A stretch of DNA of 64,000 nt, taken from assembly GCA_964252035.1 (NCBI GenBank), contig OZ176208.1; one strand, written 5' to 3'. The notes under the pieces are model-generated. The model saw only the letters and a list, made by a program, of their open reading frames with translations. It searched no databases and was not told where the DNA came from. This document shows positions 1 through 64,000 of the stretch, one piece after another. A program made the position numbers and the translations under genes. Origin of the DNA: Podarcis erhardii. Lineage: Eukaryota. The number at the start of each line of letters is the position of its first letter. The stretch's first letter is position 1.

Positions 1-154
1 TTCTTAACCTGAAGCACCATTTTAGCTAATGGGGCCTCCCGCTGCTGGAGCACGGTTTCTGTTCTCATCCTGAAGCAAAGTTCTTAACCCGAGGTACTAT
101 TTCTAGGTTAGCGGAGTCTGTAACCTGAAGCGTATGTAACCCAAGGTACCACAG
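1..154. mobile_element. Tigger/pogo-like MITE family 1 (partial at window start)
   Basis: Ends ...ccaaggtaccacag|ta. Same internal sequence as the other copies. Confidence 0.9.
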
Positions 155-183
155 TACTGCTGTCCTGTGTCTTATTTGGGTTC

Positions 184-595
184 TGTCAGGGAACTGACAT
201 CAGAGCGAGAAGCGGAGGCAGGGCTCCAGAGTGATGCCGGAGAGGGAATCAGCAAGGGGGAAGGAATTCAGCATGACACCAATAGAGAGGAGAGGGAGAT
301 AGAGGAATCGGTGTCAGGGCTCCGAGACCCTTCAACTGAAACTAGCGGAGAGAGCGCTGGCACGCCCCTGCCTTCCCCTTACTTGCGCAGACGCGTTCCG
401 CGCAGGGAACATAGGAGGAGACTTGGGGTCAAACAGCTTTTATGCTGGAAGAGATTCAAGAAACGCCCACTGACGGATTCTGCAAGTGACTAACAGGTCA
501 CGGAGGGCGAGCTCTAACCCTAAACATGATTGAGCAAGCAATCTAACTAATCTGAAGGCAATTTACGCACAAGTAACCCCCTCACAACCATTACA
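184..595. mobile_element. Solo LTR, family A (LTR retrotransposon, Gypsy-like), with internal ORF
   Basis: TGTCA...TTACA termini. Exact 5-bp TSD GGTTC at 179-183 and 596-600. Homologous to 3974-4427. Confidence 0.85.
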
Positions 596-1160
596 GGTTC
601 ATATACATATCCTGCCCATGGCTGCACTGAGCCTAGGCCCACAGTGGGGGCAAAGTAATGCATGGGAGCAACAGTGACGGGAAAGTTCACTTCTATGAAC
701 TTTTGTTCATGGTTGTCAAGAGCCAAGCCTTTGCTATTTAATGTTTTGGTCTGTCTTAAACCCAATGTAGAGAAATATTTGAAGATATGCTCACTGAAAC
801 CAACAGAGCACCTATTTCCCAGCATTTGTTTCTGAAGGAATCCTACAGGAGGTCTGTTTGAATAGCAGTAAGTATCTGTCACAACACAGCAAAGGAATGC
901 AGGTTCTTGAGGAGATAGGCATCATTATTTTTCTGACATTTGAATTACTTGCAATAAATCAGATGTAATAGCAAAAACTGTGGAGCTGGGAAAGCTAGTT
1001 GTATTAAAATTTGACACAACACTGTCCCTTGCTTCAGTGTTGTCCCCCAACCTGCAGAGGAAGACTAAACTGGAACTAAAAGGTGCAGAAAAAGTTTGGA
1101 GATAAAGTTCGCCTCCAGACAGTATTTTGCAGGAGGGATTCATTCACGTCCTGGAAAAGT

Positions 1161-1366
1161 TGTTGTTGTTGTTTAGTCGTTTAGTCATGGATCGCTGCCT
1201 TGTTGTGGCGTGAAGGGGCTTAAATAACTCAGAGAAGCTATGAGCTATGCCATGCAGGGCCACCCAAGATGGACAGGTCATTGTGAAGAGTTTTAACTAA
1301 ACATGATCCACCTGTAGTATGAACCAGCAAGCCACTCCCGTATCCCTGCCAAGAAAACAACACGGA
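1161..1366. mobile_element. BovB-derived chimera: inverted (CAA)n tail fused to BovB 5'-UTR-like sequence
   Basis: tgttgttgttgtttagtcgtttagtc is followed by gatcgctgccttgt...gggccacccaagatggacaggtc. 10-bp TSD CTGGAAAAGT at 1151-1160 and 1367-1376. Confidence 0.7.
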
Positions 1367-1428
1367 CTGGAAAAGTAGGTTTGCACAATTAAAGTGGATT
1401 ATAGCACACTGGAGCAATGTACCCACTT

Positions 1429-1430
<2 letters not shown>

Positions 1431-1473
<43 letters not shown>
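1431..1473. repeat. (AC)n microsatellite
   Basis: Direct reading. Confidence 0.98.
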
Positions 1474-1476
<3 letters not shown>

Positions 1477-1591
1477 CACACAGACATTTTATAGTTAAGA
1501 ATATGACACTAAAAGGTGTGAGATAAAAGATTGATTAGCGGGAAGATGTATAACCACCATGAAAACAGATCAGGGTGCACTACCCAAGGTA

Positions 1592-1803
1592 GTTACAGAC
1601 GCTTCAGGTTACAGACTCCGCTAACCCAAAAATAGTACCTTGGGTTAAGAACTTTGCTTCAGGATGAGAACAGAAATCGTGCGGTGGAGGTGCAGCGGCA
1701 GTGGGAGGCCCCATTAGCTAAAGTGGTGCTTCAGGTTAAGAACAGTTTCAGGTTAAGAACAGACCTCCAGAACGAATTAAGTTCTTAACCTGAGGTACCA
1801 CTG
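1592..1803. mobile_element. Tigger/pogo-like MITE family 1 (one end damaged)
   Basis: Ends gaggtaccactg|ta. Internal ctaaagtggtgcttcaggttaagaacagtttcaggttaagaac. Confidence 0.9.
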
Positions 1804-2322
1804 TACTCAATAAGCAGGTCATCTGGAGTAGCCCAAAGTTGTAAGAAAGAACAATATGTGAGACTATAGAGCAGGTTTACTGTTCACATTGCATGGAAGT
1901 TCAGGTTGCACCTTAACTTTCAGTTTCCTTGGGTACATGAATGAATATGTAAGCTCCTTAACTCATTCTTTAAACCTAGGTATTTTTGTTCCCAGGGAAT
2001 ATTTCTTCACACAGATGGGAAACAACTGGTTAGTCACTCCTAGTCTAGAAATGTATATGCACAGGAACACTGAAAGTTGCCTTGTGCTGAGTCGGACCAT
2101 AGGTCAATCTCAGTATTGTCCTCAATAACTGGCAGCAGCTCTGCAGGTTTTCAGATACGATTGTGGGTGCTGCCACACTAAAAGGCTGGGATGAGTGTTA
2201 TGTGGCACCTGTAATTGTGCCAGTTCTGCAGATTGGAGCGGTCGAGTGGACTTATATAGGGTAAGGCAGTTTTACAGGTAAACTGTTTCCAAACTGTTAT
2301 GGGCATGATACTGTATACTAAT

Positions 2323-2616
2323 TGTTAAGTTGTGGGCGATCATATCAGATGACACAATGATTCTTCAAACAGCTCTTGTTTATTCAAAGGCCAGAACAGA
2401 ACTGAACTGAGGAGCTCAGTCAGCCTGCTTATATAGAGCTCCAGAACAACGTAACTGTTGCAACTTTCTAAAACTATCCATTCACTGAACGTCACTTTCG
2501 ATCCTTCATTTGCATACAAACTATCCAATCACTGAACGTCACTTTCGATCCTTCATTTGCATAACTATCTACAGTATCCCCCTGCTGGCCCAGGGTGAGA
2601 ACTTCAGTACATAACA
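2323..2616 (-). mobile_element. Solo LTR, family B
   Basis: TGTTA...TAACA termini. Exact 5-bp TSD CTAAT at 2318-2322 and 2617-2621. The minus strand has TATA-like CTATATAAG and AATAAA. Internal 47-bp tandem duplication. Confidence 0.85.
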
Positions 2617-3973
2617 CTAATAGTAATACCTTGATCTTGGCCCAGTAGCAAACAGGCAACCAGTACAGAATGATTGGGAAAGGTGTTATATGCTGACATG
2701 GTCTCTTTTACATTGATTATATTATATTATATGGGACAGGTGGCAACCCTAACTCCTGCCGGCAACTGTGCTGCAGCATTCTCCAGCTTCCTGGTCAATC
2801 ACAAGGAAACAGTGGAGGTGCTGAAAGCAGTAATAACCCCCCATCACTCGTCATGAAGTTCTGAGAGTGTATCGTCTGATTTGGCAATTCCATTAACTTT
2901 TCAGGCTCAAAAGAACAAATGTTATAAAATGTCAGAGCTATCACTGCTTTTTTTGCCACTAAAGTTAACTGGCACTCTATTGAATGCTGTTAACTTTATA
3001 TTTCTTTAATGCTTCATCCTTCTCTGCAGTGATGTAAAGGTAGTATCAGGTGCCATTTTGAGAGGGTATCTTCAAAAAATACATAATCCTGTTCAGTAAC
3101 ATTGTTTTCTCTTCCGCACCCCTCTTTTTGCTTTTAACCACTTTATCACAACAGGCATCGCTAAGTTGTCAGTTTTATTTGCTTAGGGATGGGTGACACA
3201 TATAAGTAAATACAGTACTGTAGCTGTATGAGTGTCTAAACACATAGACTTTTATTTTTGTGCTTTCACAGAATAGTATTAATTTATTGGATTTTTTTTA
3301 AAAAAATGCTTCAGTTAGAATAATAAGCTTGCGTCCTACATTTTTGCTCTAAAGCAAACATTGTGTTTATAGGGCATCCTCCCTTGGCACTACTGAAGCA
3401 GGGGTTCAGAATGCTAGTTGGAAACTCATAGATGTTCCTTCCCACATAAATCTTTAGTAAAAGGGGGGAAATTTATGATCTGAAGAAAAAGAGTATTGTT
3501 TATACGTTTTTTTAAAAGTAGAGTTGGCAACAGAAACCACCATGCTCTATTAGAAATAACTTATATGCTTGGTGTTTCAGTCCTTCACATAACATAAATA
3601 TTGAATCTCCAAATATATTTAAATTGATACATTTATTTAAAAAACAGGATGCCAGCATGTCAAGTCCTGAAATTAATATTTGTGAATTACTAACTTAAAC
3701 CAATCACTGTGTAAAAAAATTATCGAAAGCACTACTAATTTAGCACATAATGTTGCATTGTGTGTTTACTAGTTCTTTTTACCCTGGTTTGCACATCACA
3801 CTAAACCAAACAATTGCTTACCATGAACGCATGACAGTGTAGCCTCTGGGAGAGGAGATTGCAACCACTTCATGCCTTCCTCGTTGGTGCACTGCACTAA
3901 GCCATGGTTTGATTCACCGTGTCATCAGAGTCCAAGCTTCTTCTTTTTTTATGCTCTCCCAGATAAACTCATG

Positions 3974-4427
3974 TGTCAGGGAACTGCCATCAGTACTGGA
4001 GGGGGAGCGCAAAAGCCAGAGGGATTCCAGAGAGCGTCCAGGGATCGGGAGGAGCAGCCCATCTTCTGGGGAAGAGAATCAGCGTAGCACCAGTGGAGAA
4101 GGGGGGCAGGTGGGGGAAGTGGCGAGGCGGTCCCATGACTCCTTGCCTGGGACCAGCGGGGAGAGTAGGGGTCCTCCGTTGCCCACGCCCTCTCTGCGCA
4201 GAAGGCTTTCACGCAGAGAGGGTAGGCAGAGACTAGGCGTCAAAGAACTTCTTTGCTGGAAGAAGTTTAAGAAACGCCCACTCACGGATTCTGCCAGCGA
4301 TTGAGTCAGCCACGGGTGAGTGGCTGTCCGGACAGAAGAGGTTCACTTTGGCAGCCCAGCCAGGTGTTTGCACCCAGCCAGGGAGTTAGGCACCTGCTTA
4401 CGCATGAGCAACCCTAGAACCATTACA
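3974..4427. mobile_element. Solo LTR, family A, second diverged copy
   Basis: TGTCAGGGAACTG...ACCATTACA termini. Exact 5-bp TSD TCATG at 3969-3973 and 4428-4432. Confidence 0.85.
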
Positions 4428-5242
4428 TCATGGTTAGTATAGAAAGAGATAAACCACATGAACCTGGGTTTGGATGATATGATAAACCAAACTGGCTTAG
4501 CTCACCACGACAGAGCAAATTTTTTTACTTTCTTTCTTTTTCTTTTCTTTTTTTTACAATAAAGTGGTAATCAATTACATTATGAATATTGAAGCTCAGA
4601 CAAAAATATAGCTATCAAATCAACATTTAGCATATACAATAATTCAAGTAGAATTTAAAACTAACCACCTCTAAACAAGTGTTTACAGGCCACTGTAAAA
4701 CCATTGTATTTTACCATTGTATTTTGCAGACTACTATTCTGGCAGTGTCTATCCTGGGAAGAAGTGACCTGCCTTCTTGTTGTTTTTGTTGTTTATTTTG
4801 TATGTGCTTTATTTTACACTGCATGCTACCCAGGGAACTATTGTTTTAGGGTAGCTTTTAAATCAAAGAAATAAACAAATTATAAAGTGCCTACAATTTT
4901 GGAAGTTCTGTAGAGATACTGAAGGATAAATCAGTACTTACTTGCAGGCTCACAATCTAATTATATGACACAAAAGGTGGCAACCGGGGGGGTGGGGGTG
5001 GAGTCTTTTCAGCAGTGGCAGAGGCCCAAGAGGCGCAACTGGCACTTACTTTGCTATCCCATTTTGTGTGCCAGGCAAAGACCTTTTTGTTCTGCCAGCG
5101 CCTTTTAAGCTCTGGCCTAGAACCATTCTAATCTGTTCTTCTTTCATTTCTGATTTTGTATTGTGTGTGTTGTTTCTCTTCTGCTCCGTACTGCCCTGGG
5201 AACCAACTGCTTGAAGCAGACGAAATCATAAATAAAATGCAT

Positions 5243-5266
5243 TAATTAATTAATTAATTAATTAAT
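5243..5266. repeat. (TTAA)n tract, probably the tail of an old L2-type fragment (about 5150-5240)
   Basis: attaattaattaattaattaat after a T/G-rich L2-like 3' end. Confidence 0.8.
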
Positions 5267-5310
5267 GCTAAATGTTAAGGGAAAAGGGCAATTAAAACTG
5301 TTGACACTAC

Positions 5311-5560
5311 TAGTCAAAACAAAACAAATTCCTTCCAGTAGCACCTTAAAGACCAACTAAGTCAGTTCTTGGTATGAGCTTTCGTGTGCATGCACACTTC
5401 TTCAGATACATATCTTCTTCAGATATGTGTGTATCTGAAGAAGTGTGCATGCACACGAAAGCTCATACCAAGAACTGACTTAGTTGGTCTTTAAGGTGCT
5501 ACTGGAAGGAATTTGTTTTGTTTTGACTATGGCAGACCAACACGGCTACCTATCTGTAAC
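5311..5560. mobile_element. Penelope-like element end with perfect 100-bp inverted repeat
   Basis: Arms 5311-5410 and 5430-5529 are exact reverse complements and contain ttagttggtctttaaggtgctactgg (Penelope terminal motif). Flanking direct repeat TGACACTACTAGT at 5302-5314 and 5561-5573. Confidence 0.8.
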
Positions 5561-6624
5561 TGACACTACTAGTGTTAGCAGATGTAAAGAATCTGTGGCC
5601 CTTCAAGGTGAGAATCAACCCCTGCTCCCATCAATCCCAGACAGCTTAATGCAATGGGGAGGGGTTGTAGTCCAACAGCATCTTCAGGGCAACAGGTGGC
5701 CCACGTCTGCTGCAGCGTCACTTGAAAAAGCACCCAGTTTGACTTTTATTGTATCTGTTCAATACATGTAAGAGGAAAAAAATATCTGGGATGAGACATC
5801 CTCAGAAATGACAATTGTCTCTAGAAAAGGATAGTTGTGAAAAACTTCTTTTCTGGAAAAATATTCTGTTCCAAAGCACTGGATACTTAATGATGATAGC
5901 TAAATGGACTCCAGTCCTGCTGGCTGTGAAGGGCTTTTGCCTTCATGGTTTCCTTGTGGACCTTCAATCTGATCCTGAAGGGTCTTCTTGTTCTCTTAAC
6001 GTGTTCACCAGCTAGCATTGTAACTCTGTATTGCAGAATATACTTGGAACTCTATGGCTTACTTAAGCACATTTGGGAGAGACTGAGGGTAACCAGAGCC
6101 CAGTTGAGGCCTGATTAATCTGCCTGCCAAACTAATTATTGTATTTATTTATGTTTATTTCTAACAGGTGATTTCCCAGTCTGTTGCTTTTCTGTTGAAA
6201 AGATTGACTCAAGCCCGATTCAATGTTCCACAGGTGCTCAGAATTCTCAATAAGTGTCTTAACTATTGTTTTCTACGTCAATGTAAAATTTTATTATACA
6301 GTCAGATAAGAAAAAGACCACACCAAAATCATACCACTCTTAACATAAAATGAGTCAAATGTATAACACACATATAAAATAAGAATAGAAATAAAAATGA
6401 ATCAAAGTGCATCTTAAACTAACAGAATCCCTTTATGAATCTTTGCTGCAGAAAAATCTGGGGCTTTTCATTTCCATTATGAGCCAATGACTCAGTCAAA
6501 ATATCTAGAAAGGGCTTTGAAAGACAGGAATAAGTAATCTAATATGTTCATATCTTTAAAAGTTGCATGCAGACAACAAATGTATTTAAGCATCAACAGT
6601 TAGGTTATTCAAATAAAGCCAATA

Positions 6625-6855
6625 CAGTGGTACCTTGGGTTACAGATGCTTCAGGTTACAGACGCTTCAGGTTACAGACACCGCTAACCCAGAAATATTA
6701 CCTTAGGTTAAGAACTTTGCTTCAGGATGAGAACAGAAATCGCATGGCGGCAGTGGGAGGCCCAATTAGCTAAAGTGGTGCTTCAGGTTAAGAACAGTTT
6801 CAGGTTAAGAACGGACCTCCAGAACGAATTAAGTTCTTTACCCGAAGTACCACTG
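6625..6855. mobile_element. Tigger/pogo-like MITE family 1
   Basis: ta|cagtggtacc...gtaccactg|ta TIRs with TA TSD. Confidence 0.95.
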
Positions 6856-6959
6856 TAGATGAATTGGAGAGCAACCAAATTGGTTGAAGGTTATATTTAT
6901 TAAAATTAACCCCCCTTTCAGCTTTCTCATATTGCTTCCAATATATCACCAAACTGTTA

Positions 6960-7460
6960 ATGAGGGACTTTTTCCCATCTCTGGTGGGATGGTTTATTCT
7001 GGAATGAAGTTTATCGGGAGATATTGACAATTATTAAAACACATATTCAAATATCTCCCTTGTTATCCCTGCTAAATATGTTGATTGATACTATCAAGAC
7101 ATTCTACCAAAAGGAACTTTTGACATGGGTGCTACCAGTTGCCAGGTTCTCTATAGCACAACAGTGGAAAGCATTAAAAAAATCTGACCATAACCTTATG
7201 GTACAAAAACCTCTGGAATTTTGATATTGCAGGGGAAAAAATAAGTTGTGTCTCTAAGGGGCAGGAAAATCCTGATCATTTCTACTCAGTATGGTGGGAT
7301 TTTATGTGCTGTGTAGAGAAACATGGTTGCCATGATTTTAGATTAGGTGTTATTATTCAGTATGGTTTGGTTTCGTGTGCCCTGCCTCTAGTTGGATATA
7401 TTATTGAATTTCTGTTATTGTTCATTTGTCTCTGTGGCTCCATAATAATTTGAAAAATAA
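6960..7460 (+). mobile_element. Degraded L1 ORF2 C-terminus and 3' end
   Basis: The frame reads GTFSHLWWD..FWNEVYREI...LLSLLNML...ARFSIAQQWK, typical of the vertebrate L1 ORF2 C-terminal region. Confidence 0.7.
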
Positions 7461-8313
7461 TGAAAAAACACACACACAAGGACGACTTGTGCCAAATGAA
7501 ACAGAACTGTGGGCTGGTTAACCCTGTGCTAGAAGGCAGAGAATCTGCCTGTTGCTAAGGGCTAAACCATGCCTGAGCAACTGTCTCACCCAGGCTGTTG
7601 TGAAAGGAGGTAAAACCATCTTCTTATAAAAGGAAGCCATAGGTGTGTAGCCTGACAAGTGCCACCCCACCCCCTCTGATCAGCATTCACCAGGTGGGAC
7701 CTGCCAGGCCCCAAGAGCACCATAACAATCAACCCCACCCAATAGGGTGTGGTTAGTCAGATGTTCTTCACCCAACATGCCTTAGGGTGTTAACCATTAT
7801 CTAAACTTCTCACCTGCCCGTTTTAAATGCCAAATAAACTAAACAGCCAAATTTACATCTATCATACCATTAGCTGAACAAATTCAGAGCAGTGTGAAGT
7901 AGACTCTGAGTAGACTCTGCATATCTGGGACTGCCCTGAAATCAACTACTGGTTGTATTAAGGATTAACCAGCCTGTTCTCATTATGTCACAGTTTTGCA
8001 TGCAGTGTCATAAGTCTGTCCTGTCCTTTGCTTTATGAACTTCTTTTTTATTAAAAAAACCCCAGAAAAAATCTCATCTAAATTGTACAAATTTATATGC
8101 ATTCTCCCCCTAAAATACACATTTTTGTATGCTTTTCCATGCATTTTGCCCTAAGATATTCATTTTTGCACACTTTTTGACATTGAAACTGCATTGCAAC
8201 ATGTGGAGAAGTGCAAAATCCAGTTGATAACTATCTGCCAATGGGCATATAAATCTAGAACGGGCAAATTAGGTTGGTTTGCTTTAAAAGGCAGACTGAA
8301 CAACTCCTCAGAC

Positions 8314-8827
8314 TAGTAGTTTTCAACCAGTATGCCGTGGCACCCTGGGGTGCCTTGAATGATGATCAGGGGTGCTGTGGGCAACACTGGCCTCTGTCCC
8401 TCTTTCCTTCCCTCCCTCCCTCTGATGCCCTCTCGCATCTCTGTCTCCCAAAGGCTTGCACAGCTGTTTGTTGCGGCAGCCTTGACTACAAGCTCCCCAG
8501 GCGAATGGTGCCTCTGGGGCTGGCCAAGGGGTGCTTCCTTGGCCCCCGTGGGACAGTGTGAGGAGGAACCTGCATTTGGGGCAGGGTGGGGGCAGCTCAG
8601 AGACCAGGGGCAGCAGCTGCAGCTGCCCAGAAGACTCCCAAGGAGAGGGGAACAGAGAGAAGGCTGAGGGAACACTCCAAAAGGGAGGGTGCTTGAAAAA
8701 AGGTGAGGGGCTGCTGGCTTTGCAAGCAAGGGGTGTCATAACTGGGCTCCTGAGCCCCACAGGGATGCTGCAGAAAGAATGTAGTTGGTCAAGGGAGCTG
8801 GGGACCCAAAAAGGTTGGAAACCTCTG
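8314..8827. mobile_element. hAT (Charlie-like) non-autonomous element
   Basis: TIR-like tagtagttttcaacc / ggttggaaacctctg. 8-bp TSD CCTCAGAC (8306-8313) and CCTTAGAC (8828-8835). Confidence 0.8.
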
Positions 8828-9744
8828 CCTTAGACTGTACTTAGATTAATGTGTGTATCTTCTTCTGAGTTGGCCTGAAGCTGATCTGTTAGTAGTTCTA
8901 ATTAAAATAATCCAAGAAACCATTCAATTTATGTAATTCTTAAGACTGTGCAAATGCATATTGAAAGGAGGGCAAAATACTCATGTTTAATTCTTACGCT
9001 TCTGTGATGAATATTTTTCTTAAACCACACAAAGTAAGTAGCTTCAGAAAGTATATGCAAATAAGATAACGCTCTTCCTTGTCATGGTTGCTTTTTTCAT
9101 TAATGTCTTTTTTTTTACATTATGTATCTGTTGAATTAAAATATTTATATGATCAAAGAGTAAATTTTGAGGTTGAAATTTACTTTGCGTCTCTCATTTC
9201 ACCTGTTCCTTCGACCATATTTTTCAACAGCTCTGCTTCATTGGGATATTATTTTTAAAGAGCTATTTCTTTCTCTTCCCTGTTGGAAGGCTAACCTCCC
9301 TTCACAATCAGTGACATGTTAAAAAGGGAGTGCTTTTTAAAAAAAATCTGACTTGTTCTGCCCTGCTTTCCAAAAAAGAATGCTTTCAGCAGCCAGACTG
9401 ATTGCCGATTGGCATGCTACAGAGCTGCAGTTCAGAGCAACAGGGAACCTTCTTGCTACACAACACAAGGAATAAAGTTAGTATTAACCTTGTGTATGCC
9501 AAATGGAGCAAGCAAGATGGGAGTTAGGCTGCAGATAGCTGGTGATTTTTAGTATTGTTTTCAGTAGAGGAAGTTGCTCTACTGTGCAATGGCAGAGAGC
9601 CTTTTAGAGCTGTAGTGTGGCAGGAGAGGATGGCAAGTGTGGTGGTGAGATTCAAGGGCAATCAAAGAAATATTTAAACATTTCAGTGCAGTACAGTATT
9701 TTTTGGGCATCTGTATGTGTGGAGAGACAATGGAGTGTGCCTCC

Positions 9745-10250
9745 TAAGTGCTCCTAGTTAGCAGCACCAAAGTTACCTCCTTGGGGGAACAAGCCTGGGC
9801 AGGGTTTATGGAGGTCCTGGGCTGCCCAGATGACAAGACCCTCTCCCTCTGCCTCGCTGGTGTGGTCCAAAGGAAAGCACAGCAATATATTTGGTACCAG
9901 AAGGAGTTGCCAGAAGGAGTTGCACAAGGTGCCATCCAACCATTTTAGGGAATCCACTCCAGATTTTTGTAGGGCGTACTACTTAGACTTTTCTTCTGAA
10001 GAAATTCTGCAATGCAGTGAAGGTTTAGGGTGAGAATTTTCCTTCTCCTTGATGGGATACCTTCCCATGTTGATGAGCCCCATCTGCCCTTCACTTCTCT
10101 CTACAGTATATGCAGAAACAGGCTTCTCGTCCATTGGACCCACTATTGGTCTCAAATGCTCAATCCGCCAGAGCCTATCTTCACATGCAGTGGAAGTCCC
10201 TAACTCAGTGTTAGAAACTGAGATATGAAAACTAGGAGCTAAATGGCACC
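9745..10250 (-). mobile_element. RTE-clade LINE 5'-UTR-derived fragment
   Basis: Contains ttttccttctccttgatgggataccttccc...gagccccatctgccct, whose reverse complement resembles the RTE 5'-UTR motif (GG.AAGG..CCCATC.AGGAGAAGGAAAA). Recognised from memory. Confidence 0.5.
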
Positions 10251-10553
10251 TTAAACTGTGATACAATATGAGAGGACACTTTCTATTGTGGACCGGTTGA
10301 AGGAGGTCATCAATTGTTTTTTAACATTGTTCTTTCGCAAGGCCCAGAGGAAATGGAGTCTCTGTTGGGCCTTCCTAACCACCTGAGTTATATTGTTTTT
10401 CCAAGTGAGGTCTTCACTAAGGTAAACTCCCAGGAATTTAAAGGAAGAGACACTCTCCACACAACGCCCCATGATACACAACGTGGCTGGTTCCTCTCTC
10501 TTCCTCCAAAAGTCCAACACTATCTCCTTTGTCTTACTAATATTTAGGTGCAA
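10251..10553 (-). mobile_element. Rex1/Babar LINE reverse-transcriptase fragment
   Basis: KTKEIVLDF...VESVSSFKFLGVYLSEDLTW..NITQVVRKAQQRLHFL..LRK...STIESVLSYCITV is a Rex1-clade RT C-terminal motif set. Confidence 0.85.
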
Positions 10554-11254
10554 GTTATTCTCTAGTGCTGAAGAAGACTCATCTATAATTACATTTTAGG
10601 AATGATTCGTGTTCTTATGTAGCTGCGTTGTTTTATTCTTTCTCATGGCTCATGATCATATTATAAAGTAGTTTGTTCTATGTTATTAATCAAGCACTGC
10701 TAGAAGTTGTTTTTTGTTTTCCCATGTATTTCTTATGAGTTAAAAAAAAATGGTGTGGCACGAGCAAATTTTTATTCTGAAAGTGTGAGAACTGCTCCTT
10801 TACAGGAAGATGAAGTCGCGTAAGGGGACAGGGGCTAGTTACAAGCAATAGTGGGAACTGGGCATGAAGTGGCTGCAATGAATGGTTATCTCCAGTCATG
10901 AAGTGCACAGCTGTACTGTGTATCTGTCATGCCACAGAGAGCAAAGCAGTCCAGCAATGAAGAACCCACTGTCTGCTTTTGCATTTGTTTTTTTTACATG
11001 CATCTCTCTCAGTCATCTCATAGAATTAACAAGAGGACCTTATGTACTATGCTCTTCCATGATTCCATCCACACTGTCCTCTAAAATGATGCTTATCCCC
11101 AAAGTATGTCTTGTCATTCTCCTCTTGATAAGAAGCCTGATGCAATGTCACCTGCTGCTTGTGCAGTATATGGGTTTCCATATAAACAACTATTTTCCCC
11201 CTTAGTAGAGTCTTGCTCTAAACTTGCCTTTTGTAATCTGGCAAGTTGGTTGTG

Positions 11255-12015
11255 TGTCGAGACCCTGAAGCCACCACCTTGTCGATGAATGAGACACAAG
11301 GACATGGATATTAGGTTAATGTTGTTGGGCAAATTTAGGCTACAACTTTATTGGTTACAGAATGTGAGTCGTATTGGCTTAGGCATTAGAACTGACCCAA
11401 CTATATCTGACTCCTGCCTGTCATGCAGGGATGGGTCAACCAGCGGTAGGGGGAGCCCCATTGATACAAACCAACTCGAGCTCCCCCAGGGTTCCTGATG
11501 GCATTGCGGCATAGCCTTGTCCAGATCTGGACTTTGGACAAGATCCACACCCCCGGATTCCTTTAACGGAATACCCTTAAGCTTGGAGGGGCAGGTAATG
11601 GCCACAACCAATCAACCAATCAACCAATCAACCAACCAACTAACCAATCAACCAATGCCTAATTGCCAAACCTTACAAAGTTGTGATGATTGCTTTGAGG
11701 TAGGCGAAAACCAAATGGCCCATGCCAATCTACCAAGTGGAAGAATTCCTACCAGGCCCCTCAATGGTGACCAACCGCGGTCCATTGTAAGACCATATCT
11801 AAACCTGCAAATTAGGGAGGGCGGGCGGGAGACTGAGGAAGCGAGCTGAGAGGAAGCTCTCCGGCTCGTGCCTCAGTTTAAATGGGGCCTGGCCACACCT
11901 CCCCTGCCAGCGGATTGGCTGGCTGGATGATGATGTAGCCGGGAGCTTCCGGGTGACGCGGGACTCTGTCCCCCACCCCTGGAGGGGAGTGGGTGGCCAT
12001 GTGGTCCACCACAAC
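11255..12015 (-). mobile_element. Probable ERV/LTR-retrotransposon solo LTR (boundaries approximate)
   Basis: CpG-rich island in AT-rich DNA. Minus-strand AATAAA (plus ACTTTATT, about 11345), CCAAT-repeat array and TG/CA-like ends. No clean TSD found. Confidence 0.55.
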
Positions 12016-12310
12016 TCCTCCCCACTGTGAAGTGGAGCGGATTAAGCACATAGTGGGAATAGGAGGGTCAGCATGAAGATATGGAAGGAGGCCACTTCAA
12101 CAACTCAGTAGGATCCTTCAAACTGTGTGGGTTTAGTCCTACTTGCAGCTTAAAGAAACTTGTGGTGTGGTAGGTTGAGTGGAAAGAGTTGGCCTAAGGA
12201 GAAGTGGATATTTCCCCCATTGAATTCATCCTACTTAAGATGACTTTGGGAGCTAAAGGTGAATGGAAGAAAGACTTCTGTACTCATTTGACCATGGCTA
12301 CAGTATTTTA

Positions 12311-12669
12311 AAGGGACGTGGGTGGCGCTGTGGGTTAAACCACAGAGCCTAGGACTTGCTGATCAGAAGGTCGGCGGTTTGAATCCCTGTGACGAGGTGA
12401 GCTCCTGTTGCTCGGTCCCTGCTCCTGCCAACCTAGCAGTTCGAAAGCACATGAAAGTGCAAGTAGATAAATAGGTACCGCTCCGGTGGGAAGGTAAACG
12501 GCGTTTCCGTGCACTGCTCTGGTTCGCCAGAAGTGGCTTAGTCATGCTGGCCACATGACCCGGAAGCTGTACGCCGGCTCCCTTGGCCAATAAAGTGAGA
12601 TGAGTGCCGCAACCCCAGAGTCGGTCACGACTAGACCTAATAGTCAGGGGTCCCTTTACCTTTACCTTT
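12311..12669 (+). mobile_element. Sauria SINE (Squam1/POM type), full length
   Basis: gggacgtgggtggcgctgtgggttaaacc... tRNA head and (acctt)n tail. TSD TACAGTATTTTA at 12299-12310 and 12670-12681. Confidence 0.95.
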
Positions 12670-13424
12670 TACAGTATTTTAGGTGTTTGAACACCATGGG
12701 ACCACGAGAGGAACATGTCTTGCTGCTTTCATCCCCTGACCTCAGTGCAAGACTCCTACAGCATCCTTGAGTTTGAAGGAGACAAGAAACATCTGTTCAC
12801 AAAGAGCTGGACAGCTTCAGCCGCCACTGCGTCTCTACTTAAGTAAAGGAATGGCTGAGGCAGCACATGGTCCTGGAGCCAACTCCATGGAGCCGGGAAG
12901 CATGTGTTTGAGTGTTAGTTTGTTCTGAGTGTAACTAGAAAGCACAAGTCTGAGCAGTTTTGCCTTTTTGCCTCCCTCGTTTCGCTGCAAAACTCTTCTT
13001 TAGTGCTAAATTGGAGCAAACGTCAGTCTAGAGAAAACCCGATTGACATTTGCTCTGATTCAGAGATAAACAGCAGGCTTTCTCAGGGGAAAGCAGCAGG
13101 GCAAGCTAGAGATGGTAAAAGAAAGGAGGGTGGGATACTCCTGCCCTTCCACTCCAACATGATAGTTTGTCATTGGATTCACACTTGTATCAATATAGAG
13201 ACATTCCAAGCTCCATTGCTATTGCTTCCCTAAATTCTCTCATATGAGGTTTTCCTCATCAAAGCATGATACAATAAACCATTGAAACAAAAACAAGCCC
13301 AAATATATCCTTGACTTAGTTTGTGGAAGCATGGAAAGACTGGCAACATTTTTTATTTTTGTTATTACTTCAATATTCCCCCCCCCCCTTTCCTTCAAGC
13401 AACTCAAAGTGACATGTACACGTC

Positions 13425-13545
13425 TCCCCTTTATCCTGTGATGTAGGTTAGGCTGAAAGAAAGTGACAGGCCCAAGGTCACCCGGTGAGCTTCATGGCTG
13501 AGTGGGGGTTCAAACACTGGTCTCCCAGGTCCAACACCAACCTAC
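13425..13545 (-). mobile_element. Older MIR/Ther1-like CORE SINE
   Basis: cctgtgatgtaggttaggctgaaag..gcccaaggtcacccggtgagcttcatggctgag, the reverse of the same family. Confidence 0.7.
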
Positions 13546-14927
13546 CAAAAATCAAAATTGATCAAGATCTGGTTGAAACCCATATTATCTCTTCCTTCAT
13601 TGTTTTTCACACTCTTCCAGATACTGCAGAGTAGAATCTGCATTGGATTCAAAACAAAACAGAGGCAAAGCTTGTGTGTGTTTGCATGTTCTCTTTATCT
13701 CTCCCCTCCCCCCAAAGTTCACATGGACTGCAATTTCCTTCTCGTCCTCTAGGTATCGCTTGATTATTTTAACTGCCTTGTTTATACGGTATAGCTGCAG
13801 ATAGATGCTGCAATGTGAGGTGAAAGACTGTTGTGGACAGAGAAAGCTGCTTAACTGTTTTGCTTTGATTTTCTTCTGAAAATCGCCTCCATTACTTTCA
13901 TCTGCACATGGGAAAAAGATTCAAGTACAGCTGCCTCATCACTTCTCCACCCCCATTTCCCTCCACAAATTGCAGTCCTGGGTGCTGCATTGTATACATT
14001 AAAAGAAACCTAGATCTCAGAACAGATTTGTGGAACTACGTGCAACATGCACCTTTGTTTTTTTTGGAACTGCTGTTTAAATAAATGTTTCTGGCACTTA
14101 CATTTTTGGAAATAATTTCAAAGGACCTTGTCAAAGGCTGCAGCATTCAAGGAACAGTGCCTGGTTAAACTTTTTTTAAAAAAAGAGAATTAAAATGTTT
14201 ACTATTGTTACTGCAATGCATCACAGTAAGCAAAGGGTAAGAATATGTTTGTGCATACAACTGACCTTTACAACATTTTGCTATGTCACTTTGACCTTGA
14301 GATATTTATTTCTAGAACATATCCTATGGATAATTACATTTCAGAAATAGTAAAGTATCATTGATGTTTCTTTAGCCCTTAGGCTTTCTAACATAATTTG
14401 GTCTAGGAATAAAGTGGTATGTTTGAGGCATGGCCTTTACTGATTCCATCTGAAAACAGAGGTTTACAAGAGGGAACTGAAGAGGATGTTTGCAAAAATA
14501 ATTTAGCTCTTGACATTGACCTTGTCCATGTCAGGGAAATAAGGGCTTGTCCATTAGGGAATGAAGTGCCACTATGGTGTGCAGAAACCTAGCTGTTACC
14601 AAGTACAGTCAATATTACTTATGCCATATTATAAAATCTATCACAGTGAATCTTCTAGTACTCCTGGCATTTCTTCATTACTTCTAGTTAATGAAAATCC
14701 GTAAAATGTGGAGTAGTGTAGGAGATGAGTAATCTTTTTAAAGTAGAGCAGATCCACTAAGCCAGCTACATTTTCATAGTGCTACCATTTCCTTTTTATG
14801 TGTGGGGAAGATGCAAGAACTGAGCAGCTCAGAAGGAAGTCAAAGCACATCTTGTCTGCTCTTAAATAGGAGAGCTGTTTGGCTAATTCAGTGAGGAGCA
14901 TTAGACTAGTAGAGACAATTTCCTGTT

Positions 14928-14928
<1 letters not shown>

Positions 14929-14976
<48 letters not shown>

Positions 14977-15150
14977 TTATTACTTATACGCCACCCATCT
15001 GGCTGGGTTTCCCCAGGCACTCTGGGCGGCTTCCAACAGGAGATTAAAAATACATTAAAACATCAGCCATTTTTTTTAAAAAAAACTTCCCTAAACAGGG
15101 CTGGAACTAGTTTGGTTTGGAACCAGCTTACCTTAAAGGACTGCCTTCTC
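14929..15150 (-). mobile_element. L2-type 3' end with (ATT)n tail
   Basis: A (AAT)n run at about 14929-14973 is followed by tttattacttatacgccacccatctggctgggtttccccaggcactctgggcggc, the lizard L2-type 3' end in reverse. Confidence 0.65.
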
Positions 15151-15163
15151 CTATAGCCTTTCC

Positions 15164-15298
15164 CAGTGCTATTTTTTCTAGAAAAAAGGGTGCTGGCACT
15201 CACCACGAACACTTCCTTAATTCTCTTAGAGTTGCAATGGTGCCCACCTGAGAGGTGCTGGTACTGAGTTCTGGTGAGATCCGGCTGAAAAAGAGCCC
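15164..15298. mobile_element. hAT MITE (same family as 17930-18067)
   Basis: Homologous sequence (cccacctgagaggtgc.gg.actgagtt). Right end eroded. Confidence 0.8.
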
Positions 15299-15354
15299 CC
15301 TTTCCCCATGAGTGTGTTTACTGACATCACCCTCGTTGGTGCATTCATCTAAGA

Positions 15355-15489
15355 AAGGCATAGCAAACTCAGCCCTCCAGATGTTTTGAGACTACAATTC
15401 CCATCATCCACGACCACTGGTCCTGTTAGCTAGGGGTGATGGGAGTTGTAGTCCCAAAACATCTGGAAGGCCAAGTTTGCCTATGCCTG
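15355..15489. mobile_element. hAT MITE (palindromic, actacaattcccatc/gatgggagttgtagt type)
   Basis: aggcatagcaaac...gtttgcctatgcctg TIRs. TSD-like ATCTAAGA and ATCAAAGA. Degraded relatives at about 5610-5710, 25900-26010 and 59360-59440. Confidence 0.8.
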
Positions 15490-16208
15490 ATCAAAGACCT
15501 GTATAGAGGAGAACCATTGAAATTCATGTTAGTCCTGTCTATTAACGTCAGTGGGTCTACTCCAAGCTTTGACTACTGCCTCCTGCTTTGAGTTTGCTTT
15601 CAGAGGTCAGGTGGATGGCAACAGGAGATAGGGTCTTTTCAGTGATGGTGTTCTGTCCAATGTGCTTTGAACAGAGACCTAGTTGGCACAATCAGACATC
15701 ATTTTGGGCACCAAATTAGGGGGGAAATCCTGTTCTCTTGCACATTTCTTCCAATTTGTTTTATGACTTTGCTACTGCTGGTTTCTTTCTTGTTTTTGAT
15801 TTTTGTGCTGTTGCAGGTTACAGATTTTATTTTATTGCCTCCCCCCCCCCAAAAAAAGTAAGCTACTTTGGTCACTGATGTGGGAAGGCAGGATAAGAAT
15901 GTTTTAAAAGAAATAATATTTTATTTTTAGGACATCCAATTCAGTACATGTCAGAGCAAAGAAACAAGCCAAACAGCAGCTCCCTTCCAGCATTGCTTGC
16001 CTGAAGGGGCGCTGTGTGATGAAAAGGGCTGGTGTCTCCAACTGTTGACAAATACGGTAGTTCCCTGAGCCCCACCTCTACATTGTTGTGAAGGCTTTTG
16101 TGTCTAAGTGTCCACACTGACACATGGAGAGCTGGGCTGGGGGAGCTGTGTGCCAGGGATGAACTCATAGCTCCTTTTAATCAAGTGGTGCCCTTTCATG
16201 AGGGTAAT

Positions 16209-16456
16209 GAAGAAGAAGAGTTTGGATTTGATATCCTCTTTATCACTGCCCAAAGGAGTATCAAAGCGGCTAACATTCTCCTTTCCCTTCCTCCCCTACA
16301 ACAAACACTCTGTGAGGTGAGTAGGGCTGAGAGACTTCAGAGAAGTGTGACTAGCCCAAGGTCACCCAGCAGCTGCATGTGGAGGAGCGGAGACGCGAAC
16401 CCGGTTCACCAGATTACGAGTCTACCGCTCTTAACCACTACACCACACTGGCTCTC
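16209..16456 (-). mobile_element. Squam3-type (Ther1/MIR-derived) tRNA SINE
   Basis: Reverse complement GAGAGCCAGTGTGGTGTAGTGGTTAAGAGCGGTAGACTCGTAATCTGG...GGTGACCTTGGGC...GATATCAAATCCAAACTCTTCTTCTTC. Confidence 0.9.
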
Positions 16457-16467
16457 TTCTGAATGAA

Positions 16468-16630
16468 TGAAGGGGTAGTAGTTAGAGTGTTGGACAAGGA
16501 CCTGGGAGGCCAGGGTCCGAATCCATGCTCAGCCATGAAGCTCACTGAGTGACCTTGGGCCAGTTGCCATTTCTCAGCCTAACCTACTTCACAAGGTTGT
16601 TGTGAGGATAAAACGGGGAAGGGTACCACA
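16468..16630 (+). mobile_element. Older MIR/Ther1-like CORE SINE
   Basis: gtagtagttagagtgttggac...gagtgaccttgggccagtt...ctcagcctaacctacttcacaaggttgttgtgaggataaaa. Confidence 0.75.
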
Positions 16631-16803
16631 TGAACCAGCTTGAGCTCCTCGGGATAAAAGGTGATATGTAAATACAATAAAAATAATACATGCCCACTGT
16701 GGTATGCTGAAATAAGGCAGAAGAATACTTTCTTTTTGAGTTCCAGATACAATTTTAAAACTGCAAATACAAGGGTTTTTTTTAATCAAGTCTTTTTCTA
16801 TTA

Positions 16804-17034
16804 CAGTGGTACCACGGGTTAAGAACTTAATTCGTTCTGGAGGTCCGTTCTTAACCTGAAACTCTTCTTAATCTGAGGTACCACTTTAGCTAATGGGGCC
16901 TCCCACTGCCACCATGCAATTTCTGTTCTCATCCTGAAGCAAAGTTCTTAACCCAAGGTACTATTTCTGGGTTAGCGGAGTCTGTAACCTGATGCATCTG
17001 TAACCTGAAGCGTCTGTAACCCAAGGTACCACTG
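16804..17034. mobile_element. Tigger/pogo-like MITE family 1
   Basis: ta|cagtggtacc...ggtaccactg|ta. Confidence 0.95.
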
Positions 17035-17929
17035 TATCATTAATATTATTTTCTATATCACTTTCATGCCAAAATGGCTTCTTAGTGGTTATGGAAGAAA
17101 CCTATGCCTGTAGAAGCAATTGATAAGGTTATCCTGGCTTATAAATGAAGGATAATACATTTCTGGCTGCAGAGGTAAGGGTTAATTGGTACTTCAGGTA
17201 GTAAGTTTTTAAAGTGATCAGTACTGATGAATTTGTTTGTTCTCCCCGCTCCCTGCTTATTCCTCCCATATGTGATAAGGAATTCTTTTAAAATTGGGAC
17301 TGTCATTGCCCGTTAACATTGTATTGTTACTGCAGAGACACAGTTAAAATGATTTATGGCTTTGCCTTAATATAATGGCATGGAGACACTGTTTTTCCAG
17401 ATTTATTTGTTTGACAGTTGTGTTCTCAGGAGCAGTATTATCTTTTTAATTAGAAAGTAGGTATGTAGATATTTGTGAGCTTTGAACAGTGGCATGTGCA
17501 GTTACTAGATGAACTTGGAGTGGAAAAAAATAGCTTTTTAGCAATTAATATAGCACTGATATCAAATCACAGATTTCTCATTTCATTCTTTCTTTCTTCC
17601 ATGTCTTCCCCAACTAAAGCTTGTGGGGCATGTGAAACTAGTCTTTTGGGGTGTGCCATACTGATATGAAGGAAGCTTGCCTTTTATCTCTTCGAGTTTA
17701 TTCATTTTTAATTCTTGGGGCTTAGTACAGCTGTAGAATTGATAGACCTGCCTGTTACAGTGCCGCGGATGCCACATAATTGTTTGCTAAAAGCTCCTTT
17801 CATGGGTAGAACAGACAGTCTCTGAATGAAGGGCAGTATTCACAAGTGACAAGATGAACTGAACTGAGTGCATATACCAGGACTGAAAGTGAACATGCAC
17901 AGCACATTTGTTTTGGGAATGGTAGCATC

Positions 17930-18067
17930 CAGTGCTATTTTTTCTAGAAAAAGAAGTGCCGGAGGTCACCAAGAACTTCTCCCTTGTTCTCTTAGAATGG
18001 CAGTGGCACCCACCTGAGAGGTGCAGGAACTGAGTTCCATGTGAGTTCTCCCTGAAAAAAAGCCCTG
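17930..18067. mobile_element. hAT MITE
   Basis: cagtgctatttttt...aaaaaaagccctg termini. 8-bp TSD GTAGCATC and GTAACATC. Confidence 0.85.
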
Positions 18068-18106
18068 GTAACATCATAAACCATTCCTGGCAAGGCCTCC
18101 TAATTT

Positions 18107-18270
18107 GGAACATACCAAGTCAGTCTATTGGTCTATTGAGCTCAGTATTGCCCGACTTTGATGGCAATAGTTCCCATGTATTCCTCGCCCTACCTGGGGA
18201 TGCTGAGGATGAACCTGCGGCTTTCTACATCCACAGCAGATGCTCTACAACTGAGCTATGGCTCTCTCCC
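18107..18270 (-). mobile_element. tRNA(Ala-like)-headed SINE with CR1-type tail
   Basis: Reverse complement gggagagagccatagctcagttgtagagcatctgc...aatactgagctcaatagaccaatagactgacttggtatgttcc. Confidence 0.7.
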
Positions 18271-20118
18271 ATTGTCATGCAAGACAGAAGAGTAGGTCCC
18301 TTATGTTATGTCTTCTGCACACTCTGTATTCCAGGAGGGCTTCTATGCAGATGACCCTGAGCTGTGTTCCTGAGCTGTGGCTTCTCAGGCTCCCAGTGTG
18401 TTGTGAGCACAGGAAGGCCCTGGGAAAATGCAGGTATCTTTTCCTTAGGGCACTCTTACAGTGAGTGTGGCAAGTCAGCTGTGCAAACTGCAACAACCAC
18501 CTGCAATAAACTGTGTCGGATCTGTCTACCATGAATAGACATCTTCTAGTGAGTTCACTAGTGTGGCCAAAAGATAGGACAGGCACCATGGAAGAAGAAG
18601 ACACAAATCTGCATATTTTAATTTATGCATGAAAATGCAAAATTATTAGAATTCAAATTTCCTCAAGGAAGCCATTTATTTCTACATTAAAACAATCCCA
18701 AATAAATAATTCAGTAAATTTTCACCGTACCTCAGACCACCCAAATCAGCTCTTGCATTAATTCATCCATTGCCCCAATTAATTTCTCACCCAGATGATC
18801 CTGCTCCAAAATCCATTTATGTTGACTGATTAATGGAGTAATTAATTCAACACACCATTACTCCTGCTCCTTAAATTCGAAACAAATAGTGTGCTGTGGC
18901 AGTGGTTCATGGTGCTCTCTCAGTGGATGGGTGGAATTCGCACTATGAGATGAAGTAGCCATTGCTGATTTTTCATTTCTCTTCTCTCTCCGCCTCTCAC
19001 CTGAGCTATAGGCTTGTACCAATGCTGTGTATGCACAAACTCAAACTTCAACATGCTCCTAAGAAGGAAATACCATTCTTTTCTGCTTCTTTTTCAAGGA
19101 CAGCATATTGAAAAAGAAACAACTGGTTAGGGTTATCTATCCTCTTTTCTGTATGCTGTTTCTGGAAAAGAAGTGGAAATGATGCTGTTTTTCCTCCCAT
19201 TTCATGGACATTTTTGAGGTTTTAGTTGGTGCTTCAGCAGCAGCAAGAAAGCAGTGGCAGCTCAAATGCTGCTAGCTGGATTAGGGGCCTCTGTGTGTGT
19301 CCTTTTTATTGTACATTTATGATTAATTGTGCTCATGATGGTATTGGGGTTGATAAATATGATCACACTTTCAATACTGTTTGCTCCTGCTTCGCAAACA
19401 TTGCTTCCTTTCCAGTCAGTGTGGATCCTACAACTTCCTGTTGAAATTTCCATACCATAAGCACCCTGGGATTTTTTTGGTCTCACTTCCATTGTTCTAT
19501 AGCACAGCAGTCCTCCTCCAGATGTCAATAATAATAAAACTCTGGGGAACATCACAGAACTAATGAAATGGAATGATGGGTCGTCCAGTGTAACCCACCA
19601 CTTAATGCATCATTATTGTGTCAATGACACATCGCAGATTTCACCTGCAAAAAACACTAGCCTAGAGGGGGCCCAGGTTTAAAGCAAAGACTGCCCACAA
19701 TGTTATCACCCTGCACGTCTACTGTGTGCTACCAGACAAATGGAGACATGGCACAGTTCCAGGCAGCCATTGACATACTGGGCTGTTGGGAAAGAAAGAC
19801 GACACTTGGCTACTCAATGAGAGCATCTGGATGAGCACTTAGGGCCAGATTAAATGCAAATTCATGTAACCATAACCTGATGGCTTTTTTGTAGATGAGG
19901 TAAGAAAAGTTTCTTCATAAGAGATGATGGGGTAAACATGAATTTCTGGTGTGGGGGTTTATGAAGCGCCCCTCCTCGTTGCTTCTCTGCTGTAATCACC
20001 CAACTCATGAAGAAGCTTTTTCTGGGATGGAAGAGAGAGATGTCCAACTACCCTCATGCACATTGTGCTGCAACGTACAGTGGTTTGCCATGAGCAAACT
20101 TTACTGGCACACAATGTA

Positions 20119-20345
20119 CAGTGGCACCTCGGGTTAAGTACTTAATTTGTTCCGGAGGTCTGTTCTTAACCTGAAACTGTTCTTAACCTGAAGCACCACT
20201 TTAGCTAATGGGGCCTCCTGCTGCTGCCACGCTGCCGGAGCACGATTACTGTTCTCATCCTGAAGCAAAGTTCTTAACCTGAGGTACTATTTCTGGGTTA
20301 GCAGAGTCTGTAACCTGAAGCGTATGTAACTCGAGGTACCACCAG
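20119..20345. mobile_element. Tigger/pogo-like MITE family 1
   Basis: ta|cagtggcacctcggg...gaggtaccaccag|ta. Confidence 0.9.
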
Positions 20346-21158
20346 TATAGCTGGTACATTTCAGGGAGTGGCCGATAACAGTATTTCTTGTCTTGCAGCA
20401 GCAGAAGAGCTGCTGTAAACTTTAGTGGAGAGGAGAGAAAGTTTATATCCACAGTAATAAAGCATCAAAAATTGAGGCCATAAACAATGATTGCACTCTG
20501 TAGTAAACTGAAAAGACACTGAAAACTTTCATTTCATGCTGTAGTACCCAGAAATGGGCAGTAAACAATGTGTCCCTAGCTAACTGTGGGGGGTTAGTTG
20601 TTGTTTTTTCTTCTAGATGTGTGTCCAAATATTGATGAGTTGTAAGAGTTGAAAATCCCCTCTCCCCTACACCTTAAGACACTAGTTCCAGAAAATAGGC
20701 TTTGAAAAAATATTGTCATGGAGAGCATTAACCCCACCTCCATTTTGAGCATTACTGCTGTAATTTCTTGAAACTGCAACATCATCGCTGCAAAACAACA
20801 CAGTTCCCAGAGGTTAGTTCTATGGCCGTTGTTTAACATGAAGGGGAAATGAAACACCATAAAATTTACTCTTCTACTATTACCGATATAGATAGCCCCT
20901 GCCTGCTTTAGAGCTGTTGCTTTGATTGTTTGTCAGCATTGTAGGCTAGGCCATGCTGCTTTATCCATAGAAGAAGACATTTAGTAAAATTGTATTTGAG
21001 AACAACATGAGGCATTTTACTCATTCAGTACAAGGGAGAACAAGTTTAAAATAGAACAGTTGGGCTATGCTAATAACCCTATTATTATTATTAACAATAA
21101 TAATTAAAAAAAAATATGAAAGGGCAACAGGTCCGTTCCCCCGATAAGCATTGCCCTT

Positions 21159-21410
21159 GAAGAAGAAGAAGAGTTTGGATTTGATATCCCGCTTTATCAC
21201 TACCCAAAGGAGTCTCAAAGTGGCTAACATTCTCCTTTCCCTTCCTCCCCCACAACAAACACTCTGTGAGGTGAGTGGGGCTGAGAGACTTCAGAGAAGT
21301 GTGACTGGCCCAAGGTCACCCAGCAGCTGCATGTGGAGGAGCGGAGACACGAACCCGGTTCCCCAGATTACGAGACTACCCCTCTTAACCACTACACCAC
21401 ACTGGCTCTC
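21159..21410 (-). mobile_element. Squam3-type tRNA SINE
   Basis: Near-identical to 16209-16456. Confidence 0.9.
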
Positions 21411-24400
21411 CTTGTCCTTCTTTCTCCCTGCACTGACTTTCTACCCCCATGACTTGATTGCTACTTCAGATGCTCTGACCCTTCTGCATTTAGCTTTCCT
21501 TTTATTTATTTGGACAGTTGAATTGAAAATGAGACAAACATATGGAATATAAATGAGAGATAGGGAGGGGGTGGAGAAAGAGCGTGTAATGCGGATTGAA
21601 CAGGTAAAGTTGTATTTAATATAAACTGACAATGAAACAAACGTAAATAGAAAATTAAGAAAAGTGATGGTAACACCTTTAGCCATCAGAAGAAGTGACA
21701 AATTGCTATTGACAGCATTGCAACAGAGTCATCTCAACAGCTCTAAATTTTGGGAACGATCTCCTCACCGAGGTGTGTCTTCTCACCTCATTGTTATATT
21801 CTTTCAAGAAGCAGAGAAAGACATGCCTCTTTCTCCAGGCATTTGGAGGGAAGGTGGCAGGATTCACTGAGGTCAGTTTGCTTCTATTTTATGCTATCTT
21901 CTCTTTTTTTAGTTAAGGATGAGGATATTTCTACTGATTTTCAGAAATATATATTGGTGCATTTTAATTTGTTGTACACCATTCTGTGAGCATATGGCAA
22001 ATGGTGTATATAAAGATCCAATAAATAAATGGAACTTCCAGGAAGCTTTTGCTTATTTTTGTAATGTGTGTTGCAATTTCTCTTCTTCTCCCGCTTGTGT
22101 TTGGTACATCATACCACTACATAACACAGGAGCAAACCAAAGATATGTGTATTATACTGTTACATGTCTTAAATTCCCCTTTGGTTGTCTTCATATGTTT
22201 GAATGTTGTGATCTAGGGCTTTAAGTGTGCTAGATCAGGCACCAGCTTCCTTTATGAAGGATATTCATCTGCAGTCAAACCCACATGCTGTTCTGAAGCT
22301 TAGAAAATCCTATGCCAAGATTACTCCTTTCTTCAATAAGTGGAAGGAAGTCTTAATTTTCATCAGTTTCTCTGAACATAATCTTACTGGACTGTAGAAG
22401 ACACTCTAAAATTTTGTACTTTGTCTCCATTAACATGACAAGCTACTCCATATCTTCTGGCAATTTAAATAGATCACAATCAAACCATAGCATTTTAAAA
22501 TGTTCAGTAATCTCACAGCTTGCCTAACATTTTTAATTTTATGTATGCTTTGACCATTTAAAAGGTTTCTTCTTAATGCAGCTGGAAATAGTTTTAGCTG
22601 TTTACATTTTTATCTTAATCTTGAAGTAGTGAAGAGCTACATATTAATATCATTTGTAGCTCATCTGTGGTTGTACGGCTGAGAGGAAAGCACTAAGGGT
22701 CATTGTGAGGACTCAGGTTTTTACCTTTATTCAGGGCACCTGGCATGATTTGAAGCACCTGGCTTGCATATTCCAAACTGTGTTGTCTGAACTCTAACTG
22801 GCCAAGAATTAGGTAGGTGTTTTGTTACTAGGGTGGTAATTATATTGCACCAGTTGTTTGCTGCATGTATGAACAGAAATTGGACATAAGGATAAGTCAT
22901 GTGTTGTTTCTCTCCATTTGGAATAAATAGAAGCATATTATTTACTTTGTGTCGTTGTGACTAGGCCCAATACCTTTCAGCTGCCATTTATTGAAAGGAA
23001 CATTATCCATCATTAGCATAGGGTATTTACTTGTGTCCACAGAGAATGGATTGATTCCAATGAAAGACTTTCTGATCCGAAAGCAAAGTTAGATTGGGCA
23101 GAAAAGGATAGCTGATTCACGTGAGGTCTTGGAATGGTTTGTTTGTTTTTAAAGAAAGGAATGATTAATCTGTTTCATGCAATACGAGGACCATAATAGA
23201 CTGACCGTGAAAACCAGAACAGTTAAAACTTATGAGATACTGAGAACCTATGCAATCTAAAAAGTACATTTGCAGTAATGTTAATACCAAATATAACTGC
23301 TTTGAATTAAACCCAGTTAAGTAGAGCACTGAAACACTGAGATCTGATTCTGTGAGTGCTGAAGAGAGAGTCCAAGTATTCAGCCTGGGGAAAAAATGAA
23401 AGTTTGGAAGAATATGTTCAAAGCTTTATTTTAGTACTATGCAAATCACCATGAAAAGAGGCAGGAACATTTGATTTTGCCACTGCTGACCTCCCTGCAG
23501 CCATAGCTTTGAGCTTTTGCTTTAAAGCTGCTTCTGCTTGGCAGTCATCCTAAACCAGCAAAATGTTGTTTATTATTTATTCAAATTCTCTTATAGAAAT
23601 ATGGATCCTTAGTGGGATGCATTTTTTTATTATTTTTTGCGGTGGGGAGTGAAAGGTGATTGCTTTATAGGGAAATGGTGGTTTTATAAAGTTATGTTGC
23701 GAGAATGAGTGGCTGTGACCTAGGGTTGTATCAGTAAAGCAATGTTTGTCTGTTTTTATTAGTGGCGACAGCTGTTGATTCTGAAATTTACAAATAAAGT
23801 GTGGTGTAGCTTTAAAAAATTCAACAGCTTGCTCTAGTTTGGTTTGAGTACTCACTTACGCAACACTGTTTTTGGCTTCCACTGTGTGATTATTGTGGAT
23901 GCATCAGCGAATAAAGAGGATTGTTTGGATCTGCAGCAAAACATTACTTCACCTGATCCAACTGTGCCAGTGAGCTTTCCCATTAACAAATACAGATTGC
24001 TGGGGAACTTCAACTCTGTGGTCAGCTCAGTGCCTCCTATAATTCATGTTGCACAGCTCCTGGTATACTAAGGGTGTACGTATGTGAGGCAACCTTTCTA
24101 AGCTGAGCCAACAAACTCTGGATGTATGAGTCAGGGAAGTTCCAAGTGTGTTCCTGATCCATTTTTCTGATCCTGTTGCCTCAGTAGACTGGTCTGATGA
24201 AACCCCCTTCACTAAACTATATGGTTTCAAGTGGAAGTTTGCATAGTGCCCACAGACACTCCCATTGGCACCTGCCAAGGTTCCCTGCTCCTCCTATTTT
24301 TATTTTGTTTAACATGAGGCTTTTGCCTTTTGCAAGGGGTCATTTGTGGAGTTAGCCTTTGCAGGAGTGGCGGTTGCCTGTTTTTTTGTTCCCGTTGTAT

Positions 24401-24429
24401 GTGTTTTGTGGTGAGTTATGCCCACAACA

Positions 24430-24783
24430 GGGATGCGGGTGGCACTGTGGGTTAAACCACTGAGCCTTGGGCTTGCCGATCAGAAGGTTAACGGTTTGAA
24501 TCCCCGCAACGGGGTGAGTTCCCGTTGTTCGGTCCCAGCTCCTGCCAACCTAGCAGTTCGAAAGCACATGAAAGTGCAAGTAGATAAATAGGTACCGCTC
24601 CAGCAGGAAGGTAAACGGCGTTTCCGTGCACTGCCCTGGTTAGCCAGAAGCGGCTTAGTCATGCTGGCCACATGACCCAGAAGCTGTACGCCAGCTCCCT
24701 CAGCCAGTAAAGCGAGATGAGTGCCGCAACCCCAGAGTCGTCCGCAACTGGACCTAATGGTCAGGGTCCCTTTACCTTTAACT
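24430..24783 (+). mobile_element. Sauria SINE, full length
   Basis: Same family. 14-bp TSD TTATGCCCACAACA at 24416-24429 and 24784-24797. Confidence 0.95.
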
Positions 24784-25117
24784 TTATGCCCACAACAGTT
24801 TATTAGATTTCAAAATGTGCCTCAAGGCTCAAAAAGGTTGAGGCTCACCATTCTTTCTTTGCTCTTATTTTTTGTCTGTGCCCAGTGTGATTATATTATT
24901 GAACTGAATTTATCTTAGTTGTCATGTTCCCCCTTGATCAGGTAAGTGTAGTGTAGGTGAGAACCCTGCCATGGCAGTGCAGGTTGAGAGAAGAAATCTT
25001 ACTCAGTCTTTTAGCACCTGATTTACCCTACCGTTTGATGAGGGAGGGAGAGAGGGTGTCAAGCTAAATGTGCTTACATCAGGGGAGAGAGATGTGCTAA
25101 TAATATAGGCAGCTGCA

Positions 25118-25228
25118 ATTATAGAATTATGGAATTGGAAGGGACCACAATGGTAATCTAGTCCAACACCCTGCAATGCAGGAATCAATGCAGGACTTGA
25201 ATCCATGACCCTGATACTGAGAGTCTCA
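25118..25228 (-). mobile_element. Degraded copy of the tRNA/CR1-tail SINE
   Basis: atagaattatggaattggaagggaccacaatggtaatctagtccaacaccctgcaatgcagg followed by a degenerate tRNA box. Confidence 0.55.
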
Positions 25229-26358
25229 TGCTTTATCCACTAGCGATTGCCCCTTGGTCTGCCTCCATCAACCTGCAGATATCCTTTCTCACCCAGGCAC
25301 TATATGATACCTGGAGCCAAGAGTGTCATTTTTTCCATAGCGATTAAGATCATTTCTAGATTTTGGAGCTACAAAGATCTTTCCGTTGAAACCATGCTCT
25401 AAATAAACTATGGGCTCCTAGTTTGTAACTCTTAGGACCCTGACTTGCACTGTTTCAAGGTTATAACTGCATGTAACCCCAGGCGTTCCATTATTGATTA
25501 CCTAGTGTGGTTGTTGTAAGAAATGCAGGCTTGAGGGCTGTGAATTAGATTGCAGCAGTACTGTTGTGTGAGTTTAATCAGCATTGAACTCACCATGTCC
25601 AAAAACCGAGGGGCACATCTGGTGTGAATGGGAACATGTAATAAGAATTGGGGGGGGTTTGTGTAAAATAGCATGGATTATTAAACAAAATATTCAGACT
25701 GGTTGCAGAACAGCATTTTTGTTGTTTGGAGGTGAGCACAAGTCTTATTTCTAAAGACCTAATAATATTTTTGATGGCCACAGCTCCATTGAGAAATTGT
25801 ACAACATTAGAAGGTCTCTGACATTTAGCCTTTAGAAAGATGGCGCACCAGTTGTTTAAAAAAGTAGCCAAACTTTATCTCTGCAACATGATATCTACCA
25901 TGTAAATGTCAACCCCAGATGTTCCCCAGATGTTGTTGGACTGCATCTGCCATAAGCCCCAGCCAGCATGGACAATGGTCAGTGATGAAGGGAGCTGTAG
26001 TTCAGCAGCAAAAGGAGGGACGCTAGAGGGACCTTCTAGACTGTTGCAATATTGGATGTTCACTCTAGGATAAGCAAGACCCCCACAACTGCCTGTACTC
26101 AGGAACTACAGTTCAAGAAAAAACTAGAACTATGACCTTTTAGTTAATTCATTGTTTAGAAGATTCAGCAATTGATTAAGCAACCACACACACACACACG
26201 TAGTACATTCAACGGAGTTCAGTGGGATTACTGCCAGGTAAGTGGTTATAGAAGTAAAGCTGTATTCTGTTTAAGGTACACTAATTGAAATCTGTGGATT
26301 TGTGACCACTTTTCCTCAACCTGCTGTCCTCTAGCTGTTTTGAGCTACCATATATATA

Positions 26359-26691
26359 CAGTGGTGCCTCGCAAGACGAAAAGAATCCGTTCCGCGAGTC
26401 TCTTCGTCTAGCGGTTTTTTCGTCTTGCGAAGCAAGCCCATTGACGGCTTAGCGGATTAGCGCTATTAGCGGTTTAGCGGCTTTTAGCGGCTTAGCGGCT
26501 TAGCGGCTTAGCGGATAAGCGGCTTAGAAAAGGGGGGGAGGGAAAAACCCCCGCAGGAACTCGCAAGACATTTTCGTCTTGCGAAGCAAGCCCATAGGAA
26601 ATTCGTTTTGCAAAGCACCTCCAAAACGGAAAACTCTTTCGTCTAGCGAGTTTTCCGTCTTGCGAGGCATTCGTCTTGCGGGGCACCACTG
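26359..26691. mobile_element. Tigger/pogo-like MITE family 2 in a (TA)n tract
   Basis: TIRs cagtggtgcc(t/c)cgcaagacgaa, TA flanks, CpG-rich, internal (TTAGCGG)-like array. Confidence 0.9.
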
Positions 26692-27152
26692 TATATATAT
26701 ATATATATATATTGTGTCTAATATGAACACTTACAAAGCTGCAGGTGACAGGCAGTACCTTGGAAGATATGTTTCTCCTCTTTTGTACATAAGAGAATGT
26801 GTCTTCTAAAGTGGTGCCATCTGTGATATGCAATCATCCAAAAATTTAAAAAATGGGACTTTTGACTCAGAAATGTTGTGTTCATATGGAAGCTTATGCA
26901 GATTTAATTGATGACTTGATACATGAAATCCCAGGCAGCTAGGCAGTTACATTAAAACAACAACAACTAGCTAGCAACCCTAAGAAACGCTATGGAAAGA
27001 CATCAGCATGCAATTTTGTACTACACCTTTCTGTTTTTGTTTTAATGTTGCAGTTGGCCTTGTCTGCTGAAAAGATCTTGCTCACTTTCAACCAGTTCGT
27101 TAGCATCCCTGTTATCATCCATTTCCTCTTCATCATCTTCACGATCAGCCAG

Positions 27153-27252
27153 ATGCAATACAATGTCAAAGAATTGATTTCTCTGGCTAGAAGGCCATCA
27201 TCTTGTTTTGACAAGGAAGGAAAACTGACCATATGCAGAATGCTAAGGGATG
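27153..27252 (+). CDS. INPP4B: Coding exon (probable first coding exon) of a PH-domain-containing INPP4-family inositol polyphosphate 4-phosphatase long isoform; paralog uncertain, INPP4B favoured
   Basis: ATG at 27153 reads MQYNVKELISLARRPSSCFDKEGKLTICRMLRD+G, then donor GATG|gtaaat (phase 1). Acceptor candidates are ttttgttttaatgttgcag|27054 or the pyrimidine-rich ...cacgatcagccag just before the ATG. The peptide resembles, from memory, the invertebrate INPP4 N-terminus (MRFNKQEL..LA..PS.KFDKEG.L) and PLEKHJ1 (MRYNEKELQALSRQP). The symbol is inferred from family resemblance and large introns, not from a database hit. Confidence 0.65.
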
Positions 27253-28108
27253 GTAAATGTATAGGTAAAAATAGTTGGCATTGGCAGTCGTCTGTGCACG
27301 TATGTTTGGCAGCTGTTGTCTGCTCACTGTTTTAGTATTCACAGATTTGCTGGTATAATCCGTTTTCTTCATTGCTAATGGCTGAGTGCTCCTAAACACC
27401 TTCGTAATTGCTTTTCTGCCATAGCTATGGTGGATTAGACTCTCACTGGTATGTGCAAACAAAGATGAAAGTAATAGTCCTGCTGCTTGTTGCTAACTGG
27501 ATTAATTTACATAGGGGAATGAGAGAAGTTCTCTTCTTGTGTGTTATATCAAACTACTTATCAAGTTGCACACTTTCTGCATGCTGGGGAGAAACAGGCC
27601 TCTGCTTAGTTTCTGGGTGCTATGCATGTTTAGGAGCACAGACAGTGCAAGGAGCTGCTAAAATGAATGGGAAGGCCTACACATTTTCACATCCAGCCCT
27701 TGTTCTTCCCTCAGTACATTTGGTTTGATGCTAACAACTACAACAAGATGGTCAAAACACTTAATGGAACTAACCTAATTCTGGGCCAAGAAAAGTTGAG
27801 TTCTGTGGCCTCTTAAATTGAACTAATTTGCATGCATTTGCCTATTTTGCACACCTTCCTCTTTGTTTTTATTTTAATTGCAAGTAAGAGTACAAAGTTG
27901 TCCTTAACCACTCCATCTTGTCATTGTCTTTGGAACCATCACTATATTTGGGCTTGAAATGTTCAGATCTGTTTTTCATTTTTGTTTCATTTTAACTTTG
28001 TTTAGCTCTGTTCCACATTCATTTCCATTTGGTGGTTTGCAACCCGCAGAAATGTCAACAAATACATTAAATGGCACATTGCCATCCTATCACAATTCAA
28101 AACATAAC

Positions 28109-28413
28109 TTCTTCCTGTTTCTGGCGGTGAGAAATGGCTGACACCCACACGATCGGACCTTAGCCGTGCCAGTAATTCAGGGTTGATATGGGGATAATTC
28201 ACCCTGGCAGATCCCCAGGGTGGGGGAGACTGTCTCATAGACCCGCAGTTCATCTGAGATTTGTCAGCTGGTAGGACGTTGGGTCCTAGAGCACAGCATG
28301 GCTGGCACTCTCCAAAGTCACTCTCACAAGCCGGAAATATTGGTTTGATAAAATAATTCGATTTGGACAATAAACAGACATAGTCTGGACTGAAGAAGAC
28401 TGAGAAAAAATCT
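28109..28413 (+). mobile_element. 305-bp retroposed insertion of unknown family (L1 5'-UTR-like)
   Basis: Flanked by the exact 17-bp direct repeat ACAATTCAAAACATAAC (28092-28108 and 28414-28430). GC/CpG-rich. AATAAA at 28369 and A6 at 28405-28410. Confidence 0.65.
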
Positions 28414-29890
28414 ACAATTCAAAACATAACCAAGAACAAGTAATAAATAAATAAATCAAGAATCCACTTCACATATGCAACATACTATCAACAAAAAAAC
28501 AGCAGATAACAACAGAATAAAGTCACCCCCATACATTTCAAACAACCAAGACAAAATTAGAAAGAATGCATTACACAAAATATCATTCCCCATGGGTTGT
28601 ACCTAATGCTGCTGTTCCACTTTTGTTACAGATTTCTACTTGCACAACAGAACTCATTTCTCTCTTCAGTCCTGCAGCCTCCCACTTCAAAATCTGCTGC
28701 AGAGAGTTGGAGCACCCTTTGGAGCAAATTTTGGGGGCTTGCAGGGGGAGGAGAGGAATGGAAAGTTCCATTGTGTGAGCAGAATTCTGCACAGGCAGTA
28801 ATGGATAGAGCCCCATATTTTTGCTGCTGGCAGTGCTAGAAATTCATACCAGCCTACATTTTACTGACAAAAATACATTCTGTGCAACTCTCCTAATTTC
28901 ATGCCAAAGAGAATTTTGCAAGCCTTGCCCTGCTCCCCATTGCATACTGGTGTAAATTGTCCACTGCATTTCTTATGCATTGAACTCTGTACCTACCCTG
29001 TGATTTACAAGCTAAGAGAATGGTTGTTTTTCTGTAAAACATCTACTAGCAAAAGGATAATACATTATCAGCAGTACAAAATGTAGTCTAACCGACTGTT
29101 TCACTCTAGACTGTGTGCTAGAGATGAGACACAGCCAATCTCCATTCACAGTGCAGTCCTAAACATGTTGAATCAGAATGAAACCCCACTGAGTTCAGTA
29201 GGACTTAACTGTACTGCCAGGTAAATAAATATGGGATTGTAGACTCAGAGTTTTAACTTCTAGAGATCATGTGGAGGAAGCTTTAACCCCATGGAGGATG
29301 GCAGTGGTAGTACAGTATTGCCTGTTAACATATTTGAGCAAGGGATTCCCAAAAGTCAAAAATATGGAACAGAGCTTACGACATAGGGACTGTTCATGAT
29401 AAACAGGCAGTTGAAGCATATGGAAATTTTATTTATTTTGCAATAACTGATGTAGGAGATCAGTTTTCTGAAGATAGCTGGATTTTTCTATTACCCCACC
29501 CATCAAGTTCATTTCTATCTCCTGTGGTCTGAATCAAGTTATTTATTTATTTTAACTCACTAGGGACATGAATTAACTTTCCAATACCAGGATGTTTGTG
29601 TTTTCAACCTTGCTTTGTCAATGGTTACAGTAACGGTTTCAGATGCATTTGAGTTCTAACATATCCAAGTCTGTCCTTTCGGCATTTCATTTCCTTGTAA
29701 CTCGCCTGATTACAACCCTTCTTCCAACACAACAGTATACACCTGTCAACTTGGATAAGGTATTTTGGTACCTTAAAGACCAGCAAATCTATCATGGCAT
29801 ATGTTTTTGTGTTTTAAAATACACTTTTAAAGTGTCTTTTAAAGTGACAAAAGTCTCTGATGTTTTAATAGGTATTAGTTATATTGAACA

Positions 29891-30253
29891 GGGACACTGG
29901 TTGCACTGTGGGTTAAACCACTGTGAATCTTGGGCTTGCCGATCAAAAGGTCGGTGGTTCGAATCCCCGTGATGAGGTGAGCTCCCATTGTTCAGTCCCA
30001 GCTCCTGCCAACCTAGCAGTTTGAAAGCAGGCAGTCCAAGTAGATAAATAGGTATTGCTCCAGCGGGAAGGTAAACGGTGTTTCCGTGTGCTGCTTTGGT
30101 TTCACCAAAAGCGGCTTAGTCATGCTGGCCACATGACCTAGAAAAACTGTCTGCGGACAAACGTCAGCTCCCTAGGCCAGTAAAGTGAGATGAGCGCCGC
30201 AACCTCAGAGTCGTTCGCGGCTGGACTTAATTGTGAGGGGTCCCTTTACCTTT
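29891..30253 (+). mobile_element. Sauria SINE, full length
   Basis: Same family. TSD TTATATTGAACA at 29879-29890 and 30254-30265. Confidence 0.95.
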
Positions 30254-30892
30254 TTATATTGAACACCATCTTATGGGGGGGGGGCTTTAAAAGGCTTCTG
30301 GCTGGCACTGGTTTTTAACACAGTGTGTTAATCTCTGAAGACAAGCTTAATTCTAGCCCACTTTGTCATGCAGAGCACCCCCTCCTGTGCTTATGTCTTC
30401 ATACCACTGTGTTGATGTTTTTAGAAATGACAAAAATAATCCAAATATTACCCGTACGATGTGTGTTGTTTAGAGTAAAATAAATCAATTAAGTCTGTAA
30501 CAACCCAGTGAAAAGAATAAATATTGAGTTTTCCCAGTAAGGTTCATCTGCTGAAGCAAGGTTTGCATGGTTGTCTTGTGCAAAAGAGCAAGTCTGTGTT
30601 CTCTTTTGCAAAATGGAACAAAGCAAAAGAAATCATCACCGAGTGTATGCTGCAGTCTCTAATTCTGTCAGCTGCAGGATAACTGAAAACTTCTGGGAAG
30701 TTAATCTGACATTTAGCAGCATGTTATAAGTCAGCTGCCAAGTGAAGCTGATTTTTCATTAATGACTTCCCCATTAAACTTCATTAGAAATGCATCTTCT
30801 TTAAGAAGAAATATATGAAGGGAGGAGGGTATTATTTATTGTTATCTTCATCATCGTCATTATTATTAATACTATGCTGCTTTTGCATGCAG

Positions 30893-30957
30893 AGCCAAGA
30901 GAGAGATGGTGTCGTCTGAAAGGAAATCTGCTCTTTCTAATGAAAAATAAGAATAAG
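30893..30957 (+). CDS. INPP4B: Second coding exon of the same gene: PH-domain core (E)PRERWCRLKGNLLFLMKNKNK
   Basis: Acceptor gcttttgcatgcag|AG and donor AATAAG|gtaatt. The 65-nt exon enters in phase 1, matching the previous exon, and exits in phase 0 with no stop. ERWCRLKGNLLF matches the ERWCRLRGNLLFY motif of invertebrate INPP4 PH domains and the RWFVLRGNMLFY motif of the PHETA/Ses type. Confidence 0.7.
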
Positions 30958-32059
30958 GTAATTCATTTCTTTCTCTTCCTTCATATTTGTGCCTCTTCCT
31001 GAATTTACACAATTCTTTTCACTTTTTAAAAACCCCTTGGTATGATTCTATGGATATAAATATTCAGTATTTTTGGCAGTAGCCTAAACATTACCATCCG
31101 TTTACCTTTATGGCTGGTTATAAAATGTGAGACATTCCTCAGTAGCATCAACAATGCTACTGAATGATTGGCTGCATCAGAAATGACTTGAGGCCAAACA
31201 GTGTCCTAATTTGATGTGTAAAAGAAGATGTCAATCCAGAATCCTCCAGCAGACTTTTTTTGACTGCAGAATCCACATCTTAATTCCTACTATTGTTACA
31301 GAAAGATAGAATTGGGGAGGTCTGTAATGCTTTTCTGGGGCTGTTTGTGCTGAATATTATTCTTACAATAGTGTCCGTTCTAGGAGAAAGTAGTTGTGTA
31401 TATTTGCCTTTCTTTTGATTCAGTTAAAAGAAGCTTTCAGAACCAGTTTTTAATTCAAGTTTTAAATCTTGGGATTTTGGGAAAAGAAACAAGGAATGAG
31501 AGGTTTAACTATTTTCATTATCTTTCACAGTTGACAAACCTTGACACATTTGGAGTCATGGCAATAGAAAGTGAGAAGCTAATTATTATTTTTGTCTGGT
31601 TCAGACATTATAATTTTTGGAGGGGTCAGATAAGCCAGAACTGCTAATATGAGATTCAGATAACTTTATCTGTAGCAAACATTGGTGGAATCTGTCTTTG
31701 TCGTTACCTCCTGCCACAAATAGCTTCAGTAAATGTTTATTTGGAGGGATTAATTTCTGCTAAAAATAAAATTGTATAACTTGTAGCATGATTGCAGCAG
31801 TGTAAAGGCTAGTTTCAGGTGGTTTTCGCCTTCTTTGAAAATTATACATATAAAAAAAAGAAAACGAAAACAGATAATCTAGGTCAGTTGTCTTCTGGAG
31901 GCTCCGTTCAGACATCATGCCACACTATGACTCTAACTGTGGATTGTCAGTTCATATTTTACACCAAAGTACAGTAAGCAGAAACCATGACTTGCAAATC
32001 CATTTCAGACAATGGTGGTTTTTTGTTTTTTTTTTTAATTCTGGATTTCTTTCTGATTA

Positions 32060-32330
32060 CTTACCTTCCTTAACCATGAGTTGACATAATGTCTGAATTA
32101 AGTTTACCTACCTCCTTGGTATTGCCCTGTCCTCCAAGGAACTCAAGTAGTATACATGGTTCTCTTCTCCACCTCCCACTCCACATCTCATTAATTATCC
32201 AATAGAACCTATATTGCTTAATATGACACAACACACATCTACAAAGTCTAGGACTAGTTAACCAGAAGGCCTGGTGTGTTAGCTCCTGGGACACCATAGC
32301 TGATATACATATAGGGACTACATATGGCAA
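32060..32330 (-). mobile_element. Possible degraded L1 ORF2 C-terminal fragment
   Basis: Minus-strand peptide CRCVLC...FYWIINEMW...ILLEFLG weakly resembles the L1 ORF2 Cys/Trp-rich tail. Confidence 0.35.
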
Positions 32331-33291
32331 AATGCTAATATATCACATAGGGATAGTAAGTTTTCAAACAATGTAAGTGAGTGACTAAGAATATTGTGGT
32401 GAGAACATTGTGGCCTTGTCTCCATCCTATGCATATTCAAGAAACCGTATGACCAGATCATACACTTGTACAAATGAAAGCAGGTAGTTCATTGCAAATT
32501 TAAATATGTACAGATTGCGCGCACACACAAAAACTGGATATGTGTAGTGTTACAGTATAGGTCATGAACCAGAATGTGTGTTTAAGCACTTATGTGTGTC
32601 CATATACCAACGAGAGGTTTAGGATCTTTTGCTGGAGTTATGACTTGCACTTGTTATGAACATGTGTTTACCCACAAGTTCCCACACACCAAAGGAATAA
32701 AGAAAACTTAGTTTATTATATGAAATAGAAGTGATGGAATATATATAAATGCTGCTTCAGACAGTAAAATTATAATTTAAGCAGGCAGCAACTTCCACAA
32801 TACCTTGATCTAAAGAGTGGCAGAAATAGCTAACTATTTTTTAAAAATCCTGTAGAAAAGTGAGCTTGGCAATTTTGTCACAGAAACCTAGAATTAGTAT
32901 AAAACCTAATTATGGTTTTGCAAGGCAGAAATGGAAAAGGAAGGATATAACTAGCCTTAAGCATGTGTATGCTGGTCCTTGAGAGGGTTGGATAAGTTCT
33001 GTTGAAGCTAGCAGAGCCAACTGCCTACTGGGATTCTGAGGTTTTTAATATGTTTAGCTAATGTCTCCTAGTAGGAAAGGGAGGGGCCTTGAAATGAACA
33101 CATCCTGCCCTTTTCTCATCTTGCCCATTCTAGTGAGAAAATGACTAAAAACTGGCCAACCTGTTTGCAAAAATGAAAGGTTGTGAAAGTGAGCCATTAA
33201 CTGAACCTGGCCACCTCTTAGTTTGTTCTCTGCTTTCGAATCATTCTGCCATGGTGTGGATGGCTCCCACTGAGGAGTTGAGAATCCTGTA

Positions 33292-33522
33292 CAGTGGTAC
33301 CTTGGGTTACATACGCTTCAGGTTACATATGCTTCAGGTTACAGACTCCGCTAACCCAGAAATAGTACCTCGGGTTAAGAACTTTGCTTCAGGATGAGAA
33401 CACAAATCATTCTCTGGCAGCAGGAGGCCCCATTAGCTAAAGTGGTGCTTCAGGTTAAGAACAGTTTCAGGTTAAGAACATACCTCTGGAACGAATTAAG
33501 TACTTAACCCGAGGTACCACTG
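33292..33522. mobile_element. Tigger/pogo-like MITE family 1
   Basis: ta|cagtggtacc...ggtaccactg|ta. Confidence 0.95.
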
Positions 33523-34951
33523 TACTTGGAAACTAAATTTCCATGTGTTAATTTTTAGAGGGTGTGAGGAACTCAGGATATGCCTGGATGTCTTTCAAGA
33601 GACTAGACTGGAATCATAAATATAACAAGGCTAGCAGAAGGTTCACGGTGGGGTATCCCTTGTCATATTTAGCCATGTCAGTCTTCTAACTTATGCCATG
33701 ATCTACAGAGATAGACCGTATCATAAGTTTAGATTCACAGTGGTTTGAGGGTTGGTGTTTCTCTCCATGATTGAACTCATTCTCCTAAGCATGTTCAGTA
33801 CACACACTTCCAGTTATCTGCTTCATATTGGCCCAAAATTATTTATTGCAGAGGACCATATTTGAGAAATGCATGAAATATGGTTAAGTGACTCGTGGAG
33901 CAACTATTTTGATTCAGGCATGTAACTGTATTCCCTGCCAACCTAGTTAGGTTGAATTTCAGTAATGCAATGAAGGTATGGAACTAGATTTAGGTCTGGA
34001 GATGCTTCCATCTTAATGTTTTTTTCCACATATTCAAATGAACGCTTGATGTAGGACATTTACTGTGACCACCAAGTATAGCTAACCACATTATGTGAAC
34101 ATATTGGCCGGTAGCTCTGGATCGGCTGGTGAATGTGTCAAGTCATGGAACCTCAGATAATGCAGATATATGGCTGATTTCTCTTTTACCTTTCTCCCAA
34201 TTCCTACATAGCGTATGAAGCATTTAAAATGCTTATATAATCAGACAGCTATTAAAACATTTCACAGATATCTAGGTCACACCTTTTCACATGGAGAAAC
34301 GTTTGCTGTTGGTTGCTTTCATGGTATCAAAATTACCATTATTAAGTTTCTGAAAAAAATGTTTTTGTCTATCTAGCAGACTCTTATGATTTCTCTCTCG
34401 GTAAACTATTCAGCATTAGAAATTTGATCTCATTGAGAACCTTTCCATGTGACCTTTCTAGCTTCTCAAACTTCTGAATGCTTATATATTTGCTTTATGC
34501 AAACTGTATTAGGTACAAAAGGAGTATGAAACCTAATTATGGTTTTTCTGTGCAATAATTGTTCCATGGGGCCCTGAATAAATATGAGTGTAGAAGTACA
34601 TGTTTTAAAACCTACTTTAATATTTTTATTTAAAAGTGGATTTGTGATCAGTAGGCTGTAGTAATTTCCTTAGAACAATCATTACTATCATTTGTAGTAT
34701 ATCCTTCTTAGCTTGCAGCTTAATGATGCAGTAGTAAGGACTGTTCCCATCTATTAGCTCAATTTGCCTCTGTGCATGAACGGTACATTTATATTGCTTA
34801 GAAACTTCAGATTCTTTGTGTAGGATTTTGAAAAGTGCATTTAAAGCCTGCTCAAAATTAATTTGTATGCCTTATATAAATTAACTTGTTAAATCCTGCA
34901 AATTCCACAAGATATTAGGTAATATAGGCAGCCATATTTCTTAGTTTAAGT

Positions 34952-35540
34952 TGTTACGGTAAAATCTGGGTGTGAGGCTGCTCTGCCACCCAGCTCGTCG
35001 GACTAAGTCCGCGGGTCCCTGCGGAGGAAAATGAGCTCAGCCGGAGACAGGAGCAAGCTGCAGAAGATCCAAGTTTATTGTGCAACAGGTTCAAAGCGAG
35101 ATTGAACAGCGAGAAAGGGGTGACATGAACTTTTGAAACTTCCCTCCATGTCCCAGAATACAGTGCAAAATACATCCCAGTTACATCATGAATGCATTAA
35201 GAAGAGGTTGGGTTACACAGATTACATCATAAATACATGAGGAAGAGGTTGGGTTACACAGGATTAACATATGGAGGAGGGAGGGGGGAATATGCAGAGC
35301 TGGAGATATGCGCAGATAAGCACATCCTGAGTACCGGTGATGAGAAGACAATGGTCCATGTACTGGCATTGCCCGGAGGAAAGGCTTAGCAGAGTGATTT
35401 GACAGGATTAGGGTCTTGACACCTTGCTTGAGGGATTATGGAGGACAGGGGAGGTGTCATGGAGTCCTAGAGAAATTGAGCAAATTGGCACGTTGAGTTT
35501 CTATCAGTTTTATAGATTTTAGTCCCTTTTGACATTGACA
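34952..35540 (-). mobile_element. Probable solo LTR (ERV-like), boundaries approximate
   Basis: Begins TGTTAC and ends TTGACA. Minus-strand AATAAA (plus GTTTATTG, about 35075). Internal direct repeat GAAGAGGTTGGGTTACACAG x2. No exact TSD. Confidence 0.55.
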
Positions 35541-37767
35541 ATTGGAAATAAATGGATATATTGTAGCAAAGAAGAAGGTGAAGAAGACATGCCCCCCCTT
35601 CCATATCAAAGTTTAGATCATTTTAAATACTGCTTCGGTTGGTATTCAGGTTGGGTTCCTTGTACAATTGTGAAGCTCTCAAACATTTGCTTTAACCTAA
35701 CTACCATTAAAAATGGTTCTCTCTGAAAGCAAGTTTTGTGTGACATATTAAGGCTGCTGTCAATTTTTATGGTAACCTTTTAATCCATCTGGAATTGAGG
35801 GGTCTGACTGAAAGTAATGTAAGGCTCTTAGCTGTGCAAGCATGAAGGTGAATGTAGTCATATGCTTAATGATCAAGTGTATTTAAATAAAAAGTGAGGA
35901 ATGTACTGCTGTGTGACTTGCTCCGTAATGAATTGCGTTTCCATAAACCAGTTGCATTCCTAGGCACAGGAGTGCTGGTAGGCAAGATTAATGAGCAAAT
36001 TGAAATATCCACATTGCCAGTAATTTTAAGCTTTCTTGCAATGTTTGTAAAAGCTTTATGTAAACTACATTCTCACAGCTTATATCACAGGTTTTAATGT
36101 ATTATTACCAGTTGACAGAAAAGCATCAAAGTAAAATTGTTGATTGATTCATAAATCAATAATTGCAGTTTATGTGTTAGGGGGAAAAATGTGAGAATAA
36201 TGGCTTGTTTTAAGTGTTGTGATGTGGCATGCATAGTAATCACCTATAAAGCTGTGAAAAGGTTATGCAGGGTTTCAAAGCATGCCAGTGAAAAATGTAG
36301 ACTATGAAATTTTATAGACAAAAAAACTCCCCATGGTGGGTTTTTTAATAGCTTGTGTTCTTTGATTTCCCATGCTTAAAGATGACTCTGGCTGCATAGA
36401 TGTAATGTGAAATCATGGTTTGTCTAGCTAAACTTGTTTTGTGTTAATGTCTATGCGCAGATGCTTATGTGAATGATCATTGGGCTCATGAAATCCTGCC
36501 TCCCTTTCTTTGTCTTGTACATGGCAGCTTGGAGATCACAAGCTTTCTTTTCCATTTTAAAGCAACCAATTTGTCAGTGTGAGTGAACCCAGACAAACAG
36601 TGGTCATATTAAACTTTGGTTCAGATATAAGAGGTTGTTTTTTTTTTAGCTTTTATAAGTCAATTTTTATAGTGAGAGAGGACTAACGGGATCTTGATTA
36701 AGACCTAAATGGACAGAATTGAACTTGCTGATATATCCAATTTAGCAATTTCATGCTAGAGTGTTCAATTGACCTCTTTTTGTTAGATAATTTTGAATTT
36801 CTGGTCTGCAGTCAAATGTTTTTGGATATTCAAATGACCTCACATTGGTTTCTGCATGGTGCTATTTTTTTATGGCAGGTTTGTGCCTATTTGTTCTTTT
36901 GAGTAGAGACTAATCTGTTTGTCCTATGCATAGTGGCTTTATTGGCAGGTGATGTTAGGGACTGAAGAGACCTGTGAAATTTGGATCAACTCATTTCCTC
37001 ATGAGTTATCTTCCTTAGCACCAAACCTCTGCTTTAAGCACCAATTTGCTATTGTTGCTCTGTGAAATGTTCATTTCTTTTTTAAAACTTACCCTGGCCA
37101 CAGATACCCAGGACAACAAGCAACTACTCTTATAATACCTAATTCTCTATATTTTATATCCAGGCAGTCCAGAATATGCATAATCTCTAAGTGAGAACCT
37201 GCAACCTCTATAACAGAAAACTAAGAGATGGTGAGGACTAACAGAGGATGAAGTGGGTGCAAGCTGTTTAGGGAGGAGGGTGGGGAAAATATGGCATGGA
37301 TTATACAATTTCTACAATTACACAAAGTGTGAAATGTTGCAGTAGTTTAAACATGTAATATAAACATAGAAAATGTTGTATAAAATGTCTCTGGCCAAAG
37401 AATATACTGCAGTGTTACCTGCTGCATTCTAATACATGATCTACATGTTTGAGTTTTATCTGAATTGAAAAAAAGTGGGGGTGGGTTTACACATAATCCT
37501 AACCTGTTTGACAGTTGTTTTAGCTAATATCTGTCCACTGCAGAACATGTGTATAAACCCAGAACTCATTTGCAAATATCAGTTGTGTATAATTAGTTTG
37601 ATAGACGTGAAGCTGGTCTAATTGAACTGCTGTGTTTATGTGATGCCATTAAACATCTTCTGGTGTCAGCCTTTGGCCTGCAGCACAATATTGCATTCAC
37701 CGTGGGGATGGCACAGATGATAGCACCTCTGTCGAAAATATTTTAGTTGCCCTAATATTCATGAGTA

Positions 37768-37982
37768 CAGTGGTACCTCGGGTTACAGATGCTTCAGGTT
37801 ACAGACTCCGCTAACCCAGAAATAGTACCTCGGGTTGAGAACTTTGCTTCAGGATGAGAACAGAAATCGCGCGGCGGCAGTGGGAGGCCCCATTAGCTAA
37901 ACTGGTACCTCAGGTTAAGAACAGTTTTAAGTTAAGAGTGGACCTCCAGAACGAATTAAGTTCTTAACCCGAGGTACCACTG
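37768..37982. mobile_element. Tigger/pogo-like MITE family 1
   Basis: ta|cagtggtacctcggg...cccgaggtaccactg|ta. Confidence 0.95.
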
Positions 37983-38138
37983 TACTTATTGTACATCGTT
38001 AAATTAGCTCAATTCTTGACCATTCTTTCAGCATCACAGGTTTTAATCCCTAAACTTGAAGAGCTGCTGCTATTAGACATAATCAGCAAGTCACTGGCTT
38101 GCTGTGTTAGAACCTTGATTCTTAGCTGCCCTCTCAAA

Positions 38139-38469
38139 AAAGGTAAAGGGACCCCTGACCATTAGGTCCAGTCGTGACCGACTCTGGGGTTGCGGCGCTC
38201 ATCTCGCTTTAGTGGCCGAGGGAGCTGGCGTACAGCTTCCGGGTCATGTGGCCAGCATGACTAAGCCGCTTCTGGTCAACCAGAGCAGCGCACGGAAACA
38301 CCGTTTACCTTCCCGCCGGAGCGGTACCTATTTATCTACTTGCACTTTGACGTGCTTTCGAACTGCTAGGTTGGCAGGAGCAGGGACCGAGCAATGGGCG
38401 CTCACCCTGTTGCGGGGATTCGAACCACCAACCTTCTGATTGGTTTAACCCACAGTGCCAGCCATGTCC
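38139..38469 (-). mobile_element. Sauria SINE
   Basis: aaaggtaaagggacccctgaccattaggtcc...ggtttaacccacagtgccagccatgtcc is the reverse complement of the family. Confidence 0.95.
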
Positions 38470-41400
38470 TGTCTTCTCTCTTACAGCACTGCAAACATTT
38501 CTGAGCAAAGCAAGCCAGCCTTATAATGTGCCAATTTAGAATATGTTTCACCAGATTGAAGCCCTCCCTTGCAGTTGGAGTTGTATTCCTGCTGCAGAAG
38601 CTACGTAAGTTGTGGCATTAAAGGGTGCTACACATATACTTTTTTTCAGGACTTTGAAGTGCAAATGTCCACACTGACCTGAGCAGATGTGGGTACTTGG
38701 GGTTTCTCAGGCTGATGCCAATTGAATGCATATCCAAGGGCAAATTAACGTAATCAGCCTTGATTTGAAAATCTGCTCTGTGTACGCCACTGTATTGAAA
38801 AACACTGAGTAAATGTCCTTCTGTCAGTGCTACAATTCAACAGAATGAGCCTCTGCCTAATTTCTTTACCAGTCATCAAAGGCATCAGAGCTCCTTATGT
38901 GATCATCTTGGAAGTCCCTTTCACGATTAAAGATGACCAACCACAGTGTTCCAGTAGAACAATGGTTCCTGACCCAGAACCTTAAGATTTATTCTTCTCT
39001 GTAGAACTCCTTGCGTGCTTTTCACATGAGCTGCTTTCCCCCACACCAAGATGATCTCTGTTGTGGAGTGTTGTGTGGAAAACCCCCAAATATCTACTTT
39101 TTATTAGTTGTATGTTTGTATGTGGTAGTATCTAATTGCACCCAAAACACTTGCATGTTTTAGATATGGTGGTTGTCCTTCATAGCGGCTATTGCTGAGA
39201 AGGGAAAATGCCACATAGAAAGTACCCCTTGCTGATGTTCTTATCTGCTTTATAATGTGAGTTGACAGTAGGTGGCAGCAGTAAACTCCTTTGTTGAAGA
39301 CCCTCCTGGTTTTGTGGACTTTTAGAAATATTAATATGTTTTATGGCAATCTGATTTATGAAGATGAAGGCAAGTCAGGGATGAGAAATCTCTGCTGTGC
39401 AGTAGGATATGTTCAGAGCTTATGGAATAAGATGTGTACATGGAGTAAAGATTTTAGATGGGCCCTTCAGCCATTGTGCAACTTAAGAATAAGTACTGGT
39501 GCTGGCTGACTCTGGGTTCTTGATGTAATGTATTGCCTGTCCCACTGCGATGTTTACAGAGAAACTGCATCTTTTATCCCTCCCTCAGCTTCAATATATG
39601 GTGACTTGTGTAGCATAGTATGGTGAATTGTCATTTTACCAGGGCATCTGTGGCACTCTAGAGAGCACTGTTGGCATGCTGGCCTTGGAAAGCCTACTTA
39701 TATGCCTTTATGTGCTAATGCACATGAAAGATTTCTGTGTTTAGTTAAAATACTTAAAAGCAGCTTGTTCTGTACTAACTCAGCCATTATAATGTAGGTC
39801 AGGGAGGAGAAAAAAGGAAGGTAATTTCATTAAATGTAGCTATCCAGCTTAGTTTTTTTCTATTATTCTTAACAAGTTTTTTCTCTTAAAAACAGTGCAG
39901 TACTTGCTAAGAAACCTCCTAACAAAATTGCCATCCAGCATTAACATTGGTTCACAGCTTGCTGAGATTTTATTATTGTTGGCTCTCAGCAATAACATAT
40001 CCCTCCCCCAAATATTTTATTCCAAGACCTTCTTCAACATCCTTTCATCACCTCCCATTCTGTTTCTTTCCCAATAAATAAGCTTATATAACTGAGGTGT
40101 ACGTGAGAGAGAGAGGGAGGGAGGGAGGGAGAGAGACTGGAGGAAGAGAGATGGACAGACAGTCAGAGACTTTCTAGTAGAATAAACATATGACCAGTTC
40201 CAAGCGTTCCTCTGAGGGGAAAATGTGATAAAAAAGGAGAGGTTGTCAGCAGTGCTGTAGATTAACTCAGTAAAGCTAATGGATCAATTCTTTGGAGAAT
40301 AAAACTAAATTCGCCTGCAAAATATATTGCATATAACTGCTGCATCAAGTACCGAAGTTCTCCCGTCCAAAACCTCTAGGTACTCTGATTTCATTGGTTT
40401 TTGCATTAACAGAATGCAGTACTGTGAAGCAAATTTTATTAGGATTATGAAGTATTTGCAGCTGTTCTATTCTGTCTCTCTCTTGTCTTCTCTTTACTGA
40501 TGATTGGAGACTGCTGCATTAAAGGGTTCATGTTTATGGGATGACCAAAGCAACCGAGGGTTAAACAAACCACTTTTCCTCTTCAGAGCAAGATTTAAAG
40601 ACTTGGTTTTTAATGCAGTTCTTGTGTTTTCTGAAAGGCAGTTGTGTAAAGGTATCATTCGCTTAACAACATGTCTTAAGGCTTGATTTTGTAATGTGTT
40701 AAGAACATGTTGTGTGTCAGCACAGCACATTTCGTTTTCCTGAAGGAAAAGGTAGAACAATTATAAATGCTCTGATAACTGAGTGAGATGTAGCAGTCTG
40801 AAGAGATGAGTGTTGGTCATAATGGGAGATGTGCTAGTCCTTTCAACAGCTTGATACGGGCAGATCCCCCCCCCCCTTAGTACTCATAGTATTTGGAGTA
40901 TTCGGAGAACTTGTATCTGTACAACCATGCCCAGGTTTTATTGTAAGAGATTGGTGGTGGTAATGAACTTTTTTCAAGCATTCCATGCCAAGTGTTCCAT
41001 GTCAGTCCAGTACATGTGTGATTGGAAGCCAAATCATGGTTTTCTGATATGTAAATGAACCTGTCCTGATCCTTTGGCTCTCATACTCCCCCTTCTTTTC
41101 TCATTTCTTTGTATGCCATATGAAATTGAAAGTTCCCACTTTTGCTTTTAAACTAACCATATTTCATTTTGGTGTCTGAATTCTGGAAACTGGGTTTTTT
41201 TAGGCTTAGCAAGAACAACCTGGATCTGAAGCCGCAGGATCTGGCGTTAGTTGCAAATTGGAAATGGAGACATTTGCAGGCTCAGATATAAAACTTGGAA
41301 ATTGTGGTTGCTTCTTGCTTCTGAATTGTTATAATTCCATGGCGATCTGTTTGAAAGTTTTGTACACCTTTGGAACACATAAGTGTTATCCTAAATGAAT

Positions 41401-42212
41401 TATTTGTGAATTTACTTGGAATCCAGGTACCAAATTATAGAATATTAGTTGACAAGTAAATATGTGATAATGTTGAAGAAGATGCATGGAATGTTTAAAA
41501 TTAAACAATATTCTAAACCATATTTTGTGCATTTTTTTGTTTTGTATTTAGCTTGATCCCTTATAGCAGTTAACACTACAAAGATCAACTTCCACAGCTA
41601 TATAGCTATTGTAGCCCAGCTCCTTACCTTCATTTTGGTGTATATTATGGCTGAATTGGTTCGTTGCTTACAGAGCTGCAGTGGTTTCCCCAAAACTGGC
41701 CTAACTTACACCGCATAGTGTAACACCTTGAAAATGAGGTTCAGCACCTTTTTTGGGGAGCAGGGAAAACTACTACCCACATTTTCTTTTTCACCATATG
41801 TAGAATTGATCTGGAATGGCTGCCCGCTTTTAACATGCCTGTGCTGTTGCAAGTAAAAAAATGACATTGTGGCTAGCCTACTAATTATTCATCCTGCTTT
41901 CCTGCTAACAAATTATCACCTTTTATGGAATTTTAAACCACAGCACTTCTGGTCTATGAGCAAAATGTGTCATAAGCTCTGAAAAGTACATTTCATCATG
42001 TGGATTGCTCATTGCTGTATGGCATTATCTACTTATTTATCAAATGCCTGGTATCTTACAGGAGTGAATGAGCCTTTAAGTGGTTATGGAAGTAAGACAG
42101 CACAGGAAGAAAGAAATATTGGTTTTTGCTACCAAGATCACACATGCTGTGCACATGGACTGAGATAATTGGGCCACTCTGTCTTCTCCCCACCTGTTAG
42201 CTCCTTCTTATC

Positions 42213-42805
42213 AAAAAAGTGAATGCTATTCTAGGCTGCATCCCTTGTCCAGATCAAGGGAAATGATAGTACCACTCTATTCTGCCTTGGTCAGACAACA
42301 CCTGTAGTTCTGCATACAATTCTAGGCACCTCAGTTTAAGAAGGATGTTGGCAGGCTGGAATGTGTGCAGAGGAGGTGACTAAGATGATCAAGGGACTGG
42401 TAACCAAGCCTTATGAGGAATGGTTGAGGGAATTGGGTATGTTTAGCCTGGTAAAGAGGAGGCTGAGAAACTAAATTATAGCCATCTTCAAATATCTTAA
42501 GGGCTGTCACATAGAAGATGGAGCAAACTTGTCTTCTCCTGCTCCAGAGGCTAGGATCTGAACCAACGGCTTCAAGTTACAAGAAGGGAACTTGCAACTA
42601 AACATCAGGAATAACAGTAAGAGCTATTCGACAGTGGAGCAGACTCCCTCGGGGTGTCATGGATTCTTCTTCATTGGAGGTTTTTTGGCAGAGGTTGGAG
42701 GCCATCTGTCATGGATGCTTTAGTTGAGATTCCTGCATTCGCAGGGGTTGGACTACATGACCCTCAAGGTCCTTCCCAACTGTATAATTCTCTGATTCTC
42801 TGATT
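42213..42805 (+). mobile_element. CR1 LINE 3' fragment (RT C-terminus and ATTCT-type tail)
   Basis: Degenerate translation KKVNAILGCI...LYSALVR.HL..C.QF.APQFKKDV..LE.VQRR.TKMIKGL...YEE.LRELGMFSL.KRRLR. Ends in gattctctgattctctgatt. Confidence 0.9.
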
Positions 42806-44429
42806 GTCTATTTCTCAATTGATCTCATATCTAACTGGCTTTGCAGCTGGACAACCCCCATGTGAATTTTGCTATTGATTAGGAGCTGGCAAGGCATTTG
42901 GGATACACTTCAGTTTCCTCCCTCCTGCTGATAAAATAATTGAAATGTATGTGGACATGATGAGGATAGATGTGTTTACAAATTTGGCTGGAAGAGGAAG
43001 ATCTTTCATTTTTTTAATGTCAATTCTAAACAAATTTCTAAAGATATATACTAGATAGAAAACAGGTGATTTGTATCAAAAGAAAGTATGCTGGTAGGAA
43101 TGCAAGTACAAGCTATAAAAGAATTTTTTTAAAGCAATGAATGCTAATGTTGACTTGCTTTACAAACTCTAAAGCTGGGCAATGGAGAACTGCTATTGTG
43201 AATCAGCAGTCCAATTTTGGTTTTAATGTGCATTAAATACTAGGAGCTTGGGACTTATGCACCTGTTCTCATTACCTCTGAACATTTGTTCCTCATGGTC
43301 AGCTCCTCACAGGTGACAAGTGAGATGGGACAATGAGCCCCTAGGGATCTCTTTGCTAGTATCAAAGTCTTATTTACCCATTAATCATGTAATTAAAGCC
43401 AGAGGTGAAGGAAGTACCTGAGGATCATATCAATTCCAAATATAGACAAAATCAAGTATGTTTTTGTGCAAGCTTTGAAAAAACTGCACACACCCCCCCC
43501 CCCCCGCTTACAGAGAGGATCATTTGGCTAAATATTTTTTTGCCCATTTAACTTTCTGGCATTATGAAACACAAATTCCCCAATTAAACAACCATTTACT
43601 TGCTGTGCTTTTGAGAAACAACTGGCCTGCAAAAACTACAAAAGCCGAAAAGGCAGCAGCAACCCAAGTGAATAATAAAATATATTGCTGTGCCAGTTGG
43701 TGCACAAGGGTGTATTGTAAAATAAGTATTGAATCCAATTTATTATGAAGTGAAGTGGCAGTATTCATCTTCATGATGGGTTGAATCTAGAATTCCTTGT
43801 GTGAAGTTGTGCACATAAAGTGGGATGCTCTTGGATCTCTCCTGCCCCCTTCCCCCCGGCAATCCCCTGAAAATATGGTCTGGAGGGTTTAAGAGACCCT
43901 CTGGAGCAGTATAGAGGGTAACTTGGGGGCTGCAGCAGGAACTCAAGGAAAATCGCTCACCTTCTATTTCCTTTTGCCCATCTACACATTCAGCAGGCAG
44001 TAAGGGAGCTCTGTGGTTGCATCATTCTGCAGGCAACAGGGCTGGACGGAGGGATACCTCCAACCAAGAAAAAACACCCCTATCACCTGGCGTAAAGGTG
44101 GTCTGGATCACTCTATAAATAAAGTGATCTTCATGTGGTTTGAATGTTTTATTCAAACAAATTTTGTAAAGAAGACAACTCAGTAGCATACATACTCTGA
44201 CATTACAGAAAAATAAAGGCACTGTGAAATTTTAAGACAACTGTACTTGAATCCCTGTAACTGAGTCAGAGTTCTCTGTCCTTTGATCTGAAACAACCTG
44301 ATTTGGGGAAGCAACATCTTCCTTTGCACACCAATGTCCTTCCACTCAGACACAGATCTAGACTTACCTTCCTGGGAAGCTGATACCAACTTCCTGGGTG
44401 CCAAAGAGGATGACTCAGTAATGAACAGG

Positions 44430-46600
44430 GATTAGTCACATACAGAGGAGCAGTCATGTAGGAGCTCTGCTGTAACAGCAGCACAAAGGTCACATGAGTG
44501 ACTGTCATCCGCTTGCTCTGGAGCAGTGATCCCCCCCAGCCTGGGTGAGTGGCGCAGTGAATTGACTGCTTCTTCCACAGAGCGAAGCCGCATAGCTGTT
44601 GCCGGAGAGCGCTGACTTTTTCCTGTGGACAATTTGATCTTAAAGCAACTACCCGTGAGTAGAGCGGAGAATTGGATTTTTAAACGTCTTAATTTGGTGT
44701 CGAAATGGGGAGGTCTAAAACAGGAAGTCCACCTTCCCCTTTTGTAAATAGATTGAAGCAATGAGGATGCAAGCTGAAGCCTCGGAAAGCCTATTGTAAA
44801 GGACTAAATTTCCATCGGTAAAAAATACTAAACCCCCCTTGGTGGCAGGAGAAGAGGGGGGAAAGTTTTGGACTGAGTATACCTGCAGGAGAGAGCAAAC
44901 AGAGTTAAAATACCACCGCTCCGATTCTGGAAACGGGCTGCCAACAGGACTGACGTGTTCTGGAATGCTTATTGATCGTGATTAGAATGTTCAGTGACAG
45001 TTAGTTAAATAAGGAATACATTGTTTCCACTGTCTCCGTCTGCATTTAAAAAGGAGTAAAAGTAACAGAAAATTGAAACTAACTTTATTGTTTGAATTGA
45101 GTTTAAAAGGACTAATACAAATAGAAACTGTTTCCCTATAGAGGAAGCCCTGGAAACTGTTACAAGAGTTGAGCTGGGGGAATTTCCAGCTGCAAGATAA
45201 AAAGCTGTGAGATTCTGGGGACCTTGAATCGGTTGAGAATGTCGTCAGAAGAGGCCTTAGTGGTTTTATTATGTAAGATAAGTGACTCACTGGAACAGCT
45301 TCACAAAAAGGTGGATGTGGTAACTAACCAAAATCGATAATTTGGGACAAAAAGTGAACACCAATACAGACACTATTCAGAAATTGATACAGGAATCTAC
45401 TTTGACATGGCAAACTGCGGAGAAGGCTAGGGAGAAAGTTACTGCCATTGAATCTAAAGTAACACAATTGGAGAGAGAGAGAGAGAGTCCCAGCCTTACA
45501 GATGCAATTTGATGACCATAAGTTGATGCCTGCTATGATTGAATCTAAAGAAAATCAGATTTTGAGGATCAGAGCCCTACCTGAACTCGAGAAGGAAAGT
45601 TTGATAGATTTCCCCACACAGGAATTTGATGATTTTTGGGACCGGGACTTGGGTCAAGAAGAGATTAAAACTGTGAGGGCCTTTGGACTTGGAAGAGGAG
45701 GGAAAAAAGAGAAGAACAAAATAAGAGACTGTTGGAACTACCAAAAGAACTTAGAAGAACAACAGTTAAGAGTGGAAATTTTGAAAGACGTTCTGAAATA
45801 CCTTTTGGATTTTAGATTTAACTACGGAGATTTGGTTGCCCTGTCGAGAAGGAATAAAATCATCTTTAGGTGGGAGTTTCCCCGAGATTTACTCTTTAGC
45901 TTCAAAGGAAGGAAAATAAAAATAAGATCAGTGGAAGACAAAGTAAAGTTCATGTATAAATATGAAGAAGACTCGCAGAAGGGACTTGGAAAAGAGTTAA
46001 GAGCATCGGACAGAAGATCACCAGGTTGATGGACTATATGGAATTGGCGGATATGACTGGCAGAATCCGGGACCAGGGAGAAGAGTCGGTGGAAGAAGAT
46101 TGGAAAAAGTTTAAAGACTATTTATAAAAATATTGTAAGATTAATGAGTGTTAGAAAAATGTTGGAAAGGAGTTATATGGCTTTAGTAGAGATGTTATAA
46201 GGAATTAAGTACAAATAGATTATTAGAGTATTAAAGGGAAAATAAGGTTAAAATATGTTAAGACAATTATATATTAAAGGGAAAAAATAAGGTTAGAATA
46301 TGTTAAGATAAATTACAGGACAGAAAACAGAGGAAGATGGAAAGGAATTGCTGAAACAGTTAATTAAAGTGGAATACAAAAAGGGAGGTGTGAGGAGGTC
46401 GTTGAAACAAGGGAATGAAAGACAAGATACTGAAATTATTGGATGTGTTTTAAATTGTGTTTATTTTGTTTTGTTAATTTAATATTATGGTGTTGGTGTT
46501 GTGTGGTGTTTTTGGTTTTGTATTGTATTGTATTGTTTTGTTTAACTCTTTTTCTTTCTTTTGTAGTCTTTAAAATGTTAATAATTTTTTTTTTTAAAAG
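44430..46600 (+). mobile_element. L1-derived ORF1-only element (HAL1-like), degraded; ends approximate
   Basis: GC-rich 5' region. Frameshifted ORF from about 45239: coiled-coil-like segment, then ILRIRALPE...IIFRWEFPRDLLFSFKGRKIKIRSVED (L1 ORF1/Transposase_22-like, ORF 45502-46029). About 570 bp of 3' UTR with a GT/T-rich end follows, with no ORF2. Confidence 0.7.
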
Positions 46601-47837
46601 AAAGGTTTACCAAAAGATTTTGCAGTAGCTATTAATAGAGGGAGCCGATGAGCAGAAAGTCATCCATGTAGAACATGATGGGGCACAATCCTACCTTGTC
46701 CTTTACTGTTAGTTTCAAATGAGGATGGTCCAGTGTCATTTCCACTGAGCCACTCACACCTTTGGCATCTCCTCCTGCAATTGGCTGGAGATGAATCTGA
46801 ATGAAGAAATCTCAAGCCGGTCCACTATGTCCCACTATTGCCCAAACTTTGTGATGCTAATTGGTCAAGTGGCAAGGCAAGGATGTTTGAGATGCTCAGG
46901 CTATCTGCCTGGGTTGCTAATGGCTAAGCTGCCCTCCACTGCAACTCTTGGGTTTTGCCTCTATGCCAGGCCTGGTCCTGAATACTGTATTTAAAACTGC
47001 TGCAACTATTTGGATGGTTTTATTGGGCCAAATCTGTTTAAAAGCAACAAGAGATTTCCCAGTGATTAGTTCAGTCAAGGCAGAATGCCTCTTATGTGTG
47101 TGCCTCTCTCTGAAGAAAATAGAAAGAAGTCATTTGTTTAATAAGTTATGATTCAGCATATCATAAAATAACAATGCAAAAATACTTGAAATTGCTACTT
47201 TTATTCTTGATGCAGGTTTTTATGACTTTCAGAATTATAAAAGGAATATGTATGTTTATATCAGAAAATGTGTTCGTAGGGCATGGCTGGGGTTGGCAGC
47301 ATTTCAAACACATTTAAAGTTTAAAGTCCAAGGGCTAGTTATTTAATTTATTCCCATATATCCACATGTATCAAGCATCTGGTATATACGGTAACTGGCT
47401 TTTTGAATAAAAGAGGCTTTCTGCCCTAATACAAGAGATTTTCAAAATAATTGTGGTCCTGCTATTTACTGTTTACTGAAGCATTTCAAGATCTAAAGGA
47501 AAACAAAACAAAAAAACTATTCAGTGCATAAACAGACAGTACACCTTTTGTCGTAGAATCTTCTCAAAGAAAAAGGTGCTTTCTTATAAAACTCAGCCTT
47601 GTACAATTCCATAATGACATCTTGTGTCACCTGTGTTTGTGTAATGGATAGAGAAAAATATTGGTTAGTGCAGAGGTCTGCTCTTAACAGAAGTGTTTTC
47701 ATTCCAAATGGACTGACTTAAGAAACAAATAGATTAACCTTTTTATATTTAACATTAGCAAAAATAAAATAAAAAAGAAACCCTCTGTTTGCTTTTATTT
47801 CTCATGTTTGTATAATACATTGGATTATCTCCTTTTT

Positions 47838-47950
47838 TTCCTTGCAATAATCCTGTGAAATAGGTTACGCTGAAAATTAGTTACTTGCCCGAAACCATAC
47901 AGCGAGCTTCCACCTCAAAAGGGTATTTGAATCGGGACCTCTAGCATGCC
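47838..47950 (-). mobile_element. Degraded MIR/Ther1-like SINE
   Basis: caataatcctgtgaaataggttacgctgaaa...gcccgaaaccatacagcgagcttc...tttgaatcggga. Confidence 0.55.
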
Positions 47951-48365
47951 TAACCAAATGTGGGCTCTTTCAATTCCTACAGGCTTTTGTCTTAAAATCC
48001 TGAATACTTAAATTTAAACTTAAATCAGTAATGCACATTTCCAGGAGCACAAGTTTCAGGTTTCTACAAGACATGTGTAAACAGAATGCATCAAAACCTT
48101 GTGTAATATGCTTTTTAAAATGCATCCATGCCACTCTGGGCTCCTTTGAGAAGAAGGATGAGATATAAATTTAATAATAATTAAGTAATAATAAGTAAAT
48201 GTTTGGTATCATGTCTAGATGCAGGGATACTAACCTCTCATAGTAGCTGAGTGATAGTTATGGTGTCTCTGATACTGACAGAATTAGACTAGAAACAATG
48301 AGTACTTGTGATAGTAGAGCTCTCTTACTGATTTCCAGTTGGTGACTTATTGTCACTTTAATAGT

Positions 48366-48512
48366 AAATCATAGAATTGTAGAGCTGGAAGAGATCCTAT
48401 CATCTAGTCTAACCCCCAGCAATGCAGAAATATGCATCTGTCCCATATGGGGATCAAATCTGTGGCCTTGGTGTTATCAGCACCATGCTGTAACCAACTG
48501 AGCTATCCAGTG
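48366..48512 (-). mobile_element. tRNA(Ile-like)-headed SINE with CR1-type tail
   Basis: Reverse complement ggatagctcagttggttacagcatggtgctgataacaccaagg...tttgatcccc...ctagatgat...ctctacaattctatgatt. It is a degenerate tRNA head, not a functional tRNA. Confidence 0.75.
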
Positions 48513-49000
48513 GCACAACTAGTGAAAGCAATTAATGTGAGAATGCCTCTAAGATGGCTTTGATTTTTTCCAAATGACAGAGGGGGACCTAGTTAAATCA
48601 ATACATTTTAAATCATTCCCTTGCTGGATCATTTCTTGTCAAGTGAAGGCTTTTGTTTAGAGAGCCTGTCATATATTTTGCTTTGTGACTGATTATTCAG
48701 GGAACAGTGATTGACTGCAGCTCAGCAATGTCAAATATGTCAAAAAATATGCTAAGATTTACAGTTCCATTAATTTGGTGATAACTTTTTCTGCAGTCAC
48801 TGCAGTATGGGTGAGTCTTATGAAACACTAAGGTAGTGGCTACAGTCCTACGCCCCCTTGAACACAGTGTGGCTTCCCTGTGCATAAATATTCAGAGGAT
48901 TGCTCTGTAAATGCTGCGATAAAGCATTTGGCTTACTTTTACGTGCCCTGTGTTCTCCTGCCTCCAAACCTCATCTGCTGTTTTCAGGAATAGGAAGGAC

Positions 49001-49073
49001 TCCTTGCAGAGAAAATCAGCTAGTATCCTATCTTCCCCTTTAGAGAGATACTGGCTGATTTTCTCTGCAAGGA
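49001..49073. other. 73-nt near-perfect hairpin (27-bp stem)
   Basis: tccttgcagagaaaatcagctagtatc (49001-49027) pairs with gatactggctgattttctctgcaagga (49047-49073), with one G-U pair on the + strand. Confidence 0.9.
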
Positions 49074-49099
49074 AAATCTGAAACTGAAACTAAACCTGT

Positions 49100-49330
49100 C
49101 CAAAGGAACACAGGATAAGAATAGCCTGGCTGGATCCGACCAAAGGCACATCTAGTCTAGCATCCTGTTCTCTCAGTGTCCAGCCACATGCCTATGGAAG
49201 GGTCATAAGTGGGACTTGAATACAACAGCACTCTCACCACTTGTGCTCCTGGACAACTGGTATTCAAAGACATGCCGTCCCTGATATTGGAGGTGATACC
49301 TAGCCACCATGATGCTGGTCTTGGGCATCC
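49100..49330 (-). mobile_element. CR1-type 3' end fragment
   Basis: ataagaatagcctggctggatc...catctagtctagcatcctgttctc...gccacatgcctatggaag, a common reptile CR1-type tail in reverse. Confidence 0.6.
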
Positions 49331-49499
49331 CCTTAAACACCTTAGGATAATGTCTCTTTATCTTTGGGACCCAAGTAATCTGCTGAGACCAAAGAGGCCA
49401 AAAATAAGAGAGCCTCATTCTGGTATCTCCTTTTTGTTAAGCTATGGAATTTGATACCACAGCATGTAGCACTGGGCACCAGCTTTAAAGGAAAATTAA

Positions 49500-49925
49500 A
49501 CTAATGCATGAAGGATAAGGCTGTCAATAGCTGCTAGCCATGATGATGGCATAGTGTCTAGCTTTTTCAGATAAAAAAACCCAGGATACACATCTTCCAG
49601 GACATGCTCCCAGGTGAGTTATGTGACCCACTCTGTGATCTTGCCCTAGAAAAAGTACTTTTTCGGGATGAGAGTGCAGCACCTAAAATGGCCACTGAAA
49701 TCTTGCATGGAAAAATGGGATGTCTCATTTTTTCAAGAACGCTTGGTGGGTATGTGATGGCTATGTATTACCCCAAGTATTAGAGGCAGTATGCTTCTGA
49801 ATATGAGTTGCTTGGAAAGAATATGATCTGGAAAGCATTGTTGCAGTTGCTTGTTGGCTTCCCATAAGCATTTGGTTGACCACTGTGAGGGCAGGTTGCT
49901 CAACTAGATGCACTATTGGCTTGCT
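49500..49925 (+). mobile_element. CR1-type 3' end fragment interrupted by an unrelated ~190-bp insertion (about 49555-49745)
   Basis: gctgtcaatagctgctagccatgatg ... gaggcagtatgcttctgaata...cccataagcatttggttgaccactgtgag, the same family as 49100-49330 in opposite orientation. Confidence 0.55.
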
Positions 49926-51068
49926 TTGACCTTTTTATATTCTTAAGTATATGTGTGGATGCCGTCATGGTTTTACGGCTGTACAAAATGTGACTTTTGG
50001 GAAATGCATAGCAATAAAATTCTGTGGAATACTAATTTGGATTGAACTTTCCAAATTCCCTTGAATTATCGTTTTCAGGGCTACTTACTAGAGCTGACAA
50101 CAGTGCAACAAGGTATAAGGTTATTCTGCTCTTAATCGGTTCTCTTTAAGAGCTCTCTAAAGAAGCAGACCTGCCATGCATAGTAAATGCAGCAAGGTAA
50201 AATAATAGAATTCTTTGAAGCTATACCATATCACCTTTTGAAGCAGTGGTGATCCATCACATAAACACTTGTCAAAAGAATAACTATGCTAAAAATATAA
50301 GCATTCCACAGCTAAGATAGATGAATCGTAGTAGTACATTGATCTGTTAGGACTGGTGTTTTCAAATTTGTTTCCAGAGATGCAAAGATCAACACAGAAC
50401 AAAAGCAAGCAAGCAAACAACAATTTGAGATGTGAGAGTTATATTAGTTAAGTGGATTGCAACCATGGCCAGGATCTTTATGTATTTATTTATTTTTTAA
50501 ATTATATTTGGTACGGAGGGGGCAATTTTCATTAGGAGAAGCAGTGTGTGAAGAGAAGTTTGTCCCTTTCCCTCCACAGCTATGCTTTCAACAAAAATCC
50601 ACCCCTGCACTGAAATAATATTTAGGAAATGAGTTCTGATTTGTGCCAATAGGAGCTCCCCCGCAAAAAAACTAATTGCCACATGGGGAATTTTTAATCA
50701 AGGTAGTGGGTGGGGAAGAAACAAATAAACCTTGCCTTCTCACATGCTACTCTCCTCATGAAAATCTCTCTACTTGATATTAAAAACAAAGAAACACTGG
50801 TGTGGTTGCTAATCACGTGATTAGCATAGTATCTCGTTTCACCCAGAGGTGCAATATACTGCAAATGGTCTATGGGGACACGTGTGCATCTTAAACTTGG
50901 TAAAACACATGCATTTTATTTTTATTTTTTTGTAAAACACACTGATGGAGAGATCACTTGCCAGATTTTCAGTTGTTGCCATACAACAACATTCCCAAAC
51001 ATAATGCCAGTATAAAGTCATTCTCTCCTTCTCCCCCGCCCCCACAAAAAATAGGTTAGAACATTATA

Positions 51069-51735
51069 CAGTGGTACCTTGGTTCTCAAACTTAATCTGT
51101 TCCAGAAGTCCGTTTCAAAACCAAAGCGTTTGAAAACCAAGGCTCGCTTTCCCATAGAAAGTAATGCAAAATGGATGAATCCATTCCAGACTTTTAAAAA
51201 CAACTCCTAAAACAGCAATTTAACCTGAATTTTACTATATAACGAGACCACTGATCCATAAAATAAAAGCAATAATCAAGTACTGTACTATACAATACTG
51301 TCTTATTTATTTTATATGGTAAAATTTATTTTAGATGGTAAATTTTTTTAAAAAAAAATTCCTTACCTGCAGATAGTCACTGTTTGCATGGGGGGCTTTT
51401 ATCCATTTCCACAATCACACAATCAATCAATCAATAGCTGAACTGGGTTTCACACAGTCACAAAAACAAATTAACCAAAAAAAGCCTCAAAAGCAAAAAT
51501 GCAAAATAAATAGCAAAAACAAAAGCGCCAAACTTAATCTGTTCCGGAAGTCCATTTGACTTCTGAAATGTTCGAAAACCAAGGCGCAGCTTCTGATTGG
51601 TGCAGGCACCCCGGAAACAATAGCCGACAGCTGCAGCGGACGTTTGGCTTCTGGAAAAAGTTCAAAAATTGGGACACCTACTTCTGGGTTTTCGGCATTT
51701 GGGAACTAAGGTGTTTGAGAACAAAGGTACCACTA
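51069..51735. mobile_element. Tigger/pogo-like non-autonomous element family 3
   Basis: ta|cagtggtaccttggttctcaaac ... gtttgagaacaaaggtaccacta|ta TIRs. Confidence 0.85.
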
Positions 51736-52599
51736 TATGAATATCCATTTTCAAACAGAATGCCACACAACAAAATGTCCCTTCATTGTACATGCATATC
51801 TCAGCAAAATAGTTTTCTGGTATGATAGAAATAACTTGGCGTTTCACAACATAAGAAGATGATTACCTTCAGAAGGTACAACAGCATAAGTTACACAAAT
51901 AAAAACCAATTAAACCCAAATCATATACAAATAAATAGTAATAGTAAAGATTGGCCTTGTCGCCCTTCATGACAGCTTTGGCCGTATCTCCTGTTCTGGT
52001 CACCCTTGTAGGCATTTATTCCCAGCTACAATGGCAGCTTTTCCTTTCTTTATAGAATGTGGCCTGCAAACATTAATGTTATGACAGCTCCATTAGACAC
52101 TATAAGCATCCAGCAAAACTGAAGCAACCCAGCCAGTTTATGCTGGATTCTTTACACCGAAATATTGTATTTAAATATGGTCTAGACCCCTGTTAAAAAA
52201 TTTCTGAAAAAAATGTGTTTTCACATGGCATATATCTGTCTGTCTGTCTCTCTGTCTGTCTATCTATCTATCTAATTGCTATCTGTTGTTTTTGGCTACT
52301 TTCACACCATACATTTAAAGCATGTCCCTGCCTTAAAGTATGCTGGAACTGTAGATCATTAAGGCTTCTGGGAATTGTCACTCTGGATGCTTTGGGGGAT
52401 GGGAATGTGCTTTAAATGTTCAGTATTTATACAGCCTTAAATTAATACCTGTAGTTTAAAGCCATTGTTTCCTTCTTTTGGGTGGATAAAATGAACAACT
52501 ATTTTTACCTTGTTTTGGAAATATCTTAAAGTGGTTCACATCTTCTAGTTGAGCTTGTTTCCTCTCTCTGGGATAATGCTATGAATTTCCTCAGTCTTC

Positions 52600-52775
52600 C
52601 CTTTATATGCATCCTTTTCTAGACCCTTTGTCATTTTCATGGCTCTCTGCTGAGTGCTTTCCAGGTTATACAACATTCTCCTTGAACTGTGGTGCTCATA
52701 ATTCAATGAAGCACTCTAGAAGAGGTCTTATAGTGCAAACTAGTGGGATGCTATTATTTCTTGAGCCTTGGGAGT
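52600..52775 (-). mobile_element. Old CR1 RT fragment
   Basis: The reverse complement aligns by eye with the CR1 LYK.LVRPHLEYCVQFW...KDI..LE.VQRRATKM region. Confidence 0.55.
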
Positions 52776-55559
52776 GTTATATTGTTAATACAACCTAAAA
52801 TGACATTTGTCCTGCTATGGAAGGCTCCAAGGACACACCACTCAGGAAGCTGCACAAGAATTTTAATTGTCTCCCTGAAACAAGAACATATCAGTAACAG
52901 GAAACTCCTGACTCCATCCGAATACAACTAAGTCCAGTGCAACCTTTTGAGACTAAACTATATACTGGCATTGTCTTCACAGGCCTTTTGTTCCAGAATA
53001 TTATATTTGTTGACTTGTGTTGATTTGATATTGATTAAAGCCTTCTCTTGTGCATTGTTAATGTGAAACACTTGAAATCCAACAAAAACAAATGTAAACT
53101 TGTAAATGTTGGTCCCATTAAAAATGGGAAGAACTGCAAACAGTTTCGGAGTCCTCTGCAACTTTAGCAGACTATCCATTCTGTCATTTAGCATCCCGGT
53201 ATAGAGCCCTAGCAACCAGCTGGATGTTGAGCTGTTACTACCATTTGGGTGTTTTAAAGTACAGTAACTTCTGTGTCTGCTCTAGAGATTGAAAAATGTA
53301 AGCTAGTAAAAATCACCCCATGTTTTCAAATTCCAATCCTTTTCTTAAAGTAGATTTTCTCCTTTGATAAAATGATACAAGGCAACAAAAAATTGTAATT
53401 CAGAGAGCCACACTTACATATTGCATACCATAGCAAGTATTTCCTGTCAATTTTCTTCCGGCTTCATTCTATTACAATACAGTATACAGAATGAAAGGAC
53501 ACCATTGTTCCAAAAGGGAATCTGCAGAATAGATCTAATATTTTGTTTGAAGTAATTGCAGAGTCTATTATTCCGCTCTTTCTGTTTATCTCTGATTTTC
53601 ACTAGCTTGCGAGCAAGATTCATTAAGATTAATTAAGTTGCCAACCTCAATCCTATCCTCTCCCAACAGTAGGAAAGGAAGCAATTCTTGTGATTTCCTC
53701 TTTTCCCAGAGCCCCTGAAAGGCAGCCCCAGATAGTTAGAGGTCCTTCCATAACACTGTAAGAGGGCACAGGGGACTGCAAGGGAATAAGCGAATATTGC
53801 GTCTCCTCCTTTCCTCTAGTCTAGTGGAAGCCTCATTGGAATTCATGGAAAGTTCATTTGGAATCCAACCCTGTGTATGTTACACAAATTACTTTTCTGG
53901 ATCATTGATAAAAAAAATTATTTTTTTTATTAATGATCTAAATTAGGGTTGTCAGACATTTTTACTGACTTTCAGAAATTGTGGCTGGACACTATTTCCA
54001 ATGGATAAATCCTGGATATTTCTGGGAAATCCTGGACCTATGGCAGCCCTAATCAAATATATATCGGAGTCCCTCTCAATATCCTATATACAACTTCTAA
54101 TTTGCAAGGATGAGGACAGTCCTTCTATATCCATTAAAATCTGTAAGCCTAAATATAGCCTGTTCCCCCCCCCCCCAGGTTCCAAGTTACTTGCGTCTGT
54201 TCCTGTTTAAAACTTCCCACTATATAATATGTGAATATTTCTCTGCTTGTTCTTTATCCTGACTATAGCACTGCATATTGCATTGCATTGCAAAGTTATC
54301 CAGGGGTATCTAGGTAACACAAGCTATGCCTTACTGAAAAGCAATTTGCTGAGATACTTGGTCACTGTCACAAATTCCTGAAACTATCTAGGTGGACATT
54401 TTTTAAATCTTCCCTCTCGTTGGCTGGAATTGCAGACTCTATAGCATGATACCCTGTCAGCCACATACGAAACCAGCACCCCACCACCTCCACATTTCTG
54501 TTTGGCAGGCATCTCCATCCCTCTTCTCAACTTCTGCTGGAGAATGTCAGCATTAATCACCTCTTCTTCCAGCATGGCCTGTGGGTCCCTCCTCATTTAT
54601 CAATTGCCTTCTAGTTGTCAGTCATGATCAGCTCAATCAAGCATTTTCATGTGTGGCATCACCCCATTGTAGTATACACTTCAACCAATAACCAATTCCA
54701 GAAGCTATCATAGGCAAAGGTGACCATAAGAGTAAATTTTGCTGTTTGTTTGCTTAGTGGAATACTTGATTTAGTGTTTTTATTTTTATTTTGATTGTAT
54801 ATACTCACTGCTTCTTCCACTCCCCCCCATTTTTATTTTTATTTTTACTTTATACTTCTCCAAAATTAACTTCTGAACTGGACTTCTGGGGTCTTCTAGT
54901 TTCTGAACACACCCAAAGCCTGTTAGTCTCCCCATGTTGCTTTGGCCATTTCAGCTATGCTATTTGACTGAAGTGCATGGGAGATTGGATGGGCAACAGT
55001 TTGAAGCTTCAAGCCAAGAGACTTGAACTTTGGCTGGCAGTTCCCCTGCTCTCAAGTTGAAAGCACAACAGTGGGAATCCCACAGCCCCTGAGCTAGGTG
55101 ATGTAGTGGTAAGATGAGAATAAAATGATGGTGAGTGAGCTACCCTATCGTTTGACATTCATTGTAGCCATTAATTGCTAATTTTGCTGGTGGCACACTG
55201 TGTATCACATTAATGTAGGACATCAACTTTGCTCCTGTATGAAAGACACTTGATGCCCTTCTGAAGAAAATCCCATTCTTCGTGGTCAAAGGAAATATTA
55301 ATAACACTACACAGTCAAATTTAACCTCTATGCCAAAAAGGTCTGTCTGTATCATGTAATCATTGAACGATAGGATTCCATCATCTCATGGACTTCATTT
55401 GACTTACAAGTCACAGCAGTTCTGACTATATTGATCGTATTTTCTTATCCTGAATTAGGAGACTTGCCTGGTGCCTTCACTACATATCTTTAGGCACTAG
55501 GAAAAAACTTTCCTCTTCTCCCATACCTTTGGCTAATTAAACAATCTATGACCATTTAA

Positions 55560-55561
<2 letters not shown>

Positions 55562-55602
<41 letters not shown>
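55562..55602. repeat. (TC)n microsatellite
   Basis: Direct reading. Confidence 0.98.
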
Positions 55603-55605
<3 letters not shown>

Positions 55606-56489
55606 ATTGTTTTAGCTTGTTATTATGGTAAGTATTTTGGTGTTTTTATGCCACCCTGTGATCATCGGATGAAGGGCAGTATAGAAATTTAATTATTCTT
55701 TTAAACTAATTTTTTTTAATAAAAAAAATTAAATTACAGACCTTTGATAACATTTGGCTGCATGACTGTGAATACACCTGGGCCCGATGACTTAGTACGT
55801 GTCATGTTTTTGTCTATGTAGAATGGATTGAATTTTTTAAAAATTGCAACAGTATCCCTACAAATACTAAGTCAGCGATTGTAGCCAGAAACAATTACAA
55901 ATTGTTTAACTGCAAGTAGTCTGGGGCCTTCCCACAAGCCTAATCATATCATGATACACAGTTTCCCCCCACATATGAATGCTGATGGTGCTCACTTTCA
56001 GTCAAATTACATGCATGAACTTCTACTTGGATCAAAACAAAGTAAAACAGCAACTATAACCCACCACAAAAAAGAACCTAGGAGAGTTAATTAACCTGAA
56101 TACTTGCTTTAATAACATTTGTGTCTTTAATAAAAGCTGGTACTCATGTGATAGGAAAAGAAGGCTAATCCGCAAGCAGACTCCTAATTTATTAATAGCT
56201 ATTATTTGTTCTATTTAATTTTGTACAAGGCCAGGAAATTCAGATAAGTAGAAATGTATTTACCCAACTCCTTCCTAACTTGGTTTATGAAGTAAGGATT
56301 ATAGTCTGCATCTATCAAACTGCCCAATTATATCCATGGTTTATATCTGAAATCAAATATTTACTATATTTATTACATCCTGCTGGCATGCTTCCCATAG
56401 GCATCTGGTTGACCGCTCATTGCTGGACCAGATCCAGCAGGGCTCTCCTCATGTTAATTTTAGGGGTTTTTTGTTTTGTTTATTTTAAT

Positions 56490-56700
56490 TTGGACCTGTG
56501 ATCCCCTAACAGTTTTCTCCATAGACCACTTGAAAATTATTGAAGGTCTTGGCGGACCACTTTTTCTGCTGTTGTAGCAATGGCAATGCACTGTGCTAGA
56601 TACTGTATGATTTTTAATTGTATTCTTACGGACACACCATGTATGAATGAAATTTGCAGACAATTAGTGGTCAGTGGACCACAGTTTGGGAAACCCTTAC
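56490..56700. mobile_element. Degraded hAT MITE
   Basis: ...agaccacttgaaaattattgaaggtcttggcggaccac... and gtggaccacagtttgggaaaccc terminal motif. Confidence 0.55.
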
Positions 56701-58157
56701 TATGTTCGTTTGAGCTGTACTTTGTACACCACCTTATGTCAGACAGGTGGAATATGAATACACACACATTGAAATACTTTGCTGTACCTTGTGTGTGTGT
56801 TGGGTCAATTATAGAAGAAATCCTTCCATGAAAGGAAGGGACTTTGATCCCATGAAGGTGCCCACAATGGAAGAAGGGGTGAGTTTCACTAGTTCCTCTC
56901 TCGCATGCTGTTCTGGAAGGTTCCCACAACCCCTCCATAAGATTTTCAGGGATTTCAGGGGAATGGGTGAAGATCACCTCCACCTGTTAGTTGGCACCAG
57001 GTCCCCTTTTCTGTGAGTAGATCCAACAGGATCCAACACAGTAGTTTCAGTGTATCACTTGCAGTTGTCTATCCAGTTTGCTTCTATGTGATATAACTTT
57101 TCAATGTGATCCCCCCCCAATTTTGCTATGTTCTTTAATATGATCTGACAGTGCTTCCCCCCTTTTTCTTTTACCAGGTGCAATAAAGTGCTCCCTCATA
57201 GATATATTCTTCCATATGTCCCATAAATTGTCAGCACCACCACTGAGGTGGTGAAGATGATAGAAATAAATGTAATTATTTCCTATCGTAATCACTCAGC
57301 CATGTCTTGTCTTTGCATAATTGAGAAAATCGTCTTGGTATAGCTGCTTGCTCTACCGTTTCTCCATTAGGGATCATTTACCACATGAGCATGACCAGCA
57401 TATATCACAGGGCAAAGTCTTTATCTGCAATGCTAGTTGACATATTGATGTCATAAATATGAATTTCAGTTTAGAGTAGATTTTGTTGTTCACTGAATAA
57501 ATATGCATAGGCCTTCTCTATCAGGAGACATTCCTTCTATACAGTGATCAAATACAAATTGCCTAGGGAATTTAGAAACATTTATGGAACCATAGTGCAA
57601 CTTTGGGTTCCTTCAGCTGTATCTAAATGTTTCCTTCGTATCCTTTATTTCCTGGTCTATGCATTGGACTAAAATTTTAATACTTTTAATCTGTAGCAGC
57701 AGTGGAACAGGGAAAAGCTGCCCCCCAACATAGGTGTAACTGCAGAAATTGGGGTGCGGAGCCTGGATTGTTCTGTAAAATTGATGCAAAACTTTGCTTT
57801 GTTTGTTTGTTTGAGTATTTTGTGTTGTTGAATCACTCATAAACTCCAAGCTGTTTACATAGACTAAAAAAGTTCATCATAAATACTAATAAAATCAAAA
57901 GTTAATTACTTAGCAAAATCTAGGTAAAATAATCAGCCTTTGACAATATGCATGATAAGATCAAAGTATCTGCCCTGAGTAGGCTTGCCTAACAAAATTA
58001 AGTCTTTAGCTGGCGCTGAAAGCAATACGGTGAAAGTGCCTATCTGATATCAATGGACAGGGAGTTCCATAGTGCTGCCACACTAAAGGATTGATTCTTT
58101 GCAACTGCAGATAAACATTTTGTGGCATTTGTAAAAGTGCCAGTTCCATAGATTTAG

Positions 58158-58159
<2 letters not shown>

Positions 58160-58200
<41 letters not shown>
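58160..58200. repeat. (GT)n microsatellite
   Basis: Direct reading. Confidence 0.98.
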
Positions 58201-58202
<2 letters not shown>

Positions 58203-58269
58203 AAGGTGATCCTTTAAAAAGATGTGCTCCAAACTTTTTATACTAATGGTAACACCTTGAATGTGGTCT

Positions 58270-58500
58270 AGTAACAGGTTGGCAAACAGTGCAAATATCT
58301 TCTGTCATCAATGGCGCCTCAGTATTCTGAACTAACTGCACTTTCTGGGCCAAGCTCAAGGGAAGCTGCTTCACATAGAGTGAATGGCAGTAATTGCTGT
58401 TACCAATGCATTGACTACTTTGGTCATGCTATCCAGTTCCTGAAGTGTCCACAGCTGTACCAGTTGAAGTTGACAAAAAGATTCTCTTAGCCACTAAGGC
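58270..58500 (-). mobile_element. Old L2 RT C-terminal fragment
   Basis: The reverse complement reads VVNALVT...CHSLY..LPL.LAQKVQLVQN, matching L2 (ALVISRLDYCN.LY.GLP...LQLVQN). Confidence 0.6.
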
Positions 58501-59109
58501 TGCTTTCATTATGTTGAAGTACATTTGCTGGATATTTTGTGGCACGGTCCTGTTTGAAACACTTTATGCCCACTTTATGCTCCTATAGGAGGGGGCAAAT
58601 GATGTTGAATAATACAAGGCAGGAAAAAAAGTTGATTCGCTTTCAGTTGAGGTGGTTTTGTTTGAAACTAGAGCACAAATGTCTGGAGACCCAAAAGCAG
58701 ATTCTCATTAAATGGCTGTAGGAGCCTCGCTGTAAATGGAGCTGCTTGTTGAATGAACATTGTTACACAAATATAAAGAGCAGGCCACTAATGGCAGTAC
58801 TTTCTGGAGGTGAAAGAATGACTACAATGCAGCAAAGAATAAAAGAAAATATGTCAAGAGGTGTCTAGGTAATATCATAAAATGCAGTGCGTATGAAAGC
58901 AAACTTGTAGTGGTGTTCTGTTGGTTGGTTCCTGTGCATTTTCATATCAAATCCAATGCATATAGTTGTGCTACCTTTATCAGGGATCTATAGAGAAATG
59001 ACTGTTTGCAGAATACTGAATGTAAATTTACAGTGGAAGACCAATTTCACAGATATGAGTAGACCAGCAGTAGAATAGTACCGAGTCCAGTTCCACCTTG
59101 TGGCTAAAC

Positions 59110-59239
59110 CAGGGGTAGCCAATGTCATGCTCTCTAGATTTTCTTACACTTAAGTTTCCTTCAGCCTCGCACAGCATAGTCACTGGGCAGGGATGACTGG
59201 AGTTATAATCCAGCATCTGCACCATGCTGGCTTCCCCTG
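59110..59239. mobile_element. Degraded hAT MITE
   Basis: caggggtagcca...tggcttcccctg TIRs. Flanks GGCTAAAC and GAGTAAAC. Confidence 0.6.
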
Positions 59240-60169
59240 GAGTAAACTATATAATCTGTTACTACAGTACCCAATGTTTCCAATTCAGATTAGAATTAAC
59301 TCTTGTCTGGAATTTTATTTCCTAGTTAAACCATTTCTGCATTGGTGAATGGTATACATCAAGGATGGAGAATCTGCAGACATTGCTGGACTGCAATTCC
59401 CATCCTCCCTGGCTAGTAGCCAGGTGTGCTGGGGCAGATAAGAATTGGAAAATTTTTCTTATACTGTTGGGTTAACTCATCTGTGCTTAATAGGGACCAC
59501 AGCAAACACGTTAAGTAGCATTGGAGAACTCTTGGAGGGTGATGTTCTCTTCCCTAAGAGTTTTAAATTTGCTTCTGAGCCTCCAACCCTCTCTTATCTG
59601 GTACCAGTAGCAAAGAGGGAAAGTTCTCTTTTCTGCCTGGTGCCTGAAACACATGCTATCCCAGGCACCAGGATTCTTGAGAGTATGTCTGTTGGATATA
59701 GGATGGAAGAACTCTTCTCTGCTTCGATTGAAATCTGAACTGGAAAAGAACTTGGGACCATAATAATTTAATTGAATTAAAAGTGGGCATTACAAGATGC
59801 TAAGATTCTTATTTTAACTAAGGATGACATCATTACTTATTTGTTTGATAAAAGTACGCCAGACTTGATATTATTTGTGTAAAGCATTTCCTCCTCTCGT
59901 TTGCTCCCAATAAATATTAGGCAGGTGTGTACAGTATTGGGTGTTTATGCACTGGCTTGAGACACATTTGTTCAGCCAGGTTTTTTCTGAGGAGTGATGC
60001 AGTTAAGTGGAATGTCTAATATGATTCACTGATTTGTTATTTTTTTATTGATGCAATTTAATTGAGTTTATTGATTTTTAAAAACATTTTTAAAATGTTT
60101 GGTGGTATAGAAAGAGAAATAAAAAAAAATGTTTCTAAAGACCAAACAGTAATCTATTAGTAATTGTTA

Positions 60170-60350
60170 AAGGTAAAGGTAAAGGTCCAGTCGTGGACTA
60201 CTCTGGGGTTGCAGCGCTCATCTCGCTTTATTGGCCAAGGGAGCCGGCGTACAGCTTCCGGGTCATGTGGCCAGCATGACTGAATCGCTTCTGGCGAACC
60301 AGAGCAACGCACGGAAATGCTGTTTAGCTTCCCGCTGGACACCCGCGTCC
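60170..60350 (-). mobile_element. Internally deleted Sauria SINE
   Basis: On the minus strand GGACGCGGGTG is joined directly to TCCAGCGGGAAG... and the (acctt)n tail. TSD TAATTGTTA at 60161-60169 and 60382-60390. Confidence 0.85.
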
Positions 60351-61160
60351 TTTATTTTGTTATTTGTTATATGTTATTTGTTAATTGTTAGCCCCACTCA
60401 TTTTGTTATATTCAGTAAATTGTGGGTGGGGAAAGAGATAATCCCCGTGCCTTTATGTAACTCTGAGTAAAGTATTTTATTATTTCATAAAGGTTATCTC
60501 AGTTTTATGATCCACTGCAATTGTCAAAATAGGGAGCTTGTGCTAGATTAAATCTTAACACGTGTTCCATTTTTAAAAGGAGTATTCCACACAGCATCCA
60601 GAAAGCACTATCAAATCCAGAATTGTCCTAAGGATGTGATTGATTGATTCATGATTGGATTCTGCTTACAATAACAAACACTGTTGTTGGGAAACTCCAT
60701 TGCAGTTTGCCTGCAGCAAGCCTGTTTTCACTATCGGCTGTTTGAAGACTGCTGTTAAAGTCTGATTTCACATCAAGTCAAGTACAAGATTAAATCATTA
60801 GAAGCAATAGCACAAGTTGTGACAGGAATGAATATCTTCTATTTCAGTGTAACTTGAAGTTCATGGCAAAATTATGTTACTTTATTGACCTTGCTGATTC
60901 AAGCAACACTTTAACAGCCCATAACCTATTAATCTACCAGTAATTTTGCAGTGTGCTCGTCAGCTATCAGTTTCTACCGATGCTTATTGGATAAATTATG
61001 TTCTAAGGAACATTTCTTAAAACTGTTGAGTCTGAAGACTTGCTGCATAGGCTCAGAGTGCCAAGTTACAGTTCTGATTCCGCCCTGCTATGAATTATAT
61101 CGTATTTAAGCGTGATCCATGTCAGTTTTGTTACATGCCAGTTTTGCCAGTTATTTAGCT

Positions 61161-61454
61161 CAGGGTGGGGAACTGGATCCAGCCTGTGGGTAAGATCTTT
61201 CCTTCATTCAGCTCCCTCCCTGCACAGGCCAACTTTGATAGGTTGGTGGTGACCTTGTGGTACCACCCACTTGTCAATCACCTTCCATCGTTATGGCAAC
61301 AGGTGACAACTTGAAAGGGGCTCACCACTGAAGACCACTTGCAAATGGACTTCAAAATGAAGGCAGCCATGCCTTTACCTGCCTCACACCTGACATCACA
61401 TATGAACCTTGCCAGGCCTAATTAGACCCACAGGCTGGAGGCTAACTACCCCTC
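61161..61454. mobile_element. Degraded hAT MITE
   Basis: cagggtggggaac..ccagcctgtggg ... cccacaggctgg..ctacccct, with inverted subterminal repeats. Confidence 0.55.
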
Positions 61455-62366
61455 TTCTCTTTCTCTCTGTTAAAATTTAAGACTGAGACGCTTCACACTG
61501 CAGTATTCATGGCTGGTATGCTGGATAATCTCAACTAAAATGATTACTATTGTTTAAGGATAACCTCTTTTATTAAACATAGATTTCATCTGTCAGTCTG
61601 AACAGGCAAGTTCTCTTTCTTCATTGCACTCAAGATGAATTTTTAATCTAGAAATTATTTATCATCTTTTGGAATATAGACTTTGTTCAGAGGACTTTCT
61701 GTTTCCTAATCCTTGGAGTCCTAATAGGGATATATATCCTCTCTTTTAAGTTGTTGGTTAATTGTTTGTTTTGAGAACTTTATATTCTTTCTCAGGTGCT
61801 CGGTTGCCTGAGTACTAAAGGGGTGGACCAGAACAACTGTTCCTAACATGCCAAGCCATTTGGAAGTGGAGGCAGCTATTTTGGAGGTCACAATGTGACT
61901 CCTGAAAATGGTTCAGGGAGAGGAGAGGGCTTACAATTGCATATTCTCATTCTTTCTTTTTTTTAATTTTCAAAGTTCTATTTAAAGTCTCATTTTTTCC
62001 CCAGAGCTCTGCTGCTGTGCCACCAAAGGTGTTTTTTTAAATAGAAAAATAAAAAGAAACAAAAGGGAAACAGACCTTCCCCGCTCTCAGTGACTAAATT
62101 CTGCCCTGTCTCCTGAATAATTTTATGTAGCCTCCTCTTCTCTCCTTTTGTTATTTTTGGGAGTTGAAATCCCTCCCTCCCCCCAGTATGGGATGAATCC
62201 CCGAAATGGACGGAGATCAGCCCTACTGTATCATGGCAGGTAATGCAAATATACTCTTCTAGTATAAAGAAACTCCAAAGACAGGTATATTACTTCCAGG
62301 ATTGCAGATATAATGAAAAAGCTGCAAAACTGGATGAGCAACCTTTCCTGAGAATTCAGAGCAATT

Positions 62367-62967
62367 TGTTGTTGTTGTTTAGTCATTTCTGACTCTTTGT
62401 GACCCCATGACCAGAGCACGCCAGGCACTCCTGTCTTCCACTGCCTCCCGCAGTTTGGTCAAACTCATGCTGGTAGCTTCGAGAACACTGTCCTACTATC
62501 TCATCCTCTGTCGTCCCCTTCTCCTTGTGCCTTCCATCTTTCCCAACATCAGGGTCTTTCCCAGGGAGTCTTCTCTTCTCATGAGGTGGCCAAAGTATTG
62601 GAGCCTCAGCTTCAGAATCTGTCCTTCCAGTGAGCACTTAGGGCTGATTTCTTTAAGAATGGATAGGTTTGATCTTCTTGCAGTCCATGGGACTCTCAAG
62701 AGTCTCCTCCAGCACCTTAATTCAAAAGTCCAGCTCTCGCTTCCATACATCACTACTGGGAAAACCATAGCTTTAACTATACGGACCTTTGTTGGCAAGG
62801 TGATGTCTCTGCTTTTTAAGATGCTGTCTAGGTTTGTCATTGCTTTTCTCCCAAGAAGCAGGTGTCTTTTAATTTTGTGGCTGCTGTCACCATCTGCAGT
62901 TATCATGGAGCCCAAGAAAGTAAAATCTTTCACTGCCTCCATTTCTTCCCCTTCTATTTGCCAGGAA
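62367..62967 (-). mobile_element. RTE-BovB LINE, 5'-truncated 3' fragment (RT C-terminus)
   Basis: Minus ORF 62496-62972 (DFTFLGSMITADGDSSHKIKRHLLLGRKAMTNLDSILKSRDITLPTKVRIVKAMVFPVVMYGSESWT) is classic BovB RT. (CAA)n tail. TSD AGCAATT at 62360-62366 and 62968-62974. Confidence 0.95.
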
Positions 62968-63946
62968 AGCAATTAGTGACAAATAAAAAGTGCCACTGAA
63001 TCACTCTCTTCTTAATATAAATAAGAAATGCCCCAAAATGCTTTTTTGTGTGTGTGCAATAATCAGAACATTATGGATGCTAATGTTGGTGTCAGCTGTG
63101 AAGCAAATTGAGCTGAGATATCAGCTGATAGAAACACATCAGAACCATGAGCCTTTGCAGAGCCTCAGTTGGGTCAACACTGGGAAGATCTGAGCTTGGA
63201 ATACAATAGTAATGTGTGGTAGGTAGGTGGCACTAATTAAGCGTATTCCACTGATAGTGATAGAATATTTCATATTAGAATTCCACCTGTAATTTATAGC
63301 TGATTATCCAGAATGGCATAAATCCTACCTGAAAGCAGAGGAAGTGGAAGTGATTATTTGTGCTAAAATGCTATTGGGATTTGTGGCTCCCCTGACAGAC
63401 AGAGGGGAAGAGGGAGAGATGTAATTATAGTTACTTCCATCATTCATATTAAATTGTGCTTAATGATTCCGCAGTCTTAATTTGGAATTATACAGGTACA
63501 GCTAACAGAAAGGTTGCTGCTATGGGTCTTTAAATACAGAAGATTGACCACAATTTTTCCATCATTTCACTTTGCAGTCAAGTAAAGTGAAGGGAGATTA
63601 AATCATGCCTCTCTGACTGCAGTGTTATTTTGACATATGAGCATGAGACAGTTGCTTTTGATTTATTGCATATTTCCGTATAAAAATAAACAAGTGCAGG
63701 GAAAATATATTTTGCAATTCTAATTCTGGAAATATATTGCTAAGCAGGACTTTTTAATCCAAACCTATCTTCCAAATGTACACTTTAGCTTTAGAAGGGA
63801 TTTTTGGAACCTCCATCAGTTTCCCAACAGTCTACTGTCACTGACCAAATGAAAATGCCTGAACTTTAAGGAACAGCAGTAGTTAGGAGATTTCCTCTTT
63901 GCCAAACCAAAGTTTTTTGGTTTTGTTTCTAACAAGCTATATAGTA

Positions 63947-64000
63947 CAGTGGTACCTCGGGTTAAGAACTTAATTTGTTCTGGAGGTCTGTTCTTAACCT
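63947..64000. mobile_element. Tigger/pogo-like MITE family 1 (partial at window end)
   Basis: ta|cagtggtacctcgggttaagaacttaatt... Confidence 0.9.

Follow-up and report, generated by a model that had tools for sequence, protein, structure and literature searches.

The window, by which we mean the whole 64,000 nt stretch of Podarcis erhardii DNA analysed here, contains two solo LTRs, both on the plus strand and each with its own 5 bp TSD, as the sequence-only reading of this DNA had stated. The first (subfamily A, 412 nt, positions 184..595) begins TGTCAGG, ends in CCATTACA, and lies between unstranded GGTTC duplications at 179..183 and 596..600; its ends match the Sushi motifs TGTYANR and CNTNACA in the accessible text of PMC3601003. 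The second (subfamily B, 454 nt, 3974..4427) lies between TCATG duplications, likewise unstranded, at 3969..3973 and 4428..4432. Exact 5 bp TSDs are present in 86 of 94 solo LTRs. The 5' halves of the two LTRs had been thought hard to align, but a gapped blastn alignment gives 69% identity over 233 nt.

An open reading frame runs from the second base of each LTR to an equivalent stop, at 185..493 in LTR A (102 codons and a TAA at 491-493) and at 3975..4304 in LTR B (109 codons and a TGA at 4302-4304), in agreement with the original estimate of about 100-110 LTR-coded C-terminal residues. It is in frame with the integrase and chromodomain (IN-chromodomain) of two-LTR copies, has no Met codon in either window copy, and encodes an acidic Gly/Ser linker followed by a basic tail. 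A core motif, RRxxxR[RK]ExRRR-hydrophobic-[GS]xxx-hydrophobic-LxW, is encoded at 386..448 in LTR A, with a copy of this basic/aromatic motif at 4197..4259 in LTR B, and the related family D has it in register. Downstream of the motif is an 11 nt self-primer site, ACTGACGGATT at 469..479 in LTR A and the variant ACTCACGGATT at 4280..4290 in LTR B (the B-type PBS is AATCCGTGAGT). In LTR A this site is complementary to, and covaries with, the PBS of two-LTR copies, overlaps the codons P-L-T-D-S, and is predicted to form the first bases of R.

Pfam recognizes no family in either window LTR frame; the tail has one match among PDB sequences (E 0.52) and no usable match in the ESM Atlas (best 0.76), and none of the 283 viral and 188 metagenome contig matches to the tail pattern was confirmed. 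Homologues of the tail came only from Podarcis muralis records and Logan/ENA proteins (4 matches, 34 matches and the best 150 of 1559). One nine-codon pattern has 2259 exact matches and its control none.

A chromovirus whose Pol frame enters the LTR

The window LTRs derive from a Ty3/Gypsy element of a lacertid lizard, a chromovirus that shows Tf1/sushi features; the RT trees covered lizard and fish matches and others that were fungal or unassigned. Its two-LTR copies have gag, then PR-RT-RH-IN, between direct LTRs, a PPT and a TSD. Gag has a CCHC knuckle, and the integrase C-terminus carries a chromodomain (Pfam Chromo, E 3.5e-11) that Foldseek matches to CBX/HP1 chromodomains. The 11 nt self-complementary PBS and the LTR ends TGTYANR and CNTNACA are Tf1/sushi characters, the ends being those given in PMC3601003. 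When PBS and LTR site were compared over these 11 nt in 55 5' LTRs, 38 pairs were perfectly complementary, 15 had one mismatch and two had two; there are family-specific compensatory variants, and the duplex is present in the MFE fold. A tRNA primer was considered and rejected, the PBS being complementary to a site in the element's own LTR.

Pol is encoded in the order PR-RT-RH-IN-chromodomain, and the frame then continues through a linker, the PPT and the whole predicted U3. At the junction of two-LTR copies it reads G-P-G-G-E-V-D|V-R-E-L, so that the earlier suggestion of a Pol/integrase extension read through the PPT is supported, and the accessory ORF offered in its place is excluded by the continuity of the frame with Pol. 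The frame is open from chromodomain to LTR stop at 12 of 26 3'-LTR junctions. Among ten family C elements, chosen for their long frames, all are open from the chromodomain onward and three are open over 1333 codons. In two-LTR copies the Pol stop lies ~22 nt downstream of the start of the self-primer site; a stop follows this site closely in families A-D and F, and the family E frame stops 40 nt before it.

We infer that the self-primer site is also the transcription start, so that U3 is wholly coding. A TATA-like GATAAAA lies 31 nt upstream of the primer site in family E, and contigs from four presumed-RNA runs cover the region, showing neither strand nor start. Because U3 here combines the promoter region with sequence that is coding as far as the self-primer, thousands of solo LTRs bear a coding signature by which gene models may be misled.

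Selection on the encoded tail

The codon tally first made by hand (365-490 against 4176-4301) was reproduced exactly: 18 codons are identical, 16 synonymous and 8 non-synonymous, and the stop changes from TAA to TGA. Mismatches over these 42 codons fall 10/4/19 at first, second and third positions. In 20,000 runs in which 18 transitions and 15 transversions were placed at random, synonymous codons averaged 5.3 and never exceeded 15 (p about 5e-5). The final 8 codons share bases with the self-primer site, an overlap beyond the view of the sequence-only reading, so RNA constraint acts there too; without them, 12 synonymous codons are observed and 4.35 expected by chance (p 6.5e-4).

Among copies collected through DNA or PBS searches alone, dN/dS is 0.12 between subfamilies A (n=21) and B (n=27) over the 34 codons ahead of the primer site, with primer codons left out. 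The frame is open in 155 of 189 LTRs (other plus frames, 3 and 9 of 189), part of the A and C copies in this sample having been retrieved by protein search. The proposed purifying selection on the tail is supported across subfamilies. For the basic tail pN/pS lies at 0.28-0.36, close to the 0.18-0.30 of the chromodomain (two loci in this comparison proved to be one B element, so its A-B and B-C values rest on one B copy), and the other five frames give 0.49-1.97. The last ~45 codons of the LTR frame are conserved as protein; the first ~55 are weakly constrained (pN/pS 0.46-0.75). Synonymous sites in the tail block are near saturation among A, B and C (pS 0.64-0.88). The distance from LTR start to primer is fixed in each family at 279, 285 or 306 nt, and beyond the primer the length differs between copies by single bases.

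Selection acted on the replicating source elements, and the solo LTRs inherit its signal. We note that changes found in single copies showed no sign of neutral decay in A (pN/pS 0.26, 24 changes) or B (0.37, 17 changes), contrary to the decay expected after insertion; the value in C is 0.72. Many source lineages would account for the non-neutral changes in A and B.

Families F, D, A, B and C form one RT clade (SH-aLRT 99 in a quick tree), with E outside it; D and F, with RT identities of 71% and about 61%, keep the layout. When D and the window family are aligned in register with the primer site, 9-12 of 30 tail residues agree, at a DNA identity of 26-36 of 90 (shuffle p at most 9e-4). The sequence-only reading took K[RK]FKKRP to be a conserved, NLS-like end motif, but the corresponding residues are SRFRKRP in family C and CGRGSDS in D, and it is the RRR-hydrophobic-[GS]xxx-hydrophobic-LxW just upstream that is retained. 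By this comparison the most deeply conserved part of the tail is not the NLS-like KRFKKRP. A subgroup of D stops two codons earlier, indicating that the last tail residues are dispensable. The L-N codons of D overlap a TATA-like CTTAAA ~30 nt ahead of the primer site, and part of the L-N conservation may therefore be at the DNA level. Family E has 111-117 LTR codons, ending in RRSARL.

Chromodomain, FxGF motifs and the role of the tail

The chromodomain is not of type I, which has three cage aromatics: the first and third of these are missing in A, B and C, as they are throughout the F, D, A, B, C clade (D also lacks the Trp), and E has the cage. To judge by these residues, the cage-less domain likely no longer reads methyl-lysine. 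TIMs, as defined in the available text of PMC9987994, consist of a helix, an acidic Ser/Thr linker and FxGF, often occur twice in a protein, and in JPO2, IWS1 and KMT2A bind LEDGF/HRP2. Between the chromodomain and the LTR, outside what the sequence-only reading could see, we find one or two helix-linker-FxGF motifs whose sequence fits this definition, with a short helix bearing F/V/L/I anchors in the first motif, an acidic Ser/Thr linker within the 8-16 residue range, and FxGF. The FxGF follows the chromodomain in all of F, D, A, B and C; of the matches to the two motifs, 29 of 32 and 32 of 34 keep it intact. Its linkers are 8-9 residues of acidic Ser/Thr character, as in LQEIF-EETDSEEEE-FIGF of family F; that of D is Ser/Thr-rich and not acidic. 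AlphaFold2 predicts a helix for the first motif (residues 67-75, LERFWEEQF), none for the second (low pLDDT), and disorder for the LTR-coded tail. Exons for the PSIP1 IBD are present in the host. The likely partner of the FxGF motifs is the TND/IBD of LEDGF or HRP2.

We propose, with a probability of about 0.5, that the disordered LTR-coded tail of the integrase acts as a chromatin tether for the integration complex; it is probably a nuclear-entry signal as well. Pol would be read past the cage-less chromodomain, the FxGF linker and the PPT and then through the LTR to the stop by the self-primer. The FxGF motifs would dock on LEDGF or HRP2 through the TND/IBD, nucleosomes or another chromatin factor would likely be bound by the arginine-rich LxW motif of the tail tip, and tail and upstream host-like motifs together would hold element DNA to chromatin at insertion. 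Since neither Pfam nor PDB nor the Atlas yields a match for the tail, its binding partner is a guess from analogy. More tentatively, the clade may have exchanged methyl-lysine reading for host mimicry, with JPO2/IWS1-like TIMs on LEDGF/HRP2 and a hitherto undescribed U3-coded, arginine-rich LxW grip on chromatin. Presumed likenesses of the tip to the KMT2A menin-binding motif, the BET-binding tail of MLV integrase and PIP boxes were considered and dropped.

The basic tail suits an NLS or RNA binding equally well. It might serve solely as the NLS of the integrase or pre-integration complex, for which Ty1 is a precedent: Lys/Arg make up 12-13 of 26 tail residues, and KRFK/KKFK in A, B and M match the classical monopartite rule K-[KR]-x-[KR]. 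We think this possible but unlikely, since C and D, which have lost KRFKKRP, do not show the pattern there, and the hydrophobic L and the W, which a plain NLS does not need, are retained in register. Doubtful, and a good deal less probable, is a role in RNA binding: the arginine-rich segment, which resembles motifs of this kind in viral RNA-binding proteins, would attach to RNA of the element itself for packaging or in forming the self-priming structure. The distance and phase between motif and primer site are fixed in A, B, C and D, and the stop in A-D and F stays close behind that site; common descent also yields fixed spacing, however, the CCHC knuckle of Gag is already at hand, and the family E frame ends well ahead of its primer site.

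Very improbable is a functionless peptide whose frame merely places the stop near the 3' end while promoter or RNA structure constrains U3/R. Such constraint does hold for the 8 codons overlapping the primer site, would suit the TATA-like bases beneath L-N in D, and is compatible with the weakly constrained first half of the frame. For the 34 codons ahead of the primer site it is already largely refuted by the near-saturation of synonymous sites, by a bias that is strongest in the Pol frame, and by protein identity with D that survives near-random DNA identity. Slighter still is the chance of a separate nef/sag-like accessory protein or of host co-option at solo LTRs: an in-frame Met occurs in the linker of many copies of A, B, M and D, one database gene model (P0004) ends in the tail peptide and single-copy changes appear constrained, but the stretch from integrase to tail has no stop, such a Met is lacking from the displayed copies of family C and from the two in the window, and 34 of 189 copies are broken.

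Known systems compared

In HIV nef and MMTV sag, coding sequence overlaps U3 in separate accessory ORFs; the lizard LTR frame, unlike these, is the Pol frame itself and has no separate start. The closest precedent for an LTR-coded Pol end is, on the available text of PMC3059260, group A of the plant CRM elements, whose polyprotein extends into the 3' LTR, where its CR motif is encoded. The two agree, when compared by layout and description, in a Pol frame that enters the 3' LTR, so that the plant arrangement is paralleled in an animal lineage. CRM group A elements carry a CR motif instead of a chromodomain and use a tRNA-Met primer (PMC3059260), whereas the lizard element keeps a cage-less chromodomain followed by FxGF motifs, primes by an 11 nt self-primer, and has a frame that spans the whole predicted U3, in a lizard host.

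With the Tf1/sushi (V-clade) chromoviruses, as represented in the accessible parts of PMC6317226, PMC3601003 and PMC7175516, the element shares Gag, PR-RT-RH-IN-chromodomain, the 11 nt self-priming PBS, Sushi-type LTR ends and, in A and B, GGGAAAC at the end of gag; it differs from those described there in its long LTR-coded integrase tail and its FxGF motifs. In the literature seen, much of it in excerpt, neither this tail nor TIMs in a retrotransposon integrase were found described. RRSARL, according to the portion of PMC12487698 available, is a nucleosome-binding motif of HMGN and Dsup, the HMGN acidic-patch motif, and family E of this genome has an exact copy close to its LTR-coded end; the arginine-rich motif of the window family differs from it, and for this motif we infer the functional likeness.

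In helix, 8-9 residue acidic Ser/Thr linker and FxGF, the candidate motifs are like the TIMs of JPO2, IWS1 and KMT2A, from which they differ in lying in a retrotransposon integrase; the same source, so far as available, has lentiviral integrases using the same LEDGF/HRP2 domain (PMC9987994). How vertebrate Gypsy elements choose their insertion sites is little understood, and short peptides and named host domains now make the matter directly testable. Lentiviral integrases contact that host domain through their folded core; if the proposed tethering is correct, a retrotransposon reaches the same host tether by a different binding mode.

The window LTRs and their parent elements

The solo LTRs at 184–595 (subfamily A) and 3974–4427 (subfamily B) each have a separate 5-bp TSD, as the sequence-only reading had it, and a frame beginning at LTR base 2 runs 102 and 109 codons, respectively, before its stop. 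The codon tally made in that reading is exact, with 18 identical, 16 synonymous and 8 non-synonymous codons and a stop changed from TAA to TGA. When the same substitutions are placed at random, the mean is 5.3 synonymous codons, against 16 seen (p about 5e-5); the coding pattern in the two LTRs is real. Solo LTR A lies ~25 nt from one copy of a dispersed short repeat family (1–158, 1576–1806, 6622–6857 and others, on both strands), and the window also contains a tandem duplication of a 46–47 nt unit (2471–2563) and a perfect, MITE-like 100-nt inverted repeat with a 19-nt spacer (5311–5529). The sole Pfam match among the 37 window ORFs of at least 100 codons is ALKBH8_N (E 3.7e-14; 10254–10595, minus strand), presumably a LINE fragment.

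Related LTRs number thousands in the lizard's own 1.5 Gb genome (first-look candidates 2226 and 2584), where the degenerate pattern C-W-K-x-F-K-K-R-P has 2259 exact matches and its reversed control 0. The two-LTR copies sought there exist; they are about 5.5 kb long and encode a gag with a CCHC knuckle and a pol with RT, RNase H, integrase, SH3 and chromodomain, and GGGAAAC is found at the gag end in A and B. Many such copies lie on one contig (C19 of G000), on which insertion pairs with identical flanks (L026/L028, L046/L047 and L123/L124) suggest segmental duplication.

The Pol frame in the LTR

The frame entering the LTR is that of Pol, on the sense strand and in frame across the polypurine tract (PPT). 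The chromodomain is followed by ~100 acidic residues, G-P-G-G-E-V-D over the PPT and then V-R-E-L, and the frame is open from chromodomain to LTR stop in 12 of 26 3'-LTR junctions. In family C it is open from the chromodomain onward in all 10 fetched elements, which were selected for long frames, and over 1333 codons in three of them. The stop lies 22 nt past the start of the primer site (19 nt in the related chromovirus family D), so all of the predicted U3 would be protein-coding.

Between chromodomain and PPT, A, B, C and M elements have two FxGF motifs (FWEEQF-ATTDEEEED-FVGF and WREVF-ESSDDEECS-FRGF are examples), the first intact in 29/32 and the second in 32/34 matches. Families D and F have one each, and F, another related family, has a textbook TND-interacting motif (TIM), LQEIF-EETDSEEEE-FIGF. 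By the published definition a TIM consists of a short helix and an acidic Ser/Thr linker, 8–16 residues long, with an FxGF that is optional but present in all known LEDGF and HRP2 partners (PMC9987994). AlphaFold2, given six aligned copies, predicts a folded chromodomain, a helix on the first FxGF motif and a disordered remainder (mean pLDDT 55). The host genome encodes an IBD, and one of its PSIP1 exons matches Podarcis muralis records at 100% identity, which places the host among the lacertid lizards.

Among 189 LTRs (94 solo, 55 5' and 40 3') the frame is open in 155, a count inflated because some of the A and C copies were gathered by protein search; the other plus frames are open in 3 and 9. 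Length classes with at least three copies from LTR start to primer are 279, 285 and 306 nt, and those from primer to LTR end differ by single-base steps. The purifying selection first proposed from the window pair is borne out, with dN/dS over the last 42 codons of 0.12 (A-B) and 0.16 (A-C). Over six frames pN/pS is lowest in that of Pol (0.26–0.43; others 0.49–1.97); by region, with B and M each represented by a single element, it is 0.09 in the integrase core, 0.18–0.30 in the chromodomain, 0.23–0.40 in the FxGF linker, 0.46–0.75 over LTR codons 1–56 and 0.28–0.36 in the basic tail, the last ~45. Single-copy changes in A and B are likewise skewed to synonymous, which counts against a simple selection picture; many source lineages may explain this.

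Conservation and proposed role of the tail

Family D, 71% identical in RT, has a 760-nt LTR with 210 LTR-coded residues. With the primer site as the sole anchor, the D tail can be aligned gap-free and in matching codon phase to that of the window family, with 9–12 of 30 residues identical (shuffle p <=9e-4 in 9/9 pairs) and DNA identity of 26–36/90; the motif common to both is RRxxxR[RK]ExRRR-hydrophobic-[GS]xxx-hydrophobic-LxW. The bases past the D 5' LTR are a splice-donor-like GTAAG, and a subgroup has TAG two codons ahead of the usual stop (both within L167–L178). Family F (L255–L267; RT 60–63% identical) has about 102 LTR-coded residues, acidic then basic; a primer complement was seen in just one 5' LTR. 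In a quick RT tree of 17 rows, F, D, A, B and C group as a single clade (SH-aLRT 99), whose chromodomains are without the first and third cage aromatics, a type II pattern according to PMC3059260. Chromovirus family E lies outside this clade and has an intact cage. In this young family (L247–L252, L219–L240) Pol runs 111–117 codons into the LTR and ends in RRSARL, the HMGN motif for contacting the acidic patch of the nucleosome (PMC12487698); its stop codon directly precedes GATAAAA, a TATA-like sequence located 31 nt upstream of the 10-nt self-primer site.

The open frame, selection on it, primer pairing and motif content are established, and the reading we prefer, at a probability of about 0.5, is a disordered integrase extension that engages chromatin. 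Pol would be made via a -1 frameshift, and integrase would retain a 200-residue disordered extension. The TIMs in it are likely ligands of LEDGF or HRP2, which read H3K36 methylation; its tip, encoded in the LTR, probably attaches to nucleosomes or some other chromatin factor, with import of the complex as a possible further function. That the tail is an NLS and nothing more is a weaker candidate, unlikely though credible; KRFKKRP, earlier taken as the conserved motif, is absent from the D tail. RNA binding by the tail is less probable again. Constraint on DNA or RNA alone is an improbable explanation of the conservation; with primer codons excluded, A (n=21) versus B (n=27) still gives dN/dS 0.12, in copies from DNA or PBS search only, four of which were left out because they had indels or lacked an anchor. 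A separate or host-co-opted ORF is the least probable, the frame being that of Pol.

Self-priming and known relatives

No tRNA-type primer site was found downstream of the 5' LTR; 11 nt starting two bases past it are complementary to a site within the LTR, the predicted start of R. This pairing is perfect in 38 of 55 5' LTRs, with one mismatch in 15 and two in 2; of three B-type elements, one has a perfect pairing and the others have two mismatches each. The pair covaries, being ACTGACGGATT in A and M, ACTCACGGATT in B and ACTGTCGGATT in C, and family D has three variants of it. The Tf1 primer is reported to be the first 11 bases of its own RNA (PMC7175516), self-priming is given as a mark of the Tf1/sushi group (PMC6317226), and the LTR ends match the Sushi motifs listed in PMC3601003. 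By the features tested, rather than by a tree with named members, the element fits this group.

Outside the lizard's genome, the matches listed (in one case the best 150 of 1559) show the tail in Podarcis records and unnamed proteins alone. One of these, a P. muralis phospholipid-transporting ATPase model (P0004), ends in the LTR peptide, either a gene-model artefact or an exonised LTR. In the set P0013–P0015, P0033 and P0035, piranha chromovirus proteins have ~100 residues with RGRP repeats past the chromodomain, and two further proteins end shortly past a GGG-DV stretch; P0162 has an FxGF motif and the C-terminal end KGLLCWKRR. Titles and abstract openings of the searched literature hold no description of this tail or of TIMs in a retrotransposon integrase. 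As far as the published account of plant CRM group A goes, the lizard element differs from it in retaining the chromodomain and in having no tRNA-Met site, and is for these reasons not a member, but the layout is alike: there too the polyprotein continues into the 3' LTR, and this LTR encodes the CR targeting motif (PMC3059260).

What the first reader, a model, noticed from the sequence alone, without database searches (positions are those of the whole stretch)
27153..30957. Invertebrate-type PH domain on a vertebrate INPP4-like gene
Seen: two exons with canonical splice sites and matching phases give MQYNVKELISLARRPSSCFDKEGKLTICRMLRDEPRERWCRLKGNLLFLMKNKNK. Established (from memory): insect INPP4 proteins begin with a PH domain (MRFNKQEL..LA..PS.KFDKEG.L...ERWCRLRGNLLFY), related to the PLEKHJ1 and PHETA1/2 PH domains. 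Canonical human INPP4A/B start at the C2 domain and have long 5' regions with non-coding exons. Inference: this lizard keeps intact exons for an ancestral PH-containing long INPP4 isoform (probably INPP4B) that mammals lost or that is under-annotated. That would add a lipid or protein targeting module to a PI(3,4)P2 phosphatase. The alternative is a separate PLEKHJ1/Ses-like PH gene.
Basis: partly seen in the sequence, partly recalled or inferred. Interest (0 to 1): 0.8.

Follow-up and report, generated by a model that had tools for sequence, protein, structure and literature searches.

The report
First PH-domain exons of lizard INPP4B
These two exons are real and begin the long, PH-domain-bearing form of the lipid phosphatase gene INPP4B, but public annotation already lists this form for lizards of the same genus, for birds, for bony fishes and for sharks, so it is ordinary.

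Summary
The two exons exist and splice in frame. Orthologues place the exon-1 donor 12 nt further downstream (27264|27265, not 27252|27253), which adds four residues (GKCI) and gives 59 aa rather than 55.

[quoted passage not shown] It is 95% identical to Zootoca vivipara isoform X3.

The same N-terminus heads full-length INPP4B models in other lizards, many birds, gar, bowfin, sturgeon, eels, sharks and rays. It also heads arachnid and insect INPP4. In the full-length proteins tested, the region passes Pfam PH (PF00169) in a lizard, gar and a spider and falls just short in Zootoca, and it models as a PH fold.

It is not new, because it is already annotated, although the papers I found describe INPP4B as starting at the C2 domain.

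Only these two exons lie in the window. Exon 3 is more than 33 kb downstream and outside it. No RNA run was available, so splicing rests on orthologous gene models and conservation. Whether mammals lost these exons was not testable here.

The parts
27054..27152 (+). 5' untranslated part of the exon that carries the start codon. The acceptor AG lies at 27052-27053, after a T-rich tract.
   Evidence: The older Podarcis muralis model XP_028600394.1 (P0002) matches the window only from about 27054 onward; its upstream GC-rich part is not in the window. The acceptor context is CTGTTTTTGTTTTAATGTTGCAG|TTG. Nucleotide conservation with L001 begins at about 27034.
27153..27264 (+). Coding part of PH exon 1: Met1 to Ile37 plus the first base of codon 38. 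By alignment to the Sceloporus model it encodes the N-terminal helix, strand beta1 and the first half of the beta1-beta2 loop.
Evidence: Exact match to P. muralis and P. raffonei INPP4B isoforms. Secondary structure comes from the model of the Sceloporus orthologue.
27265..30892 (+). Intron 1 (3,628 nt). It contains a high-copy SINE-like repeat at about 29780-30300.
   Evidence: GT..AG borders. Repeat depth in low-coverage DNA runs.
30893..30957 (+). PH exon 2 (65 nt): completes codon 38 (Glu) and encodes PRERWCRLKGNLLFLMKNKNK, that is strands beta2 and beta3 with the family's most conserved motif. It ends in phase 0.
   Evidence: tblastn 95.8% to Zootoca INPP4B. W, C, R, L, G, N, L, F and K of this motif are invariant across 25 INPP4 PH domains from lizards to insects.
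30958..64000 (+). Beginning of intron 2 (more than 33 kb). No further INPP4B exon lies in the window.
   Evidence: tblastn of six full-length lizard and bird INPP4B proteins, and of the exon-3 peptide, finds nothing beyond the two exons. The P. raffonei coding range spans about 218 kb.

Best explanation
[quoted passage not shown] Together they encode the first 59 residues of an N-terminal pleckstrin-homology (PH) domain: an N-terminal helix, strands beta1 to beta3 and the beta1-beta2 loop. The rest of the PH domain, the C2 domain and the CX5R 4-phosphatase domain are encoded by exons beyond the window.

The same gene also gives annotated short isoforms that start at an internal Met (MEIKEE...) just after the PH domain. 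I therefore infer that choice of promoter or first exon decides whether the enzyme carries the PH module. PH-C2-phosphatase is the layout shared with arthropod INPP4, so I also infer that the long form is the ancestral one.

What the PH domain binds is not shown. My reading is that it adds a membrane- or protein-targeting module in front of the C2 domain. It is probably a weak or non-canonical lipid binder, because only one of the three canonical phosphoinositide-contacting basic positions is conserved across the family.
For: Exons, frame and splice sites.

Exact 59-aa identity to XP_077790182.1 and XP_077790183.1 (P. muralis INPP4B X1, X2) and to XP_053259268.1 and others (P. raffonei); 95% identity to Zootoca X3.

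57 full-length 'type II 4-phosphatase' proteins from sharks, rays, gar, bowfin, sturgeon, eels, birds and lizards carry this N-terminus. Salmonid, tick, spider and insect INPP4 carry it too.

Pfam PH is above the gathering score in Sceloporus (29.7 against 25.1), gar (38.2) and a spider (35.3), each followed by a C2 match. A profile of 25 such N-termini hits 78 solved PH domains. The AlphaFold2 model (pLDDT 84, pTM 0.78) is a seven-stranded sandwich with a C-terminal helix, and Foldseek gives 204 PDB matches at E <= 1e-3; the 50 listed are PH domains or PH-containing proteins.

Short MEIKEE... isoforms in the same species. The P. raffonei coding range is about 218 kb, with PH and INPP4A_C2 Pfam hits on its product.
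Against: There is no transcript evidence for this genome. No RNA run holds the stretch, and the four runs laid were low-coverage DNA that covers intron and exon alike.

Linkage to the C2 and phosphatase exons cannot be seen inside the window. It rests on computed gene models of sister species.

The 55-aa fragment alone gives no Pfam or PDB sequence hit, as expected for about 40% of a PH domain.

The lipid-binding inference is weak. The (K/R)-X-R at the start of beta2 reads R-E-R in sauropsids and gar. In most other fishes, sharks and most of the arthropods aligned, only the last Arg is kept, and the beta1 Lys is not at the canonical position.
Confidence: 0.93

Rival explanations
1. The exons belong to a separate small PH-only gene of the PLEKHJ1 / PHETA (Ses) type, not to INPP4B.
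For: The older P. muralis annotation lists a stand-alone 'uncharacterized protein LOC114604459' (P0002) that reads from exon 1 into intron 1. No downstream INPP4B exon is visible in the window.
Against: No PLEKHJ1 or PHETA protein appeared among the phmmer hits, and every full-length hit alignable across the peptide was an INPP4 (the two long low-identity hits P0008 and P0009 were not examined). The current P. muralis and P. raffonei annotations join exactly these 59 residues to the C2 and phosphatase body. P0002 is simply exon 1 translated into the intron.
Confidence: 0.02
2. The exons are intact in sequence but no longer used in this species (a relic of the long isoform). They would be kept in gene models only by homology-guided prediction.
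For: No CpG-island promoter lies in the window.
Against: The open frame, start codon and all four splice signals are intact. The peptide is identical among three Podarcis-like genomes, while the adjacent untranslated sequence differs. The motif has been conserved since the shark-lizard split and beyond to arthropods.
Confidence: 0.04
3. The reader's donor at 27252|27253 is also used, as a minor alternative 5' splice site. That would give a beta1-beta2 loop four residues shorter.
For: ATG|GTAAAT is a good donor consensus and keeps the frame.
Against: No orthologous protein lacks the four residues. The GT is absent at that position in L001.
Confidence: 0.1

Closest known systems
[quoted passage not shown]
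   Same: The first 59 residues from the conserved Met are identical to the corrected splice product of the window. The exon 1/2 and exon 2/3 junction positions are the same, and the proteins continue into C2 and the 4-phosphatase.
   Different: The P. raffonei models start 36 codons further upstream, at an in-frame ATG (27045 in the window) that lies before the acceptor used by the older P. muralis model. The untranslated sequence of the window differs from both species at one or two translated positions, so the window comes from another, closely related genome.
PH-bearing INPP4B of birds, other lizards, gar, bowfin, sturgeon, eels, sharks and rays
   Same: The same PH-C2-phosphatase order, 55-84% identity over the 55-aa peptide, and the invariant ERWCRL(K/R)GNLLF core.
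   Different: Fishes and sharks have a beta1-beta2 loop that is two residues longer than the lacertid loop. Zootoca isoform X3 has an extra 18 residues after exon 2 that are not encoded in this window.
Arthropod INPP4 (spider KAG8198212.1, tick, thrips, spittlebug)
   Same: An N-terminal PH domain that starts MRFN/MRYN..., then C2, then the CX5R phosphatase. Pfam PH and C2 both match.
   Different: 32-36% identity to the lizard PH domain over its full length. These proteins are named 'type I A-like' by automatic annotation. The lineage has a single gene, so it is co-orthologous to both INPP4A and INPP4B (inference).
Mammalian canonical INPP4B as described in the literature (C2 domain, then phosphatase)
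   Same: The lizard short isoforms (938 aa, starting MEIKEE...) have this layout. Reviews describe human INPP4A and INPP4B as starting with a C2 domain (PMC5301276; PMC6563779).
   Different: The papers I read do not mention a PH domain. From memory only, human INPP4B begins MEIKEE..., which corresponds to the internal Met directly after the lizard PH domain. I also recall that NCBI's Conserved Domain Database has a PH_INPP4A_INPP4B model. Neither point was checked here.
PLEKHJ1 and PHETA1/2 (Ses) PH domains
   Same: A short N-terminal helix precedes beta1 in the model.
   Different: They were not retrieved by any search here, so the relationship was not tested. In any case these exons belong to INPP4B.

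Membership tests
INPP4B (type II inositol 3,4-bisphosphate 4-phosphatase), long PH-bearing isoform | N-terminal peptide orthologous to annotated INPP4B isoforms | tested here: met
   59/59 identity to P. muralis X1 and X2 and to P. raffonei X1, X2, X3 and X7; 95% to Zootoca X3.
INPP4B (type II inositol 3,4-bisphosphate 4-phosphatase), long PH-bearing isoform | Same gene carries the C2 domain and the CX5R 4-phosphatase domain | not testable with these tools
   No further exon lies in the 64-kb window. This is met in the orthologous models.
INPP4B (type II inositol 3,4-bisphosphate 4-phosphatase), long PH-bearing isoform | Exons are spliced into mRNA (junctions 27264^30893 and 30957^exon 3) | not testable with these tools
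   No RNA run holds the stretch. The runs laid were genomic DNA contigs.
PH domain (Pfam PF00169) | Profile score above Pfam's gathering threshold | tested here: met
   Full domain in orthologues: Sceloporus 29.7, gar 38.2 and spider 35.3 bits against a cut-off of 25.1. Zootoca X3, which has an 18-aa insert, scores 22.6 and falls below. The 55-aa fragment alone gives no hit.
PH domain (Pfam PF00169) | Seven-stranded beta-sandwich capped by a C-terminal helix | tested here: met
   The AF2 model of the Sceloporus orthologue has seven strands and helix 103-116, with pLDDT 84. Foldseek gives 204 PDB matches at E <= 1e-3, with ArhGAP9, Dbs, GRK2 and Grp1 PH domains at the top.
Canonical phosphoinositide-binding PH domains (K-Xn-(K/R)-X-R motif) | Basic residues at the end of beta1 and the start of beta2 | tested here: inconclusive
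   R-E-R precedes W in sauropsids and gar. Only the last Arg is nearly invariant across the 25 sequences, and no Lys sits at the canonical beta1 position.
PLEKHJ1 / PHETA stand-alone PH proteins | Short protein consisting essentially of the PH domain | tested here: not met
   Current orthologous models run on for about 1,050-1,100 aa into C2 and the phosphatase. The only stand-alone model is an intron read-through.

The most novel reading that the evidence does not exclude
Mammals have truly lost (or let decay) these PH-coding exons. The textbook C2-first INPP4B would then be an N-terminally truncated derivative of an ancestral PH-C2-phosphatase enzyme, and sauropsids and fishes would switch between PH-plus and PH-minus enzymes by promoter choice, with different membrane targeting of PI(3,4)P2 hydrolysis.
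Probability: 0.45. Interest if true: 0.4.

Novelty: already known. Interest (0 to 1): 0.15.

Why it matters
INPP4B is a much-studied regulator of PI3K/Akt signalling and a context-dependent tumour suppressor. The reviews I read describe it as starting at a C2 domain. An extra N-terminal PH module in non-mammalian vertebrates would give a second targeting domain and an isoform switch, neither of which is mentioned in the papers I found. The isoform itself is not a discovery, however, because automatic annotation already lists it for the same genus and for dozens of vertebrates. What remains open is the biology: what the PH domain binds, where the long form is expressed, and whether mammals lost it.

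Tried and rejected
- Pfam, PDB-sequence and word-index searches with the 55-aa peptide gave nothing. The fragment is too short, and the word search only sees proteins of 30-96 aa.
- The RNA evidence failed. The look-up of sequencing runs listed no RNA holder. The four 'RNA?' runs I laid turned out to be low-coverage genomic DNA, with contigs over introns as well as exons and no joint at the exon borders.
- I searched the window for exon 3 and later INPP4B exons, using eleven query proteins from fish, arachnids, lizards and a bird plus the exon-3 peptide. Nothing was found.
- I searched for the upstream GC-rich 5' exon of the older P. muralis model. It is not in the window, and the window has no CpG island.
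- The look-up of encoding contigs on P0002, P0072 and P0089 found no record. For P0082 it gave only the gene range, because the gene is too long for DNA to be returned.
- Five literature searches found no paper that describes an INPP4 PH domain.
- The ESM Atlas feature search gave only generic PH clusters.
- Pfam on the eight longest other ORFs, and Rfam on the whole window, found nothing.
- The scan's earlier findings hold nothing on this locus.
- The absence of mammals, amphibians, turtles and crocodilians from the hit list is not evidence of absence. Only one representative per 90% cluster is searched, and that representative may be a PH-less isoform.
Full report
**1. Observation**

The sequence at 27153 begins with ATG and stays open to a GT at 27253. 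A second segment at 30893-30957 is preceded by a pyrimidine-rich tract and CAG, and is followed by GTAATT.

One detail is wrong. A second donor, TAG|GTAAAA, lies 12 nt downstream at 27264|27265, in the same phase. Every orthologous protein retrieved later carries four extra residues exactly there:
- lacertids: DGKCI-EPRERW
- other lizards: DGKFI or DDKCI
- birds: DEKLI

It has an identical ATAG|GTAAAAAT at 27264, after which similarity falls off. The coding part of exon 1 is therefore 27153-27264 and the product of the two exons is 59 aa.

**2. Identity**

Searches with the short peptide against Pfam, PDB sequences and the word index were blank.

An exhaustive phmmer search of 1.84 billion representatives gave 11 hits. 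They fall into three groups:
- Read-through ORFs of lizards, including XP_028600394.1, 'uncharacterized LOC114604459' of Podarcis muralis.
- Fish proteins, including a 902-aa Salvelinus 'type II inositol 3,4-bisphosphate 4-phosphatase-like'. It starts with this motif and runs on through a C2-like region to the CKSAKDR phosphatase motif.
- Spider and tick INPP4 proteins with the same start.

Two region-restricted searches followed, using the PH parts of the salmonid protein and of a shark protein as queries. [quoted passage not shown] Insect and tick INPP4 also appeared.

The cluster around the Zootoca protein contains Podarcis muralis, P. raffonei, P. lilfordi, Lacerta agilis and Tiliqua isoforms. 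The corrected 59-aa product of the window is an exact substring of P. muralis INPP4B X1 and X2 and of P. raffonei X1, X2, X3 and X7. This settles the gene as INPP4B and settles that the isoform is already annotated.

The translated untranslated sequence differs by one or two residues from both Podarcis species. The window therefore comes from another, closely related lacertid.

**3. Anatomy in the window**

- The exon with the start codon begins at an acceptor at 27052-53. The older P. muralis model splices in there from a GC-rich upstream exon that is not in the window. The window has no CpG island.
- Intron 1 is 3,628 nt and holds a high-copy SINE-like repeat.
- Exon 2 ends in phase 0, and in Podarcis it is followed by an exon encoding CCEAAELVILERCC...
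- Neither that exon nor any other INPP4B exon is in the remaining 33 kb.
- In P. raffonei the coding range of the gene spans about 218 kb, so long introns are expected.
- Nothing else in the window matched Pfam or Rfam.

**4. Domain**

In full-length orthologues the region passes Pfam PH:
- Sceloporus: 29.7 bits
- gar: 38.2 bits
- spider: 35.3 bits

The gathering score is 25.1 bits, and a C2 match follows in each protein.

A profile of 25 such N-termini matched 78 solved PH domains by sequence.

An AlphaFold2 model of the Sceloporus domain, built on that alignment, has pLDDT 84 and pTM 0.78. It shows a short N-terminal helix, seven strands and a C-terminal helix, followed by a further long helix. 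Foldseek found 204 PDB matches at E <= 1e-3, and the 50 listed are PH domains or PH-containing proteins.

By alignment to that model, the two window exons encode the N-terminal helix, beta1, the beta1-beta2 loop, beta2 and beta3. In classical PH domains this is the half that forms the inositol-phosphate pocket.

**5. Mechanism (inferred)**

Podarcis annotations list three kinds of isoform:
- long isoforms that start at this Met;
- isoforms that start at the Met inside exon 2 (MKNKNK..., 30940 in the window), which would truncate the PH domain;
- 938-aa isoforms that start at MEIKEE..., an internal Met immediately after the PH domain.

I infer that alternative promoters or first exons decide whether INPP4B carries the PH module in front of its C2 domain. 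Because arthropod INPP4 has the same PH-C2-phosphatase order, I also infer that the long form is ancestral.

Ligand binding is not shown. Across 25 sequences the invariant core is ERWCRL(K/R)GNLLF. Of the canonical K-Xn-(K/R)-X-R signature only the last Arg is nearly invariant. Sauropsids and gar have R-E-R, while most other fishes, sharks and most of the arthropods aligned do not. I therefore rate canonical high-affinity 3-phosphoinositide binding as uncertain. A weak lipid-targeting or protein-targeting role is the more likely one.

**6. Evidence that is missing**

No RNA run holds the stretch. The four runs laid were genomic, with small contigs over intron and exon alike and no joints at the exon borders. 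Splicing and linkage to the phosphatase therefore rest on computed models of sister species and on conservation, not on reads from this genome.

**7. Comparison and novelty**

Reviews describe INPP4A and INPP4B as C2-first enzymes (PMC5301276; PMC6563779). Five full-text searches found no paper on an INPP4 PH domain.

Public annotation, however, already carries the PH-bearing isoform in the same genus and in dozens of vertebrates.

Two further points are from memory only and were not checked:
- NCBI's Conserved Domain Database has a PH_INPP4A_INPP4B model.
- Human INPP4B starts at MEIKEE..., which corresponds to the internal Met after the lizard PH domain.

The hit list contains no mammal, but only one representative per 90% cluster is searched, so this is not evidence of absence.

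**8. Verdict**

The finding is real and correctly interpreted apart from a 12-nt donor error, but it is already annotated and so of low interest as a discovery. The residual open question is the fate of these exons in mammals and what the PH domain does.

Noticed in passing
window 26300-26820 and 29780-30300: High-copy interspersed repeats. Summed contig depth runs from thousands to over 100,000, against about 0-5 in most flanking bins, in four low-coverage DNA runs of three organisms. Loose ends have tRNA-like heads (GGTTCGAATCC), so these look like SINEs, one just upstream of the exon and one inside intron 1.
   Followed up: partly
window 27045-27047: An in-frame ATG lies 36 codons upstream of the conserved start, just before the acceptor at 27052-53. 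P. raffonei RefSeq models start there and gain a hydrophobic 36-aa extension (MLQLALSAEK...). Other lizards, birds and fishes lack it, so it is probably a longest-ORF annotation choice rather than a real N-terminus.
   Followed up: partly
window 30940-30942: The Met inside exon 2 (MKNKNK...) is the annotated start of P. muralis X3, P. raffonei X5 and P. lilfordi X3 INPP4B isoforms. This implies transcripts that enter exon 2 without the exon-1 ATG and encode a PH domain lacking beta1 and beta2.
   Followed up: no
P0072 residues 60-77 (Zootoca vivipara INPP4B isoform X3): An 18-residue insert (HIVRSHLRGLAIRQGDTE) sits between exon 2 and the next exon. It drops the Pfam PH score below threshold. 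It is not encoded anywhere in this window and is absent from Podarcis and Lacerta models.
   Followed up: partly
window 45463-46029 (+) and 62383-62976 (+/-): These are the longest open frames in the window (175-197 aa). The first is rich in charged residues and the second overlaps an ORF on the opposite strand. Neither has a Pfam match, so they may be decayed retroelement pieces.
   Followed up: partly
L001-L004 (Logan contigs ERR14654720, ERR14654795, ERR14047986, ERR13725787): An orthologous exon 1 (MRFNAKDLALLARQPSGCFDKEGKLKICKVARDGKLI) from an unidentified species. It combines bird-like and lizard-like residues. Sequence similarity extends about 120 nt upstream of the ATG.
   Followed up: partly
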